Positions 1-64,000 of a stretch of DNA of 64,000 bases are shown here, piece by piece. The stretch is from an uncultured Eubacteriales bacterium (GTDB taxonomy: Bacteria; Bacillota; Clostridia; RUG12999), in assembly GCA_964592375.1 (NCBI GenBank), contig CAZQDP010000001.1:12751-76750 (forward strand). The letters run 5' to 3'. The translations under genes were made by a program, and so were the position numbers. Positions within the stretch are counted from its first letter, which is position 1. Each line of letters begins with the position of its first letter. The notes beneath the pieces were generated by a model. That model was given only the letters and a program-made list of their open reading frames with translations. It was not told the DNA's origin and did not search any database.

Positions 1-854
1 GTGCAAGCAGTCCCAAAGCGGATGCAGAGGTCATTTCTTTGGCCGTCACCCTGCTCAAAGAAGTGGGACTGCAAAAGCTAAGCGTGCATATCAATAGCAT
101 CGGGTGCCCGGAGTGTAGAACCCAATATAATCATGTGTTAAAACAATATTTAGAAGGAAAAAGTGATTCGTTGTGCGGCCTATGCAAAGAGAGAATGCAA
201 CTAAATCCCCTGCGCGTATTAGACTGCAAGAACGAGCAATGCGGGGTGGTTGCGGATACTGCCCCTCGTTTGTGGGAATATATTTGCGAGGAATGTAAAA
301 ATCATTTTATACAGGTAAAGGATCAGCTTACCGGCATGGGAATAGCTTATGAAATTGACTATGGTATTGTTCGTGGGCTGGATTATTATACAAAAACAGT
401 TTTTGAAATCAAATCCTGTAGTTTAGGTGCTCAAAGCACGGTGTGCGGCGGCGGCAGATATGATAATTTGGTTACGCAGCTTGGGGGACCGGCTCTGCCC
501 GGCATTGGCTTTGGACTTGGCATTGAACGCTTGCTTCTTTGCATGGAAGCGGAAAATGTGCAAATGCCGAGCATGCGCACAGCGGATATTTACATTGCAA
601 CCATGGGAGAGGCAGCACAGCGCTTTGCAACCTTAGCGGTCTTTCAATTAAGGCAAAAGGGCTGTAGTGCGCAAATGGACTATATGGATCGCAGTTTAAA
701 AGCACAGATGAAATATGCTGATAAAATTGGCGCAAAATATACCATTGTCATTGGGGATAATGAACTGGCAAGCGGCCGCGCAGAAATGAAAAACATGGCA
801 AGCGGCGAAAAAGAAGCAGTGGCACTGGATGACTTTGAAAAATGGAAATGGTAG
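1..854 (+). CDS. hisS: Histidyl-tRNA synthetase, C-terminal portion; the gene starts upstream of the window. It covers the insertion domain, motif 3 and the anticodon-binding domain.
   Basis: The frame is open from the window edge (ASSPKADAEVISLAVT...). It carries the class II HisRS motifs LNSIG, GLDYYTKTVFE and GGGRYD, followed by an anticodon-binding domain. Confidence 0.85.
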   Translation, partial: ASSPKADAEVISLAVTLLKEVGLQKLSVHINSIGCPECRTQYNHVLKQYLEGKSDSLCGLCKERMQLNPLRVLDCKNEQCGVVADTAPRLWEYICEECKNHFIQVKDQLTGMGIAYEIDYGIVRGLDYYTKTVFEIKSCSLGAQSTVCGGGRYDNLVTQLGGPALPGIGFGLGIERLLLCMEAENVQMPSMRTADIYIATMGEAAQRFATLAVFQLRQKGCSAQMDYMDRSLKAQMKYADKIGAKYTIVIGDNELASGRAEMKNMASGEKEAVALDDFEKWKW

Positions 855-957
855 GCGCAGTTTAGATTGATTGTAGCGGCATTGCACTCGAAACCTTTTC
901 AAAAGGCAAGTGTAGCGGCGAGGATATATTTTTACGTAGCGAAAGGATGAAAAATGC

Positions 958-2766
958 ATGGAAAATCTTGTAGGACTTCAAAGAACCTGCTTATGCACCC
1001 AGCTATCCAAAGCGGATGTTGGTAAAACCGTCACGATGATGGGATGGGCGCAGAAGGTGAGAGATATTGGGCAGCTGGTGTTTATTGACCTGAGGGACAG
1101 AAGTGGTATTCTTCAGCTTGTAATCGAACAAACTGATTTGGCACTACTGGAAAAAGCCAAGGGTGTTCATATTGAATATGTCGTAGCGGCAGTGGGCAAG
1201 GTGCGCCCGCGCGCGGGGGGCGGCATAAACCCAAAGCTGCCAACAGGGGAGATAGAGGTTGAGGTTTGCGAGCTACGCATACTCAGCAAGTCAGATCCAC
1301 TTCCCATGCAGTGGAACGAGGAAGGAAATGTAAGAGAGGAGCTCCGCCTGAAATACCGATATTTGGAGCTTCGTCGCCCCAAGCTACAAGCCAATATTCT
1401 ACTGCGTCATCGCATTGCTAAGCTTGCAAGAGATTACTATGATCAAAATGGGTTTATTGAAATAGAAACACCGATTTTAACCAAAAGCACACCGGAGGGA
1501 GCAAGGGATTATCTGGTGCCAAGCCGTGTGCAACCGGGAAAATATTATGCATTGCCTCAGTCTCCTCAGCTGTACAAGCAGCTTTTAATGCTATCCGGCT
1601 TTGATCGGTATATGCAAATTGTAAAATGCTTCCGCGATGAGGATTTAAGAGCAGACCGGCAACCGGAGTTTACCCAAATTGACCTTGAAATGTCCTTTGT
1701 GAACATGGATGATGTTATTGATGTAAATGAACGGTTTATGCAGCTTTTATTTCAAGAAATACACAATATAAGCCTTCCCCTTCCACTTCCGAGAATGGTA
1801 TATCAGGATGCTTTAGAGCAGTATGGCTCAGACAAGCCGGATATTCGATTTGATATGAAGCTTATCAATATTACGCCTCTTGTACGCGACTGCGGATTTA
1901 AGGTGTTTTCCGATGCCGCGGCCACAGGTAGCGTTCGTCTTATCAATGCCAAATCACTTGCTGGGCGAATTTCAAGGAAGGAAATTGATAGCTTAGGTGA
2001 ATATGTGAAGACTTATCGGGCGAAAGGTCTGGCTTGGATTATGCTTAGCGAGGATGAAATCAAATCTCCCATAGCAAAGTTTTTAAGCCAAGAACAGATG
2101 GAAGCAATCCTTCTGGCGGCAGGTGCCGAAAAAGGGGATGTACTTTTCATTGTAGCGGATAAAGATGCGGTGGTATTTGATGCTCTTGGCAATTTGCGTT
2201 GTGAAATTGCAAAGCGATACGATTTCATTGATAAAAGTCAGCATGGTTTGCTCTGGGTAACGGAGTTCCCACTTTTTGAATATGACGAAGAAGAAAATAG
2301 ATATGCGGCAAAGCATCATCCGTTTACATCGCCGATGGATGAGGATATCGATTTACTAGAAACAGACCCTGCCGCAGTGCGTGCCAAAGCATATGATATC
2401 GTGATGGGCGGCGTAGAAATTGGCGGCGGCAGCATTCGAATTTACGATAGCACCCTGCAGCAACGCATGTTCCAGGCACTTGGTTTTACCACGGAGGATG
2501 CAATGGATAAATTTGGATATCTTATCGAAGCCTTCCATTATGGTACGCCACCGCACGGAGGCATGGCATATGGACTGGACAGGCTGGTGATGCTGATGGT
2601 GGGCGAAGAATCAATTCGTGATGTCATTGCATTTCCAAAGGTGCAAAATGCGTCGGAGCTGATGACCGGTGCACCTACGCACGTGGATCAGAAGCAGCTG
2701 GATGAGCTTTATTTGCGGAATACACTGCCTGAAGAAAATCAAAATTCCGAGGAGGAGAGGTTATAA
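958..2766 (+). CDS. aspS: Aspartyl-tRNA synthetase
   Basis: 602 aa. It has an N-terminal OB fold, the QSPQLYKQLLM motif, FRDEDLRADRQPEFTQ, GGGSIRI and GLDRLVMLL class II motifs, and a GAD insertion domain. Confidence 0.95.
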   Translation: MENLVGLQRTCLCTQLSKADVGKTVTMMGWAQKVRDIGQLVFIDLRDRSGILQLVIEQTDLALLEKAKGVHIEYVVAAVGKVRPRAGGGINPKLPTGEIEVEVCELRILSKSDPLPMQWNEEGNVREELRLKYRYLELRRPKLQANILLRHRIAKLARDYYDQNGFIEIETPILTKSTPEGARDYLVPSRVQPGKYYALPQSPQLYKQLLMLSGFDRYMQIVKCFRDEDLRADRQPEFTQIDLEMSFVNMDDVIDVNERFMQLLFQEIHNISLPLPLPRMVYQDALEQYGSDKPDIRFDMKLINITPLVRDCGFKVFSDAAATGSVRLINAKSLAGRISRKEIDSLGEYVKTYRAKGLAWIMLSEDEIKSPIAKFLSQEQMEAILLAAGAEKGDVLFIVADKDAVVFDALGNLRCEIAKRYDFIDKSQHGLLWVTEFPLFEYDEEENRYAAKHHPFTSPMDEDIDLLETDPAAVRAKAYDIVMGGVEIGGGSIRIYDSTLQQRMFQALGFTTEDAMDKFGYLIEAFHYGTPPHGGMAYGLDRLVMLMVGEESIRDVIAFPKVQNASELMTGAPTHVDQKQLDELYLRNTLPEENQNSEEERL

Positions 2767-2767
2767 A

Positions 2768-3916
2768 ATGAGTAAAGAAGTTGAAAAATCCACCACCCAG
2801 AATGTAATTGAAATTCAAAATCTCAGCAAGCATTACGGTGGCAATGTTGCGGTGGACAACATTAGTTTTACTGTAAAAAAAGGCGAAATATTAGGCTTTT
2901 TAGGCCCAAATGGTGCAGGAAAAACCACCACCATGAACATTCTAACGGGATATATATCCTACACTTCCGGTACGGTGAAGGTGGATGGATATGATATCTT
3001 AGAAAATGCAAATGATGCTAAAAAGAAAATTGGATATTTGCCGGAAAATCCACCTTTGTATATGGATATGACTGTACTGGAATATTTGGGCTTCGTATAT
3101 GACCTTAAAAAAGTATCGGAGGACAAAAAGCAACATATTGCAGAAGTGATGAAGCTTGTGGATGTTGAAAATGTAAAAGGGAGACTGATTAAAAACCTTT
3201 CAAAGGGTTATAAGCAAAGAATTGGGCTTGCGCAGGCGCTTTTAGGTAATCCCGAGGTGCTGGTACTGGACGAACCCACAGTAGGTCTTGATCCGAAGCA
3301 GATTATTGAAATTCGTAATGTTATTCGCCAGCTTGGCAAAAATCGCACCATCATTCTCAGTACGCATATTCTTCCCGAGGTCAGCGCAATATGCGATAGG
3401 GTGATTATCATTAATAAGGGCAGAATAGCCGCGCTTGATACAACCGATAATCTCACCAGCGGTATCAGTGGAAACGGCCGTTATGCACTGAGAGTTGCGG
3501 CGGATGAATACCAGATAAAGGGTGCATTTGCCGATATCAAAGGCATCAAATACTTAGAAGCTTTGGGGAGCAAGGAAAAAGGAACCATGGATTTTCTCAT
3601 CGAGTCTGATCCGGCGGTCGATGTTCGATACGAAATTTTCTCTGCACTTGCCGCCAAGGGATATACCATGCTGATGATAAAGCCCATGGAGCTTACCTTA
3701 GAGGAAATCTTTATTAAAGTAACAAACGACGGCTATGTGCCTGAGCAATCCGTCAAGCAAATGGAAGATGAACCATCGCCCACAGCAAAAAACGAGGAGC
3801 AAGATGCCGCGGCGAAGCAGGAGGAAGAAACGACACCTACGGCAGAAGCTTCGGGAAGTAAAGATATGGCGCTTGGTCAAGAGCCGGAAAGCCAGGAAAA
3901 GGAGAGTGCTGAGTAA
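2768..3916 (+). CDS. ABC transporter ATP-binding protein, GldA-like, with a roughly 100 aa acidic low-complexity C-terminal tail
   Basis: It has the Walker A motif GPNGAGKTT, the ABC signature LSKGYKQR and the Walker B motif VLVLDEPT. The ATG at 2768 follows the aspS stop, and the gene is followed by an ABC-2 permease. Confidence 0.85.
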   Translation: MSKEVEKSTTQNVIEIQNLSKHYGGNVAVDNISFTVKKGEILGFLGPNGAGKTTTMNILTGYISYTSGTVKVDGYDILENANDAKKKIGYLPENPPLYMDMTVLEYLGFVYDLKKVSEDKKQHIAEVMKLVDVENVKGRLIKNLSKGYKQRIGLAQALLGNPEVLVLDEPTVGLDPKQIIEIRNVIRQLGKNRTIILSTHILPEVSAICDRVIIINKGRIAALDTTDNLTSGISGNGRYALRVAADEYQIKGAFADIKGIKYLEALGSKEKGTMDFLIESDPAVDVRYEIFSALAAKGYTMLMIKPMELTLEEIFIKVTNDGYVPEQSVKQMEDEPSPTAKNEEQDAAAKQEEETTPTAEASGSKDMALGQEPESQEKESAE

Positions 3917-4620
3917 TGCTTGCAATATTTAAAAAAGAATTTATGGGGTATTTTTATTCTCCTATCGGATATATTTTTGTGGGTGTATTTTTACTGCTTT
4001 CGTCCATTTTTTACACCTTGATTGTACTCTTTGGGCAAACGGCAAATATGAACTACGTATTTTCCAATACAAATATAATTATGTTGTTCTTAATCCCAAT
4101 ACTTACCATGAAGCTCATTTCCGAAGAAAAAAATAAAAAGACAGATCAGTTGTTGCTTACCGCACCGGTGCATGTGAGTGAAATTGTACTGGGTAAGTTT
4201 TTTGCGGCGCTGAGTGTGTTTGGGGTAACCCTTGTACTGTCATTGATATATCCTGCCATTATGTTTATGTATGCCAAGCCCGCTATCGGAGAAATTGCGG
4301 GTGCTTATATCGGCGTGGCACTTTTATGGGTGGCTTTTATATCCATTGGCCTTTTTGTGTCGTCGTTTACGGAAAGTCAGATCATCGCAGCAATATTCTC
4401 ATTTGGTTCACTTTTGGTGGTCTATGTATGGGATTCGATTGTATCGCTTATTCAGCAACCGACCATTGCAAAAGCCGCCGGTTGGTTTTCGCTTACCAAA
4501 CGGTATTCGAATATGCAACTTGGGTTGCTCAGTGCTGAGGATGTAGTGTTTTATCTGAGCATCATAGTCATATTTATTATACTTACCATTTCAAACATTG
4601 AAAAACAAAGATATAAATAA
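3916..4620 (+). CDS. ABC-2 family permease, GldF-like
   Basis: About six predicted TM helices. Its start overlaps the ATPase stop (ATGA). Confidence 0.75.
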   Translation: MLAIFKKEFMGYFYSPIGYIFVGVFLLLSSIFYTLIVLFGQTANMNYVFSNTNIIMLFLIPILTMKLISEEKNKKTDQLLLTAPVHVSEIVLGKFFAALSVFGVTLVLSLIYPAIMFMYAKPAIGEIAGAYIGVALLWVAFISIGLFVSSFTESQIIAAIFSFGSLLVVYVWDSIVSLIQQPTIAKAAGWFSLTKRYSNMQLGLLSAEDVVFYLSIIVIFIILTISNIEKQRYK

Positions 4621-4638
4621 GCCGCAAAAATATAAGGG

Positions 4639-6069
4639 GTGATGAAGTTGAAAGATTTTTTTAAGAATTCAAAATTTAAATACGGCGTCAATGCCACCGC
4701 TATATCCGTAGGGGTGATTATCGGTATTATTTTGCTCAATCTGATTATCACAAGCATTGTGGCGAAATATCCGCTCAAGCTTGATTTTTCAAAGGACCAG
4801 GTGTTTGAGTTTTCGCAGCAGACGAAGGATATATTGAAGAGCCTCAGCAAACCAATCAACGTGTATGCCATGTATCCTGATAATTTGGAAAATGAAAACG
4901 TGAAGCAGGTCAAGGAGTTTTTAAATAAATATCAGGCCATGAGTGAGCAGTTTAAGGTGCAATATATAGACCCGGTAAAGGATCCCACTTTTCTTCGTAA
5001 ATACGAAGCAAAAGGAGAAACTGTAGGGGAAGGTTCCATCATTTTAGATGACGGCAGCAAGGCCAAGGTCATCGGTTTTAATGAAATGTTCTCTCAAAAT
5101 CAAAACACGGGAGAAACCTCCATTCTTGCAGAACAAAAATTGACAGCCGCCATTGCTTTTATGCAAGGGGAGGCAGGGAAGAATATTATTTATTTTGTAC
5201 AAGGACATGGAGAGAATGAAAACACAGGCCTTTCGCAGACATTATCACAGGAAAATTATGAAGTCAAAAATGTAAACCTTACCTCATCGGCAATACAAAG
5301 CGATGCGCTTGCAGTTGTATGCATCGCACCGGCAAGAGATTTTCTTGCTGATGAAATCACAAAGCTTGACGGGTACCTTAGCAAAGGCGGAAAAATATTT
5401 TTTGCCCTTGCACCTGGTCAGAGTGCAATGCCTAGACTGGAGAGTTATTTGCAGGAATGGGGCATTATTGTTCAAAACGATTTGGTTATCGAAGGGGATG
5501 CAAACAAAGTATACAGAACGTATAATCAGATTATTGTCGCTCCCGATATGCAACCGCATGATATTACCAATAAACTATTGGCACAAAATCTCAGCTTTTT
5601 TGTTCCCAACGGCCGCAGTTTTGAGATTAGTCAAAGTGCCGCCCAAGGAGCTAAGGTGACGTCACTGCTGAAAACCACCAACAATTCATGGGGCAAGGTG
5701 AATTTTCCGGTAAAGAGCATCACGCAAGAAGCGACAGACATAAAAGGTCCGCTAAACATAGCGGTGGTTTCCGAAAAGCTGTATGATAATTTTTCTGCGG
5801 CCAGGATTTTTGCACTAGGTAGCATTGAGGCACTCGGTAGCGAATTATTATCGGAAGCTAGCTATGCAAATGGAGACTTTATTCTCAATACATTCTCGTG
5901 GATGACGGAAAGAAAAGATCAACTCAGCATCCGTCCGAAGGTGATTAGTCCTGAAAAGCTTGTCATTACTCAGCAGCAGTCGGCCATTGCATTCTATGTG
6001 CTCCTGGCATTTCCCATTTTCATACTTGCAGCCGGACTCATTGTATGGTATAGGAGGAGATACCTTTGA
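4639..6069 (+). CDS. GldG-like accessory protein of an ABC-type uncharacterized transport system
   Basis: It has an N-terminal TM helix, a large extracytoplasmic domain and a C-terminal TM helix (FYVLLAFPIFILAAGLIVWY). Size and topology are typical of GldG. Confidence 0.65.
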   Translation: MMKLKDFFKNSKFKYGVNATAISVGVIIGIILLNLIITSIVAKYPLKLDFSKDQVFEFSQQTKDILKSLSKPINVYAMYPDNLENENVKQVKEFLNKYQAMSEQFKVQYIDPVKDPTFLRKYEAKGETVGEGSIILDDGSKAKVIGFNEMFSQNQNTGETSILAEQKLTAAIAFMQGEAGKNIIYFVQGHGENENTGLSQTLSQENYEVKNVNLTSSAIQSDALAVVCIAPARDFLADEITKLDGYLSKGGKIFFALAPGQSAMPRLESYLQEWGIIVQNDLVIEGDANKVYRTYNQIIVAPDMQPHDITNKLLAQNLSFFVPNGRSFEISQSAAQGAKVTSLLKTTNNSWGKVNFPVKSITQEATDIKGPLNIAVVSEKLYDNFSAARIFALGSIEALGSELLSEASYANGDFILNTFSWMTERKDQLSIRPKVISPEKLVITQQQSAIAFYVLLAFPIFILAAGLIVWYRRRYL

Positions 6070-7430
6070 GATTATATCGAAATCTTGCCATTATCGTTGT
6101 TATCATTTTAGCACTTGGCGCAGCATATATTTTTGTACAGAAGTTGCCGGATAAAAAGCCGGAGGTAGCGCAGACTCCCGCACCCACTGCCACCACAATA
6201 TCGTTATTTACAACAACAGTGGATCAAATCAAGCAGGTGAGTGTGAAGAATCCAAAGGAAAGCTACACTATTGTAAAAAACGGCGAGGCTTGGGGCGTAT
6301 TGGAGATGGATGGTGTAACATTCTTACCAACCGCTCTGGAGAGCGCAGTATCGGATTATGCCAGCATTACTGCGCTGATGAAGGTGGATGAAACGGCAGA
6401 GCGTAAGGCACAATTCGGCCTTGCCACGCCGGACGCCACAATTACCGTCACGTTGCAAGACGGGACCGCAAAAACCTTTCTTATCGGAGATAAAGTGCCC
6501 GGCCTTAGCGACAGATACATGATGGAAAAAGATGCAGGGGCCATTTATACCATTTCCTCTATTAAGGCACAGACCATCTATAAAACAACCAAGGATTTTA
6601 GAGATACTGCCATTGTCACCGGGAAAGTGGAGGATGTAAAAAGCTTTCAGCTCGTTGGCAGAAAAGGCATGATTGTTGACATTGCTTTTCGTGAACAGGA
6701 TGAGTCCAATCCATACAAGACACCTTTTGAAATGAAAAGCCCTTATCAATCGGGAGTCATTACAGAAAAGTTTGAAGAAGTCATCGGAAAACTTGTCAGC
6801 ATCAGTGCCACCTCATTTGGAGCAAATCGCCCCAGCGATGCAGATTTGGTGCGCTACAATCTTAAAAATCCTGAATTTAGGCTGAGGATGACCCTGTCAC
6901 AGACGCCGTATGTGATGCAGGTATCACGCGGTAGTGATGGCAAAATATATGCCATGGTGGACGGGAAAAGTTTTGTTTTCACCGTGGATGAAGCGGTATA
7001 CACCACATTATCTTCCGTGGATGCCTTTGCACTGATGGAAAAATTCGCGCACCTGTTTATGATAGATAACGTGGTGAGTGTTTCCGTAAAAGGCAGGGGA
7101 GTGGAGCATGAAATGCTTGTGCAAAGAGATAGCAGCGGCCAGATAAATAGCTACCTGCTTGATGGCAAAAGCATAGAGGAAAAGAAATTTAAGGGTGCCT
7201 ATGAAAAGCTGGTGAGCATACCGCTTGGCGGGGTTAACCAGAAGCAGAGCGATGGCGTGCCTGCATATACCATTGATGTAAAATATAAAGATGGTACAAG
7301 TGAGCAAATTATTTACAGTGAGCTTGATGAAAGAAATTATATACTCGTGAAAAACGGTAAAGGACTCCACACCGTTTTAAAATCAAAGTGGGAAGAGGCT
7401 TTGGCTGCCATCAATGAGGCGGCAAAATAG
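6066..7430 (+). CDS. DUF4340-like protein, the fourth gene of the GldA/F/G-type cassette
   Basis: It has an N-terminal membrane anchor and a long extracytoplasmic domain. It overlaps the GldG-like stop, in the same arrangement seen in Firmicutes cassettes. Confidence 0.55.
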   Translation: MRLYRNLAIIVVIILALGAAYIFVQKLPDKKPEVAQTPAPTATTISLFTTTVDQIKQVSVKNPKESYTIVKNGEAWGVLEMDGVTFLPTALESAVSDYASITALMKVDETAERKAQFGLATPDATITVTLQDGTAKTFLIGDKVPGLSDRYMMEKDAGAIYTISSIKAQTIYKTTKDFRDTAIVTGKVEDVKSFQLVGRKGMIVDIAFREQDESNPYKTPFEMKSPYQSGVITEKFEEVIGKLVSISATSFGANRPSDADLVRYNLKNPEFRLRMTLSQTPYVMQVSRGSDGKIYAMVDGKSFVFTVDEAVYTTLSSVDAFALMEKFAHLFMIDNVVSVSVKGRGVEHEMLVQRDSSGQINSYLLDGKSIEEKKFKGAYEKLVSIPLGGVNQKQSDGVPAYTIDVKYKDGTSEQIIYSELDERNYILVKNGKGLHTVLKSKWEEALAAINEAAK

Positions 7431-7446
7431 AGGAGGATTTTTGGCT

Positions 7447-8100
7447 GTGAGGCATTTATTAGAACCAACCTATTGGTTGTATATTTTACCTTCCATCATC
7501 ATTGCTTTGTCTGTGCATGAGTGGTCTCATGCGTTTATGTCCTATCTTCTTGGGGATAGGACTGCAAAGTACGATGGAAGGCTATCCCTTAATCCCATCA
7601 AGCATATTGACCCTTTGGGCTTTATCATGCTTATTGTGGTGGGATTTGGATGGGCACGCCCTGTGATGGTGGACCCTTCACAACTAAAAAATGGGCATAA
7701 ATCCATGCCATTTGTGGCACTTGCCGGGCCCATTTCAAACCTGGTGATGGCGTTTTTGTGTATATTTCCAACTATTTTACTGCAAGACAGCGGACGAATG
7801 ATTGTGCATTTTTTAGAAGTGCTTGTGGTAATCAATATCAATCTTGCCATCTTTAATCTACTGCCTATTCCGCCGTTGGACGGATCCAATGTGATTTTGC
7901 CATATCTACCCACAAAGATATATATTTGGGTATTGCAAAACAACCGGCTGATGATGGGAATACTCATTCTGCTTCTCTTTACAGGGTTTGGGATGCCGAT
8001 GCTTAGCTTTTTAAGCAGTAAGGTTCTAAACATCCTCTATTTTGCAGCTGATGGCATTCTTGGATTTTTGATGTCTTTTGGCAGCCATGGTTACATTTAA
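7447..8100 (+). CDS. Peptidase M50 family (site-2 protease-like) membrane metalloprotease
   Basis: It has the HEWSHA zinc motif (HExxH) and a later LDG motif, and is polytopic. The likely GTG start at 7447 sits 9 nt after the RBS GAGGAGGA; the ORF is open from 7414. Confidence 0.7.
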   Translation: MRHLLEPTYWLYILPSIIIALSVHEWSHAFMSYLLGDRTAKYDGRLSLNPIKHIDPLGFIMLIVVGFGWARPVMVDPSQLKNGHKSMPFVALAGPISNLVMAFLCIFPTILLQDSGRMIVHFLEVLVVININLAIFNLLPIPPLDGSNVILPYLPTKIYIWVLQNNRLMMGILILLLFTGFGMPMLSFLSSKVLNILYFAADGILGFLMSFGSHGYI

Positions 8101-8818
8101 ACTGGAGGTCTTTGAAGGACCGCTTGATTTGCTTTTGCACCTGATTGCAAAGAACAAGGTCAGTATTTATGATATCCCGATATCGCTCATTACAGATCAA
8201 TATCTCATAACCATTCAAAATATGGAGAAGATGGATATTGAAATTGCTTCAGAGTTTGTTGTCATGGCAGCGCAGCTGATTTATATCAAATCCAAAATGT
8301 TGCTACCTGCAGATGAGGACGAGGAAGTGAGCGAATTTCGCGAGGAGCTGGTGGACAGGCTGGTGGAATATCAAAAATACAAGCAGGCGGCAGGGCATTT
8401 TGGGCTAACACAGCATGCCGGCGCAAAGCTGTATTTTAAAGAGCCGGACAAGCTACCCATTCCCAAGCTTCCTCCCATAACACCGATGGAAATTTCGGTT
8501 CTTTTAGAGGCATTTGAAAGTGTACTCGAGAGGCAGGAGCGGCGTGTGGCACCAAAAAGAGAAGAATTTGAGGTGCTCATTCGGCCCGATACGGTAAGTG
8601 TTCGAAGCAGGATTGCTTATATTTTAGGGGTTTTTAAGAATAAGAAAAAAGTTGATTTCATGCAACTATTTCGGGATATCCACAATAGAGCAGAGGCAGT
8701 TGCCACTTTTCTTGCAATACTCGAGCTTATTGGCACCGGCAGAATGAAAACCGAAAAAATAGGAAATAGTATAATGTGTAATTTAGATGGTGATGAAAAT
8801 GACGATGAATATCTCTAA
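8078..8818 (+). CDS. scpA: Segregation and condensation protein A
   Basis: It has an N-terminus (FEGPLDLLLHLI) typical of ScpA, is 246 aa, and is followed by scpB. Confidence 0.85.
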   Translation: MAAMVTFKLEVFEGPLDLLLHLIAKNKVSIYDIPISLITDQYLITIQNMEKMDIEIASEFVVMAAQLIYIKSKMLLPADEDEEVSEFREELVDRLVEYQKYKQAAGHFGLTQHAGAKLYFKEPDKLPIPKLPPITPMEISVLLEAFESVLERQERRVAPKREEFEVLIRPDTVSVRSRIAYILGVFKNKKKVDFMQLFRDIHNRAEAVATFLAILELIGTGRMKTEKIGNSIMCNLDGDENDDEYL

Positions 8819-9335
8819 ACTCAAGGGAATACTTGAAGCAGTATTGTTTGCATCTGCTTGCCCGGTTGCATTAGAAGAGCTTGTGACCATCACAAATGAG
8901 GAAGAACAGTTTGTATTGCAGGCCATTATGCAGATGCAAAAGGAATATGAGAGTGAAGGCAGGGGCATTGCACTTCTGCGGCTTGAGAGCGCTTACCAGC
9001 TTTGCACAAAGAGCAGCTATTTTGAGTATGTGATAAAGCTCATTGAGCCCAGGCGTGTGCAGCCTCTTTCCAATGCCGCACTCGAAACGCTTTCCGTTGT
9101 TGCTTATAATCAGCCCGTAACCCGTTCAACCATTGAATTTGTCCGTGGCGTGAACAGTGACGGCGCTTTAGGTAGGCTAATTGAAAGAGGACTTGTAGAG
9201 GAATGCGGCAAGCTTGATACTCCAGGAAAGCCTTTGATTTATAAAACAACGGATGAATTTTTGCGTTGCTTTGGGCTTTGCTCAATAGAGGAGCTACCGG
9301 TCATTGATCATGTGCCTCTTACAAATTCGCAGTGA
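8793..9335 (+). CDS. scpB: Segregation and condensation protein B
   Basis: The ILEAVLFAS motif and the following winged-helix repeats are typical of ScpB. The start is ambiguous: there are in-frame ATGs at 8787, 8793, 8799 and 8805. Confidence 0.8.
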   Translation: MKMTMNISKLKGILEAVLFASACPVALEELVTITNEEEQFVLQAIMQMQKEYESEGRGIALLRLESAYQLCTKSSYFEYVIKLIEPRRVQPLSNAALETLSVVAYNQPVTRSTIEFVRGVNSDGALGRLIERGLVEECGKLDTPGKPLIYKTTDEFLRCFGLCSIEELPVIDHVPLTNSQ

Positions 9336-9377
9336 TGAAAAGCAGCTTTCCATCACCTCGTAAGAAAGAAGGCTAGT

Positions 9378-10022
9378 ATGCAAACTGCCATGATTATCAT
9401 TTTAATTTGTCTTATCCTTTTTGCCTTGCTTGCCATGTCTAGCGTTCGGTTTCATGTTTCTTTTTTTGTAGGTGACATGAAGGCAAATAGCGATTACACC
9501 ATTTGGCTAATGTATGGACTTATCAGGATAAAAAAACAAAAAGAATCTCGGAAGTCTTTAAAGCCGAAGAAAAAGAAAAAACCAAAGACTTTGAAGGATG
9601 AGCAAAAAAGCAGTAAAAGTAACATCATGCAAAGCGCGGGTGACTATATTTCTCTATTTATTGACCTCATCAAGCTACTTGCTCAATTTGTTAAAAAAAG
9701 TGTCGGTATTGAAAAATTCCATTTTTCCTGCATCTATTCCTCAGCAGACCCCTTTATCGATGGAATAACGTTTGCAGGCAGCGCAGGAGCAGGAGCTTTA
9801 CTCACGACATTGGTAGGGGATAATTTTAATACAAAAGATCTTTTTGTGGATATAAGGCCGGACTTTTCCGGCACAGCAAAGTGCCTCGTCACAGCAAAAA
9901 TTAACGGCGCAATGAAGGTGTGGAGCGTTTTTTGGCTCACATGGAAAATTTTAATGGATAAACATGCAAGGGCGATTATTAAAAATATCATCATGCCCGA
10001 GGAAAAAAATAAGGAGGAATAA
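9378..10022 (+). CDS. DUF2953/YtfI-like sporulation membrane protein
   Basis: It has an N-terminal TM helix and a Lys-rich linker, and is immediately followed by a YtfJ/GerW gene, matching the conserved ytfI-ytfJ pair. Confidence 0.5.
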   Translation: MQTAMIIILICLILFALLAMSSVRFHVSFFVGDMKANSDYTIWLMYGLIRIKKQKESRKSLKPKKKKKPKTLKDEQKSSKSNIMQSAGDYISLFIDLIKLLAQFVKKSVGIEKFHFSCIYSSADPFIDGITFAGSAGAGALLTTLVGDNFNTKDLFVDIRPDFSGTAKCLVTAKINGAMKVWSVFWLTWKILMDKHARAIIKNIIMPEEKNKEE

Positions 10023-10025
10023 ACC

Positions 10026-10439
10026 ATGGCGGACAACAGTATTAAGGATTTAATTACAGGAGCAATGCAGTCTATCAAGGAAATGGTAGATGTCAACAAT
10101 GTCATCGGCGAGGCAGTAACCACTCCGGATGGCACCGTGATTATCCCAGTAGCAAAGGTAACCTGCGGATTTGGCGCAAGCGGTTTTGAAATGGCCGCAA
10201 AAATGAACAATGTGGGCCAGCCTTATCCTTTTGGCGGCGGCAGCGGTGGTGGTCTTTCCATAGAACCTATCGCATTTCTTGTTGTGTCCGGTGGCAATGT
10301 GCGGCTTATTCCTGCTGCAAATTCAACGGATGTGGTCAGTAAAATCATTGATGCTGTGCCGCCCATGGTGGACAAGCTAAATGATTACTTCACCAAGCAT
10401 TTCAAGAAGGAAAAGAGTGAAAATGCGGAGGAAAAGTAG
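10026..10439 (+). CDS. GerW/YtfJ family sporulation protein
   Basis: It shows the family hallmarks VIGEAVTTPDGTVIIPVAKV... and a GGGSGGG...IEPIAFLVV region. Confidence 0.75.
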   Translation: MADNSIKDLITGAMQSIKEMVDVNNVIGEAVTTPDGTVIIPVAKVTCGFGASGFEMAAKMNNVGQPYPFGGGSGGGLSIEPIAFLVVSGGNVRLIPAANSTDVVSKIIDAVPPMVDKLNDYFTKHFKKEKSENAEEK

Positions 10440-10562
10440 GAAAGAGGGCTTTCCAAAATGCATTGAATGATTATCCCATTTTGGGTGAATATTTTAAGTC
10501 TGCATGCATATATTGTTGTGTAATAGACTACAATCATTCGTGCTACTTGCACGGTAAAAGGA

Positions 10563-11714
10563 ATGGAGATCATATTGAAAAAAACATTTTTTTTATTATT
10601 ACCGATGATGCTTTTATTCCAAAGCTCTCCTTCCTATGCGATGGATCTTTCTGCGGCGCAAGCGGCAGTTTGTATGGATGCGCAGACGGGAAGAGTAATT
10701 TTGGAACAGAATGCACATATGAAGCTTGGCATGGCAAGCACAACAAAAGTAATGACCGGTATTATTGCAGTTGAGCATGGAGAATTACAGGAAATCGTAA
10801 CAGTCGGTAAAAATGCCCAGGGCGTGGAGGGCACATCCATTTATTTGGTGGAGGGTGAGCAGCAGACCATGGAAAACTTGGTCTATGGACTCATGCTGGA
10901 ATCGGGGAATGATGCAGCGGTAGCCATAGCTGAGCATATTTCGGGTACTTGCGAGCAGTTTGCAAAGCTCATGAACGAAAAGGCACAAAAAATCGGAGCA
11001 ATGAACACGAATTTTGTTAATCCCCACGGATTATATGATCCCATGCATTATACCACGGCATATGATTTGGCACTCATTTCAGCATATGCTATGAAGAATG
11101 ATACTTTTGCTAAAATTGCAAAAGCACCAAACTGCGCTATGCCATGGCCTGGGCACGACGGAAATAAGGTGTTCTACAACCGCAATCGTCTGCTTAATTT
11201 ATATGACGGATGCGATGGGGTAAAGCCCGGATACACGCCGGAAACAGGGCGAACGCTGGTAGGCTCGGCTACAAAAAATAACATGCGCATCATTACCGTT
11301 ACACTCAATTGCAGGGATGATTGGAATTTGCATTCCCGAATGCTTGACTATGCTTTTGCAAATTATAGACTGCTTGCGGTGGTTGAGAACAATAAAAACA
11401 GTGGCACAATACAAATTAAAGGTGGAAATGAATATGAAACCGCCCTTGTCACAAAGGGACGAGTGGATATATGCATAAAAAACGGAGAAAAGCCAAACAT
11501 TGAGATTGAATACGATATACCGAAATATGTATGGGCACCGGTAGCGTCAGGACGGATTGTGGGTTATGCCAATGTCAAAGCGGATGGCAACCCCATTGGT
11601 AGTGTTCCTTTGCTGGCCCAAGATAAAGTAGATAAAGAGATGAACCGCAATATTGTTTATAAAATGGTCGATTTTATAAAATCAATTTTTGCAGGAAGAG
11701 GAATAAACGCATGA
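10563..11714 (+). CDS. D-alanyl-D-alanine carboxypeptidase (DacB/DacF-like, sporulation-type low-molecular-weight PBP)
   Basis: It has a signal peptide and the active-site SxxK (MASTTKVMTG), SGN (ESGNDAA) and a KTG-like motif. It sits downstream of scpAB, as dacB does in Bacillus. Confidence 0.85.
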   Translation: MEIILKKTFFLLLPMMLLFQSSPSYAMDLSAAQAAVCMDAQTGRVILEQNAHMKLGMASTTKVMTGIIAVEHGELQEIVTVGKNAQGVEGTSIYLVEGEQQTMENLVYGLMLESGNDAAVAIAEHISGTCEQFAKLMNEKAQKIGAMNTNFVNPHGLYDPMHYTTAYDLALISAYAMKNDTFAKIAKAPNCAMPWPGHDGNKVFYNRNRLLNLYDGCDGVKPGYTPETGRTLVGSATKNNMRIITVTLNCRDDWNLHSRMLDYAFANYRLLAVVENNKNSGTIQIKGGNEYETALVTKGRVDICIKNGEKPNIEIEYDIPKYVWAPVASGRIVGYANVKADGNPIGSVPLLAQDKVDKEMNRNIVYKMVDFIKSIFAGRGINA

Positions 11715-12445
11715 ATGAAGAAATACGGTTGCAAAAATTTATATCCATGGCAGGAATTGCATCCAGGCGTCGTGCAGAGCAAATGATCTTACAAGGGCAG
11801 ATTAAGGTAAACGGCACTGTGGTAACGCAGATGGGCATTAAAATTAATCCAGATAGAGATGTAGTGGAAACGCAGGGCAAAAGAATTTTGGAAGAAAAAA
11901 AGAAATATTATATTATGCTCAATAAGCCTACGGGCTATATTACAAGCGCAAGCGATGATGTGGGCAGGCAAACGGTGATGGATTTATTAACAGATGTGCC
12001 CACGCGCGTGTATCCGGTGGGGAGGCTCGACTATCAAACGCAGGGAATGCTGCTTCTCACCAACGATGGCGAGTTCGCCCAAAGCGTAACGCATCCTTCG
12101 GGCATGCTGGGCAAAACCTATATTGCTCAGATTAAGGGCAGTGTTGCACCTGAAAAAATCAAAATTCTGCGTACAGGGGTAGACATAGGCGGATATAAAA
12201 CCGCACCGGCTCAGGCAGAGCTCCTTGGAGGAGATGAGCGTACATCAAAAGTGAAAATTACAATTTACGAAGGAAAAAATCTTCAGGTAAGGCGCATGTT
12301 TGATGCATTGGGGTATGAGGTGACATCGCTGATGCGCATTGCCATCGGTAGAGTGGAATTGGGCCATCTGGCGATGGGAAGATGGCGGCACATGAACAAG
12401 GCCGAGGTGGAAGCAATCAGAAAGGCGGCTGGCTTAGTTGTTTAA
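11711..12445 (+). CDS. rluB: 23S rRNA pseudouridine synthase (RsuA/RluB family)
   Basis: It has an N-terminal S4 domain (RLQKFISMAGIASRRRAEQMI) and the catalytic GRLDYQTQGMLLLTNDG motif. Confidence 0.85.
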   Translation: MNEEIRLQKFISMAGIASRRRAEQMILQGQIKVNGTVVTQMGIKINPDRDVVETQGKRILEEKKKYYIMLNKPTGYITSASDDVGRQTVMDLLTDVPTRVYPVGRLDYQTQGMLLLTNDGEFAQSVTHPSGMLGKTYIAQIKGSVAPEKIKILRTGVDIGGYKTAPAQAELLGGDERTSKVKITIYEGKNLQVRRMFDALGYEVTSLMRIAIGRVELGHLAMGRWRHMNKAEVEAIRKAAGLVV

Positions 12446-12794
12446 AATCAGTATTGTAAAACCGGATAAAATAGGGGAAGTTTGTGCGTACTTAGGCGTT
12501 TCCTATCACGGACTGCTCATGGCATGTGTTGAGGAAGGGAAAATCCTCGGAGCGGTGGGGTTTGATATCGTTTCCGGCATGGGGATGATTGAGCATATCA
12601 AAGCAGAGGAGGAAATGAAATCCATTGTTATTGCCGCCGCACTAAATTTTTTGGATATCAATGGCATTCGCATTGTGAAAACAAGCATTGCAAATGAAAC
12701 CGGATTTTTCGAAAAATTAGGATTTATAAGGCAAAACAGTGGCGGTGAGCTTGCACTTGATTTGGAAGGATATTTTGATGTGAAACATCATTAG
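12438..12794 (+). CDS. Hypothetical 118 aa protein, possibly a GNAT-like fragment
   Basis: The ORF overlaps the rluB stop by 8 nt. It has no strong motif; the C-terminal FFEKLGFI resembles the GNAT beta-strand that binds the acetyl-CoA pyrophosphate. Confidence 0.35.
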   Translation: MFKISIVKPDKIGEVCAYLGVSYHGLLMACVEEGKILGAVGFDIVSGMGMIEHIKAEEEMKSIVIAAALNFLDINGIRIVKTSIANETGFFEKLGFIRQNSGGELALDLEGYFDVKHH

Positions 12795-12875
12795 ATAAAA
12801 GGTTTGCACCATAAGAAAAATAAATATGGCATCTGCCATAGTTGCGCCGGAAAAACGTAAAGCAGGAGGTAGAGT

Positions 12876-13127
12876 ATGATTAATCAAGATACGTTGTGGT
12901 ACAGTGGAGAAGCGGACAAGGAGAATAAAACAAAAGAGATTATGGGTAAAATTTATCAAGCATTGACTGAGAAAGGGTATGATCCTGTCAACCAAATTGT
13001 TGGGTATATCATATCGGGAGATCCCACGTACATTACCAGCCACCAAGGTGCCCGTTCGCTCATCACCAAAATGGAGAGGGACGAGCTACTGGAGGAAATT
13101 GTAAAGAATTATTTAAAACAGTTCTAA
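12876..13127 (+). CDS. UPF0297/IreB family regulatory phosphoprotein
   Basis: 83 aa; the segment ...[38 protein letters not shown]... matches the DUF965/IreB family. Confidence 0.7.
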
Positions 13128-13236
13128 TAGGAGTATGCTCATTTTGAATAATCTTTCGCTCAGCGGCAATGGCACGGATAGGTTGTATGTGTACCGTTGC
13201 CTTTTCCTGCATAAAAATGTGTAGCGGAAACACAAA

Positions 13237-14598
13237 ATGCAAAGGGGTTTTGAAGACTTGAATATTGCAGAGTTTAAAAATTACATACAGAATAAAGAAG
13301 TAGCGGTCGTGGGTATTGGCGTGAGTAATATGCCGCTCATCCGATTTCTTTGCACTTGCGGTGCAAAGGTAACCGCGTTTGATAAGAAGGAAAATGATAA
13401 ACTGAGGGCGCTTCAAAAAGAAGGTATACCCACCTACGCAGGAGAGGACTACCTTGCGCATATCACGCAAGATATTGTCTATAAAAGTCCCGGAATTCGT
13501 CCCGACGCTGCGGAGCTTTTATCCATCCAAAAAAGAGGCGGCATTATTACCTCGGAGATGGAGACTTTTTTTGCGCTTTGTCCGGCTAAAATCATTGGTG
13601 TTACAGGCAGTGACGGCAAAACAACCACAACAACGCTTATCTATACCATGCTCAAAGCCGCAGGGTATACCTGCCACCTTGGTGGCAATATCGGGCGCCC
13701 TCTGATTGAGGACATTGAAAAAATCAGTGCAGAGGACACTGTGGTCGTGGAGTTATCCAGCTTTCAGCTCTTTACCATGAAAAAAAGCCCTGCCATATCG
13801 GTGATTACCAATTTATCACCCAATCATTTGGATTATCATCTGTCCATGGAGGAGTATGTGGATGCAAAAAAGAATATTTTTCTTCATCAAGGACCCATGG
13901 AACGATTAATTTTAAATGCCGACAATGCACTTACCTGCTCGCTTGCAAACCTTTCAAACGGTGAGGTGGTGATGTTCTCCAAAGAGCCAATGGAAAAGGG
14001 TGTATCACTTCATAATGGGTATATTTGTGCAAACGAAAAGAAGATTGTCAATATAAAAGACATCAAAATTCCCGGGATGCATAATGTGGAAAATATGATG
14101 GCGGCCATTGCGGCGGTGATGGACATGGTTCCTGCGCAAATCATGGAGGAAGTGGCAAAAACCTTTGGCGGCGTACCGCACAGAATTGAGCTGGTACGAG
14201 AAATAAATGGTGTGAAGTACTATAACAGCTCCATCGATTCCAGCCCAAATCGCACCAAAAATACACTCGCTGTGTTTAAACAAAAGGTCATTTTAATTGC
14301 AGGCGGCAAGGACAAGGGGATTTCATATGATGAAATCGGGCCAATCATTCGGGATAAGGTGAAAACATTAATATTAATCGGGGATACTGCAAAGCAAATT
14401 GAACAGGCGGTGCAAAGCGCCGGAGGCATGGCGGAAATCATTCATTGCAAAACCTACGACGAGGTTGTAAGTTGTGCGCAGCGCATCGCAAAAAGTGGCG
14501 ATATCGTTGTACTCTCACCTGCCAGCACAAGCTTTGATATGTTCAAAAACTTCGAAGAGCGGGGCGATTTATTTAAAGAGCTTGTCGGCCGCTTGTGA
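13237..14598 (+). CDS. murD: UDP-N-acetylmuramoyl-L-alanine--D-glutamate ligase
   Basis: It has an N-terminal Rossmann fold (VAVVGIGVSNMP) and the Mur ligase P-loop GVTGSDGKTTTTT. At 453 aa it is MurD-sized. Confidence 0.8.
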   Translation: MQRGFEDLNIAEFKNYIQNKEVAVVGIGVSNMPLIRFLCTCGAKVTAFDKKENDKLRALQKEGIPTYAGEDYLAHITQDIVYKSPGIRPDAAELLSIQKRGGIITSEMETFFALCPAKIIGVTGSDGKTTTTTLIYTMLKAAGYTCHLGGNIGRPLIEDIEKISAEDTVVVELSSFQLFTMKKSPAISVITNLSPNHLDYHLSMEEYVDAKKNIFLHQGPMERLILNADNALTCSLANLSNGEVVMFSKEPMEKGVSLHNGYICANEKKIVNIKDIKIPGMHNVENMMAAIAAVMDMVPAQIMEEVAKTFGGVPHRIELVREINGVKYYNSSIDSSPNRTKNTLAVFKQKVILIAGGKDKGISYDEIGPIIRDKVKTLILIGDTAKQIEQAVQSAGGMAEIIHCKTYDEVVSCAQRIAKSGDIVVLSPASTSFDMFKNFEERGDLFKELVGRL

Positions 14599-14624
14599 TA
14601 AATAATATAAAGGATGACATTTAA

Positions 14625-15659
14625 ATGGATGATTTACTAAAGAAGCTTTGCGCTCTGCCGGCTATCTCGGGATTTGAGTATCTGGGAAATGCAGGGATGG
14701 AGGAAATTTTCATCTCTTGCCTGAGCGAGGTAAAAACGGACAGGCAGGGCAATGTAACGGGATATCGCCGTTGTGGCAAAAAGAATGCGTCGCTTGTTTT
14801 ACTGGATGCACATAGGGACACCATCGGACTTTTGGTGAAAGATATAGATGAAAAGGGTTTTTTGCGTTTTGTATCCATCGGTGGGATTGACCCACGCACC
14901 CTTGTAGGTGCACAGGTGAGTATATGGGGGAAGCAAAAGATTTGCGGTGTGATTGGAAGTTTGCCGCCGCACATTTTAAATGGAGATGAAATGAAACGCG
15001 CCTTTGCGATAGATGAACTTGCAATTGATACGGGCTTCTCCAAAGATGCGCTTGCGGAAATTGTGCAAGTAGGAGACATGATCTCCTTTGAATGCGAACC
15101 GATAAGGATGCAAAATTGCATAAGCGGCAGTGGATTGGACAATAGGGCGGGACTTCTCACAATCCTGCTTTGTATCGAGCAGCTTTCCGATAAAGCGCTG
15201 GATGTAGATATTTGCGTACTTGCCTCCGCCAAGGAGGAAACCGGAAGAATAGGGGCAAAAACGGCTGCATACAGCATCGCGCCCGATATGGCCGTGGTAC
15301 TTGACGTCACCCACGGGAAAACGCCGGATGGAATGGAAGGCCGCAGTTTTCAAATTGGAGATGGGCTTGCTATCTGCAAGGGGCCGGTTCTCAGTCGTCA
15401 TTATACAAATGCAATGATTGATATTGCAAAAAAACATGACATCCCGTATCAAATTGAGGTGGAAGCAGGGGACACCGGCACGAACGCCAGCGCAATTGAT
15501 TTAACCGGCAAGGGCGTGCCTTGTGTGATGGTGTCCATACCGCTTCGATATATGCATACCGGTGTGGAAACGCTTCATCCCACCGATGTGCAAAATGCGG
15601 CAAGCTTATTATCTAAATTCTTAGAGGAATTTAGCAAAAAGGAGATGCCCTATGCTTGA
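14625..15659 (+). CDS. M42 family glutamyl aminopeptidase / TET peptidase, paralog 1
   Basis: It has the HRDTIG and LDNRAG motifs and a metal-binding Asp/Glu pattern typical of FrvX/CelM/YsdC. Confidence 0.8.
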   Translation: MDDLLKKLCALPAISGFEYLGNAGMEEIFISCLSEVKTDRQGNVTGYRRCGKKNASLVLLDAHRDTIGLLVKDIDEKGFLRFVSIGGIDPRTLVGAQVSIWGKQKICGVIGSLPPHILNGDEMKRAFAIDELAIDTGFSKDALAEIVQVGDMISFECEPIRMQNCISGSGLDNRAGLLTILLCIEQLSDKALDVDICVLASAKEETGRIGAKTAAYSIAPDMAVVLDVTHGKTPDGMEGRSFQIGDGLAICKGPVLSRHYTNAMIDIAKKHDIPYQIEVEAGDTGTNASAIDLTGKGVPCVMVSIPLRYMHTGVETLHPTDVQNAASLLSKFLEEFSKKEMPYA

Positions 15660-16665
15660 GATGCTATGTAATGCGATGGGGGTATCCGGTGACGAGGATG
15701 AGGTAAGAGAAATCATTTATCAAAGCATTAAACCTTACTGCCATTCTATTTTGACGGACAATATCGGCAACCTGATTGCATTTAAAAAAGGAAAAAATAG
15801 CAGCAAAAAAATAATGCTTTGCGCCCATATGGACGAGGTAGGATTGATTATCAAAAGAGTGACGGACGGCGGATACATTAAGTTTGAATGTGTCGGCGGA
15901 ATTGACGGACGCATATTGCCCGGCAAACGCGTGATTGTGGGTAAAAGCAGACTTGCCGGAGTCATCGGGATCAAAGCGGTGCATATGACTACGCAAGAGG
16001 AGAGAAAAACCGTGCCAAAGGCGGACGAGCTGTATATTGACATTGGCGCAAAATCGAAAGAAGAAGCAATGAGTTTGGTGGAACTTGGTGACTATATCAT
16101 GTTTGACAGTCCGATGAGGGAAATTGGAGACGGCAAAATCATGAGCAAGGCACTGGATAATCGGGTAGGTTGCAATATTCTCATGGAACTGCTAAAAGAG
16201 GACTTTGACAATGATATATATGCATGCTTTACCGTGCAGGAGGAAATAGGACTCAGAGGTGCAACCGTTGCAGCTGCTGCGATAAATGCGGATATCGCCA
16301 TCATACTCGAAACCACAATATGTGCAGATATTTATGATACGCCCCCTCACCTAGAGGTTACAACCCTTGGGGGTGGTCCGGCACTGTCCATGATGGAACG
16401 CACATCTTATTCAGACAGAAAATTGGTTCGATTTATAAAAGAAACAGCAAAAAACATGGGTATACCATGCCAATACAAACGCACAGGAATGGGAGGCAAT
16501 GAGGCAGGAGCTGTGCAAGTATCCGGCACCGGTGCTACGAGCGCAGTTATTTCTGTGCCTTGTCGGTATATCCACAGTCCGGTGAGTGTCATCGATAAAA
16601 ATGACTATCATCACACGTTGATGCTGGCAAAGCAGGTGCTTTGCACAATGGATAGGTTAGAATAA
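15652..16665 (+). CDS. M42 family aminopeptidase, paralog 2
   Basis: It has AHMDEVG, ALDNRVGC and TVQEEIGLRGA, and overlaps the stop of paralog 1. Confidence 0.8.
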   Translation: MLEMLCNAMGVSGDEDEVREIIYQSIKPYCHSILTDNIGNLIAFKKGKNSSKKIMLCAHMDEVGLIIKRVTDGGYIKFECVGGIDGRILPGKRVIVGKSRLAGVIGIKAVHMTTQEERKTVPKADELYIDIGAKSKEEAMSLVELGDYIMFDSPMREIGDGKIMSKALDNRVGCNILMELLKEDFDNDIYACFTVQEEIGLRGATVAAAAINADIAIILETTICADIYDTPPHLEVTTLGGGPALSMMERTSYSDRKLVRFIKETAKNMGIPCQYKRTGMGGNEAGAVQVSGTGATSAVISVPCRYIHSPVSVIDKNDYHHTLMLAKQVLCTMDRLE

Positions 16666-16733
16666 TTGCCAAAGGGAATGGAACAATCACCTTTGGGTCT
16701 GCAAAGCAAAAAATGGGAAGGAATGGGTTGCCA

Positions 16734-17720
16734 ATGAAGGAGCTCTTAAAAATGCTGAGCGGGGCCTTTGGCCCATCGGGAAATGAAGAAGAAATTCGCG
16801 CGGTTATTCAAAAGGAAATTGAAGGCTGCGGCGAGATTTTCACGGATACTTTGGGGAATTTGATATGCCATATCAAAGGCGAAGGACCAAAGCTCTTGTT
16901 TGCCGCACATATGGATGAAATCGGACTTGTGGTGACTTTTATTGAAGAGGATGGTTTTTTGCGCTTTGCGCCTATCGGCGGCGTTCGTGCCCATACTATT
17001 TTGCACAGCAGGGTGCTGTTAGAAGGTGGCGCTCGCGGCATTGTAAGTTTAGGCGAAAAAAAAGAAGCGAAAGATGCAAAAATTTCGGATATGTTTATTG
17101 ATATTGGCGCAAAAGACCGTGCGCATGCCATGGAAACGGTGGATATTGGTCATTCGGGGGTATTTGAGGGCGCCTTTTCAGAGATTGGTTGCTTTGTGAG
17201 CGCAAAGGCCTTAGACAATCGGGTCGGTTGCGCAGTGCTAATCGATACCATACGCAGAGTGAAAAAAAGCCCCAATGATTTATATTTTGTATTTACCGTT
17301 CAGGAAGAGGTAGGTCTTCGTGGAGCAGCCCCGGCTGCATTTGCGATTGAACCGGATTATGCCATCGCAGTAGATATTACCTCTTGCGCAGGCGTTCCAG
17401 ACGGCCATAGGCTCCCTCAAAAATCTGGAAAAGGCCCTGCCATTAAAATCAAAGATGCACGTACCATTACTCATCCTAAAGTCAAAGAGCTTCTTATCAA
17501 AGCCGCCAATGCTGCCGACGTGCAATTTCAGTATGAAATTCTCGAAGTAGGCGGCACGGATGCAGGTGCGTTTGCGTCTGTCAAAGCAGGCATTGCATCG
17601 GGTGCGCTGTCTATTCCGCTCAAATATGTGCATTCTCCTTGTGAGATGGTGCATATGGAGGATGTCGTAAATACCGCAAAAATTCTTCTTGCGGTAGCTT
17701 CAATGGGGATAGAGGAATAG
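16734..17720 (+). CDS. M42 family aminopeptidase, paralog 3
   Basis: It has AHMDEIG, ALDNRVGC and TVQEEVGLRGA. The start at 16734 is chosen by RBS spacing; the ORF is open from 16713. Confidence 0.8.
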   Translation: MKELLKMLSGAFGPSGNEEEIRAVIQKEIEGCGEIFTDTLGNLICHIKGEGPKLLFAAHMDEIGLVVTFIEEDGFLRFAPIGGVRAHTILHSRVLLEGGARGIVSLGEKKEAKDAKISDMFIDIGAKDRAHAMETVDIGHSGVFEGAFSEIGCFVSAKALDNRVGCAVLIDTIRRVKKSPNDLYFVFTVQEEVGLRGAAPAAFAIEPDYAIAVDITSCAGVPDGHRLPQKSGKGPAIKIKDARTITHPKVKELLIKAANAADVQFQYEILEVGGTDAGAFASVKAGIASGALSIPLKYVHSPCEMVHMEDVVNTAKILLAVASMGIEE

Positions 17721-17742
17721 AAAAAAGTCTTTTCAATAGAAT

Positions 17743-18765
17743 TTAAATTTGGCGGCGAAGAAGCGCACGAATTTGCACTTCATTTCCCATGGATGGAATG
17801 CCGCCTCTTTTCATTGCGGCAAAGCTTCCGCTCGCACTTGCAAAAGAGGCTACCATATCGGCCTCGGACTGCGTGATTGTGTGTGGTGAAATATCATTTT
17901 GAATGAGCGCAAATAGTGCGCCGCCCAAAAATGCATCGCCACATCCAGTGGTATCCACAACGGGGACATCAATTGCAGGAAAATTTCCTTCAATGCCGTT
18001 ATTCGCAAGAACCATGCAGCCTTCCGGCCCCTTGGTCACAAACATCAGTGCATTTCTATATTCCTGGCGCAAGGTTCGGCTATTTTCAAGCAAATTGCCA
18101 CTGCCACATAAAAATGCAACTTCTTCATCGGAAATTTTCACGATATCGGACATGGATAGTCCTTTTAGAATAACTCGCTTTGCCTCCTCCTTGCTGTCCC
18201 ATAATGCAAGGCGTAAATTAGGATCAAATGATATAAGAGCGCCCTTTTGCTTTGCAAGTGCAACTGCCGCTATATTTGCATCATAAGCGCATGTACTTGT
18301 CATTGCCACAGTGCTAAAATGAAAGATTTTTGCATCGGTGATATGTGATATATCGGTATTTTCTTTCGATAAATTTGCATCCGCTCCCGGTTTTCGGTAA
18401 AAGCTGAAGCTTCTACCGCCTTTTTCGTCCAAATGTACAAACGCAAGCGTGGTATGTACCTCCGGGTCAACAGATAGGGCATGGGTATCAATTTTTAGTT
18501 TTTCAAGCGTTCCTTTTAAAAAAGTACCAAATGCATCATTGCCTACTCTGCCTGCAAATGCACACGATAATCCTAAACGACTGCATGAAGATAACATATT
18601 CGGAGGGCCTCCGCCGGGATTTTGCTCATAGAGCACATGGCCCATATCGGACAGACCAACAGGGGTGAAATCAATTAAAATCTCGCCGATGGCGGATACA
18701 TCATACATGTTTTTCATCCTCATTTCGCATCTTTTTTCCAATGTGCTAGGTTCAGTACATTTCAA
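17743..18765 (-). CDS. PfkB family carbohydrate kinase (fructokinase/ribokinase-like)
   Basis: It has the PfkB signature DTTGCGDAF near the C-terminus and an N-terminal GG dipeptide region; 340 aa. Confidence 0.8.
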   Translation of the reverse strand: MKCTEPSTLEKRCEMRMKNMYDVSAIGEILIDFTPVGLSDMGHVLYEQNPGGGPPNMLSSCSRLGLSCAFAGRVGNDAFGTFLKGTLEKLKIDTHALSVDPEVHTTLAFVHLDEKGGRSFSFYRKPGADANLSKENTDISHITDAKIFHFSTVAMTSTCAYDANIAAVALAKQKGALISFDPNLRLALWDSKEEAKRVILKGLSMSDIVKISDEEVAFLCGSGNLLENSRTLRQEYRNALMFVTKGPEGCMVLANNGIEGNFPAIDVPVVDTTGCGDAFLGGALFALIQNDISPHTITQSEADMVASFASASGSFAAMKRGGIPSMGNEVQIRALLRRQI

Positions 18766-19687
18766 GCGTTTGAATTAGCAGTTGCTCTTGAAGATGCAGG
18801 AGGGAATCGATATGTTCAAGGTAGCGTTTTTTCATGTTATTAACGTATCCTACAGTGTTCGGATCTTCAAGGCAAGAGGTGATTTTCTCTTTCTTCTGGG
18901 CAAGCGTAAGGCTATTTTGCTTCGTGGTTTCATATAAAAAATTCCATTCAATAAATGCAATGCCTCTGAGAATTTGCTCCGTATTGAAGCGTAGTAGATT
19001 TTTTTCTAAGAGCGTAATCTGTTTGTGTACATCAATTGTTTCAATCATGCCAAGCTGGTACATAAACACCTGCGCCATGACGTGATGCCCCATGTCAGTT
19101 GGATGCACCCTATCCTCACCGATAACGTTGATATTTCCTTCTTTCAAGTAACCTTTTAGCGCCGCACCAAAGTCAATCAGCTCGCAGTGATACTGTGACG
19201 CTATTTCACGAAGCTGTGTGGCGCATTTTTGAAGGCCCACGTCGCACATGAGGTTTTCGGCCGGAACATCACTGATTTCATCATAGGGTGTCGGAGTACA
19301 TAGGATGACCTTCGCACCGATGCTGTGGCATTTTTCCACTATTTCCGTGATGCTTTTTCGATATGTATCTATTCTCTCTTGCATTTCTTCTTCTTTATTT
19401 TCAGATATATAATTTGGTGAATATAGCGTTCTGCCCACATCATTCATTCCAAAAGCCACCACCACATATCTTGGAAACCATTGCAGTGCATCCACATATA
19501 TTCTGCTAAGTGACCGCGTAGCAGAATCGCCTGCTACGCCACAATTGAACAGTTTGATTTTCTTGTGGTTGTACTCTTGGCAAAATACTTCGAAAATATT
19601 GCGTATCCATCCACCACTCGCCGTGATGCTATCGCCAAAAAAGCAAATTCTATCATCCGTTTGCAGTGACTGTATCAAGTTTTCCAT
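18752..19687 (-). CDS. SGNH/GDSL hydrolase family protein
   Basis: It has the N-terminal ICFFGDSIT (GDS(L) block I) and a later DGVHP (DxxH) block, and overlaps the pfkB start by 14 nt. Confidence 0.7.
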   Translation of the reverse strand: MENLIQSLQTDDRICFFGDSITASGGWIRNIFEVFCQEYNHKKIKLFNCGVAGDSATRSLSRIYVDALQWFPRYVVVAFGMNDVGRTLYSPNYISENKEEEMQERIDTYRKSITEIVEKCHSIGAKVILCTPTPYDEISDVPAENLMCDVGLQKCATQLREIASQYHCELIDFGAALKGYLKEGNINVIGEDRVHPTDMGHHVMAQVFMYQLGMIETIDVHKQITLLEKNLLRFNTEQILRGIAFIEWNFLYETTKQNSLTLAQKKEKITSCLEDPNTVGYVNNMKKRYLEHIDSLLHLQEQLLIQTLEMY

Positions 19688-19941
19688 TCACATGCCTCTT
19701 TTCTTCATAAAGTATTAATCCATTGCATCACTTCTATCACAATGAATTTTATTTATTATATACATTATAAAAAAATATGTCAATCTTTCACGTATAAAAA
19801 ACAGATTGCATATTTGATAGTGCGCGAAGAAAAAGAGTGTAAAATTGGGCAGAACTTCAACATTTTACCTTTACATCAAAGGCATCCTATGGTATAATAT
19901 TTTAAAATTAACTTTTTTCGTTGTAAAAGAAAGGGCTAAAC

Positions 19942-20406
19942 ATGCAAAATTTTAAGTACTTCTTCGTTTTCATTTTCGCACTCATTCTTGCGAGCAGTCT
20001 TATTTCCTGCGCAGGTATTGTGCAAAAAAAAGAGGCTAGGGGGATAGAGGGCAATGGCATAAGCGAAGGCGGCAGTGCGAAGGCACAGCAAAATGTGGAG
20101 GAGATAGTGGATGGTAATTTCAAATGGCCTACCAAAGAAATTGGCAATCTGCCTCGTCTAAAAGGGACAATCAATGGTATTACAAAGGAAGAGAACAGCT
20201 GCAATATCAGCATTGAAAATGTATCTGAACAGGATGCAGAAAAGTATATGGAGATGCTCAGAGGCAAATTTTCGGACACCAAAACGGAATATGCAACAAA
20301 AGGGGTAAGCCTGGTGTATATGGGTTCCGGCGCGGATTATGACGTGATGTTTACATATAGCTATGCGGATAAATTTTCCGTATTGATGCTTGCAAAAAAA
20401 AGTTAA
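19942..20406 (+). CDS. Hypothetical lipoprotein
   Basis: It has a signal peptide with the lipobox LISC. A sigma-A-like promoter (extended -10 TGGTATAAT near 19888) lies upstream, and it is 25 nt upstream of tyrS. Confidence 0.55.
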   Translation: MQNFKYFFVFIFALILASSLISCAGIVQKKEARGIEGNGISEGGSAKAQQNVEEIVDGNFKWPTKEIGNLPRLKGTINGITKEENSCNISIENVSEQDAEKYMEMLRGKFSDTKTEYATKGVSLVYMGSGADYDVMFTYSYADKFSVLMLAKKS

Positions 20407-20430
20407 ATTGATTGAAATGGAGAGAATATC

Positions 20431-21654
20431 ATGGTAAATGTTTTTGATGTGTTAAAAGAAAGAGGTCTGATTGCACAGACCACCCACGAAAAGGAAATTC
20501 GTGATCTTCTTGCGAGCGAAAAGGTTACATTTTACATAGGCTTTGACCCCACTGCGGACAGCCTGCATGTGGGGCATTTTCTGCAAATGGTGGTCATGCG
20601 CCATATGCAGATGGCCGGGCACAGACCGATTGCCATCTTGGGCGGTGGGACAACCATGGTGGGTGATCCCACGGGAAAGACAGATATGCGAAAAATGCTT
20701 TCACAAGCGGAAATCCAGTCCAATGCAGATAAGTTCAAAGTGCAAATGTCAAAATTCATTGACTTTTCGGAAAATAAGGCGCTGATGCTTAACAATGCAA
20801 GCTGGCTTCTGGAACTAAATTATGTGGATTTTCTGCGTGAGATTGGCGTACATTTCTCGGTCAATCGCATGCTTACATTTGATTGTTTTAAATCAAGGCT
20901 TGAAAAAGGACTTACTTTTATTGAATTTAATTATATGCTGATGCAGAGCTATGATTTTTTAAAGCTATTCCAGAATTATGAATGCAAGTTAGAGCTTGGC
21001 GGTGATGATCAGTGGTCCAATATTTTAGGGGGCATTGATCTGATTAGAAAAGTGGAAGGCAAAGAGGCCTATGGGATGACCTTTACACTACTGACCACCT
21101 CAGAGGGCAAAAAAATGGGCAAAACGGAAAAAGGGGCTGTATGGCTGGATCCGCAAAAGACCTCGCCATATGATTTTTATCAGTACTGGCGTAATGTAGA
21201 GGATGCGGATGTGATCAAATGCTTAAAGCTCATCACCTTTGTGCCAATGGCACAAATTGAGCAGCTTTCCGGCTTAGAAGGCGCAGGGCTCAATGATGCA
21301 AAAAAACTGCTCGCCTATGAGATTACAAAGCTTGTCCATGGCGCAGAGGAAGCGGATAAGGCAAAGGATGCCGCAGAGGCCCTGTTCGGAGGCGGTGGTA
21401 GTTTGGAAAATATGCCGACTACCCATGCAAGTGCGCAGGATTTTGCCGGGGGCATGAATATTTTGGATTTACTGGTTGCGACCGGACTTGCTCCTTCAAA
21501 GGCGGAAGGGCGCCGACTGGTGATGCAGGGCGGCATAGCGGTGGCAGGTGAAAAGGTTTCCGGCGTGGATTTTGCCATTTCCTCCGATTTGTTTGAAGAT
21601 GGGCAGCTCGTCATTAAAAAAGGTAAAAAAGTGTATCATCGGGTTGTGATATGA
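20431..21654 (+). CDS. tyrS: Tyrosyl-tRNA synthetase
   Basis: It has the HIGH motif (HVGHF), KMSKS (KMGKT) and a C-terminal S4 domain. Confidence 0.95.
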
Positions 21655-22079
21655 ACAGGATAGGCAAGCATTTTATCAGAAGAATGATTGTACTTGCGTT
21701 GCTTACGGTTGTGATTGTGGCGATGTATGGTGCAATGAAAAAGAACGTGGAAAACACCGATGGCATTATGATAAAAAGCATTGAGCAAATAGGCCCGAGA
21801 GTGCAAATCAGCGGCGAGATTACCTCGCCATATCGCAGCTATGAAGGCGTTAGCTATACCAATCAAAACAATGCCACATACGTTAAAATTTATACTGTAT
21901 CTGCCATATGGGGCAAGCAAAAGGACTTTTCGCTCAGCGTTGCAGATACCACTAAAATATATTTAGTGGATGAGAAGAAAACCATTCGTATATGGGAGAA
22001 GGATGAGAGTCAAAAGATACCGCACGAATCACTTAGCGGAGAGATAATATCAGGCGAGGAGAAAACGGGTGAAGAGTAA
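21651..22079 (+). CDS. Hypothetical membrane-anchored protein
   Basis: It has an N-terminal TM helix and an acidic C-terminus, and overlaps the tyrS stop. Confidence 0.4.
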
Positions 22080-22575
22080 GCAGCTATACCAGCAAGCGTA
22101 TGCAATTTTAAATCATACAACGCCACTTTCGGTGGACTGCGGTCGTTTGTGTGAAAATGCCTGTTGCAAAAGTGATGGCGAAGAGGAGTGCGGAATGTAT
22201 CTGTACCCCGGTGAAACTGCAATGTTTCAAGGGCAAACGGATAATTTTAAAATAGAAAAATCGGACTTTACATGGGGAACAAAGAGCCGAAATGTACCCA
22301 TACTCTTTTGCAAGTCGCCATGCAACCGTCATTTTCGGCCACTGTCTTGCCGAATTTTTCCGCTAGTGCCATATATTGAGGGCGGAACACTTCGAATAAT
22401 GATGGATCCAAGAGGAAAAAGGGTTTGTCCTTTGGCAAAGGCAATGAAAACGCAAGATCTCTTGGAGCAGTTTGTTCATAAAGTGGAGGTTATTTTTCGA
22501 TTTTTCATAAAAGATTTGGAAATGCGTGCGTACATTGAAGAGCAGAGTAGACTCATTGATGAATGGGAGCTGTAA
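22069..22575 (+). CDS. YkgJ-family Cys-cluster (putative zinc/iron-chelating) protein
   Basis: It has the CGRLCENACC motif plus later cysteines (CKSPCNRHFRPLSC, C...C), and overlaps the upstream ORF by 11 nt. Confidence 0.5.
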   Translation: MKSKQLYQQAYAILNHTTPLSVDCGRLCENACCKSDGEEECGMYLYPGETAMFQGQTDNFKIEKSDFTWGTKSRNVPILFCKSPCNRHFRPLSCRIFPLVPYIEGGTLRIMMDPRGKRVCPLAKAMKTQDLLEQFVHKVEVIFRFFIKDLEMRAYIEEQSRLIDEWEL

Positions 22576-22586
22576 CGGAGGCACAC

Positions 22587-24638
22587 ATGGAACTGCTAAG
22601 TAGCGACATCAAGTATATAAAAGGGGTGGGCCAAGCTCGAGCAGGGCTATTGGCAAAAATGGGGATATTCACCATAGAGGATATGCTCTATTTTTTTCCT
22701 CGCTATGTTGAGGACAGAAGGCAGAGCACGGATTTATATATCATTCAAAGTGGAGAAAATATTTGCATTTCAGCCACGGTATGCTCACTTGTGGCAGAGC
22801 AAAGAACCAAAGGGAAAATGAAAGTATATAAAATGCTAATCAAAACAGACAGAGAAATGCTAGAAGCAGTATGGTTTAACAATGAGTATGTAAAAAAATA
22901 CTTTCAAATTGGGGATGCTTTTACTTTTTATGGCAAGCTGGAAACGAAATTTGGAAAATGGCAGCTTATTAATCCCACCTATGAAAGGGCAGGGGAGGAT
23001 ATACACACCGGAAGGGTTGTACCCGTGTATCATTTGACTGCAAATTTACATCAAAAAACCATCAGACAGATAGCAAGCGTATGCATTGAAACCACCAAGG
23101 GATGCCTAAGTGAATATATCCCCACAGGACTACTAACAAAATATGGCCTTTGTGAAATTAATTTTGCCATCGCTTCCATCCATTTTCCGAAAGACATGGA
23201 AGATTATGAACAAGCAAAACGCAGACTGGTTTTTGAAGAGCTTTTGTTTTTGCAAATCGGTTTATTTTATGTGCGTGCTAAAAGGCAACAAAAAAATGGT
23301 CCTCTGTTTCATGTGCAGGAAGTAATGATGCCATTTACTCAAAAACTGCCATTTACCCTCACCGGCGCACAGCATAAAGTGCTTCATGAAATCTACCGGG
23401 ACTTATCAAGCAAAAAGCCCATGAGTCGCATGGTGCAAGGGGATGTAGGCTCAGGCAAAACCATTCTTGCCTTTGGCGCCGCATATGCGGCCATGGAAAA
23501 CGGCTATCAGTCTGCATTCATGGTGCCAACGGAAGTGCTTGCAATGCAGCATTTTAATACGGCACTGACCCTTTTTCCGGAAGAGGCAGTGGCGCTGCTA
23601 ACGGGGAGCGTTTCAGGAAAAAGAAAAAAAGAACAAATAGAAAAAGTTGCAACCGGCCGTGCGAAGATTGTCATTGGAACACATGCACTGCTCGAGAACA
23701 ATATAGCATTTCAAAAATTGGGTCTTGTGATAACAGATGAACAGCATAGGTTTGGCGTTGCGCAGCGTTCAACCCTGATGGAAAAAGGGGATAACCCACA
23801 TTTGCTGGTGATGTCTGCTACGCCCATTCCTCGTACTTTGGCATTGATTTTATACGGCGATTTGGATATTTCCATCGTCGGCGAGCTTCCCCCGGGGAGG
23901 CAAAAGATAGATACTTTTGTGGTGGAAGAGAGTATGCGAAGCAGAATTTATGCGTTTATGAAAACACTTATTGATAAGGGCAGGCAGGTGTTCATCGTTT
24001 GCCCCATGGTGGAAGAATCTGAACTCGTGGATATCAAAGCCGCCACAACCTTGGCGGAAATCCTATCACAGCAGGTTTTTTCAGAATACTCGGTGCAAGT
24101 GTTGCATGGGAAAATGAAACCATCCGAAAAAAATGATATTATGCATCGGTTTTCCATGGGAGATATTCAGGTATTGGTATCCACCACCGTTATTGAAGTG
24201 GGGATTAATGTACCCAATGCCACGGTGATGATGGTAGAAAATGCAGAACGATTTGGTCTTGCACAGTTGCATCAAATCAGAGGCAGGGTGGGCAGGGGCA
24301 TTGACAAATCATATTGTATTTTGCTATGCGGCTGTGGCAGCAAGAAGGCGCAGGAAAGGCTAGATGTACTTGCCAAAACCAATGATGGGTTTGTGATATC
24401 CGAAAAGGATTTGCAACTGCGAGGGCCGGGAGATTTTTTAGGCACACGTCAGCACGGCTTGCCGGAACTGCGATTAGCAAATCTATTTTTTGATGCGTTA
24501 GCACTAAAAAATGCCCAGGAAGCAGCCGGCGAAATCATTTCAAATGACCCTATGCTAGAGCGCCCAGAGCATCAACTGCTTCGAAAGCGTACGGAGCGAA
24601 TGTTTGCAAGTAGCTTTGAAAGGGCAACCATTAATTAA
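22587..24638 (+). CDS. recG: ATP-dependent DNA helicase RecG
   Basis: It has an N-terminal wedge domain, the helicase Walker A GDVGSGKT, the DEQHRFGV box and C-terminal helicase motifs. The start at 22587 is set by RBS ACGGAGG; the ORF is open from 22563. Confidence 0.9.
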   Translation: MELLSSDIKYIKGVGQARAGLLAKMGIFTIEDMLYFFPRYVEDRRQSTDLYIIQSGENICISATVCSLVAEQRTKGKMKVYKMLIKTDREMLEAVWFNNEYVKKYFQIGDAFTFYGKLETKFGKWQLINPTYERAGEDIHTGRVVPVYHLTANLHQKTIRQIASVCIETTKGCLSEYIPTGLLTKYGLCEINFAIASIHFPKDMEDYEQAKRRLVFEELLFLQIGLFYVRAKRQQKNGPLFHVQEVMMPFTQKLPFTLTGAQHKVLHEIYRDLSSKKPMSRMVQGDVGSGKTILAFGAAYAAMENGYQSAFMVPTEVLAMQHFNTALTLFPEEAVALLTGSVSGKRKKEQIEKVATGRAKIVIGTHALLENNIAFQKLGLVITDEQHRFGVAQRSTLMEKGDNPHLLVMSATPIPRTLALILYGDLDISIVGELPPGRQKIDTFVVEESMRSRIYAFMKTLIDKGRQVFIVCPMVEESELVDIKAATTLAEILSQQVFSEYSVQVLHGKMKPSEKNDIMHRFSMGDIQVLVSTTVIEVGINVPNATVMMVENAERFGLAQLHQIRGRVGRGIDKSYCILLCGCGSKKAQERLDVLAKTNDGFVISEKDLQLRGPGDFLGTRQHGLPELRLANLFFDALALKNAQEAAGEIISNDPMLERPEHQLLRKRTERMFASSFERATIN

Positions 24639-24724
24639 CAATCCCAACACCACAAAGTCATCAAATTTTGCGATTAGATGATTTTTAAAACCAACACCCA
24701 TATCAATATTGTTCACTTTCACCA

Positions 24725-24753
24725 TTGACATTCATTGTATAATTGTATACAAT
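24725..24753 (+). promoter_or_regulatory. Sigma-A-type promoter (TTGACA, 17 nt spacer, TACAAT) with a 12-bp perfect palindrome ATTGTATACAAT overlapping the -10
   Basis: Read directly from the sequence upstream of the aconitase gene. Confidence 0.55.
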
Positions 24754-24779
24754 AATACAAAAAACAAGGAGAGGGTTAT

Positions 24780-26717
24780 ATGGGACTTAGCTTAGCTCAA
24801 AAAATCATTCAGGAGCATTTGGTTAGCGGTTCTTTGGCATGCGGTAGCGAGATTGCCATTCGTATTGACCAAACGCTCACACAGGACTCCACGGGAACAA
24901 TGGCATATCTTGAATTTGAAGCAATTGGATTACCTAGAGTGAAAACAAAGAAATCCGTTGCCTACATAGACCACAATACGCTGCAAGCAGGTTTTGAAAA
25001 TGCGGATGATCATCAATATATTCAAACCGTTGCTGCAAAGCATGGCATTTATTTTTCAAAGCCGGGCAACGGCATTTGCCATCAGGTACAACTGGAACGT
25101 TTTGGTGTTCCGGGCATGACCCTTCTGGGATCGGATAGCCATACGCCGACTGGTGGCGGTATTGGCATGCTTGCCATTGGTGCAGGCGGCCTGGATGTTG
25201 CGGTGGCCATGGGCGGCGGTGCATATTATTTGACCATGCCTCAAATTTGCAAAGTAAATTTGAAAGGCAAATTATCACCATGGGTCAGTGCAAAGGATGT
25301 TATTTTAGAGGTCCTGCGCATACTCAGCGTGAAGGGCGGCGTGGGCAAGGTAATTGAATACGGTGGTGAAGGCATTAGAAGCCTTAGTGTGCCCGAAAGA
25401 GCCACCATCACCAATATGGGTGCAGAGCTGGGTGCAACCACTTCAATTTTCCCAAGTGATGAGATGACAAAGCAGTTTATGCGTGCGCAGGGCAGGGAGC
25501 AAGACTGGATAGAACTCTTACCAGATTTGGATGCAAAGTATGATGAAGTGATTGATATTGATTTAGCCGCTTTGGTGCCGATGGCCGCCAAGCCTCACAG
25601 TCCGGACAATGTGGATGCAATTGAAAATATAGGCAAAATCAAAGTAAATCAAGTGGCAATCGGTAGCTGTACCAATTCATCGCTCATGGATATGATGAAG
25701 GTTGCTTCCATTTTAAAAGGAAAAACCGTGCATCCGGAAGTAAGCCTTGTCATTTCCCCAGGCTCGAAGCAGGTACTTACCATGCTGGCTCAAAATGGAG
25801 CACTTTCAGACATGGTAGCCGCCGGAGCGCGTATATTGGAATCTGCCTGCGGCCCTTGTATCGGTATGGGGCAGGCTCCTCAAACGAATGCAGTTTCTCT
25901 TCGTACGTTTAATCGCAATTTTGAAGGACGAAGCGGTACAAAATCGGCAGATGTGTATTTGGTCAGTCCAGAGGTGGCTGCGGTTTCAGCGCTTACTGGT
26001 GTGCTGAGCGACCCCAGAGAATTTGGCCCTGCACCAATCATTGAAATGCCAGGCCAATTCATTTTAAACGACAATATGGTGCTGAGTCCTGCACCGGAGA
26101 ATAATCAAATAGAAGTGATAAGAGGCCCGAACATTAAGCCATTTCCGGTGAATAGCCCCATGGAGAAAACCATGGAAGGCAAAGCACTGCTAAAGGTGGG
26201 GGATAATATCACAACCGACCATATTATGCCCTCCAATGCAAAGCTTTTGCCGTATAGATCCAATATACCGTACTTATCTGAGTATTGCCTTGTGCCTTGC
26301 GATCCGCAGTTTCCGACTCGTGCCAAAGAAAATGGTGGCGGCATCATTATCGGTGGATCCAATTACGGTCAGGGCTCTAGCCGTGAACATGCTGCACTTG
26401 CGCCCCTTTATTTAAAAATCAAAGCGGTGATTGCAAAATCCTTTGCCCGCATTCATATGGCAAACCTAATCAATTCCGGCATACTTCCTCTGGAGTTTGT
26501 AGATGGAAATGATTATGACAAAATTGATGAAATGGATATACTGAGCATTGAAAATGCGCAGCAGCAGCTAAAGGGTGGCGAAATCATTACAGTAAAAAAT
26601 ATGACAAAAGGCATCAGCATACAAACCAAAGCTACTTTGTCTGACCGGCAGCTTCAAATGATGCTTGTCGGTGGGCTTCTCAATTATACAAAGCGCTGCA
26701 GTGAAAACGCCAAATAA
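24780..26717 (+). CDS. Aconitate hydratase (about 645 aa clostridial-type aconitase)
   Basis: It belongs to the aconitase family and has Cys-ligand regions (SCTNSS, CGPCIG) and a swivel domain. It is followed by an isocitrate dehydrogenase gene. Confidence 0.8.
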   Translation: MGLSLAQKIIQEHLVSGSLACGSEIAIRIDQTLTQDSTGTMAYLEFEAIGLPRVKTKKSVAYIDHNTLQAGFENADDHQYIQTVAAKHGIYFSKPGNGICHQVQLERFGVPGMTLLGSDSHTPTGGGIGMLAIGAGGLDVAVAMGGGAYYLTMPQICKVNLKGKLSPWVSAKDVILEVLRILSVKGGVGKVIEYGGEGIRSLSVPERATITNMGAELGATTSIFPSDEMTKQFMRAQGREQDWIELLPDLDAKYDEVIDIDLAALVPMAAKPHSPDNVDAIENIGKIKVNQVAIGSCTNSSLMDMMKVASILKGKTVHPEVSLVISPGSKQVLTMLAQNGALSDMVAAGARILESACGPCIGMGQAPQTNAVSLRTFNRNFEGRSGTKSADVYLVSPEVAAVSALTGVLSDPREFGPAPIIEMPGQFILNDNMVLSPAPENNQIEVIRGPNIKPFPVNSPMEKTMEGKALLKVGDNITTDHIMPSNAKLLPYRSNIPYLSEYCLVPCDPQFPTRAKENGGGIIIGGSNYGQGSSREHAALAPLYLKIKAVIAKSFARIHMANLINSGILPLEFVDGNDYDKIDEMDILSIENAQQQLKGGEIITVKNMTKGISIQTKATLSDRQLQMMLVGGLLNYTKRCSENAK

Positions 26718-26735
26718 AGAAAGGAAGAAAATAAA

Positions 26736-27896
26736 ATGAACGATGCGATTAAAATTGCAACTGAAAAATTCTCGCTTCTTTTGGAGCAACAGCTTATGCG
26801 GGCGGAAAAAATCAAAATGGAGAAGGAATTTCTTGATTATGATAAGTTAGATACATTGATTATCGGGGTGACGGGGGGAGATGGCATTGGCCCTGCTATT
26901 ACCGGTCAGGGGCATCGGGTATTGGAGTTTCTTCTCCAAAATGAAGTGAAGGCCGGAAAGGTTGCTTTTAAGGTAATCGATGGACTTACCATTGAGCGTA
27001 GAGCGGCAGAGAATAAAGCCATCACCGATGATGTGTTAGCGGAGCTTAAAGCGTGTCATGTTATTCTCAAAGGGCCCACAACCACACCTCGCGCAGGCGA
27101 CCCATGGCCGAATATTGAAAGCGCCAATGTTGCGATGAGAAAAGAACTGGATCTGTTTGCCAATGTAAGGCCGGTGAAGGTGCCTGAAAAGGGAATAGAC
27201 TGGACATTTTTCAGAGAAAATACAGAAGGCAGCTATGCACTTGGCAGCAATGGCATACATGTGAATGAAGATGTTGCATTTGATTTTTGCGTAGCCACAA
27301 CGGAAGGCTGCGAGAGAATCGCAAAAGCGGCATTTGAATATGCAAAAAAAGCCGGCAAGAGTAGGGTGACTGCTGTAACCAAAGCAAATGTCGTCAAGAC
27401 CACAGACGGTAAGTTTTTAAATCTTTGCCAGAAGATATCGGCGCAGTATCCGGATATTGCATTTGATGATTGGTATATTGATATTATGACCGCCAAACTG
27501 ATTGATGAAAAAAGAAGAACCGACTTTAAGGTGTTTATTCTACCCAATCTCTACGGTGATATTTTGACGGATGAAGCAGCGGAATTCCAAGGCGGCGTAG
27601 GAACTGCCGGCAGTGCAAACATTGGCAAACGATATGCAATGTTTGAAGCCATTCACGGCTCTGCCCCGAGAATGGTAGACGAAGGAAGAGCGCAGTATGC
27701 AGACCCCTGCAGCGTGCTAAGAGCATGCGTGATGCTACTGGAGCACATCGGGCATGGAGATAAGGCTGCAAAGCTTGAGACGGCACTGGATATGTGCATG
27801 TATACTGAAAAGAAACTTGTTATTACGGGTAGGGATACGGGTGCGACCTGCTCGCAATTTGCCGATTATGTTATGGAAACGGTGCAAAAGCTGTAA
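26736..27896 (+). CDS. Isocitrate dehydrogenase (isocitrate/isopropylmalate dehydrogenase family)
   Basis: It has the family motifs GGDGIGP, NLYGDILTDEAA and GS..P, and is adjacent to the aconitase gene. Confidence 0.75.
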   Translation: MNDAIKIATEKFSLLLEQQLMRAEKIKMEKEFLDYDKLDTLIIGVTGGDGIGPAITGQGHRVLEFLLQNEVKAGKVAFKVIDGLTIERRAAENKAITDDVLAELKACHVILKGPTTTPRAGDPWPNIESANVAMRKELDLFANVRPVKVPEKGIDWTFFRENTEGSYALGSNGIHVNEDVAFDFCVATTEGCERIAKAAFEYAKKAGKSRVTAVTKANVVKTTDGKFLNLCQKISAQYPDIAFDDWYIDIMTAKLIDEKRRTDFKVFILPNLYGDILTDEAAEFQGGVGTAGSANIGKRYAMFEAIHGSAPRMVDEGRAQYADPCSVLRACVMLLEHIGHGDKAAKLETALDMCMYTEKKLVITGRDTGATCSQFADYVMETVQKL

Positions 27897-27932
27897 ACCA
27901 TGTAAGCTTCCATTATGGAAAGGATGGTTGAT

Positions 27933-28589
27933 ATGCCCCAAACCCAGGAAAACTTATCTTTAGGCAATCGGGTATTTGACCGACTGAGAGAACGGATTTT
28001 AGATGGGGAATTAGCTACCGGTCAGGGTCTTATCGAAGCTAAGCTATCGCAGGAATACGGCGTGAGCCGGACTCCTGTACGAGATGCGGTACATCGCTTG
28101 GAGCTCGAAGGATTGGTTAAAATTGTACCAAATAAAGGTGCCATTGTCTGTGGCCTTTCCGACAGGGATATTTTAGACATCTATCAAATTCGTATGAAGT
28201 TAGAAGCAATGGCGGCTTGCCTTGCTGCCCAAAACATCAACGAAGAAGCACTTATGCAGCTAAAGGAAAGCGTAGAGCTTTTGGAGTTTTATATCATCAA
28301 AGGAAATAGTGTGGGACTTGGCCTTTGTGATAGTAAGTTCCACAGAATCATATATGAAGCTTCCAAAAGCCGTCCGCTGGCGAGTACACTTAAAAATTTG
28401 CACAGCTATAGCAGACGAGCCGGGAAGGAATCCTTTCGAATAGAAGGCAGACCGGAAAAGGTTCTCACAGAGCATCGGCTGATTTATGAAGCCATTGAAA
28501 AAAGGGATCAGGAAAAAGCCCAGCAACTTGCTCAGGTGCACATTGAAAATGCCTTGGCAAGCTATAGCCGTCAGCTTGACATGAGATAG
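27933..28589 (+). CDS. GntR family transcriptional regulator with an FCD ligand-binding domain
   Basis: It has an N-terminal wHTH (SQEYGVSRTPVRDAVHRLELEGLV) and a C-terminal FCD-like helical domain. Confidence 0.8.
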   Translation: MPQTQENLSLGNRVFDRLRERILDGELATGQGLIEAKLSQEYGVSRTPVRDAVHRLELEGLVKIVPNKGAIVCGLSDRDILDIYQIRMKLEAMAACLAAQNINEEALMQLKESVELLEFYIIKGNSVGLGLCDSKFHRIIYEASKSRPLASTLKNLHSYSRRAGKESFRIEGRPEKVLTEHRLIYEAIEKRDQEKAQQLAQVHIENALASYSRQLDMR

Positions 28590-28637
28590 CATAACTTTGC
28601 GGATGCAACGATTATGGGTACAGAACGGAGGCTTTTT

Positions 28638-29285
28638 ATGGCTACACTTGGCAACAAAAAGGTTTCGGCTGTTGTGATTAGAAGATTACCTCGCTATTAC
28701 AGATATTTGGGGGAGCTTCTATCCAATAAGATTACAAGAATTTCATCGGCAGAGCTGAGCCGGAGAATGGGCGTTACTGCATCTCAAATTCGGCAGGACC
28801 TCAACTGTTTTGGGGGATTTGGTCAGCAGGGATATGGATATAATGTTGAAAACCTGTATATGCAAATGGGTAAAATTTTGGGTCTTTCGAAGAAACGCAA
28901 AATGATCATCGTCGGTGCAGGTAATTTGGGTCATGCCATTGCAAACTACGCCAATTTTGAAAAGCGTGGGTTTGCGCTCTGTGGTATCTTTGATAACGAT
29001 AAAAAGAAAACGCAAGGGGAAATTGCAGGCATGCAAATTCAGCATATCAAAGCGTTAGAGGCTTTTATCAAAGAGATGTCTGTGGATATTGCCGTGCTAT
29101 GTGTGCCGAAGCTATATGCACAAGGTATGGCAGAGAGGCTGGCAAGAGCCGGCATTAAAGGAATATGGAACTTTTCCTACACGGAGTTATTACCGCCACA
29201 GGGAGTGGTGGTGGAAACCGTACACCTGAGCGACAGTCTGATGACGCTGTCATGCAGAATAAATCAGGAGACGAATGAAACATGA
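28638..29285 (+). CDS. rex: Redox-sensing transcriptional repressor Rex
   Basis: It has the RLPRYYRYL wHTH motif and a Rossmann NADH-binding region (IVGAGNLG). Confidence 0.85.
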   Translation: MATLGNKKVSAVVIRRLPRYYRYLGELLSNKITRISSAELSRRMGVTASQIRQDLNCFGGFGQQGYGYNVENLYMQMGKILGLSKKRKMIIVGAGNLGHAIANYANFEKRGFALCGIFDNDKKKTQGEIAGMQIQHIKALEAFIKEMSVDIAVLCVPKLYAQGMAERLARAGIKGIWNFSYTELLPPQGVVVETVHLSDSLMTLSCRINQETNET

Positions 29286-30079
29286 AGGTATTTGGTTTTG
29301 TAGGTGATAGTGGTACCGGAAAAAGCTATCGTGCCATGTGGGTAGCCAAGGAGAAAGGGCTTCCTTGCATGATTGATGATGGTCTGCTGATTATGGGAGG
29401 CCGAATTGTTGCGGGCAAATCCGCCAAGAGAGAAAAAACCATGTTTGCATCGGTAAGGCGCGCCATTTTCGAAGATCCGGCACATATCGCAGAGGTAAGC
29501 ACGAAAATAAAAATTTTAGCTCCCGATGGCATTTTAATTTTAGGCACTTCAAAACGAATGGTAGAAAGAATTGCCGCCAGGCTATCCCTGCCTGAAATCA
29601 CAGAATATGTGATGATAGAGGATGTGGCTTCAAAAGACGAAATCCAAAAGGCACAGGATATGCGCATGAAGCAGGGGAAACATATTATTCCCGTTCCGGC
29701 CTTTGAAGTGAAAAAGGACTTTTCGGGATATTTCATCGATCCGCTACGGATTTTCTTTCATGGCAAAGAAAAATATAGTGCGGAAAAAACCATTGTTCGC
29801 CCAACCTATAGCTATTTGGGTGATTATACACTCTCCAGAAGTGCAACAGCATCCATTTGCCGGCATGAAGGGAATAAAGTTTCGGGCATTCATGTGGTGA
29901 GTGTCAAGGTTCAGCATACGCCAATTGGGGCACATATTGAAATTGACGTTACAATGGAAATGGGGTGCGATATTCGCAAGGCAGCATACAAGGTTCAAAA
30001 TAATGTAGCGGCTGCTTTAGAGGAATATGCGGCACTTGTGGTGTCTAAAATTGACATTAAGGTGATGTCATTAAAATGA
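29282..30079 (+). CDS. Fusion of an HprK-C-like P-loop domain with an Asp23/Gls24-family domain
   Basis: The N-terminal VGDSGTGKSY...CMIDDG resembles the HPr kinase C-terminal Walker A (GDSGVGKSE...ADD). The C-terminal roughly 110 aa (VSGIHVVSVKV...IEIDVTMEMGCDIRKAAYKVQNNV...) fits the Asp23/DUF322 pattern. Confidence 0.55.
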   Translation: MKVFGFVGDSGTGKSYRAMWVAKEKGLPCMIDDGLLIMGGRIVAGKSAKREKTMFASVRRAIFEDPAHIAEVSTKIKILAPDGILILGTSKRMVERIAARLSLPEITEYVMIEDVASKDEIQKAQDMRMKQGKHIIPVPAFEVKKDFSGYFIDPLRIFFHGKEKYSAEKTIVRPTYSYLGDYTLSRSATASICRHEGNKVSGIHVVSVKVQHTPIGAHIEIDVTMEMGCDIRKAAYKVQNNVAAALEEYAALVVSKIDIKVMSLK

Positions 30080-30092
30080 AGTAGGTGAGCAT

Positions 30093-30794
30093 ATGCCACT
30101 TTTTGCAATAGCGGATCTTCATTTATATAAAGGGATTAAAAATAAACCCATGGATGTTTTTGGCCCTGCGTGGGATAAGCATATGGAACGCCTTGCGGAA
30201 AACTGGCGACATAGCGTAACAAATGAGGACACCGTACTCATCCCAGGCGATATTTCTTGGGCAACCTATTTAGAACAGGTGCTTTTGGATCTAGAATATA
30301 TTGATGAGCTTCCCGGTAAAAAAATCATATCCAAAGGAAATCACGATTATTGGTGGACAACCCTTCGTAAAATGAACGGATTTGTGCAGGAACATGAAAT
30401 GAAAAGCATTTCCTTCTTGCACAATCATTTTTTTTCTTATGAACAGTATGGTATCTGCGGCACCAGATTATGGGATTTACCCGGTAAGGGTCAAACCCCC
30501 GAGGATGAAAAAATATTTGCAAGAGAACTCATTCGCCTTGAGATCTCTTTAGAAGCAGCAGAAAAAGAAGGTTTTGATGAAAAAATCGTCATGCTTCACT
30601 ACCCACCGGCACGAACGGGTGAGGATTTGCACGAGAGGATTGCCGCCCTTTTTGAGAAATACCATGTTGTGAAATGTGTTTTTGGGCATGTGCATCATAC
30701 AAAAAACGTTTTTTGTGGCACGATTGGACAAACGCAATATGTGCCTGTGATGGCAGATTATATAGATTTTTCGCCTTTGCAAATCGGTATTTGA
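30093..30794 (+). CDS. Calcineurin-like metallophosphoesterase
   Basis: It has the metallophosphoesterase motifs ADLHL, GDISW and GNHDYW, and later HVHH. Confidence 0.75.
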   Translation: MPLFAIADLHLYKGIKNKPMDVFGPAWDKHMERLAENWRHSVTNEDTVLIPGDISWATYLEQVLLDLEYIDELPGKKIISKGNHDYWWTTLRKMNGFVQEHEMKSISFLHNHFFSYEQYGICGTRLWDLPGKGQTPEDEKIFARELIRLEISLEAAEKEGFDEKIVMLHYPPARTGEDLHERIAALFEKYHVVKCVFGHVHHTKNVFCGTIGQTQYVPVMADYIDFSPLQIGI

Positions 30795-30925
30795 AGTCTT
30801 ATTTTGCAGATGATATTTGGATATGCTAAAATTGTCGTAAAATGCTCCGTAAGCCAAAAAAATCGTTGACATTGCAGATGGGCTGTTATATAATAATATC
30901 ATATTTTACAAAGAGGTTACAAAAA

Positions 30926-31717
30926 ATGAACATTTCATTTATCGGTAACGGAAATATGGCAGGTGCCATCATTGGCGGTCTTCTAAAGATGGGGAGTTTT
31001 GAGGCATCAGATATTGCAATAAGCGATGTGAGCGGGCAACGCCGCCAAGATGCTTCGCAAAAGGGCTTTCGCGTTTTTTCCTCAAATTTTGAGGCTGCAT
31101 CTGCCTCAGACATCATTGTGCTTGCGGTAAAACCTATCGTCATGGCAAAGGCATTAGAAGATATTTGCACATGCGAAGGAAAGCTTGTCATTTCAATTGC
31201 GGCAGGCATTTCAAGTGATTTTATCAGGCAGAGGCTCCATCCTTCCTGTCGCATTGTGAGGGTAATGCCAAATACTCCCGCGCTCTATGGTGAGGGCATG
31301 AGCATGATTTGTGAGGATGCAAATGCTTCTAGTGATGATATGCTGATTGTGAAAACGATTTTTGAAAGTGTAGGCAAGGTAGATTTTCTGCCCGAAAAGC
31401 TCATTGACGCTGCAATGGCAGTCGGAAGCTCGGGCCCGGCTTACATTTTTATGATTATTGAAGCCTTGGCAGACGGTGGGGTGCTTTGCTCCTTACCCAG
31501 AGATAAAGCATATGCTATCGCCGCCCAGACCGTGCTTGGTTCTGCAAAAATGGTGTTGGAAAGCGGCATGCATCCGGGTCAGCTAAAGGACATGGTATGC
31601 TCCCCGGGAGGGACTACCATTGAAGCGATGGCAGTGCTTGAAAAGCGGGGCGTTCGTGGCGCAATCATGGAAGCGGTGAAAGCATGTGCCGATAAAGCAG
31701 GCAGACTTGCAAAATAA
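30926..31717 (+). CDS. proC: Pyrroline-5-carboxylate reductase
   Basis: It has the NAD(P)-binding N-terminus FIGNGNMAGAIIGGL and a C-terminal P5CR dimerization region. The start is at 30926 after a TTGACA-17-TATAAT promoter at 30865..30893. Confidence 0.85.
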   Translation: MNISFIGNGNMAGAIIGGLLKMGSFEASDIAISDVSGQRRQDASQKGFRVFSSNFEAASASDIIVLAVKPIVMAKALEDICTCEGKLVISIAAGISSDFIRQRLHPSCRIVRVMPNTPALYGEGMSMICEDANASSDDMLIVKTIFESVGKVDFLPEKLIDAAMAVGSSGPAYIFMIIEALADGGVLCSLPRDKAYAIAAQTVLGSAKMVLESGMHPGQLKDMVCSPGGTTIEAMAVLEKRGVRGAIMEAVKACADKAGRLAK

Positions 31718-31875
31718 CTTGTACATTTATTTATGAATAATGGCATAAATGCATCCACTATCGCAATATAATTTAGTATCATCCTTCTGCATGTCCGGCA
31801 TGGCAACGCCGAAGCATCTGGATGAAAATGATATTGCGGTAAGGGAAACCCCCGCACAGAGTTTTGGGGGAGCAT

Positions 31876-32472
31876 ATGCGAAATAATAAGATAAAACGGC
31901 ATATTGGCAGTAATTTTCGGCTGTATTTTCTTTTTTCATGCATATTGGTACTGGGAGTTGTCATTGGTGGTATTATCGCTAATTTGGTACCGCAGGAAAC
32001 CTGTAAAAAGTCAGCAGAATCATTAGGCCTAGCCATTTCAAATCTTTCTAAAGGCACAGCGCAGTGGACTGTGATTTATTTTTTTACATCATCCTCCAAA
32101 CCGGTATTATCGATGTGGCTTGCCGGATTTTGGCGATATGGTATATGGATTATCATGGCAACACTTTGTTATAAAGGTGCGGCAATGGGGTTTTCGGTGG
32201 CACTTTTCGTTCGAATGTACCAAATGCGCGGAGTGGCACTATCCGCGGTGGGAATACTACCGCAACATATCATTTTGCTGCCGTTATATGTCATCGTTGC
32301 TGTACTAAGTATAGATATAGGTCGCGGCATGGTCACTTCTCGAAGCTACAAAATGTTACCGACATATATTGCAATATTGATTGCTTCAGTGGCACTTTGC
32401 GTGGCAGCTACCGCCATTGATACCTATATTTCTTCTTGGCTCATCGGCAGCCTTGCATATATGATTGAATGA
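31876..32472 (+). CDS. spoIIM: Stage II sporulation protein M
   Basis: Multi-TM protein that aligns with B. subtilis SpoIIM (FRLYFLFSCILVLGVVIGG; LPQHIILLPLYVIV; ATAIDTYISS). It lies next to a xerD-like gene, as in Bacillus (ripX-fur-spoIIM). Confidence 0.8.
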   Translation: MRNNKIKRHIGSNFRLYFLFSCILVLGVVIGGIIANLVPQETCKKSAESLGLAISNLSKGTAQWTVIYFFTSSSKPVLSMWLAGFWRYGIWIIMATLCYKGAAMGFSVALFVRMYQMRGVALSAVGILPQHIILLPLYVIVAVLSIDIGRGMVTSRSYKMLPTYIAILIASVALCVAATAIDTYISSWLIGSLAYMIE

Positions 32473-32490
32473 AAGAGAGGGTAATTAACC

Positions 32491-33267
32491 ATGGCAGCTT
32501 TGGAATTATATTCAAATTATCTTGAGTCTGAAACAAAGGTTTCAGCAAATACATATCAATCATATATGAGAGACATTCGAATTTTCGGTGATTATCTGCA
32601 TGAAACGAATGGCCGGCGCAATTATGAAGGTGTGAAAAAGCAAACCCTATGCATTTACATAGACCATTTAGAAAAGCAGGGAAAAGCCAAGTCCTCCATT
32701 TACAGAGCCATGGCATCGCTACGAAGCTTTTATAAGTATTTGCTTTATGCAGGGCTGGTTGATGTAAACCCTGCCATGGAGATAGATTCCCCCAAGGTGG
32801 ACAGAAAGGCAATGCGCGAGCCGCTGACCTCGCACGAGACGCAAACTTTGCTACAACAGCCCGTTTGCAGTGATTACAAGGGGTATCGAGATAAAGCAAT
32901 GATGGAACTGCTGTGCTCAACGGGAATTAAAATCAGTGAACTCATTGCCCTTGATGTGGAGGATGTTGTCATTGACGATGGCTATATTTTGTGCAATGTA
33001 GGCGGCAAAAAGAATAAAGTCAGCATTGGTCCTATGGCACTTTTTGCACTGAAAAATTATTTAAGCAGTGCCAGATTTTCTTTTCTATTTGAGGATTGTA
33101 CTTGCAAGGCATTGTTTTTAAACACCAGCGGAAATCGCTTGACTCGGCAAGGGCTATGGAAAATCATTAAAACCTATACACTAAAAGCAAATATCGCAAA
33201 AGAAATATCGCCCCATTCACTAAAAAAGGTATCCGGCAACCAAAAAGCTACCGCAGGAATATATTAA
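32491..33267 (+). CDS. XerD-like tyrosine recombinase paralog, probably catalytically degenerate
   Basis: It has an N-terminal SAM-like core-binding domain. Box I reads TGIKISEL (Arg replaced by Lys), the HxxR box is replaced by HSLKK, and the C-terminus ends at ...ATAGIY without the HxxR...LGH...Y segment. Confidence 0.65.
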   Translation: MAALELYSNYLESETKVSANTYQSYMRDIRIFGDYLHETNGRRNYEGVKKQTLCIYIDHLEKQGKAKSSIYRAMASLRSFYKYLLYAGLVDVNPAMEIDSPKVDRKAMREPLTSHETQTLLQQPVCSDYKGYRDKAMMELLCSTGIKISELIALDVEDVVIDDGYILCNVGGKKNKVSIGPMALFALKNYLSSARFSFLFEDCTCKALFLNTSGNRLTRQGLWKIIKTYTLKANIAKEISPHSLKKVSGNQKATAGIY

Positions 33268-33304
33268 TCTTTTAAAAAGGGTAGCTTTGCAGCTACCCTT
33301 TTCG

Positions 33305-34087
33305 CTATTCAGTGGCTTTTTTCAGCGCATAAACAAACTTTGAAAGCTCCTCGGTAGCTTCTTTGCCGTAATCTTCAATGATTTTAACGATGGCACTGCC
33401 TACAATTATGCCGTCAGCATATTTAATAAGCCCTTCTACCTGCTGTGCGGTGGATATACCAAATCCTACTGCAGTGGGGCAAGTGGCATATTTCTGAATT
33501 TGTTCAAAGAAATGTCTGAAATCAGTATGGAAACTGCTTCGAACACCGGTTACGCCAAGGGAGGACACGCAGTATAGAAATCCTTTGCTATGGCTAGCGA
33601 TTTTTTCAATGCGAGACCCGGAGGTGGGTGCCACCAGATTGATGATGTGGACATCACCGGAAAATGCCTCAAATTCCCCTCTCTCTTCAAATGGCAAATC
33701 GGGTATAATCACGCCATCAATTCCCACTTCTTTGCAACGCGTAAAAAATAAATTGGAACCAAATTTATATACGGAATTTGCGTACATCATCAGTAGTAGG
33801 GGAAGCTCACATTTTTTTCGCAATCGTCTTACCATTTCAAAAATCATGTCTAAATGCACACCGTTTTTCAGAGCACGTTCACTGGCTCTTGAGATAATAG
33901 GGCCCTCTGCCACTGGGTCTGAAAAAGGCACACCAATTTCAATGATATCAGCACCGCTTTTTTCCATGGCCAATATGAATTCCTCCGTGGCATAGATATC
34001 GGGATCTCCGGCGGTAACAAAGGTAATTAAAGCTTTCTTCCCATGCGCTTTTAATTTCTCGAAAGTATTATCAATCCTATTCATCAA
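33305..34087 (-). CDS. trpA: Tryptophan synthase alpha chain
   Basis: It has the TrpA motifs [15 protein letters not shown] and GFGIS; 260 aa. Confidence 0.9.
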
Positions 34088-35261
34088 TCATTTCCCCCCT
34101 GTATTTCGCAATACTTTGTACATCCTTATCACCACGACCGGAAAGGCATATGACTAAAATACTGTCCTTTGGCATGGTAGGAGCGATCTTCATCGCCGCG
34201 GCTACTGCATGTGCGCTTTCAATTGCAGGGATAATCCCTTCGCTCTGCGTGAGAAACTCAAAAGCACATACGGCCTCTTCATCTGTAATGGCTGTATATT
34301 CTGCTCGGCCACTATGGTGCAGATAGGCGTGTTCCGGTCCTATACCGGGATAGTCAAGTCCGGCAGAAATGGAATGCACTTTATCAATCTGGCCATGTTC
34401 ATTTTGTAAAAATACAGATTTCATACCGTGAAAAATGCCATTACTCCCACGGGTAAGGGTTGCGGCGTGCATTTTTGTATCAACGCCGTGGCCTGCGGCC
34501 TCAGCACCAATTAAGGTAACGCTGGGATCATCAATAAAGTCATAAAACATGCCCATCGCATTGCTACCACCGCCGACGCAAGCCACCACACAGCTTGGTA
34601 GTTTTCCTTCCTTTTCAAAAAGCTGTGTTTTCGTTTCTATGCCGATAATCTTTTGAAAATCACGCACCATGGTGGGGTACGGGTGAGGGCCCATAACAGA
34701 ACCAAAAAGATAAAAGGTGTCTTCCACATGCATTGTCCAATATCGCATTGCCTCATTGACTGCATCCTTCAGCGTACCGGTACCGGAAGAGGCTTCGGTA
34801 ACACGTGCGCCAAGCATTTTCATTCGATACACATTTAGAGCCTGACGAGAAATATCTTCTGTGCCCATAAAGATCTCGCAGTCCATGCCAAAGAGTGCGG
34901 CTGCGGTGGCGGTGGCAACGCCATGCTGGCCTGCACCTGTTTCTGCAACAATTCGCTTTTTATTCAGTCGCTTTGCAAGCAAAGCCTGCCCTAACACATT
35001 ATTGATTTTATGCGAGCCGGTATGGTTTAAATCTTCTCGTTTAAGATAAATTTTAGCTCCGCTAAGTTTTTTTGTCATATTTCGGGCTTCATACAGCAAG
35101 GATGGTCTGCCGGCATAGTTTGCATATAAATCATACAGCTCACGCTGAAAATCTTTATCATCCTTCATGGCATAATATACCGATTCAATTTCTTCAAGAG
35201 CACTCATCAAGGTTTCAGGTACGTATTGACCGCCAAACTGTCCAAATCTACCGTTTTTCAT
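34077..35261 (-). CDS. trpB: Tryptophan synthase beta chain
   Basis: It has the PLP-lysine region HTGSHKINN and GGGSNAMG. Confidence 0.95.
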
Positions 35262-35889
35262 TTTCCTTCCTCCTTATTGCATCAATGAATTCTTTTATTT
35301 TTGCAGGGTCTTTTTTACCACCCGTCTCCACACCGCTACTCACATCAATGCCATAGGGAACCGCCGTGCATATGGCTGATTGAACATTGTGGATATGAAG
35401 CCCACCGGCCAAAATGATGGGTTTTTCAATCATACTCACCGCTCTTTTAGCAAGTGACCAATTTGCGAGCTTTCCGCTACCGCCATAGGACCCCGGACTA
35501 TCGGCATCAATCAGTAACTTATCGGCAAGCGTGGCACCCGCCAAAAGCTGTGTTTCGTTCACGGGTCGTATTGCTTTCCAAACTTCAATATGAGGGATAT
35601 GGTCTTTGAGATTTTTGATGAAAGCTTCATCTTCATCGCCATGCAACTGCAAAACATCAAGAGAGGCGTGGTGTGCACAGGAAGCAATAAAAGAAAGATC
35701 GGAATTAACGAACACACCAACGGATAAAATTCGCCTATCAAGCTGATCCCTTAGCTTGGCAGCCTGCACAATAGAAACCTGACGAGTGCTTTTCGCAAAG
35801 ACAAAACCAATGTAGTCTGGCATGCATGCATTAACTGTACAAATATCTTCTTTTCTTGAAAGGCCGCATATTTTAATTTTTGTCATGCC
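35248..35889 (-). CDS. trpF: Phosphoribosylanthranilate isomerase
   Basis: The internal start MTKIKICGL is typical of TrpF; the ORF is open further upstream and overlaps trpC. Confidence 0.75.
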
Positions 35890-36692
35890 TTGCTCCTTAA
35901 ACTGCGCATTGTGCTTGCAATATCGCCGCTTCGCATGAGTGCCTCGCCAATGAGCACACCATGGACACCGCAGTTTTTTAAAAACAATATATCCTCTGCG
36001 GTAGAAATACCGCTCTCGGAGATGATTACACAATCTTTGGGAACAAAACCTGCCAATTCTTCGGTCGTATGCAAATCAACATGAAAGGTGTTTAAATTGC
36101 GATTATTGATACCGATAATTCTTGCACCAATTCTGATTGCTTTTTCAAGCTCTGTGATATGATGCGTTTCAACCAAGGCATGCAGTCCTAAAGTATGGGC
36201 AGTGCAGAGTAGGTCCGCCATTTCTTCCTCGCTGAGCATGGCAGCTATCAGTAGAACTGCGTCTGCACCAAGCACTCTGGATTCATAGAGCTGATAGGAA
36301 TCAAATATAAAGTCTTTTCGCAATATGGGAAGCTGTACCATGCTTCGGATGGCTTTTAAATACTCGCTACTGCCGCCAAAATACGTTTCCTCCGTTAAAA
36401 CGGAAATGGCATTCGCACCAGCTACTTCATATGCTTTGGCGATGGCCACCGGGTCGAAATTTTTGCAAATGAGTCCCTTGGAAGGGGAGGCCTTTTTCAC
36501 CTCGGCGATGATGGATGGAAAGCGACTTGCAAGTGCCGACGCAAAGTCTAGCACCGGGCGCTTTTCTTCCAAAGCCTCTGCAATCATGGTTTTTGGACTT
36601 TTCATGGATTTTTCTCTTGCAAGCTGTTCTTTTCTGCTACATAAAATCTTATCTAAAATCATGGCAAACCGGTACCTCCTTTTAAGCAACAT
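35883..36692 (-). CDS. trpC: Indole-3-glycerol phosphate synthase
   Basis: It has the IAEVKKASPSKG motif and an IGINNRNL region. Confidence 0.85.
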   Translation of the reverse strand: MLLKRRYRFAMILDKILCSRKEQLAREKSMKSPKTMIAEALEEKRPVLDFASALASRFPSIIAEVKKASPSKGLICKNFDPVAIAKAYEVAGANAISVLTEETYFGGSSEYLKAIRSMVQLPILRKDFIFDSYQLYESRVLGADAVLLIAAMLSEEEMADLLCTAHTLGLHALVETHHITELEKAIRIGARIIGINNRNLNTFHVDLHTTEELAGFVPKDCVIISESGISTAEDILFLKNCGVHGVLIGEALMRSGDIASTMRSLRSKA

Positions 36693-36695
36693 ACA

Positions 36696-38333
36696 TTATG
36701 AATAGGAATGGGTCAACTGCCTTAAGCAAATTAGCTTTTCCATGGCGGCCCCGCTGTCTATGGACTGGGCGGCGGCACGTATGCCATCTTCCAGTGTTGG
36801 CACAAGACCGTATGCAAGGAGTGCGGCGGCGGCATTGAGAAGTGCAATGTCTCGCTTGGGGCCTTTTTCTCCCTGCAATATGGATAAGGTAATTTGTGCG
36901 TTCTCCTGCGCACTTCCTCCCACCAGATCTACACTTTTTGCAAGGGGTAGTCCCAACTGCTCGGGGGAGATATGGTATTTTGTTATGATACCGTTTGCAA
37001 CTTGTGCAACGGCGGTTTTGGCCACCGTTGATATTTCATCCAGGCCGTCCTCGCCATGTACCACCATGGCGCTTTTTACGCCTAAATTGACCAGTACATT
37101 GGCCATCATTTCAAGCAAATGTATATCGTACACACCCAGTAGCATGCTCTCGGCTGAAGCCGGATTAGACAGAGGCCCCAATATATTAAATACACTGCGA
37201 ATGCCGATTTCTCTGCGCGGCGTTGCGGCATACTTCATGGATTTGTGAAAAACTGGCGCAAACATAAAGCAAAGCCCCACCGATTGAAGACACATGGAGG
37301 CCTGGTCGGGAGAAATATCAATCTTCACGCTGAGTGCCTCTAGCACATCCGCACTGCCACTTCTGCCGGAAGCCGATCGATTGCCGTGCTTGGCGACTTG
37401 TGCGCCAGCGCCCGCGGCAATAAAGGCTGCAGTGGTGGATATATTAAAGGTGTTTGCCATATCTCCGCCCGTTCCAACAATATCAATCACCGGCTCGCTA
37501 TGTGATACGCAAGCCGCTTTTTCCCGCATAACCATGGCAAAACCTGTAATCTCATCCACCGTTTCGCCTTTCATGCGCAGTGCCGTTAAAAGCGCGCCAA
37601 TTTGTGCTTCACTCGCCTCTCCATCCATCATGCATTTCATGGCGGATTTGGCCTCGCCTATGCTTAAATGTTCATTATTTGTTATTTTGCGAATGTATTG
37701 CTTGAGCACATCCCGCTGGGAAGGCGCTTCGCTCACCGATAATTGCGTAGTAGGGGTTAGTCCCGCAATGTGGCAAATGAAATTCTTTATGATCCGTTTG
37801 CCATAGCCTGTTAAAATCGACTCCGGGTGAAACTGCACGCCGTAAACATGCATTTGGCGATGGCGCAGGGCCATCATCTCACCATTTGGCGCAAGACCGA
37901 TTACCTCAAGGCATGGGGGAGTGGAGGCTTCCTCCACTTTTAAAGAATGGTATCTGCCAACAAGGATTTTATCCGGTAAACCCTCAAAGAGAGGGCAAGT
38001 GGTGTTAATCGTAATTTCTGATTGCTTGCCGTGAATTGGCTCCATAGCATGAACGATCTTTCCGCCAAATGCTTCTCCGATAGCCTGATGACCAAGACAG
38101 ACTCCCAAAATTGGCACTACTCCTGCAAAGGTTTTTATCACATCAATGCAGATGCCTGCATGAGAAGGGGTGCCGGGTCCGGGTGAGATGATGATTGCTT
38201 TTGGAGAAAGCTCGCGGATTTGTTCTAAGGTGATTTCATCATTTCTTTTTACCACAATATCACGATACAGCTCGCCTGCATATTGATACAAATTATAAGT
38301 AAAGGAATCGTAGTTGTCTATCATGAGTATCAT
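36696..38333 (-). CDS. Bifunctional anthranilate synthase component II (glutamine amidotransferase) / anthranilate phosphoribosyltransferase, a TrpG-TrpD fusion
   Basis: The N-terminal 190 aa are a class I GATase (MILMIDNYDSFTYNL, GVCLGHQ, HPES). The C-terminal half is TrpD (IDIVGTGGDMANTFNIST). Confidence 0.85.
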   Translation of the reverse strand: MILMIDNYDSFTYNLYQYAGELYRDIVVKRNDEITLEQIRELSPKAIIISPGPGTPSHAGICIDVIKTFAGVVPILGVCLGHQAIGEAFGGKIVHAMEPIHGKQSEITINTTCPLFEGLPDKILVGRYHSLKVEEASTPPCLEVIGLAPNGEMMALRHRQMHVYGVQFHPESILTGYGKRIIKNFICHIAGLTPTTQLSVSEAPSQRDVLKQYIRKITNNEHLSIGEAKSAMKCMMDGEASEAQIGALLTALRMKGETVDEITGFAMVMREKAACVSHSEPVIDIVGTGGDMANTFNISTTAAFIAAGAGAQVAKHGNRSASGRSGSADVLEALSVKIDISPDQASMCLQSVGLCFMFAPVFHKSMKYAATPRREIGIRSVFNILGPLSNPASAESMLLGVYDIHLLEMMANVLVNLGVKSAMVVHGEDGLDEISTVAKTAVAQVANGIITKYHISPEQLGLPLAKSVDLVGGSAQENAQITLSILQGEKGPKRDIALLNAAAALLAYGLVPTLEDGIRAAAQSIDSGAAMEKLICLRQLTHSYS

Positions 38334-39802
38334 AAAATTTCACCTGCTTCCATTAAAGCCTTTATCATGGCTTTGGACTTTTGTTCTGTTTCCATAAACT
38401 CTTTTTCAGGCACCGAATCATACACAATGCCCGCTCCGGCCTGAATATATGCCTTTGCATTTCTGTATAAAATGGTGCGAATGGCAATGCAGGTATCCAT
38501 ATCACCGTCAAAGGCCAGGTAACCTACTGTGCCTCCATATAAACCTCGCTTTGTGGTTTCCATTTCATCAATGATTTCCATGGCACGCACTTTTGGGGCG
38601 CCTGATAGTGTGCCGGCAGGTAGGAGGGACTTTAAGGTATCAATGCAATCCTTATCCTGTGCCAGCGTGCCGGAAACATCACTGACCAAATGCATAAGCT
38701 GAGAGTATCGTTCCACTCTCATAAAATCAGTGACGCTCACACTGCCAAACTCACATACCTTCCCAACATCATTTCTGCCAAGGTCCACCAGCATGGTATG
38801 CTCGGCACGTTCTTTTTCATCTGTCATCAATTCAATTTCAAGCAGTTTATCCTCTTTTTCATTTTTGCCTCTACGTATCGTGCCGGCAATCGGCCTTGTT
38901 TGGACCAAGCCGCTTTCAATACTGACAAGCTTTTCAGGAGAAGCACCGCAAATGTGATAGTCCTTAAATTTAAAATAATACATGTAGGGCGAGGGGTTGG
39001 AAACCCGAAGGACACGATAGGTATCAAAGGAATCGGGAGGATTGGCGGCCTCGAAGCGCTGAGAGAGCACAACCTGAAAAATTTCACCGTCGGAAATGCA
39101 CTGCTTTGCCGCTACCACACCATCCATAAACTGCTGCTTCGATATATTGGAGGTTACCGCTAAGCTTACTTCTTTCTTTTCCTTATCGTCCTTCACTGCC
39201 GCCATGCGTACGATGGAAGCAATTTTTTTTGCAGTTTCCACTCCGTTATCATAATTTTTCCGAAAATCTCCCTTGGCAGGAACATTGACAATAATCACGA
39301 TTTTTTGACGCAAATGGTCAAAGGCAATCACCTCATCGCAGACCAAAAAATGGCAATCCGGCATCTGCAGATCATCTACAGGAGGTTTTTTTAGTGACTT
39401 TTCTACGTAGCGCACACAGTCATAGGAAAAATACCCTACAAGTCCACCACAAAAATTTGGGATATTTTCGATTTTAGGGCTTTTATATTCGGCAAGAATT
39501 TCTCTTACCGCCTCAAAAGGATCAGCGTTTTTTGTTTGTACGTCGCCGTTTTTATGCTTTATTGTTACCACATAATCCTTTGCGGAAATTTCCATTAGCG
39601 GATTGTAACCAATAAAAGAATATCGTCCCCATCTATCTGCATCATTTACACTTTCAAGCAAGAAACAGCATTTTGACCTATGCCTAAGTTTTAGAAACAG
39701 ATTAATGGGTGTTTGGGTATCGGCATAAAGTTCATAAGCTACGGGAATAATATCGTACTGAGTTGAAAGTGCCAAAGCCTCTTCGAATTGTGGATAAAAC
39801 AT
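38330..39802 (-). CDS. trpE: Anthranilate synthase component I
   Basis: It has the chorismate-binding domain motifs ...GAPK... and GAGIVYDS; 490 aa. Confidence 0.9.
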   Translation of the reverse strand: MFYPQFEEALALSTQYDIIPVAYELYADTQTPINLFLKLRHRSKCCFLLESVNDADRWGRYSFIGYNPLMEISAKDYVVTIKHKNGDVQTKNADPFEAVREILAEYKSPKIENIPNFCGGLVGYFSYDCVRYVEKSLKKPPVDDLQMPDCHFLVCDEVIAFDHLRQKIVIIVNVPAKGDFRKNYDNGVETAKKIASIVRMAAVKDDKEKKEVSLAVTSNISKQQFMDGVVAAKQCISDGEIFQVVLSQRFEAANPPDSFDTYRVLRVSNPSPYMYYFKFKDYHICGASPEKLVSIESGLVQTRPIAGTIRRGKNEKEDKLLEIELMTDEKERAEHTMLVDLGRNDVGKVCEFGSVSVTDFMRVERYSQLMHLVSDVSGTLAQDKDCIDTLKSLLPAGTLSGAPKVRAMEIIDEMETTKRGLYGGTVGYLAFDGDMDTCIAIRTILYRNAKAYIQAGAGIVYDSVPEKEFMETEQKSKAMIKALMEAGEIL

Positions 39803-40178
39803 TTTTTATTCGCTCCTTTCATTGTTAAGCTTCATTTTTTATATAAAAAAAGAGCTTTATCGCTTGGGACGATAAAACTCGTGGTGCCACCCAAATTTAG
39901 GAAAGCAGAATATACTTTCCCCTTTATACAGGTACGCAGGTATGGAAAACTCTCATAGCAGAGGTACGCAGTTTGGAGATTTCCTCACATCAATACCCTT
40001 TCCCATTTACGCAGGGATAAACGGCACAGGATACTCGGTATATACCTTTCCCCTTGCTCCTCACGGATCCATTCACATAAACTTCATGTGCCGACCTTAC
40101 ACCAACGCCAGCTCGCTGAGACATTTCGGGTCTATGCTACTCACTTCCGCTCTTCGGATTTCTTTGCAATATTCATTT
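39803..40178 (-). promoter_or_regulatory. T-box riboswitch leader of the trp operon
   Basis: On the minus strand: a -35 TTGACA (+ strand 40208..40213) and -10 TATAAT (40185..40190) separated by 17 nt. The conserved T-box sequence AAATTTGGGTGGCACCACGAG lies at + 39876..39898. It is followed by an 11-bp-stem terminator hairpin (+ 39852..39880) and a U-tract (+ 39845..39851), immediately upstream of trpE. Confidence 0.7.
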
Positions 40179-40451
40179 TAGATTATTATATTCCCACGAA
40201 GCGACTTTGTCAACTGTTTTTTTGAAAAAGGGTGTAATTTCTTTTTGAGTGGGAATAAAATATGCAAAAAAAGCAATATTTTAAGATATGATTAGAAAAT
40301 ACACAAACGAATAAATTATCATATAAAATAACCGATTATTCAAGCGAAAAATGCATGAAATAGGGATTGACACGGAATAATCAAAGTGATATGCTATTAT
40401 AATGCATTAAGCATTTTAGGATCATTGAAGAAAATCATTCGGGAGTAAAAA

Positions 40452-42185
40452 ATGTTAAAATTAGCAAAGTACTTAAAACCATTTTTGGCAGTGCTGTTCT
40501 TTACCATTGTACTATTGTACATTCAAGCGGTTTGTGACCTTGCGCTGCCCGATTATATGTCGGATATTGTGAATGACGGGATTGCAAGCAACAATACGCT
40601 TTTTATTTTTAAAGCCGGCTCTGTTATGCTGGCCATTGCACTTGTGAGTGCTGCTTCTACAGTCATTGTAGGCTATCTCTCCGCATATGTTGCGGCAGGG
40701 GTTGCCACAAACCTGCGCAGTGATATTTTTAAAAAAGTGGAGTATTTTGCAGGCAGCGAGTTTGATAAGTTTTCCACCGCTTCGCTCATTACCAGAACGA
40801 CAAATGACATTACACAAATTCAAAATCTAATTGTCATGCTCATTCGTATGGTTGTATATGCACCCATCCTTGGCATTGGCGGCATTATTAAAGCAGTGGA
40901 TAAAAGTATTTCCATGTCATGGATTATCGCTTTGGCAGTCATTACGCTCATTTGTCTTATCGGCATTGTGTTTTCAATCGCCCTGCCGAAGTTTCAATCT
41001 GTGCAAAAACTCATCGATAAGCTTAATCTCATTATTCGAGAAAACCTTTCAGGAATGCTTGTTATCAGAGCATTTAATACACAAAAATATGAAGAAAAGC
41101 GTTTCATCAAAGCCAACAGGGATCTCACGGACACCAATCTTTTTATCAATCGCCTCATGGTTGTGATGATGCCTGCTATGATGTTTATCATGAATGTAAC
41201 GGTGCTGATGATTCTTTGGGTGGGTGCCGATATGGTATCTGCATTTAAACTTGATGTGGGAGATATGATGGCATATATGCAATATTCCATCCAAATTATC
41301 ATGGCATTTTTAATGATGTCGGTGATGTTTATAATGCTTCCGAGAGCTTCCGTTTCTGCACAGCGTATTTCCGAGGTGCTAATGGTTGCGCCCACCATTT
41401 GTGATCCGCAAGAGCCAAAGCTTCTGGAGCAAGACTTTCAAGGCGTTGTAGAGTTTTCGGGAATAAGCTTTCGATATCCGGGTGCAGAGGAAAACGTGCT
41501 GGACAATATCAACTTTACAGCCAAACCGGGGCAGATTACCGCATTTATTGGCCCTACGGGCTCCGGGAAAACCACCCTCATCAATCTATTACCAAGATTC
41601 TATGATCCAACCGAAGGGAGCGTAAGGATAGACGGTATTGATATTCGTGAAATCGCACAAAAGCAGCTTCGTGAAAAAATCGGATATGTGCCCCAAAAGG
41701 GTGTTCTGTTTTCAGGAACTATAGAGAGTAATTTAAAATATGCAAACGAAAATGCTGACGAGCAAATGGTGCAAAAGATCGCGAAGGTGGCGCAGGCCAT
41801 GGATTTTATTGAGGCTAAAACAGACGGGTTTTTCAGTGAAATTGCGCAGGGTGGTGCCAATGTATCGGGCGGGCAAAAGCAAAGGCTTTCCATTGCAAGG
41901 GCACTGATGAAAAATGCAAAAATCAATATATTTGACGATAGCTTTTCCGCACTTGATTTCAAGACGGATTCCGCACTGCGCAGAGAGCTTAAAATCCATA
42001 CTGCAAACAGCACGATGATCATTGTAGCCCAAAGAATTAGTACCATTATGCATGCAGAGCAAATTATCGTACTGGATCAGGGACGAATTGTAGGCAAGGG
42101 AACCCATGAGCAATTACTTGAAAATTGTAGTGTATATCGTGAAATTGCGCTATCTCAGCTGTCAAAGGAGGAACTATCATCATGA
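40452..42185 (+). CDS. ABC exporter half-transporter (TM domain + ATPase), subunit 1
   Basis: It has six TM helices followed by Walker A GPTGSGKTT, the signature VSGGQKQRLSIARAL and the Walker B motif IFDDSFSALD. Confidence 0.85.
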   Translation: MLKLAKYLKPFLAVLFFTIVLLYIQAVCDLALPDYMSDIVNDGIASNNTLFIFKAGSVMLAIALVSAASTVIVGYLSAYVAAGVATNLRSDIFKKVEYFAGSEFDKFSTASLITRTTNDITQIQNLIVMLIRMVVYAPILGIGGIIKAVDKSISMSWIIALAVITLICLIGIVFSIALPKFQSVQKLIDKLNLIIRENLSGMLVIRAFNTQKYEEKRFIKANRDLTDTNLFINRLMVVMMPAMMFIMNVTVLMILWVGADMVSAFKLDVGDMMAYMQYSIQIIMAFLMMSVMFIMLPRASVSAQRISEVLMVAPTICDPQEPKLLEQDFQGVVEFSGISFRYPGAEENVLDNINFTAKPGQITAFIGPTGSGKTTLINLLPRFYDPTEGSVRIDGIDIREIAQKQLREKIGYVPQKGVLFSGTIESNLKYANENADEQMVQKIAKVAQAMDFIEAKTDGFFSEIAQGGANVSGGQKQRLSIARALMKNAKINIFDDSFSALDFKTDSALRRELKIHTANSTMIIVAQRISTIMHAEQIIVLDQGRIVGKGTHEQLLENCSVYREIALSQLSKEELSS

Positions 42186-44056
42186 GCGAGTTGAAGGAAT
42201 CCTCCAAGAATAGACCTTCCGGGGGACCCCCAATGGGGGGGCCTATGGGTGCCGGAATAGGCGCACCGCCTCAAAAGGCAAATGATTTTAAAGGCACGAT
42301 GTCAAAGCTTATCCAGTATTTACGCCCTTATCAAGGCAAAATGATGCTTGTATTTGTTTTTGCGATTAGCTCCACCATCTTTACCATCGTTGGACCTAAA
42401 ATGTTGGGAAAGGTAACGACTAAATTATTTGAAGGACTCATAGCATATTATACCAAGTCAGGACTGTTAACGGATTTTGGATATATTCGCACGATGCTGC
42501 TCATTCTTTTGGGGCTCTATGTACTCTCGCTTATTTTTGGATATATTCAGGGCTATATCATGTCTGCCGTATCCATGGAGGTCACCTACAAATTGAGGCA
42601 GAACATCTCTGAAAAAATCAACCGTATGCCACTGAAATATTTTGACACCAACACCCATGGCGAGGTACAGTCCAAGGTGACCAATGATGTAGATACCATC
42701 AGCCAAACGCTCAACCAAAGTCTTTCCCAAATTATCACGTCGGTGACCAGTGTGCTTGGCGTATTGGTGATGATGCTATCCATTAGCTGGCTGATGACAT
42801 TGGCGTCATTGTTAATTATTCCCATGTCCAGCATGCTCGTGATGGTTGTGGTGAAAAAGTCTCAAATTCACTTTAAAAATATGCAGGAATACATGGGGAA
42901 TATCAATGGGCATGTGGAGGAAATGTATTCAGGTCATTTGGTGGTTAAGGCCTTTAATGGAGAACAGAAGTCAATATTGAAATTTGAAGAATATAATAAG
43001 AGTATGAAAAACTCGGTACTTCAAAGCCAGTTTCTATCGGGTATGATGATGCCGATTATGAACTTTATGGGCAATATCAGCTATGTTGTGGTATGTATTT
43101 TGGGCGGGTATCTTGCAGTCAACGGAAACCTGAATGTGGGTGATATTCAATCATTTATACAGTATGTGCGTTCCTTTACCCAGCCCATCATCCAGCTTGC
43201 AACGATTTCCAATACACTTCAGTCTACAGCAGCGGCGGCGGAGAGAGTATTTCAGTTTTTAGATGAAGAAGAGGAAGTTCCTGATCCTATCAACTCTGTT
43301 ACGCCAGAGAAAGTGGTAGGAGATATTGAATTTAAAAATGTAAGATTTGGATATAGCGAGGATAAAATAATCATTGGGGATTTTTCAGAGCATGTTTCCG
43401 CCGGTGAGCGTGTTGCTATCGTTGGGCCGACAGGGGCCGGTAAGACAACAATGATTAAGCTTCTCATGCGGTTTTATGATATAAACAGTGGCCAGATTAT
43501 CATTGATGGTCACGATATTAGGGAATTTACCAGAAACGACCTTCGAAGTATGTTCGGTATGGTGCTACAAGATACATGGCTCTATAATGGGTCCATCATG
43601 GACAATATACGATATGGCAGGGTAGATGCCTCGGATGAAGAGGTAATAGAAGCTGCCATTGCCGCACATGCAGATGGATTTATTCGCGCCCTGCCGGGTG
43701 GATATAGTATGGAGCTCAACGAGGAAGCCAGCAATATCTCCCAGGGACAGAAGCAGCTACTCACCATTGCAAGAGCCATTTTGGCAGATCCGCAAATACT
43801 TATATTGGATGAAGCCACAAGCTCGGTGGATACCAGAACCGAGGTTTTAATCCAAAAGGCAATGGAAAAGCTCATGGTAGGAAGGACCAGTTTTGTCATT
43901 GCGCACAGATTGTCTACCATTCGAGATGCAGATATTATTTTGGTTATGAAAGATGGCGATGTCATAGAGCAAGGCAGTCATACAGAGCTTATTGCAGCAA
44001 AAGGATTTTACGCCGGACTGTACAACAGCCAGTTTGATACAGGGGTGGATGAATAA
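42182..44056 (+). CDS. ABC exporter half-transporter, subunit 2 of a heterodimer, with a Gly/Pro-rich N-terminal extension
   Basis: It has Walker A GPTGAGKTT, the signature ISQGQKQLLTIARAI and the Walker B motif ILILDEATS. Its start overlaps the subunit 1 stop. Confidence 0.85.
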   Translation: MSELKESSKNRPSGGPPMGGPMGAGIGAPPQKANDFKGTMSKLIQYLRPYQGKMMLVFVFAISSTIFTIVGPKMLGKVTTKLFEGLIAYYTKSGLLTDFGYIRTMLLILLGLYVLSLIFGYIQGYIMSAVSMEVTYKLRQNISEKINRMPLKYFDTNTHGEVQSKVTNDVDTISQTLNQSLSQIITSVTSVLGVLVMMLSISWLMTLASLLIIPMSSMLVMVVVKKSQIHFKNMQEYMGNINGHVEEMYSGHLVVKAFNGEQKSILKFEEYNKSMKNSVLQSQFLSGMMMPIMNFMGNISYVVVCILGGYLAVNGNLNVGDIQSFIQYVRSFTQPIIQLATISNTLQSTAAAAERVFQFLDEEEEVPDPINSVTPEKVVGDIEFKNVRFGYSEDKIIIGDFSEHVSAGERVAIVGPTGAGKTTMIKLLMRFYDINSGQIIIDGHDIREFTRNDLRSMFGMVLQDTWLYNGSIMDNIRYGRVDASDEEVIEAAIAAHADGFIRALPGGYSMELNEEASNISQGQKQLLTIARAILADPQILILDEATSSVDTRTEVLIQKAMEKLMVGRTSFVIAHRLSTIRDADIILVMKDGDVIEQGSHTELIAAKGFYAGLYNSQFDTGVDE

Positions 44057-44105
44057 GCGTTCAAATTGCAAACAAAAATGAATGATGTTGGAAGGAAGGA
44101 TCAAT

Positions 44106-44735
44106 ATGAACAAGGCCACGAAGGTGATGACGGTGATTTTTGCAGTAATCATCATTGTAGGAGGAGCATTTGCCTGGTATTTTTACAATCAGGAAACCTC
44201 TTTCTTCTTTACGGATAATGCACAGATAACGGCGAAGACCATTACAATTACTCCCACTGGCACAGGTAAGCTGGTGAAGTGGGATGTCTCAGAAGGCGAC
44301 TATGTGGATAAGGATGAGGTTTTGGGTCGTCAAAACAATACCGCGTATATCAAAACGCCCATCGCCGGCGAAGTTGTGCGCTCCAATGTGGTGATAGATC
44401 AAGTGGTGGCACCCGGAACGGAGCTTGCCATTGTGGCAGATGTAGCCAATATGTACGTCAAGGCAAATATCGAGGAAACCGACATTGCGGCCATTTCCGA
44501 AAACCAGATCGTGGATGTGAGTATTGATGCATACCCCGGAGTGAAATTTGAAGGGTATGTAGAAGAGATCAATATGGCAACCCATCAAGCGTTTACCGGC
44601 TCAATGAATATGAATACCAGCGGTACATATACAAAGGTGACACAGCTTATTCCGGTGAAAATTCTACTGACCAATGCGAAGGATTATTCCTTTCGCCTTG
44701 GCATGAATGCGACGGTTAAAATTCACTTGAAATAA
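44106..44735 (+). CDS. Short HlyD-family / membrane-fusion-like adaptor protein
   Basis: It has an N-terminal TM helix, then biotin-lipoyl-like and beta-barrel segments (IKTPIAGEV...). The ORF is open from 44082. Confidence 0.55.
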   Translation: MNKATKVMTVIFAVIIIVGGAFAWYFYNQETSFFFTDNAQITAKTITITPTGTGKLVKWDVSEGDYVDKDEVLGRQNNTAYIKTPIAGEVVRSNVVIDQVVAPGTELAIVADVANMYVKANIEETDIAAISENQIVDVSIDAYPGVKFEGYVEEINMATHQAFTGSMNMNTSGTYTKVTQLIPVKILLTNAKDYSFRLGMNATVKIHLK

Positions 44736-44795
44736 ATGCATTATGCTACAAATATCATGCGGTGCATACGAAACATGAATTAAATAATAAAAAAA

Positions 44796-44824
44796 GCTTG
44801 CATTTTATGAAAAGCTGTATTATA
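44796..44824 (+). promoter_or_regulatory. Sigma-A-type promoter for tRNA-Glu (TTGCAT, 17 nt spacer, TATAAT)
   Basis: Read directly from the sequence about 18 nt upstream of the tRNA. Confidence 0.5.
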
Positions 44825-44841
44825 ATGTTCGTGTTGCACAG

Positions 44842-44917
44842 GGCCCTATCGTCTAGTGGTTAGGACACCGCCCTCTCACGGCGGCAACAGGGGTTCGAGT
44901 CCCCTTAGGGTCACCAA
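44842..44917 (+). tRNA. tRNA-Glu (anticodon CUC)
   Basis: It folds into a cloverleaf by hand: a 7-bp acceptor stem with one G-U pair, a D arm, an anticodon stem CCGCC/GGCGG with loop CUCUCAC, a T arm GGTTCGAGTCC and an encoded CCA. Confidence 0.85.
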
Positions 44918-44920
44918 AAA

Positions 44921-44960
44921 GACCACCATCTATTGATAAAAATAGATGGTGGTTTTTGTT
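44921..44960 (+). terminator. Rho-independent terminator after the tRNA
   Basis: The hairpin GACCACCATCTATT...AATAGATGGTGGT is followed by TTTTTGTTTG. Confidence 0.7.
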
Positions 44961-45122
44961 TGAAATTGCCGCCTTTGTTATACCATATTTCCGGGAACAC
45001 ATCATGATAGATTGACACATCTTAAAATATCCTTCAAATATTTCCAATATAATATTCTGTTCCACTTGAATTTTTTAATGCGTTGTGTTATATTATGTAT
45101 GTAGAAAGGGAAGGTGATACAA

Positions 45123-45443
45123 GTGGTTTATTCAATAAACGAAATCAGAGAAAAGGTTGCGCCTGTCGCGGCTAAGTATGAGCTATCTGCTGTGTATCTC
45201 TTTGGCTCTTATGCACGAAATGAAGCAACCGAAAAAAGCGATATTGATATTTTAATCGATCGTAGAGGGGCTAAAATTTCAGGTCTTTTTCAAATGGGTG
45301 GATTATATAACGATTTGTGCGAATGTTTTGGCAAAGAAGTTGATTTGGTCACAACAGGAGCGTTGGAGCAAGCAACAACAAAAAGGCGTACACCGTGGTT
45401 TGCTGATTGTATTGAAAAGGAGAAGCTTAAAATATATGGATAA
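45123..45443 (+). CDS. Nucleotidyltransferase (MNT/MntA-type antitoxin) of a HEPN/MNT toxin-antitoxin module
   Basis: It has the minimal nucleotidyltransferase motif LFGSYARNEATEKSDIDIL. A GTG start at 45123 follows the RBS AAAGGGAAGG. Confidence 0.75.
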   Translation: MVYSINEIREKVAPVAAKYELSAVYLFGSYARNEATEKSDIDILIDRRGAKISGLFQMGGLYNDLCECFGKEVDLVTTGALEQATTKRRTPWFADCIEKEKLKIYG

Positions 45444-45786
45444 AAGAGATTTAGGGATTATCCATCACATCAAAAGCTACTGCGAGGATATTGCAGAGTA
45501 TATTGACAGGTTTGGCAGTGATTATCATGTTTTCATCAGTGATTCTGCCTATTATAACGCTGTTTGCATGTGCGTTTTGCAAATTGGTGAGTTGTCGAAT
45601 AAATTGTCCGACGGTTTTCGTGAAGAAACGAAGAATAAAATGCCGTGGGACATGATTCGTGGTATGAGAAATATGCTCGCCCATGTTTACGACCAAATGG
45701 ATGATGCGATTTTATGGGAAACAGCAAAAAACGACATTCCAAAAGTATTAGAATTCTGCAACGAAATGACAGCACATCAAGCATAA
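45436..45786 (+). CDS. HEPN-domain (HepT/DUF86) toxin
   Basis: It has the RNMLAHVY Rx4-6H HEPN motif and overlaps the MNT stop by 8 nt, as is typical of HepT/MntA pairs. Confidence 0.75.
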   Translation: MDKRDLGIIHHIKSYCEDIAEYIDRFGSDYHVFISDSAYYNAVCMCVLQIGELSNKLSDGFREETKNKMPWDMIRGMRNMLAHVYDQMDDAILWETAKNDIPKVLEFCNEMTAHQA

Positions 45787-46087
45787 GATCTGCTGTGCAA
45801 ATATTCTAGTGGTTACGCCGAAGCGGATTAGTTCGGCTTTGGAATGGCTTTGCTCAGCACACAAGGAACGACAAATTCCGAAAGGAAATTGTCGTTCCTT
45901 GTGTTACTACCCACTCTTCATTTATTATTCTACATTTAAATTCATCCCATTATTTTAATTTAAAAAGCCCGAAAAGTATCAAAAAATCACTTTAAGCCGT
46001 TTTTGTATTGACAAAAACAACGTATATAATATATAATATGAAATTAAGCTGTTATCAATACAGCCCGCCGGAGAAAGGGATGGTTAT

Positions 46088-46762
46088 TTGATGCATCAAG
46101 GGCACAGAGAACGTGTTAGACAAAGATTTTTAAGAGAATCTTTATCATCCTTTGCGCCGCATGAACTGATGGAGTTTCTGCTATTTTATGCCATACCAAG
46201 AAGGGACACCAATGAATTGGCACACAGGCTGATGAAGACCTTTGGCTCGTTGTCTTCCGTGTTTAACGCAGGGGTATCGGAGCTGATGAAGGTAGAAGGA
46301 ATGGGGCGGAATGCTGCTATTCTGATATCAATGATTCCACAGCTTTCCCAGCGATATTTGTCGGATACCAAAGGTAGTCGGCCTTTTATTATGGACTCCA
46401 CTGCGGCGGGCGAATTTTCCTTATCTCTCATGTGTGGAAGAATTTACGAGGTCTTTTTTGTTGTATGTATGGACAAGCAGCGTAGAGTTTTATATACGGA
46501 GCTGATATGCGAGGGGACAATTGATGAAACACCTGCATATCCGCGGCTGATTATCGAATCGGTGCTGAGGCATAAAGCACATTCTGTCATTTTGGTGCAC
46601 AATCATCCCAGTGGCGGGTTGCAACCCTCTGCAAATGATGTGAATGTAACCAAAAGAATTGTGACAGTGTTAGAATCGATGGATATCAGTGTCGTCGATC
46701 ATATCATTGTGGCAGATGGGAAATTTACCAGCATGTCCGATCGGGGACTCATGCCGAATTAA
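46088..46762 (+). CDS. radC: RadC-family (JAMM/MPN) protein
   Basis: It has a helix-hairpin-helix N-terminus and the JAMM motif HNHPSG near the C-terminus. Confidence 0.85.
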   Translation: MMHQGHRERVRQRFLRESLSSFAPHELMEFLLFYAIPRRDTNELAHRLMKTFGSLSSVFNAGVSELMKVEGMGRNAAILISMIPQLSQRYLSDTKGSRPFIMDSTAAGEFSLSLMCGRIYEVFFVVCMDKQRRVLYTELICEGTIDETPAYPRLIIESVLRHKAHSVILVHNHPSGGLQPSANDVNVTKRIVTVLESMDISVVDHIIVADGKFTSMSDRGLMPN

Positions 46763-46771
46763 GCGAATAGG

Positions 46772-47248
46772 ATGATTGATGTGATTTATTATATTTTATT
46801 GTTTATAGCACTTTTAGGCACTGACATTGGTGCGAAATACATGGTCACCTCTGCAATGCAAGAGGGGCAGAGCATTGCACTTTGGAGAGATGTTTTCCAT
46901 ATTACCTATGTTCGAAATAGTGGTGCGGCGTTCGGAATTTTTGATAATAATGCATTTGCACTTGGTATTGTTTCGGTGCTCATTATGGTCATTATTTTAT
47001 TATATCTTATCATTCAGAAACCCAAAAGTCAGCTCCTCATCAGCGCCCTTGTAGTGATCATGGCCGGGGGACTTGGCAATGCGCTAGACAGATTTCGATT
47101 TTCCTATGTTATTGATTTTTTTGATTTTAAGCTTATTCATTTTGCAGTCTTCAATACTGCAGATACATTTGTAGTATGTGGTACAGCACTTATCATGCTG
47201 TATGTGCTGTTTTGGGAAGGGAAGAGGAAGGATGAAGCTCATTGCTAA
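46772..47248 (+). CDS. lspA: Lipoprotein signal peptidase (signal peptidase II)
   Basis: It has the NSGAAFG, GNALDR and FNTAD motifs and four TM helices. Confidence 0.8.
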   Translation: MIDVIYYILLFIALLGTDIGAKYMVTSAMQEGQSIALWRDVFHITYVRNSGAAFGIFDNNAFALGIVSVLIMVIILLYLIIQKPKSQLLISALVVIMAGGLGNALDRFRFSYVIDFFDFKLIHFAVFNTADTFVVCGTALIMLYVLFWEGKRKDEAHC

Positions 47249-48134
47249 TTCCAGTGGACAGAGGGTAGATTGTTTTGTTGTAGATGCTACGCATATCACC
47301 CGATCGTATTTGTCCAAAATTATCGAAGGTGGAGGCTTGTTTATCAATGGAGGAAAAGCAAAGGCCTCATATCGGCTAAAAGATGGCGACGAGATTGACA
47401 TTGAAATCCCCGAGCCCACGCCTCTTGCAGTTTGTGCGCAGAAGATAGAACTTGAAATTGTATATGAAGATAAGGAACTTTTGGTCGTCAACAAAGCGCA
47501 AGGCATGGTGGTGCACCCGGCCGCCGGACATCATGAAGGAACTCTTGTGAACGCACTAATGCATCACTGTCCCGATGAACTATCCGGAATAAATGGAATT
47601 ATGCGGCCGGGCATTGTTCATCGAATAGATAAAGATACAAGCGGTCTTCTTTTGGTCGCCAAAACAAATAAAGCGCATCTTGGACTCGCGGCTCAACTGA
47701 AAGAGCATAGTCTCAAAAGAGAATACCTGGCACTTGTGCATGGCGGTTTTTCGGTAGATTCAGGAAAGATTGATGCACCAATCGGGCGAAATCCAAAGGA
47801 TAGAAAGAAAATGTGTGTCACAAGTATCAATGCAAAAAGTGCGGTAACAAATTATAAGATAATTGAGGCACTCGGGGCATATACCCTGATAAGCTGTCGG
47901 TTGCAAACGGGGCGTACGCACCAAATCAGAGTGCATATGAGCCATATTGGCCATCCGGTGGCAGGGGACAAGGTCTATGGGGCAAAAAAAGAAAAATTTG
48001 AAACCAATGGGCAGCTACTGCACGCAGAACGAATCGGATTTATACACCCCACAACCGGGGAATACTTAGCGTTTTCTTCGCCGCTACCTGAATACTTTGA
48101 AAAGGTTCTAAGGCAGCTGCGCATGAATATATAG
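47232..48134 (+). CDS. rluD: RluA-family 23S rRNA pseudouridine synthase (RluD-like)
   Basis: It has an S4 domain and the HRIDKDTSGLLLVAK catalytic motif. The start at 47232 overlaps the lspA end. Confidence 0.85.
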   Translation: MKLIANSSGQRVDCFVVDATHITRSYLSKIIEGGGLFINGGKAKASYRLKDGDEIDIEIPEPTPLAVCAQKIELEIVYEDKELLVVNKAQGMVVHPAAGHHEGTLVNALMHHCPDELSGINGIMRPGIVHRIDKDTSGLLLVAKTNKAHLGLAAQLKEHSLKREYLALVHGGFSVDSGKIDAPIGRNPKDRKKMCVTSINAKSAVTNYKIIEALGAYTLISCRLQTGRTHQIRVHMSHIGHPVAGDKVYGAKKEKFETNGQLLHAERIGFIHPTTGEYLAFSSPLPEYFEKVLRQLRMNI

Positions 48135-48162
48135 CAATAACCTGAAGAAGAGGAGGCAAGAG

Positions 48163-48726
48163 TTGATGAGCTCTTTCGAGGTGAGAATGAACAAGATAAT
48201 GGACAGTGATGGTATAAATAGAGCCATTACCCGTCTTTGTGTTGAGATCATTGAAAAGAATAAAGGTCTTGACAATCTGTATTTGATCGGTATCCAGCGA
48301 AGAGGCGTTGCTTTGGCAGAGCGAATTGCGGATAAAATGATGGAAATGGAAAAAATGAGACCAAAGGTAGGCGTTCTTGACATTACCTTTTATCGGGATG
48401 ATCTTAGTGTTTTAAGTGAACATCCACTGATTAATGATACGAGCATCGACTTTCCATTTGATGGCGCAAAGCTTGTGATTGTGGATGATGTACTATTTAC
48501 CGGCAGAACGGTAAGGGCAGCCATTGAGGCGATTATGGAAATGGGTAGACCAAGTCAAATTCAGCTTGCAATTTTGGTAGACAGAGGTCATAGAGAACTA
48601 CCAATTCGTGCAGATTATGTGGGCAAGAATGTACCAACCTCTACGCGAGAAATCATAGAGGTGCATGTTCAAGAAATAGACGGACAAGATGGTGTGGTTA
48701 TTAAAGAATATTCATCTGATACATAA
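48163..48726 (+). CDS. pyrR: Bifunctional pyrimidine operon regulator / uracil phosphoribosyltransferase
   Basis: It has the PRPP-binding motif VIVDDVLFTGRTVRAA and is 187 aa. Confidence 0.9.
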   Translation: MMSSFEVRMNKIMDSDGINRAITRLCVEIIEKNKGLDNLYLIGIQRRGVALAERIADKMMEMEKMRPKVGVLDITFYRDDLSVLSEHPLINDTSIDFPFDGAKLVIVDDVLFTGRTVRAAIEAIMEMGRPSQIQLAILVDRGHRELPIRADYVGKNVPTSTREIIEVHVQEIDGQDGVVIKEYSSDT

Positions 48727-48755
48727 GTGCAGACGAAATTAGAGGAGTGCAAAAC

Positions 48756-49697
48756 ATGCTGGGAAACAAAAAGGATCTGCTGGGGATCAAAGATCTTACT
48801 GCAGAGGAAATACAGTATATTCTAAGCAATGCAGCTACAATGAAGCATATCATCATGCAAAACAACAAAAAGACACCGCATTTGCGAGGCAAATCTGTTG
48901 TAACATTATTCTACGAAAACAGTACAAGAACAAGACTTTCCTTTGAGCTTGCAGGGAAATATTTGAGTGCAGACACCGCAAATATTACCGCCTCCGGAAG
49001 CAGTATTCAAAAGGGTGAAAACCTTCTGGATACCGGACGAACACTGAATATGATGGGGACGGATATCATTGTGATGCGTCACCCCTGTTCCGGCGCACCT
49101 CATTTTTTAGCAAAGCATATCAAAGCATCGGTAATCAATGCCGGCGATGGAATCAATGAACACCCCACGCAAGCACTTCTTGATATGTTTACGATTTTGG
49201 AAAAGAAAAAAGAGATTAAAGGACAAAAAGTCGCTATTCTAGGTGATGTATATCATAGCAGAGTGGCACGCAGCAATATATACGGACTGACGAAAATGGG
49301 AGCAGAGGTATGCATTGGGGCACCGGCTACCCTTCTGCCGCCGGGCATTGAAAAAATGGGCGTTAAAGTATACCCAAGTGTGCAAGAGGCGATGATTGAC
49401 GCGGATGTTGTTATGAACCTTCGAATTCAGACCGAAAGGCAAAAACGAGGGCTGTTTCCTTCCACAAGGGAATATGCAAGATTTTTCGGAGTAGATGAAG
49501 CACGCCTTCAGTATGCAAAGCCGGATGCACTCATTATGCATCCCGGACCTGTAAACCGAGGCGTGGAGATTACCAGTGCGGTGGCTGACCATAAGCGCAG
49601 TGTAATTGATGAACAGGTGCTCAACGGTGTAGCCGTTAGAATGGCACTGCTGTATATTTTTGCACGGAAGGGTGGTTCCAATGAGAATATTGATTAA
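48756..49697 (+). CDS. pyrB: Aspartate carbamoyltransferase catalytic subunit
   Basis: It has the STRTR motif, HPTQ and an HPGP region. Confidence 0.9.
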   Translation: MLGNKKDLLGIKDLTAEEIQYILSNAATMKHIIMQNNKKTPHLRGKSVVTLFYENSTRTRLSFELAGKYLSADTANITASGSSIQKGENLLDTGRTLNMMGTDIIVMRHPCSGAPHFLAKHIKASVINAGDGINEHPTQALLDMFTILEKKKEIKGQKVAILGDVYHSRVARSNIYGLTKMGAEVCIGAPATLLPPGIEKMGVKVYPSVQEAMIDADVVMNLRIQTERQKRGLFPSTREYARFFGVDEARLQYAKPDALIMHPGPVNRGVEITSAVADHKRSVIDEQVLNGVAVRMALLYIFARKGGSNENID

Positions 49698-50976
49698 AGG
49701 TGGGCGTGTTATTGACCCCAGCAGTGGGGTTGATGAAGTCAAGGATATTTATATTTCAAAAGGCATCATTGCTGATATTGATCAGGATATTGAACTGGAT
49801 GATTTGGAGGACATTGTCATAATTCATGCCTCCGGAAAAATTGTGGCACCGGGCCTTGTGGACATGCATTGTCATCTGAGAGATCCCGGCTTTGAATATA
49901 AGGAAACCATTGAAACAGGTACGCGAAGTGCAGCAGTGGGTGGGTTTACCTCCATCGCTTGTATGCCAAACACCAATCCTGTTATTGACAACAAGGCGGT
50001 GGTGGAATACATTCTCTCTCGTGCAAGTAGTTGCGGCGAAGTGAATGTTTATCCTATCGGCGCCATTACAAAAGGATTGCAAGGCGAGGAGCTTTCGGAA
50101 ATCGGAGAGCTCAAATTTGCCGGTGTTGCGGGGATATCGGATGATGGCAAACCCGTTACCAATGCGAACCTAATGAGAAGAGCACTCCAGTATGCTACGA
50201 TGTTTGATACCGTTGTGATTTCGCACTGCGAAGACTTAAGCTTAGCTGCTGACGGGGTGATGAACGAAGGATATATGTCAACAATGATGGGTCTAAAAGG
50301 CATCCCGTGTGTGGCCGAGGAGGCCATGGTGGCTAGAGACATTCTTTTAGCGGAGGTAGCCGGTGCCAATTTACACATTGCTCATGTGAGCACAAAAGGC
50401 TCTGTGGCACTGGTTCGCGCCGCGAAACAAAAAGGAATTCAAGTCACTTGCGAGACCTGTCCTCATTATTTTACGCTTACAGAGGATGCGGTAGCAAACT
50501 ACAACACAAATGCAAAAATAAACCCGCCGCTACGCACAGCAGAGGATGTGGAGGCAGTCATGCAAGGGCTGAGGGACGGCACAATTGATGCCATTGCTAC
50601 AGATCATGCTCCGCACCATCTTGATGAAAAAATGGTCGAATTTGATTATGCGGCAAATGGAATTGTGGGCTTTGAAACTGCACTGGGCCTTGGCGTAACC
50701 TATTTGGTAAACACAGGTGTCCTCACCATTAGCGAGCTGATTGCCAAAATGTCGGCCAATCCGGCTGATATTTTAGGGCTGAACAAAGGAAGGCTTACCA
50801 TTGGCCGTCCGGCGGATGTTGTTGTGATTGACACGGAGGAAGAATACTCGGTGGACACCTCCTTGTTTTTATCAAAAAGCAAAAACTCGCCGTATCACGG
50901 CTATAAGCTAAAAGGAAAAGCAGAATATACCATTGTGGGCGGCAGAATTGTGGTTCAAAATGGAGTGATTAAATAA
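49681..50976 (+). CDS. pyrC: Dihydroorotase
   Basis: It has the metal-binding motifs DMHCHLR and ...DHAPH... The start MRILIKGG is at 49681. Confidence 0.85.
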   Translation: MRILIKGGRVIDPSSGVDEVKDIYISKGIIADIDQDIELDDLEDIVIIHASGKIVAPGLVDMHCHLRDPGFEYKETIETGTRSAAVGGFTSIACMPNTNPVIDNKAVVEYILSRASSCGEVNVYPIGAITKGLQGEELSEIGELKFAGVAGISDDGKPVTNANLMRRALQYATMFDTVVISHCEDLSLAADGVMNEGYMSTMMGLKGIPCVAEEAMVARDILLAEVAGANLHIAHVSTKGSVALVRAAKQKGIQVTCETCPHYFTLTEDAVANYNTNAKINPPLRTAEDVEAVMQGLRDGTIDAIATDHAPHHLDEKMVEFDYAANGIVGFETALGLGVTYLVNTGVLTISELIAKMSANPADILGLNKGRLTIGRPADVVVIDTEEEYSVDTSLFLSKSKNSPYHGYKLKGKAEYTIVGGRIVVQNGVIK

Positions 50977-50985
50977 AAGGGGTTT

Positions 50986-51912
50986 TTGAAAATGTCGGCT
51001 GACAGGCTTATTTCTCTTATACAGAAAAAAAATAATCCCACTGTTGTAGGGCTTGATCCAAAACTAGCGTTTATTCCATCCTTTATTATGGAAAAGAGTA
51101 TAAAGGAATATGGGAAAACCTTAGAAGCGGCGGCGGATGCAATTGAAATATTTAACATGGGGCTCATTGACGCGCTCTATGATATTGTACCTGCCATAAA
51201 ACCCCAATCGGCTTATTATGAAATGTATGGACTGCCGGGGCTTCGTGCTATGCAAAAGACCATAGCTTATGCCAAGAAAAAGGGGCTTTATGTGATTTTA
51301 GATGTCAAGCGCAATGATATCGGTACCACCGCACAGGCTTATTCGGCGGCTTATCTTGGAAAGACGGATATATGCGGCCAGAATTGTGAAGCTTTTCCTG
51401 TGGATGCAGTGACAATCAATGCGTATTTGGGAAGTGATGGCATTGAACCGTTTATAAAGGATTGTATTGCATATGATAAAGCGATGTTCATTTTAGTAAA
51501 GACCTCCAATCCATCCTCCGGACAACTTCAGGATTTATCCTTAGGGGACATGGCTGTATATGAAAAGATGGCGGAACTTGTAAATGGGTGGGGGGATGGT
51601 ACAATCGGTAGCAATGGCTACAGCAGTATCGGTGCAGTGGTAGGCGCCACCTATCCTGCGCAGGCGAAGGTACTCAGAAGCCTGATGCCCCATGCGATTT
51701 TCTTGGTACCCGGTTACGGTGCACAGGGCGGCTCGGCCGCAGATGTGCGCCCTGCTTTTCACAAAGACGGCAAAGGGGCCATTGTCAATTCCTCAAGGGG
51801 AATCATGTGTGCCTATCAGTCCGGCGGATTCAGTGAGTTGGACTATGCCTTGGCGGCAAGAAACGAAGCGCTACGGATGCAAAAGGAGTTGAATGAAGTT
51901 TGCTTTGGGTAA
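50986..51912 (+). CDS. pyrF: Orotidine 5'-phosphate decarboxylase (long type-2 form)
   Basis: It has VGLDP and DVKRNDIG motifs and is 308 aa. Confidence 0.8.
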   Translation: MKMSADRLISLIQKKNNPTVVGLDPKLAFIPSFIMEKSIKEYGKTLEAAADAIEIFNMGLIDALYDIVPAIKPQSAYYEMYGLPGLRAMQKTIAYAKKKGLYVILDVKRNDIGTTAQAYSAAYLGKTDICGQNCEAFPVDAVTINAYLGSDGIEPFIKDCIAYDKAMFILVKTSNPSSGQLQDLSLGDMAVYEKMAELVNGWGDGTIGSNGYSSIGAVVGATYPAQAKVLRSLMPHAIFLVPGYGAQGGSAADVRPAFHKDGKGAIVNSSRGIMCAYQSGGFSELDYALAARNEALRMQKELNEVCFG

Positions 51913-51950
51913 AAGGCGTTACAATATCAAATAAGCAAATTGCAAGTGGC

Positions 51951-52661
51951 ATGATGGATATGAAAATAAATTGTCCACAGGTTGCTAAAACAGCAAAGCC
52001 GGGGCAATTTGTCAATGTGCTTTGTAGTGGTGGGCAGGCGTTTTTGCGCCGGCCTATTAGTATTTGTGACTGCAAGGATAACGTTCTTCGCATTATCTAC
52101 GAAATCAAGGGCAAGGGAACGGCACTGCTTGCAAAGTATGAAGCGGGAAGCGAAGTGGATATGCTTGCGCCTTTGGGCAATGGATTTACAGTAAGTCCTA
52201 TACATAAAAACCCCATTATCATCGGTGGGGGCATCGGGGTTTATCCGCTTTTGATGCTGGCAAAAAAGCTAAATAATCCTCATATTTTCTTAGGATTTAG
52301 AGATGAATCGAGGGTAACACTGCATGAAGAGTTTGGGCGAATTGGTACAACCTATTTATGTACAGATGATGGAAGCTGTGGCATTCACGGCTTTGCAACC
52401 GACGAGGCAGAAAAAATCATTACACAAAATCAAAGCGAAATCATTTATGCCTGCGGCCCGGCACCAATGCTAAAAGCGGTAGTAGCACTTGCAAATAAAC
52501 ATGGCATTGCTTCGCAAATTTCCATGGAGGAGCGAATGGGTTGTGGAATTGGTGCATGTCTTGTTTGTGCATGCAAAACAAAAAAAGGGGAAAACTGGGA
52601 ATATTCCCATGTGTGTAGTGACGGCCCCGTTTTTAAAGGGGAGTGTGTTGTTTTTGAATGA
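51951..52661 (+). CDS. pyrK: Dihydroorotate dehydrogenase electron-transfer subunit
   Basis: It has an FAD/NAD-binding ferredoxin-reductase-like fold and a C-terminal 2Fe-2S Cys cluster (CGIGACLVCAC). The start is uncertain; in-frame ATGs lie at 51951, 51954 and 51960. Confidence 0.75.
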   Translation: MMDMKINCPQVAKTAKPGQFVNVLCSGGQAFLRRPISICDCKDNVLRIIYEIKGKGTALLAKYEAGSEVDMLAPLGNGFTVSPIHKNPIIIGGGIGVYPLLMLAKKLNNPHIFLGFRDESRVTLHEEFGRIGTTYLCTDDGSCGIHGFATDEAEKIITQNQSEIIYACGPAPMLKAVVALANKHGIASQISMEERMGCGIGACLVCACKTKKGENWEYSHVCSDGPVFKGECVVFE

Positions 52662-53571
52662 ACCTTGCTTAAAAGTGAATATTGCCGGCGTAGAGCTTAA
52701 GAACCCGGTGATTACCGGCTCGGGCACCTTTGGATTTGGCAAAGAATATGGCAATTTTTTTGATTTATCCCAATTGGGCGGCATCTGTGTCAAAGGGCTG
52801 ACCATAGAGGAGCGGCAGGGAAATCCGCCTCCTCGCATCGCAGAAACGCCTTCCGGTATTTTAAACAGTGTGGGCCTACAAAATCCTGGAATTGCAAGAT
52901 ACTTGGATACAGAGCTTTTAAGACTTCGCCAATATGATACGGTTATTATCGCAAATATTTCGGGCAATACAGTGGAGGAATACTGCGAAATGGCAGCAAT
53001 GGTATCGGGTAGCAGTACCGATATGGTGGAGATGAATATTTCTTGTCCCAATGTAAAGCAGGGCGGTGTTGCCTTTGGAACCGATCCGGATATGGTGCTC
53101 AAAATCACCGAAAAGGTAAGAGCCTGCTGTACAAAACCGTTGATTGTGAAGTTATCACCCAATGTAACGGATATTACGCTTACTGCCAAGGCGGCCAAGG
53201 CCGGTGGAGCGGATGCCATCTCCCTTATCAACACCATCACAGGCATGGCCATTGATTATAAAACCAGAAGACCTATTTTAAAAAATAACATTGGTGGCCT
53301 TTCCGGGCCAGCCGTAAAGCCGGTTGCATTGCGCATGGTATGGCAGGTATACAACACCGTGGATCTGCCCATCATTGGTATGGGTGGGATATGCACCTTT
53401 GAGGATGCCATTGAGTTTATGTTAGCAGGTGCCAGTGCGGTTGCAATCGGAACATATCAATTTATAGCGCCCACTGCGGCTGTCGCTGTGGTAGAGGGGC
53501 TTCGCCAATATTGCATAGAAAATGAAATTGAAAATATTAGCAGTATCGTCGGGAAATTGGAAATATGGTAA
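52654..53571 (+). CDS. pyrD: Dihydroorotate dehydrogenase catalytic subunit (class 1B)
   Basis: It has GSGTFG and an NISCPN active-site Cys region. The TTG start at 52654 follows the RBS AAAGGGGAG and overlaps the pyrK stop. Confidence 0.85.
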   Translation: MNEPCLKVNIAGVELKNPVITGSGTFGFGKEYGNFFDLSQLGGICVKGLTIEERQGNPPPRIAETPSGILNSVGLQNPGIARYLDTELLRLRQYDTVIIANISGNTVEEYCEMAAMVSGSSTDMVEMNISCPNVKQGGVAFGTDPDMVLKITEKVRACCTKPLIVKLSPNVTDITLTAKAAKAGGADAISLINTITGMAIDYKTRRPILKNNIGGLSGPAVKPVALRMVWQVYNTVDLPIIGMGGICTFEDAIEFMLAGASAVAIGTYQFIAPTAAVAVVEGLRQYCIENEIENISSIVGKLEIW

Positions 53572-53584
53572 ATGGGAGATTAGC

Positions 53585-54244
53585 ATGACAAAACTGATTT
53601 TTGTTCGCCATGGCGAAGCTGAGGGAAATGTAGAGCGGTTTTTTCATGGGCATTATAATTCCAATATGACCTATAATGGACATATGCAGGCAAGAGCTAC
53701 TGCAAAGTTGCTTTCAAAAGAGCCATTAGACGTGATATATTCCAGTGACCTGCGCAGGGCCATAGACACAGCAGGCTATGTAGCAAGGTGCAAGGGGATG
53801 GACATTCTTCTTCGCCATGAGCTTAGGGAAATCAACGGTGGTCATTGGGAGAATTTGATGTGGGATGAACTGCCAGAGAAGTATCCATTGGAGTATGAGC
53901 ATTGGCTCAGCTTCCCTCACTTGCTTCACATGCCGGGTGGCGAGCGTATGCAAGATTTTGCTTGCAGGGTGCAGGGGGCTATCAATGAAATTATCACTGC
54001 CAATAGTGGGAAGACAATCGCAATTTTTACGCATGGGACTGTGATTAAAACCATGATGTGTCTTTGGAAAGGGTTTTCACTTGCGGATTTTCCGCGGTTA
54101 AAATGGCACGATAATGCCTCGGTTACCATGGTGGACTTTTTAGGTGACCATTTTCATATTGTGCAAGAAGGGTACAATGCACATTTGGGAGAGCTTAGTA
54201 CACTAAATAAACAGGATTGGTGGAAAGCCAATTCGAAAGGATGA
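53585..54244 (+). CDS. Histidine phosphatase family protein (phosphoglycerate-mutase-like)
   Basis: It has the catalytic RHGE motif (LIFVRHGEAEGN) and a later HG...T region. Confidence 0.7.
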   Translation: MTKLIFVRHGEAEGNVERFFHGHYNSNMTYNGHMQARATAKLLSKEPLDVIYSSDLRRAIDTAGYVARCKGMDILLRHELREINGGHWENLMWDELPEKYPLEYEHWLSFPHLLHMPGGERMQDFACRVQGAINEIITANSGKTIAIFTHGTVIKTMMCLWKGFSLADFPRLKWHDNASVTMVDFLGDHFHIVQEGYNAHLGELSTLNKQDWWKANSKG

Positions 54245-54250
54245 TGATAT

Positions 54251-55219
54251 ATGCCACTTGTTGATATGTCACTGGAGAAATTGTTCTGCTATGAAGGGAC
54301 GAACCCAAAACCTCAAGATTTTGATGCGTATTGGGAGCGCGCCTTGGAGGAAATGAAAGCGACAGATCCTCAGGTTACGCTTGTTCCTTCTTCATTTCAA
54401 GCGCCGCATGCAGAGTGCTTTCATTTATATTTTACCGGAGCGGGGAAAAGCAGAATTCATGCCAAATTTGCAAGACCCAAAAACAGGGAGGGGAAATGCC
54501 CTGCTGTGCTGATGTTTCACGGCTATGGGAGTCATAGCGGTGATTGGTGGGATAAGCTTGCCTATGTAGGAGAAGGATTTTGCGTGGCTGCCATGGACTG
54601 TAGGGGACAGGCAGGTAAATCCGAAGATCTAGGTAGCGTAAGCGGTACAACACAAAATGGCCACATCGTAAGAGGGTTAGACGATGCGCCGGACAAGTTG
54701 CTTTTTAAAAGTGTATTCTTAGATACAGCGCTTCTTGCAGACATTATCATCAATATGCCAGAAGTCGATGAGCAAAGAGTCGGCTGCATTGGAGGGTCGC
54801 AGGGCGGTGGTTTATCCCTTGCCTGTGCTTCCTTAGAGCCACGCATCAAAAGAGCTGGATCCACATTCCCTTTTTTAAGTGATTATCAGCGTGTGTGGAA
54901 CATGGACCTAGCTGCCGGGGCATATGCAGAACTCAAAACATATTTCCGTAATTTTGATCCACGCCACGAGAGAGAAGAAGAGATTTTCACAAGGCTTGGA
55001 TATATTGATATTCAGTATTTGGTTCCCCGAATAAAAGCAGAAGTTTTTATGGCAACGGGATTGATGGATACCATATGTCCGCCGTCAACGCAGTTTGCGG
55101 CATATAATAAAATTACATCCAAAAAGGAGATGAAAATATATCCTGATTTTGGTCATGAGAGCTTACCGGAGTTTAACGATATGGTATACCGGTTTATCAT
55201 GGGCCTGAAGGATCTATGA
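54251..55219 (+). CDS. CE7 family acetyl xylan esterase / cephalosporin-C deacetylase-like alpha/beta hydrolase
   Basis: It has the GGSQGGG nucleophile elbow and a GYGSH region; the overall pattern matches AXE1/CE7. Confidence 0.7.
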   Translation: MPLVDMSLEKLFCYEGTNPKPQDFDAYWERALEEMKATDPQVTLVPSSFQAPHAECFHLYFTGAGKSRIHAKFARPKNREGKCPAVLMFHGYGSHSGDWWDKLAYVGEGFCVAAMDCRGQAGKSEDLGSVSGTTQNGHIVRGLDDAPDKLLFKSVFLDTALLADIIINMPEVDEQRVGCIGGSQGGGLSLACASLEPRIKRAGSTFPFLSDYQRVWNMDLAAGAYAELKTYFRNFDPRHEREEEIFTRLGYIDIQYLVPRIKAEVFMATGLMDTICPPSTQFAAYNKITSKKEMKIYPDFGHESLPEFNDMVYRFIMGLKDL

Positions 55220-56322
55220 GCAGGGATTTTGGCAGGACACTCAGAGAGATGGATAAAACTTTGCTAATTGCAGTGATTGCAATTAGTTTATTTGGCATTG
55301 TTGTCATAACCAGTGCGACCAAAAGCATAGGTATGAGATATCCCATTGTGCAAACCATATCCTTTCTCGTGGGGCTCTTTACCATTTTCGTCGCTTCGTC
55401 CGTGGATTATGATGTGTTTAGCCGAAATGCCAAATACATTTATATGGTCAATCTATTTTTGCTTGTCATTGTGCTCATTGGCGGCGTTGGCAAGGAAGTG
55501 GGTGGAATTAGCTGGCTTCGGTTTGGGTCATATTTAGGATTGCAGCCATCCGAGCTTGTAAAGGTAGGGTTTATCATTACACTTGCGCGGCATCTTGAAA
55601 AGGTAAAGGACAGTATCAATCGCTTTATGCCTTTTATTGGTGTTCTTTTGCATATTGGTCTGCTTTTACTGTTGGTTCTGATGCAACCAGACTATGGAAC
55701 GGCCATGGTATATATTTTTATATCCATTTGTATGATCCTTGTGGCAGGATTGCAGTATCGTTATTTTGTAGGTTTTTTTGGTGCATTTTTAGCGTTTGCA
55801 CCCATTGCATGGTTTTTCATATTAAAACCATACCAAAAAAATCGGTTTTTGGTGTTCCTCAATCCGGAATTTGACCCTTCGGATGCAGGGTATCAGGTCA
55901 TACAATCAAAGATAGCCATTGGCTCCGGCGGTTTTTTGGGGCAGGGCCTTATGAAGGGCACGCAAACACAGCTTGGTCTTTTACCTGCAAAGCATACGGA
56001 TTTTATTTTTGCCGTTATCGGAGAGGAAGCAGGCTTTTTGGGGTGTATCATTGCCATTGGTCTGTTGATATTTATCATATTTAAGTGCATTAATATTGCA
56101 AGGGTAGCAAAGGACGATTTTGGGATGTTTATATCCATCGGCGTTGCCGCTATGTTGCTTTTTCAAACGTTTGAAAATGTGGGTATGTGCATTGGTGTCA
56201 TGCCGGTTACAGGCATACCACTACCGTTTTTAAGCTATGGAGGCTCCTCCATGCTCACTAATCTGCTTGCCATCGGTCTTGTTATTAATGTTTGGATTAG
56301 GAGAAGAATTATCAATTTCTAA
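55216..56322 (+). CDS. SEDS family peptidoglycan glycosyltransferase (FtsW/RodA/SpoVE-like)
   Basis: It has about 10 TM helices and the conserved PLPFLSYGGSS region. Confidence 0.8.
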   Translation: MSRDFGRTLREMDKTLLIAVIAISLFGIVVITSATKSIGMRYPIVQTISFLVGLFTIFVASSVDYDVFSRNAKYIYMVNLFLLVIVLIGGVGKEVGGISWLRFGSYLGLQPSELVKVGFIITLARHLEKVKDSINRFMPFIGVLLHIGLLLLLVLMQPDYGTAMVYIFISICMILVAGLQYRYFVGFFGAFLAFAPIAWFFILKPYQKNRFLVFLNPEFDPSDAGYQVIQSKIAIGSGGFLGQGLMKGTQTQLGLLPAKHTDFIFAVIGEEAGFLGCIIAIGLLIFIIFKCINIARVAKDDFGMFISIGVAAMLLFQTFENVGMCIGVMPVTGIPLPFLSYGGSSMLTNLLAIGLVINVWIRRRIINF

Positions 56323-56344
56323 TCGCATAGAAGGGAAGGATATT

Positions 56345-57154
56345 TTGGATAATCGATATATTGGCGTTTTTGACAGCGGTCTTGGCGGACTCACTGCTGT
56401 AAAAGAGATTATGGAAGTCATGCCGTCTGAAGGCATTGTATATTTTGGCGATACCGGACGCATACCATATGGAACTCGGTCTAATGAAACCATTATTAAA
56501 TATGTGCACAATGACATTCGGTTTTTAAGCACCTTCGATATCAAGTGCATTGTCATGGCATGCGGGACGGCAAGCACCGTAGCCATTGAAGCTGTATCAC
56601 CGATGTATGCCATTCCCATCATGGGGGTGGTAGAGCCGGCGGCTGAAAAAGCAGCAGCAATCACCCGAAATGGAAAAATCGGTGTACTGGGCACGAATGG
56701 CGCCATTGGCTCAGGGAAATATGAAAAAGAGCTATTAAAGTTAAACCCATCGCTTCAAGTATTCTCGAAGGCATGCCCTTTATTTGTCCCGCTCGTTGAA
56801 AACGGGCATACGCACAGCGTAGTTGCACGGCTTGTGGCCGAAGAATATTTGGCAGAGCTAAAAAAAGAGAAAATTGACACAATTATATTGGGTTGCACAC
56901 ATTATCCTTTGCTAAAGGATATTATTTATGATATAATGGATGGCAAGGTACAGTTGGTTGATCCGGGAAGAGAAACTGCTATTCATTTAGACAAAAGATT
57001 GCGAGAAATCGGTGGGCATGCGAGTAAGCCTCCATTGCCGCAATACCGGTTTTTTGTCAGTGATTCTGAGCAGTCGTTTTCAAAGCTTGGCAGTGTTTTT
57101 CTTCATCGCGAAATCAGCGGCAGTGTTAGCAAGGTGGATATTGAACAATACTAA
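56345..57154 (+). CDS. murI: Glutamate racemase
   Basis: It has VFDSGLGGLT and the second catalytic Cys region (MACGTAS). The TTG start at 56345 follows the RBS GAAGGGAAGGA and overlaps the upstream gene's end. Confidence 0.8.
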   Translation: MDNRYIGVFDSGLGGLTAVKEIMEVMPSEGIVYFGDTGRIPYGTRSNETIIKYVHNDIRFLSTFDIKCIVMACGTASTVAIEAVSPMYAIPIMGVVEPAAEKAAAITRNGKIGVLGTNGAIGSGKYEKELLKLNPSLQVFSKACPLFVPLVENGHTHSVVARLVAEEYLAELKKEKIDTIILGCTHYPLLKDIIYDIMDGKVQLVDPGRETAIHLDKRLREIGGHASKPPLPQYRFFVSDSEQSFSKLGSVFLHREISGSVSKVDIEQY

Positions 57155-57196
57155 GAATGTTGATGAACAAATGAGAAGCAGTAAGTGGAGGTTTAT

Positions 57197-57664
57197 ATGA
57201 AAAAGGAAGTGATTATTTCCATTAAGGGTAGCCAGTCTGCCGGAGCGGAACAAGGTGAGCTTATGGAATTTATGACTGAAGGAAAATACTATATCAAGGA
57301 TGGCCAGCATTACATTACATACAAGGAAACTGAGGTTACCGGACTTGACAATACAACGACCACACTCAAAACAGACGGAAAAAAAGTGACGTTAATGCGT
57401 ATGGGTAGCAATAATTCTCAGTTTATTTTCGAGCAGGGCAAGCATTATACCGGCCATTATGAAACGCCATATGGTGCATTTACCATCGGCGTTCTTCCCC
57501 GTGATGTTCAGGTGGATATCAAGGAAAACAGTGGCAACATTCGGGTCAATTACTCTTTGGAACTTAGCGGAGGAGAGATGACCTATAACGATTTTTGTGT
57601 AAACTTTTTTGGGAAAGAATTTTCAAATGATAAGGATGATATAATAAATGGAAAATATAATTGA
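57197..57664 (+). CDS. DUF1934 (YwiB-like) beta-barrel protein
   Basis: It sits directly upstream of argS in the conserved ywiB-argS arrangement and shows a mainly beta-strand pattern. Confidence 0.6.
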   Translation: MKKEVIISIKGSQSAGAEQGELMEFMTEGKYYIKDGQHYITYKETEVTGLDNTTTTLKTDGKKVTLMRMGSNNSQFIFEQGKHYTGHYETPYGAFTIGVLPRDVQVDIKENSGNIRVNYSLELSGGEMTYNDFCVNFFGKEFSNDKDDIINGKYN

Positions 57665-59342
57665 GCAAATTAAATGCAAACTGACCAGCATTATTCTCTT
57701 GGCACTTTCAAAGGCAGTGCAGGAGGGAGAACTCCCTGCCGCTGAATGTGATATTATCATTGAACGTCCACGTGAAAAACAGCATGGGGACTATGCCACG
57801 ACGCTGCCCATGCAGCTTGCAAAAATGGCAGGAAAACCGCCAAGGGTGATTGCAGACATTCTGATAAAACACTTTGATTATTCGGATAGCTATGTAGAGA
57901 GTGCATCTATTGCTGGCCCAGGGTATATCAATTTTACGCTCAATAAAAGATGGCTGATTGATGCGCTTTCCATTGTGGAGAAAAAGGGGAGCGATTATGG
58001 CCGCCAAAATATCGGATGTGGCAAAAAAGTGATGGTTGAGTTTGTTAGTGCCAATCCTACAGGTCCGATGCACATGGGTAATGCGAGAGGAGGCGCACTG
58101 GGAGATGCGCTAGCGGCGCTGTATGATTATACCGGTTATGATGTGGGCAGAGAATTTTATTTAAACGATGCGGGCAATCAAATCGAAAAACTAGCGAAAT
58201 CATTAGAGGCGCGGTATATTCAGCTACTTCGGGGAGAAAATGCAATTATCTTTCCGGAGGATGGCTATCAAGGCAAGGATATTATTTTCCACATGGAAAA
58301 TTTTATTGCACAGCATGGGGATAAGTATTTGGATGTGGACGGTGAGCTGCGTCGCAAAGCATTTGTTGACTATGTTCTTGCAATCAATATAGCGCAGCTT
58401 CGAAGTGATCTGGATAGATATAGAATTCAATATGATGTTTGGTTTTCCGAGTCTTCACTCTATGAAAGCGGAGATGTTGAAAATACCATAGAGGCTCTTA
58501 AAAAAAGCGATTTTGCTTATGAGAAAGAGGATGCACTATGGTTTAAATCCACTGCATTTGGTGCAGAAAAGGACGATGTACTGGTTCGAAACAATGGCAT
58601 TCCAACCTATTTTGCGGTGGATATTGCCTATCATCGGAATAAATTTGTAACAAGAGGCTTTGACCGTGTCATCAATATTTGGGGTGCAGATCACCATGGG
58701 CATGTAGCCAGAATGAAAGGTGCTATGCAAGCCATTGGGATTGATCCTGCAAGGCTTACTATTATTATTATGCAACTTGTCCGACTTGTGCAGGATAATG
58801 AGATTGTCAGAATGTCCAAGCGTACTGGTGAGATGGTAACCCTTCGTGATTTATTGGAGGACACTGGTGTGGATGCGGCAAGATTTTTCTTCAATATGCG
58901 CCAGGCGGACAGTCACTTAGAATTTGATATTGATTTAGCGGCCAAGCAGTCCAATGATAATCCTGTATTTTACGTGCAGTACGCCCACGCCCGCATATGT
59001 AGTATCCTGCGTTTGCTTTCTGAAGAAGGGATTGCGGAAAAGCCATGTGGTGAAATAGATTTCTCGCTTTTATTTGGCACGCAGGAGGAAACTGCCCTTA
59101 TGGAACGAATAGCCTCTTTCCCACAAGAGATTATGCAGGCCGCCGCAGATATGGAACCCTTCAAAATAACCAGATACGCAATGGATTTGGCATCTGACTT
59201 TCATAGCTTTTATAACGTATGCAAAGTGAAAGGTGATGATGTCGCCTTGATGCATGCACGACTTAAGCTTATTTCGGCTGTGCGTATTACCCTGGCAGGT
59301 GCACTGTCTATATTATCTGTTACCGCTCCGGAGAGGATGTAA
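57648..59342 (+). CDS. argS: Arginyl-tRNA synthetase
   Basis: It has the class I HIGH-like motif ANPTGPMHMGNARG, a DALR anticodon-binding domain and is 564 aa. Confidence 0.9.
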   Translation: MENIIEQIKCKLTSIILLALSKAVQEGELPAAECDIIIERPREKQHGDYATTLPMQLAKMAGKPPRVIADILIKHFDYSDSYVESASIAGPGYINFTLNKRWLIDALSIVEKKGSDYGRQNIGCGKKVMVEFVSANPTGPMHMGNARGGALGDALAALYDYTGYDVGREFYLNDAGNQIEKLAKSLEARYIQLLRGENAIIFPEDGYQGKDIIFHMENFIAQHGDKYLDVDGELRRKAFVDYVLAINIAQLRSDLDRYRIQYDVWFSESSLYESGDVENTIEALKKSDFAYEKEDALWFKSTAFGAEKDDVLVRNNGIPTYFAVDIAYHRNKFVTRGFDRVINIWGADHHGHVARMKGAMQAIGIDPARLTIIIMQLVRLVQDNEIVRMSKRTGEMVTLRDLLEDTGVDAARFFFNMRQADSHLEFDIDLAAKQSNDNPVFYVQYAHARICSILRLLSEEGIAEKPCGEIDFSLLFGTQEETALMERIASFPQEIMQAAADMEPFKITRYAMDLASDFHSFYNVCKVKGDDVALMHARLKLISAVRITLAGALSILSVTAPERM

Positions 59343-59345
59343 AAC

Positions 59346-60539
59346 TTGAACAAATGGTGTGTTTTGATATTGATTACAATATTGCTGAGCTCCACGGTAA
59401 AAGCGAAGGCACCTTACGATGGAGTGGCAAGCTGTAGGCAGGTGCTTGAAAACACGTATTTCGAGCTTGCAATGGATTATCCCAAAAGGGATGCCCTCAT
59501 TCAGATGGCTGCACTGGGAGTTATTCAATCCGATGTAGCCTTTTCGCCGGAAAAAGAGGTCAGTGTACTCGATGCCATGAAAGTAGCGGTCAGTGCCGCC
59601 GGCGCACTGGATGAGGCATACGGCCTTGCAGATGGGATTGATACCCCACGCAGTGAGGGCATACTGCTATATGCAAAAATGAGGCATGCCATCAGCTTGC
59701 AGGAATTCGAACAGTTAAAAGCAGGCGGCATGGATGGCGGGGTTGATCGGCAGAGTTTTGTAGGATGGCTTTCTATTTTCACCGGAATCGGCGAAAGTGA
59801 AGATAACTCCATGTTAATGCGATATGCCGACATGAATACAATTGATAAGCGTTATCTCTCTTATTATGCAAAGGCGGTAAAGCCTGTCAGTGGTTTTCCG
59901 AATACGGACGGCCGCTTATTGCCTGCCAAGATGCTTACCTATGAGTACATGCTCATGGTTTTGGATGCGTTTGAGTTGCCAATACTAAAACGGCGCGGTA
60001 TTCAAAAGCAGTTTGGATATATTTCAGCATTGAAAGATGAAAATGCGCAAAGGGAAATTGCAATCGAGGCGGAAGCAGATGTTCTCCATATCAAGTATCC
60101 CGTTGCAACCCTTGATTTTGACGGCATGCAAGGAAGTATTCCCGTGCTGTACAAAGGACAGGCAGATACCGCTGCCATTTTGCAAAAAGGAGATAGCATT
60201 TGGTATTATACAAAAGAAGAAAAAATTGTACTCATTCAAATTGAGGCGGGAAAGCCCAGGGCAAAGCGTGCCTATATCATAAAGGGAAAAGGATATGTTT
60301 ATGATCCGAAAAGTGGGGCCCTCATTGTCGATAATGTAGCGTCCTTAGGGGGCGGCACGCAAGCCGGGCTGCAAAGCATCTGCGTATCACCTACCGCAAA
60401 GGCCTATCAATGGGAGGGCGAAAAGCTATTAGCTATCTCGCGCGAGGAAATGGCAATTCTATGTATTGATAGACCAATGTACATTATCGGGAGTAGCGAT
60501 GGCGGAGTATTTAGAGCCAGCGGCGTGATTATGAATTGA
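59346..60539 (+). CDS. Hypothetical secreted protein
   Basis: It has a signal peptide (LILITILLSSTVKAKA). The TTG start follows the RBS GGAGAGGA. No motif was recognised. Confidence 0.45.
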   Translation: MNKWCVLILITILLSSTVKAKAPYDGVASCRQVLENTYFELAMDYPKRDALIQMAALGVIQSDVAFSPEKEVSVLDAMKVAVSAAGALDEAYGLADGIDTPRSEGILLYAKMRHAISLQEFEQLKAGGMDGGVDRQSFVGWLSIFTGIGESEDNSMLMRYADMNTIDKRYLSYYAKAVKPVSGFPNTDGRLLPAKMLTYEYMLMVLDAFELPILKRRGIQKQFGYISALKDENAQREIAIEAEADVLHIKYPVATLDFDGMQGSIPVLYKGQADTAAILQKGDSIWYYTKEEKIVLIQIEAGKPRAKRAYIIKGKGYVYDPKSGALIVDNVASLGGGTQAGLQSICVSPTAKAYQWEGEKLLAISREEMAILCIDRPMYIIGSSDGGVFRASGVIMN

Positions 60540-60570
60540 CATTTTCATAGATATATTGTATAATAACTGA
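60536..60570 (+). promoter_or_regulatory. Sigma-A-type promoter for greA (TTGACA, 17 nt spacer, TATAAT)
   Basis: Read directly from the sequence. Confidence 0.5.
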
Positions 60571-60595
60571 AATTGACAAAACGGAAGGAATGATA

Positions 60596-61087
60596 ATGGG
60601 TATGGCAGAAAAAAAAGAATTTAAAATGATCAGAAGCGAATATAATAAGCTCACAGAGCAACTGGATTTTTTAAAGAATGATAAAAGCAAAGAAATTGCA
60701 GACAGACTCAATCAAGCAAGAGGATATGGCGACTTATCTGAGAATGCAGAATATGATGCAGCCAAAACAGAGCAAAGCGAAAACTTTGAAAAAATCAAAG
60801 AGCTTGAGGATATGCTGAAATACGCCAATGTAATTGACGAGGATAAAATTGATTATTCCACGGTGAATATCGGCACAAAGGTAGTCGTGTTCGATTATGA
60901 ACTGGATCAGGAAATATCCTATTTAATCACAGGCCAGGCAGGATATGATCCTCTTAGCAATAAAATATCCGATGATTCCCCGATGGCAAAAGCACTCATG
61001 GGTCAAAAAGTTGGAGATGAAGTGGTTGCCGATACGCCAGGCGGCTCGATTAAAATGAAAATTTTGAAAATTGATAAAAGCAAATGA
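60596..61087 (+). CDS. greA: Transcription elongation factor GreA
   Basis: It has an N-terminal coiled-coil and a C-terminal FKBP-like domain with GYGDLSENAEYDAAK. Confidence 0.85.
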   Translation: MGMAEKKEFKMIRSEYNKLTEQLDFLKNDKSKEIADRLNQARGYGDLSENAEYDAAKTEQSENFEKIKELEDMLKYANVIDEDKIDYSTVNIGTKVVVFDYELDQEISYLITGQAGYDPLSNKISDDSPMAKALMGQKVGDEVVADTPGGSIKMKILKIDKSK

Positions 61088-61115
61088 TAAGCCTTTGGAA
61101 AGGATTGGGAAATAG

Positions 61116-62597
61116 ATGAGTGAAGAGATAAGCTACGAAAAGGAACTCAGTGAAATTCTGCAAATCAGGCAGGACAAGCTGAGCCAATTGAGACAGGACG
61201 GGAAAGATCCCTTTGAACAGGTGCGTTTTGATAGAGATACGTCTACCAAGGATATACTTGGAGATTTTGTTAATCTGCAGGGAAAAACCGTGGCAGTTGC
61301 CGGTCGTCTTTTATCCAAAAGAGGGATGGGTAAGGTATCTTTCTGTGATTTGCATGATAGAGAGGGAAAAATTCAGCTGTATGTACGATTTGATATTCTG
61401 GGCGAAGAAACCTTTGCACGGTTTAGGAAATATGATATTGGTGATATTGTAGGTGTAAAGGGCGAAGTATTCAAAACAGATAAAGGTGAGATTTCCATCA
61501 AGGTTTTTGAAATTGAATTATTATCCAAGTCCTTGCGCCCGCTACCTGAAAAATGGCATGGACTAAAGGATACGGATCTTCGATATCGCCAGCGATATGT
61601 GGATTTAATCATAAATCCGGATGTGAGAAATACTTTTGTTGCAAGAACAAAGATTATTCGTGGTATCAGAGAGTATTTAGATAATCGGGGATACCTTGAG
61701 GTGGAAACCCCTATTTTAAACACGTTGTCCGGCGGTGCTGCCGCAAGACCTTTTGTAACGCACCATAATACACTGGATCTGGATATGTTTCTTCGCATTG
61801 CAACCGAGCTTCATTTAAAGCGTCTCATTGTCGGTGGGCTTGAAAAGGTATATGAAATCGGCAGGATTTTTAGAAATGAAGGCATGTCCATCAAGCACAA
61901 CCCCGAGTTTACAACCATAGAGCTGTATGAAGCATATACGGATTATAAAGGGATGATGGATCTTTGTGAGGGACTGATTTCAACCGTTGCAAAGAATGTA
62001 TGCGGCACAAACAAAATTACTTATCAGGGCACGGAAATTGATCTTTCGCCCGGATGGGAAAAGATAACGATGGTGGATGCTATTTTAAAATACACCGGCA
62101 TCAATTTTAAAGAAATAAAAACCATAGAGGAAGCAAAAGCAGCCGCGCAAAGCGTTCATGTGCATATCGAAGGGACTCTTCCTATGGGAGAGATTATTTA
62201 TAAAGTGTTTGATGAATGTGTAGAGGAAAAGCTGATTGCCCCCACCTTTATCCTAGATTATCCTGTGGAGGTCTCACCCCTTGCAAAACGAAAGGCATCT
62301 GACCCTGCTTTTACGGAAAGATTTGAGTTTTTTATTTATGGCAGAGAAATGGGAAATGCATTTTCGGAATTAAACGATCCCATAGATCAAAAGGAGCGCT
62401 TTTTGGATCAGCTAAAGAAGCGCGAAGCCGGTGATGAAGAAACAGAAATGATGGATGAGGATTATATCAATGCATTGGAATATGGCTTGCCGCCGACAGG
62501 TGGTATGGGAATTGGTATTGATAGACTGGTCATGCTATTAACAGATAGCTATTCCATTCGTGATGTTTTGCTTTTCCCGACCATGAAACCAATATAA
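61116..62597 (+). CDS. lysS: Lysyl-tRNA synthetase (class II)
   Basis: It has an OB-fold anticodon-binding N-terminus and class II motifs FRNEG and [14 protein letters not shown]. Confidence 0.95.
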
Positions 62598-62612
62598 CAA
62601 AGGATAATCATA

Positions 62613-63281
62613 ATGCAAAAGGATTTTATAAAAGAATATAAAATGACAGATAGAAAGTTTTGGGAAAACTATTGGTATTATTACAAAAGCCTGACACTTT
62701 GGAGCTTGTTTTTCGTTTTTATCATTGCCTATGCAGTCGGGAGTTGTATGCGAAATATAACGCCTGATATCCCAATGATGATGATTACAAAGACAACCAC
62801 ATGGTCCGAGAGAATGGCCACTTTGGAAGAAATGCTATCACTTGGAATTGAGGACATCAATTCAGACGGCAAAAAAAGAGTCGGAATTAACACTGTGTTT
62901 ATGGGTGAACCGTCCAATCCGCTTGCATACTCTTCTGCGCTTCAAAAGGCAGACGTCAGCTTTGCGGTGGGTGACATTTATCTATTTTTGGTTGACCAAA
63001 CTGCCTTTGACAGATATAACGAAGCCGGTGCATTCGCGGATTTATCAGGTATGCTTGGCAAGTATCCTGCGCTGCGTGAAAAGATTGTGTACGAAAGCGG
63101 TGTGCCTGTTGCCGTTGACATTACTAGCAGTAAGCTTGCAAAGAGCGTAGAATATACTGGGGATAAATTGTACTTGGGCATGCGAATTATGTTAGATAGT
63201 CAAAAGGAAGATAAAAAATACCTTACATTATATGAGCAGTCACAGATGCTGCTGCAACGCATTTCAACTGACGGATGGTAA
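62613..63281 (+). CDS. Hypothetical membrane-anchored protein
   Basis: It has one N-terminal TM helix and a soluble domain; no motif was recognised. Confidence 0.4.
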   Translation: MQKDFIKEYKMTDRKFWENYWYYYKSLTLWSLFFVFIIAYAVGSCMRNITPDIPMMMITKTTTWSERMATLEEMLSLGIEDINSDGKKRVGINTVFMGEPSNPLAYSSALQKADVSFAVGDIYLFLVDQTAFDRYNEAGAFADLSGMLGKYPALREKIVYESGVPVAVDITSSKLAKSVEYTGDKLYLGMRIMLDSQKEDKKYLTLYEQSQMLLQRISTDGW

Positions 63282-63287
63282 AAAAGA

Positions 63288-63335
63288 AGCCGGAGAGGCG
63301 GATGGAAACATGCCTCTCCGGTTTATTTTATGCAT
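63288..63335 (+). terminator. Rho-independent terminator
   Basis: The hairpin CCGGAGAGGC...GCCTCTCCGG is followed by TTTATTTT. Confidence 0.65.
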
Positions 63336-63422
63336 TCACATCTTTTTAAGTTAAAATGTATTGACATTGAATGAAATTATGATAATATATTTAAAAATCA
63401 ACGATCAATAAGGGAGAAGACA

Positions 63423-64000
63423 AATGACATTTGAAGAAATGCGTATTGAGAAAATGGTGAAAGATTTAGGCAAGCTTATCTTTTCGCAAAAGCAAAAGGT
63501 GGATGATGTATTTTACTGCGAAGGAAAGGAAAAAGCAAATTTACTGCCGTTTGAACCGGGTAAGCTTTGGGGCGGAGTAGATAAGCATTACTGCTTTACA
63601 ATGGATATTACTTTGCCGAAGGTTTTTGAAGGCAAGCGAGTTGGGCTTTGCATTACCACCGGAAAGGAAGGGCAGTGGGATGCAACCAATCCGCAAATGA
63701 TCATCTATGTGAATGGCGAAATTGTGCAAGGACTTGACGTGAATCACACATACATCACGCTGAGCGAGAAGGCGGCGGCCGGTCAGCACTTTGATGTGGA
63801 GATTGAAGCATATTCTGGCATGAATGATTCTCTGAGTGGATTTATTCCCGAAATGTATATACACCAAGAGGAGATTGAAACATTATACTATCATTTGAAA
63901 ACAGCACTGGAATGTGCCGTATACACCGATTGCAATGAAAAAGCCTATGTTGATATCATGAAGTATTTATTAGTTGCTGTAAAAATGATTGATATAAGAG
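63423..64000 (+). CDS. Hypothetical protein, N-terminal part; it continues past the window end
   Basis: An ATG at 63423 follows an RBS (AAGGGAGAAG) and a TTGACA-16-TAATAT promoter (63363..63392). The frame is open to the window edge. It is absent from the supplied ORF track because it lacks a stop codon. Confidence 0.4.

What the first reader, a model, noticed from the sequence alone, without database searches (positions are those of the whole stretch)
32491..33267. XerD-like recombinase next to spoIIM with both catalytic arginines replaced by lysine and a truncated C-terminus
The gene has a normal N-terminal SAM-like domain and the conserved catalytic lysine (GGKKNKVSI). Box I reads TGIKISEL instead of TGxRxSEL. 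The HxxR box reads HSLKK. The protein ends at ...ATAGIY, shortly after a possible Tyr, and lacks the LGH...TxxYTH region.

The stop is genuine. A bidirectional terminator hairpin follows, and one-base frameshifts do not restore a XerD C-terminus. The position next to spoIIM mirrors the ripX(xerD)-fur-spoIIM synteny of Bacillus. This may therefore be a degenerate XerD ortholog, either a pseudo-recombinase or an enzyme with altered chemistry, and not a typical dif resolvase.
Basis: partly seen in the sequence, partly recalled or inferred. Interest (0 to 1): 0.55.

Follow-up and report, generated by a model that had tools for sequence, protein, structure and literature searches.

The report
Truncated, catalytically dead XerD remnant
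The gene at the usual chromosomal XerD position in this Clostridia-like genome has lost the end of the protein that carries the cutting tyrosine and has an eroded active site, so it cannot be a working recombinase; it is either a leftover DNA-binding protein or a dying gene, similar to the known degenerate "XerD" of streptococci.

Summary
ORF 32491-33267 (258 aa) is the positional ortholog of XerD (proC-spoIIM-xerD synteny). It has Lys at Arg-I (K147). It has Lys at the Arg-II column (K245). It stops 13 residues later and lacks His-II, the Tyr helix and the C-terminal helix. No frameshift restores a C-terminus, and a strong bidirectional terminator follows.

New findings:
- The truncated form is a singleton. 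It appears once among 5.8 billion proteins, and the next hit is 50% identical and full length.
- K245 sits exactly where homology ends, at an A-run that repeats a terminator motif. It may be a junction by-product, not a point substitution.
- K147 is shared with the closest relatives (P0003, P0122). Both are full-length XerDs, so this change predates the truncation.
- 9 of 44 otherwise invariant catalytic-domain positions have changed, against 0 of 10 in the N-terminal domain. Overall divergence is only modestly raised and the reading frame is intact.

Best reading: this is the end state of lineage-wide erosion of XerD catalysis. It is now either a non-catalytic DNA-binding protein or a young pseudogene. 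Altered chemistry is very unlikely. The closest precedent is streptococcal XerD-like YnbA. Interest is moderate to low.

The parts
30842..31717 (+). proC (pyrroline-5-carboxylate reductase), first gene of the conserved proC-spoIIM-xerD block
   Evidence: Pfam P5CR_dimer and F420_oxidored. The same order is seen in L002, L004 and L020.
31864..32472 (+). spoIIM, immediately upstream. Its stop codon TGA (32470-32472) lies 18 nt before the xerD-like start codon.
   Evidence: PF01944 at 58.9 bits; TIGR02831 at 82.6 bits, below its cutoff of 100.2.
32475..32481 (+). Shine-Dalgarno-like GAGAGGG, 9 nt upstream of the ATG
   Evidence: Read directly from the sequence.
32491..33267 (+). xerD-like ORF, 258 aa, stop codon included
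32500..32745 (+). N-terminal SAM-like core-binding domain (aa 4-85). It is intact: 0 of 10 invariant columns are changed.
   Evidence: PF02899 at 60.3 bits; domain test; pLDDT about 88-95.
32824..33225 (+). Retained part of the catalytic domain (aa 112-245). 9 of 44 invariant columns are changed: Y142C, A143S, V148I, R175N, P178S, F222L, T240S, T243S, R245K.
   Evidence: PF00589 profile positions 3-134 of 172.
32929..32931 (+). K147 codon (AAA) at the Arg-I column (TGIKISEL)
   Evidence: Shared only with P0003 and P0122 among 236 XerDs.
33007..33009 (+). K173 codon, the conserved catalytic Lys of the beta-hairpin, retained
   Evidence: Alignment to 1a0p.
33214..33225 (+). H242-S-L-K245 (HxxR box read as HSLK). 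This is the last segment with XerD homology; every tblastn alignment ends at 33225.
33226..33264 (+). 13-codon tail KVSGNQKATAGIY of uncertain origin. It overlaps a weak minus-strand hairpin with a T-run (33253-33224). It also shares the motifs TAAAAA(A/G)GGTA and AGCTACC with the terminator.
   Evidence: pLDDT below 50. Its resemblance to ISSTQ(I/V)Y is in the top 0.1-0.2% of random tails.
33275..33302 (.). Bidirectional intrinsic terminator shared with the convergent trpA gene
   Evidence: Perfect 12-nt inverted repeat with a 4-nt loop; -17.2 kcal/mol, z = -5.3.
33305..34087 (-). trpA, last gene of a convergent T-box-controlled trp operon (33305-39802). It occupies the place where relatives carry other genes downstream of xerD.
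   Evidence: PF00290; T-box at 39862-40163; relatives' contexts.

Best explanation
This is the chromosomal XerD ortholog of a deep-branching, spore-forming Clostridia-type organism, and it has become a non-catalytic protein.

Shown:
- It sits at the conserved proC-spoIIM-xerD position.
- It keeps an intact N-terminal core-binding domain and the catalytic-domain scaffold up to the HxxR box.
- It has Lys at Arg-I.
- It has lost everything after the HxxR box: His-II, the Tyr helix and the C-terminal helix.
- It has replaced several otherwise invariant residues around the active site.

Inferred:
- Erosion of catalysis began before the truncation. The nearest relatives carry Lys at Arg-I (one also has Asn at His-I) in full-length proteins.
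- The erosion proceeded while the reading frame stayed under selection.
- A later 3' rearrangement or deletion joined the gene, at or just after the HxxR box, to the terminator region of a convergent trp operon.

Proposed mechanism (inferred, not shown):
- The product is made from the spoIIM-xerD transcript.
- It can still bind XerD-type half-sites as a DNA clamp but cannot cleave or exchange strands.
- It would therefore act only architecturally. One example would be the catalysis-independent SMC-ScpAB unloading role described for B. subtilis XerD.
- Chromosome dimer resolution would be left to another recombinase encoded outside this window.
For: Orthology:
- XerD is the best NCBIfam family, and the best solved structure by sequence and by fold is 1a0p/5dcf.
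- The proC-spoIIM-xerD order matches L002, L004 and L020.

Dead active site:
- K147 and K245 fall in columns where 118/119 and 119/119 homologs have Arg.
- There is no His-II or Tyr region, and no rescue in other frames.
- Y142C, R175N and P178S are private departures from columns that are invariant even in proteobacterial and Omnitrophota homologs.

Erosion is domain-specific:
- 9 of 44 invariant catalytic-domain columns are changed, against 0 of 10 N-domain columns.

Erosion predates the truncation:
- Lys at Arg-I occurs in only 3 of 236 XerDs: the window protein, P0003 and P0122.
- These are its nearest relatives and share its synteny.
- Both relatives are full length. P0122 also has His-I changed to Asn. 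The exact P0122 protein is encoded on contigs from two JGI metagenomes.

The frame has been maintained:
- ProC (50-51%) and SpoIIM (30-33%) are equidistant among the window, L002 and L020.
- XerD(1-245) is 44.5-48.6% identical to the window, against 52.5% between the two relatives. This is only a modest acceleration.
- Whole-gene neutral drift long enough to change 9 of 44 invariant sites leaves 245 codons stop-free in only 7% of simulations, before counting indels.

Expression signals and fold:
- A ribosome-binding site and operon position are present, and a strong terminator follows the stop codon.
- The retained part is predicted to fold confidently (mean pLDDT 83.8).

Plausible role:
- ScpA and ScpB are encoded in the window.
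- XerD is a site-specific SMC unloader at XDS sites in B. subtilis (Karaboja 2021, as cited in PMC10945525, PMC11840125 and PMC12322038).

Precedent:
- The streptococcal XerD/YnbA lacks the extreme C-terminus and two residues of the catalytic tetrad, and takes no part in dif recombination (PMC1914069).
Against: - The truncated form is seen in a single contig and nowhere else among 5.8 billion proteins. There is therefore no comparative evidence that the truncated protein itself is maintained.
- The deletion removes not just the Tyr but about four C-terminal helices, including the helix that begins at the HxxR box. From established knowledge of the tyrosine-recombinase fold, that helix is buried in the catalytic domain. 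The remnant may therefore be unstable, and AlphaFold confidence does not measure stability.
- The tail is predicted to be disordered and looks like recycled terminator sequence.
- The stop-free probability under neutrality (0.07 from substitutions alone; 0.24 if only 5 sites are counted) is not decisive.
- The excess of conservative replacements is not significant (P about 0.15).
- Grouping of the window protein with the Lys-at-Arg-I clade has only 49-79% NJ bootstrap support.
- No XDS or dif-like site was found in the window.
- The rest of the genome could not be examined.
- That SMC unloading does not need XerD's catalytic residue is recalled from the abstract of Karaboja et al. 2021. The paper was not available here.
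Confidence: 0.45

Rival explanations
1. It is a plain pseudogene. A deletion or rearrangement that brought the trp operon's 3' end next to xerD cut off the last ~50 codons. The remaining ORF is a non-functional relic that has not yet picked up stop codons or frameshifts. The active-site erosion happened earlier, in a full-length but already catalysis-relaxed XerD, or partly afterwards by drift.
For: - It is a singleton with no close relative carrying the same form.
- Homology ends abruptly at 33225, and a 13-residue tail follows that is unstructured and terminator-like.
- The genes that follow xerD in a relative (L004) — M50 peptidase, scpA, scpB — and a dac carboxypeptidase (also after xerD in L001) lie 21-25 kb upstream here. 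This shows that the locus has been rearranged.
- The loss removes core helices of the catalytic domain (established fold knowledge; the alignment shows what is missing).
- The score falls well below the XerD family cutoff.
- A stop-free frame is not very improbable if the truncation is recent (0.07-0.24).
Against: - There is no internal stop or frameshift in 245 codons, despite 9 changes at invariant positions.
- The N-domain invariant positions are untouched.
- Overall divergence is only slightly above that of the orthologs.
- The start codon, ribosome-binding site and terminator are all intact.
Confidence: 0.4
2. The truncation is an assembly artefact. The contig would be a chimeric join between xerD and the trpA terminator region, and the real genome would carry a full-length xerD that still has Lys at Arg-I.
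For: - The source is a single un-named NCBI contig of 99.8 kb that is absent from the GTDB representatives. It may therefore come from a metagenome bin.
- The break is sharp and the tail has no homology.
- Short repeated motifs (TAAAAA(A/G)GGTA, AGCTACC) flank the junction and could mislead an assembler.
Against: - The repeats are only 7-11 nt long, far shorter than assembler k-mers.
- The erosion of invariant residues upstream of the junction cannot be an assembly effect.
- The ORF runs into a clean stop codon followed by a shared terminator.
Confidence: 0.08
3. It is an active recombinase or topoisomerase-like enzyme with altered chemistry. It would use Lys in place of both Arg residues and the C-terminal Tyr258 as the nucleophile, after an internal ~24-residue deletion.
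For: - The tail VSGNQ...IY resembles the ISSTQ(I/V)Y nucleophile motif more than 99.8% of random tails do. MAFFT aligns the two.
- The Cre Arg-I-to-Lys mutant is active in vivo, and the Arg-II-to-Lys mutant is moderately active (PMC2943603).
- The catalytic Lys173, His242 and Glu150 are retained.
Against: - The tail test is post hoc. The tail is predicted to be disordered.
- His-II and the helices that position the Tyr would be absent even under this model.
- Y142C, R175N and P178S hit invariant positions.
- Single Lys mutants are already severely impaired in vitro, and an Arg-I-to-Lys integrase (R225K) appears among Tn1549 integrase-DNA crystal structures.
- The tail also shares motifs with the terminator, which suggests a non-coding origin.
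Confidence: 0.03

Closest known systems
Canonical XerD (E. coli XerD, PDB 1a0p; B. subtilis RipX; NCBIfam TIGR02225)
   Same: - It is the best-scoring family, and the best solved structure by both sequence and fold.
- It has the same two-domain layout through the HxxR box.
- It keeps the catalytic Lys, His-I and the Glu of the SEL motif.
- It has the same chromosomal position next to spoIIM as in other Clostridia.
   Different: - Lys replaces Arg-I, and Lys sits at the Arg-II column.
- There is no His-II, no nucleophile helix and no C-terminal helix. By established knowledge, that C-terminal region mediates partner contacts.
- It scores 199.8 bits against a cutoff of 329.6 and covers only model positions 2-240 of 290.
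- Nine invariant catalytic-domain residues are changed.
Streptococcal/lactococcal 'XerD-like' protein YnbA (NCBIfam NF002685 / PRK02436)
   Same: [quoted passage not shown] It shows no recombination at dif-SL (PMC1914069). It has the same kind of degeneration and a similar size (about 245 aa model).
   Different: - The window protein is not a member of that family: 20.6 bits against a cutoff of 178.
- YnbA is conserved across a whole genus group and, per that paper, is closer to phage integrases. The window protein is a singleton clearly derived from the clostridial XerD at its native locus.
- It is cut further back, right at the HxxR box.
Full-length XerDs with Lys at Arg-I in the sister lineage (P0003 from Logan runs SRR24319157/59; P0122 from JGI 3300027796/3300004151)
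   Same: - Same proC-spoIIM-xerD locus.
- Same Arg-I-to-Lys change.
- Nearest relatives in the trees.
- They also score just below the XerD equivalog cutoff, at 307-318 bits.
   Different: They keep Arg-II, His-II, the Tyr and the whole C-terminus, and match all 44 invariant catalytic-domain columns. P0122 alone has His-I changed to Asn.
Engineered Arg-to-Lys tyrosine-recombinase mutants (Cre R173K and R292K; Tn1549 Int R225K)
   Same: The same substitutions at the same catalytic positions. They give a benchmark for what Lys does: R173K is inactive in vitro, defective in synapsis and weakly active in vivo; R292K is moderately active and accumulates the covalent intermediate (PMC2943603).
   Different: These are full-length single mutants that still have the Tyr. 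Here the nucleophile region is absent.
Catalysis-independent role of XerD as an SMC-ScpAB unloader at XDS sites (B. subtilis; Karaboja et al. 2021)
   Same: It offers a documented non-recombination job for XerD in Firmicutes. ScpA and ScpB are encoded in this window.
   Different: It is a purely functional analogy and is untested here. No XDS-like site is present in the window. That the role does not need the catalytic residue is recalled from memory, not read here.

Membership tests
XerD (NCBIfam TIGR02225 equivalog) | Whole-protein score at or above the curated cutoff (329.6 bits), with end-to-end coverage of the model | tested here: not met
   199.8 bits, covering model positions 2-240 of 290.
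XerD (NCBIfam TIGR02225 equivalog) | Complete catalytic set: Arg-I, Lys, His-I, Arg-II, His-II, Tyr | tested here: not met
   Arg-I is replaced by K147. The Lys is kept (K173). His-I is kept (H242). The Arg-II column holds K245. The His-II and Tyr region is absent.
XerD (NCBIfam TIGR02225 equivalog) | Orthologous chromosomal position (downstream of spoIIM in Firmicutes) | tested here: met
   proC-spoIIM-xerD order as in L002, L004 and L020; spoIIM-xerD in L001.
XerD (NCBIfam TIGR02225 equivalog) | Recombination at dif together with XerC, activated by FtsK | not testable with these tools
   No dif-like site and no second recombinase in the 64 kb window. The rest of the genome could not be reached.
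Tyrosine recombinase superfamily (Pfam PF00589 and PF02899) | Domain matches above the gathering score | tested here: met
   PF00589 at 68.9 bits (cutoff 27.1), but only profile positions 3-134 of 172. PF02899 at 60.3 bits.
Tyrosine recombinase superfamily (Pfam PF00589 and PF02899) | Nucleophilic tyrosine on the penultimate helix | tested here: inconclusive
   The only candidate is the terminal Y258. The tail's resemblance to the motif has p of about 0.001-0.002 post hoc. The tail is disordered and terminator-like.
Streptococcal XerD-like / YnbA (NCBIfam NF002685) | Score at or above the family cutoff (178 bits) | tested here: not met
   20.6 bits, E = 3.3e-4.
Streptococcal XerD-like / YnbA (NCBIfam NF002685) | Lacks the extreme C-terminus and two residues of the catalytic tetrad (PMC1914069) | tested here: met
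   The C-terminal ~50 residues are missing. Arg-I and Arg-II are not Arg, and the Tyr region is absent. This is a resemblance, not membership.
Streptococcal XerD-like / YnbA (NCBIfam NF002685) | Conserved across a clade | tested here: not met
   The truncated form is seen once. All 235 other homologs inspected are full length, except for one that ends early within XerD sequence (P0038, 272 aa; contig-end cut presumed, not checked).
Pseudogene | Truncated relative to its orthologs | tested here: met
   258 aa against about 294 aa. Homology stops at residue 245.
Pseudogene | Internal stop codons, frameshifts, or lost start signals | tested here: not met
   A single open frame with an ATG and a ribosome-binding site.
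Pseudogene | Neutral evolution (dN/dS about 1) or no expression | not testable with these tools
   No relative is close enough for dN/dS (the nearest is 50% identical). No expression data are available.

The most novel reading that the evidence does not exclude
A small, deep-branching Clostridia lineage (the window organism together with the organisms carrying P0003, P0121 and P0122) has released XerD from its catalytic duty. It keeps XerD as a sequence-specific, non-catalytic DNA-binding factor, for example an SMC-ScpAB unloader or an architectural partner. The three states seen would then form a series: Lys at Arg-I only; Lys at Arg-I plus Asn at His-I; and finally a truncated protein with no Tyr. 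This would be a natural separation of XerD's two functions. It would imply that chromosome dimers are resolved by a different recombinase in these organisms.
Probability: 0.2. Interest if true: 0.65.

Novelty: new variant of a known kind. Interest (0 to 1): 0.35.

Why it matters
If the remnant, or its full-length Lys-at-Arg-I relatives, is functional, it would be a second and independent natural case of a chromosomal XerD retained without catalysis, after the streptococcal YnbA. This one would be caught close to its canonical ancestor and still at the ancestral locus. That would give a natural separation-of-function allele for asking what XerD does apart from cutting dif, such as SMC unloading at the terminus or architectural support of a partner recombinase. 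It would also predict an alternative dimer-resolution system in this lineage. If it is only a pseudogene, the practical point is about annotation. The ORF should not be labelled 'tyrosine recombinase XerD', and the genome either resolves dimers with another enzyme or the assembly is wrong at this junction.

Tried and rejected
- Frameshift or readthrough rescue. tblastn with full-length XerDs and with their last 60 residues found nothing in any frame near the gene. Rejected.
- A second Xer gene or a dif site in the window. No other tyrosine recombinase was found. There was no match to a Firmicutes-type dif pattern or to the XerD-arm pattern. The window is probably not at the terminus.
- Recovering the source genome. 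The exact-protein contig lookup found no record. The cluster lookup gave no name or accession. Whether the genome has an intact XerC, XerS or XerH could therefore not be tested.
- Origin of the 13-residue tail. Two models were tested and neither could be rejected:
  - An internal ~24-residue deletion that leaves a relic of the Tyr motif (top 0.1-0.2% of random tails, post hoc).
  - A tail recruited from terminator-like non-coding DNA (direct repeats of 11 and 7 nt shared with the terminator, and a weak minus-strand hairpin with z = -2.7).
- Excess of conservative substitutions at invariant sites, as a sign of continuing selection. Not significant (7 of 9 observed against about 55% expected; P about 0.15).
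- Gross acceleration of the whole protein. Rejected: identity to orthologs is only about 4-8 points below what the equidistant neighbours ProC and SpoIIM predict.
- Membership of the streptococcal XerD-like family. Rejected on score.
- The Karaboja et al. 2021 paper could not be read. Only citing papers were used.
- An early count of '45 departures' included alignment gaps and columns specific to one over-represented clade. It was replaced by the diverse-set tests.
Full report
**1. What is there**

The ORF 32491-33267 (+) encodes 258 residues from an ATG. A GAGAGGG ribosome-binding site lies 9 nt upstream, and the spoIIM stop codon lies 18 nt before the ATG.

Pfam finds an N-terminal SAM-like domain (aa 4-85). 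It also finds a Phage_integrase domain at aa 112-246, which matches only profile positions 3-134 of 172. XerD (TIGR02225) is the best NCBIfam family. The score is 199.8 bits against a cutoff of 329.6, and the match stops at model position 240 of 290.

Alignment to E. coli XerD (1a0p) shows the following:
- K147 lies under Arg-I (STGIKISEL / ATGLRVSEL).
- K173 lies under the catalytic Lys.
- H242 lies under His-I.
- K245 lies under Arg-II (PHSLKK / PHVLRH).

The same columns hold Arg in 118/119 and 119/119 retrieved homologs. After K245 come 13 residues (KVSGNQKATAGIY) and a stop codon. The upstream gene is SpoIIM.

A perfect 12-nt inverted repeat at 33275-33302 (-17.2 kcal/mol, z = -5.3) serves as a terminator on both strands. 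The convergent trpA gene ends at 33305. No XerD C-terminal coding sequence exists in any frame nearby.

**2. It is the positional XerD ortholog, and the truncated form is a singleton**

The exact protein occurs once among 5.8 billion proteins, on one un-named NCBI contig of 99.8 kb. The next best hits are only 50% identical, and all are full-length XerDs of about 294 aa. The genome is not among the GTDB species representatives.

In the nearest relatives the order proC-spoIIM-xerD is the same as in the window (L002, L004, L020). Downstream genes differ between relatives. In a relative (L004), M50 peptidase, scpA and scpB follow xerD, as does a dac carboxypeptidase (also in L001). In this window those genes lie 21-25 kb upstream. 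Here a T-box-controlled trp operon, trpE-GD-C-F-B-A, runs head-on into the xerD-like gene. The locus has therefore been rearranged on its 3' side.

**3. Where homology ends**

All alignments stop at 33225, the K245 codon. From 33221 the sequence TAAAAAAGGTA...AGCTACC repeats two motifs of the terminator 50 nt downstream (TAAAAAGGGTA...AGCTACC). On the minus strand this region forms a weak hairpin followed by a T-run (z = -2.7). The A-run that encodes K245-K246 is the complement of that T-run. K245 may therefore come from the junction and not from an Arg-to-Lys point change.

There is an alternative. MAFFT aligns VSGNQ...IY with the nucleophile motif ISSTQ(I/V)Y. A position-specific score puts this resemblance in the top 0.1-0.2% of random tails (post hoc). 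That would fit an internal ~24-residue deletion. I could not decide between the two models.

Under either model, His-II and the helices that carry and position the Tyr are missing. AlphaFold also predicts residues 245-258 to be unstructured (pLDDT below 50), while the rest folds confidently (mean pLDDT 83.8). The model matches XerD structures.

**4. The active site had been eroding before the truncation**

I aligned the protein with 17 diverse XerD/XerC sequences, including proteobacterial and Omnitrophota outliers. The window protein alone departs from otherwise invariant columns at Y142C, R175N, P178S and R245K.

Against 13 Firmicutes XerDs from several orders, 9 of 44 invariant catalytic-domain columns are changed, but 0 of 10 invariant N-domain columns.

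Lys at Arg-I is found in only 3 of 236 XerDs examined: the window protein, P0003 and P0122. These are its nearest relatives:
- In the first NJ tree P0003 is its sister, with 79% bootstrap support.
- In the second tree the topology is (window,(P0122,(P0121,P0003))). The three relatives group with 89% support, and adding the window protein has 49% support.
- P0003 and P0122 occupy the same proC-spoIIM-xerD locus.

P0003 and P0122 are complete proteins with Arg-II, His-II and the Tyr. P0122 also has Asn at His-I, and the exact P0122 protein is encoded on contigs from two JGI metagenomes. P0121 has Arg at Arg-I. All three score just below the XerD equivalog cutoff (307-327 bits against 329.6).

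K147 is therefore a trait of this small lineage and not part of the private decay of this gene.

**5. Is the remnant maintained?**

ProC (50-51% identity) and SpoIIM (30-33%) are equidistant among the window, L002 and L020. XerD(1-245) is 52.5% identical between L002 and L020, but 44.5-48.6% identical to the window. That is a modest lineage-specific acceleration and is far from free decay.

I simulated neutral drift of the whole gene until 9 of 44 sites had changed. The 245 codons stayed stop-free in 7% of runs (24% if only 5 sites are required). Any realistic indel rate would lower this further. This favours selection on the reading frame during the erosion, but it is not decisive. An excess of conservative substitutions was not significant.

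On the other side, the truncation removes about four helices of the catalytic domain. There is also no comparative support for the truncated form itself.

**6. Mechanism**

Tyrosine recombinases cannot work without the Tyr nucleophile. In Cre, no substitution of the Tyr is active. The Arg-I-to-Lys mutant is inactive in vitro and defective in synapsis, although weakly active in vivo. The Arg-II-to-Lys mutant is moderately active (PMC2943603). With the Tyr region, His-II and the C-terminal helix all gone, catalysis is excluded for practical purposes.

What remains is the two-lobed DNA clamp up to the HxxR box. The most likely non-catalytic roles are architectural. XerD is a sequence-specific unloader of SMC-ScpAB at XDS sites near the terminus in B. 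subtilis (Karaboja 2021, cited). From memory of that abstract, this role does not need the catalytic residue, XerC or dif. ScpA and ScpB are encoded in this window.

My probabilities are:
- Expressed non-catalytic XerD derivative: 0.45.
- Non-functional relic: 0.40.
- Assembly chimera at the junction: 0.08.
- Altered-chemistry enzyme: 0.03.

**7. Comparison with known systems**

The closest precedent is the streptococcal/lactococcal 'XerD' (YnbA). It lacks the extreme C-terminus and two residues of the catalytic tetrad. It does not act at dif-SL, where XerS alone does the job (PMC1914069). The window protein resembles it in kind but is not a member of that family (NF002685: 20.6 bits against a cutoff of 178). 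It is an independent and much more recent derivative of the canonical clostridial XerD.

It also fails the XerD equivalog test on score, on coverage and on catalytic residues, while meeting the synteny criterion.

**8. Verdict**

It is an independent variant of a known kind, the degenerate XerD-like protein. It is known from one contig only and has a substantial chance of being a pseudogene. The more interesting point is lineage-level: a small clade in which Arg-I of XerD is Lys in otherwise complete proteins.

Interest is 0.35. The most novel reading not excluded by the evidence is a lineage that keeps XerD only for a non-catalytic job. I give that a probability of about 0.2 and an interest of about 0.65 if true.

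Noticed in passing
L002 1838-2722 (P0003); L020/L021 10001-10882 (P0122): Full-length XerDs at the same proC-spoIIM-xerD locus carry Lys at catalytic Arg-I (ATGLKVSEL, ATGIKVSEI). P0122 also has Asn at His-I (TPNTLRH). Only these two and the window protein, out of 236 XerDs inspected, have Lys at Arg-I. The related P0121 has Arg. All score just under the XerD equivalog cutoff.
   Followed up: partly
window 39862-40163 (-): A T-box leader (RF00230, 100.4 bits) lies upstream of trpE. It heads a trpE / fused trpG-trpD (36696-38333) / trpC / trpF / trpB / trpA operon that converges on the xerD-like gene.
   Followed up: partly
window 7414-11714 (+): M50 peptidase, scpA (8078-8818), scpB (8787-9335) and a D-Ala-D-Ala carboxypeptidase (10563-11714) lie 21-25 kb upstream of the xerD-like gene. 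In a relative (L004) these genes lie downstream of xerD (the carboxypeptidase also in L001). This indicates a rearrangement of the conserved neighbourhood.
   Followed up: partly
window 29282-30079 (+): A 265-aa ORF has a P-loop-like N-terminus (GDSGTGKS) joined to a C-terminal Asp23-family segment. It sits between a Rex-like repressor (28614-29285) and a metallophosphoesterase. The combination is unusual and its function is unknown.
   Followed up: no
window 44842-45786 (+): A tRNA gene (44842-44913) is followed by a HepT-like ribonuclease toxin ORF (45298-45786). A partner antitoxin was not looked for.
   Followed up: no
window 33173-33186 and 33212-33225: A 14-nt direct repeat (CCTATACACTAAAA / CCCATTCACTAAAA, 86% identical, 39 nt apart) lies inside the xerD-like gene, and its second copy ends exactly at the homology boundary. 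It could be chance, or it could be a microhomology involved in the rearrangement.
   Followed up: no
L020 about 11010-11090: In the relative that carries P0122, the sequence just downstream of xerD looks like a tRNA gene (GGGTGTAGCGCAGTTTGGTAGCG...). This is a different downstream context from the window and from L002 and L004. It was not checked with the tRNA finder.
   Followed up: no
window 24780-28589 (+): Aconitase, an isocitrate/isopropylmalate dehydrogenase and a GntR/FCD regulator form a cluster downstream of recG (22563-24638). This is ordinary metabolic context.
   Followed up: no
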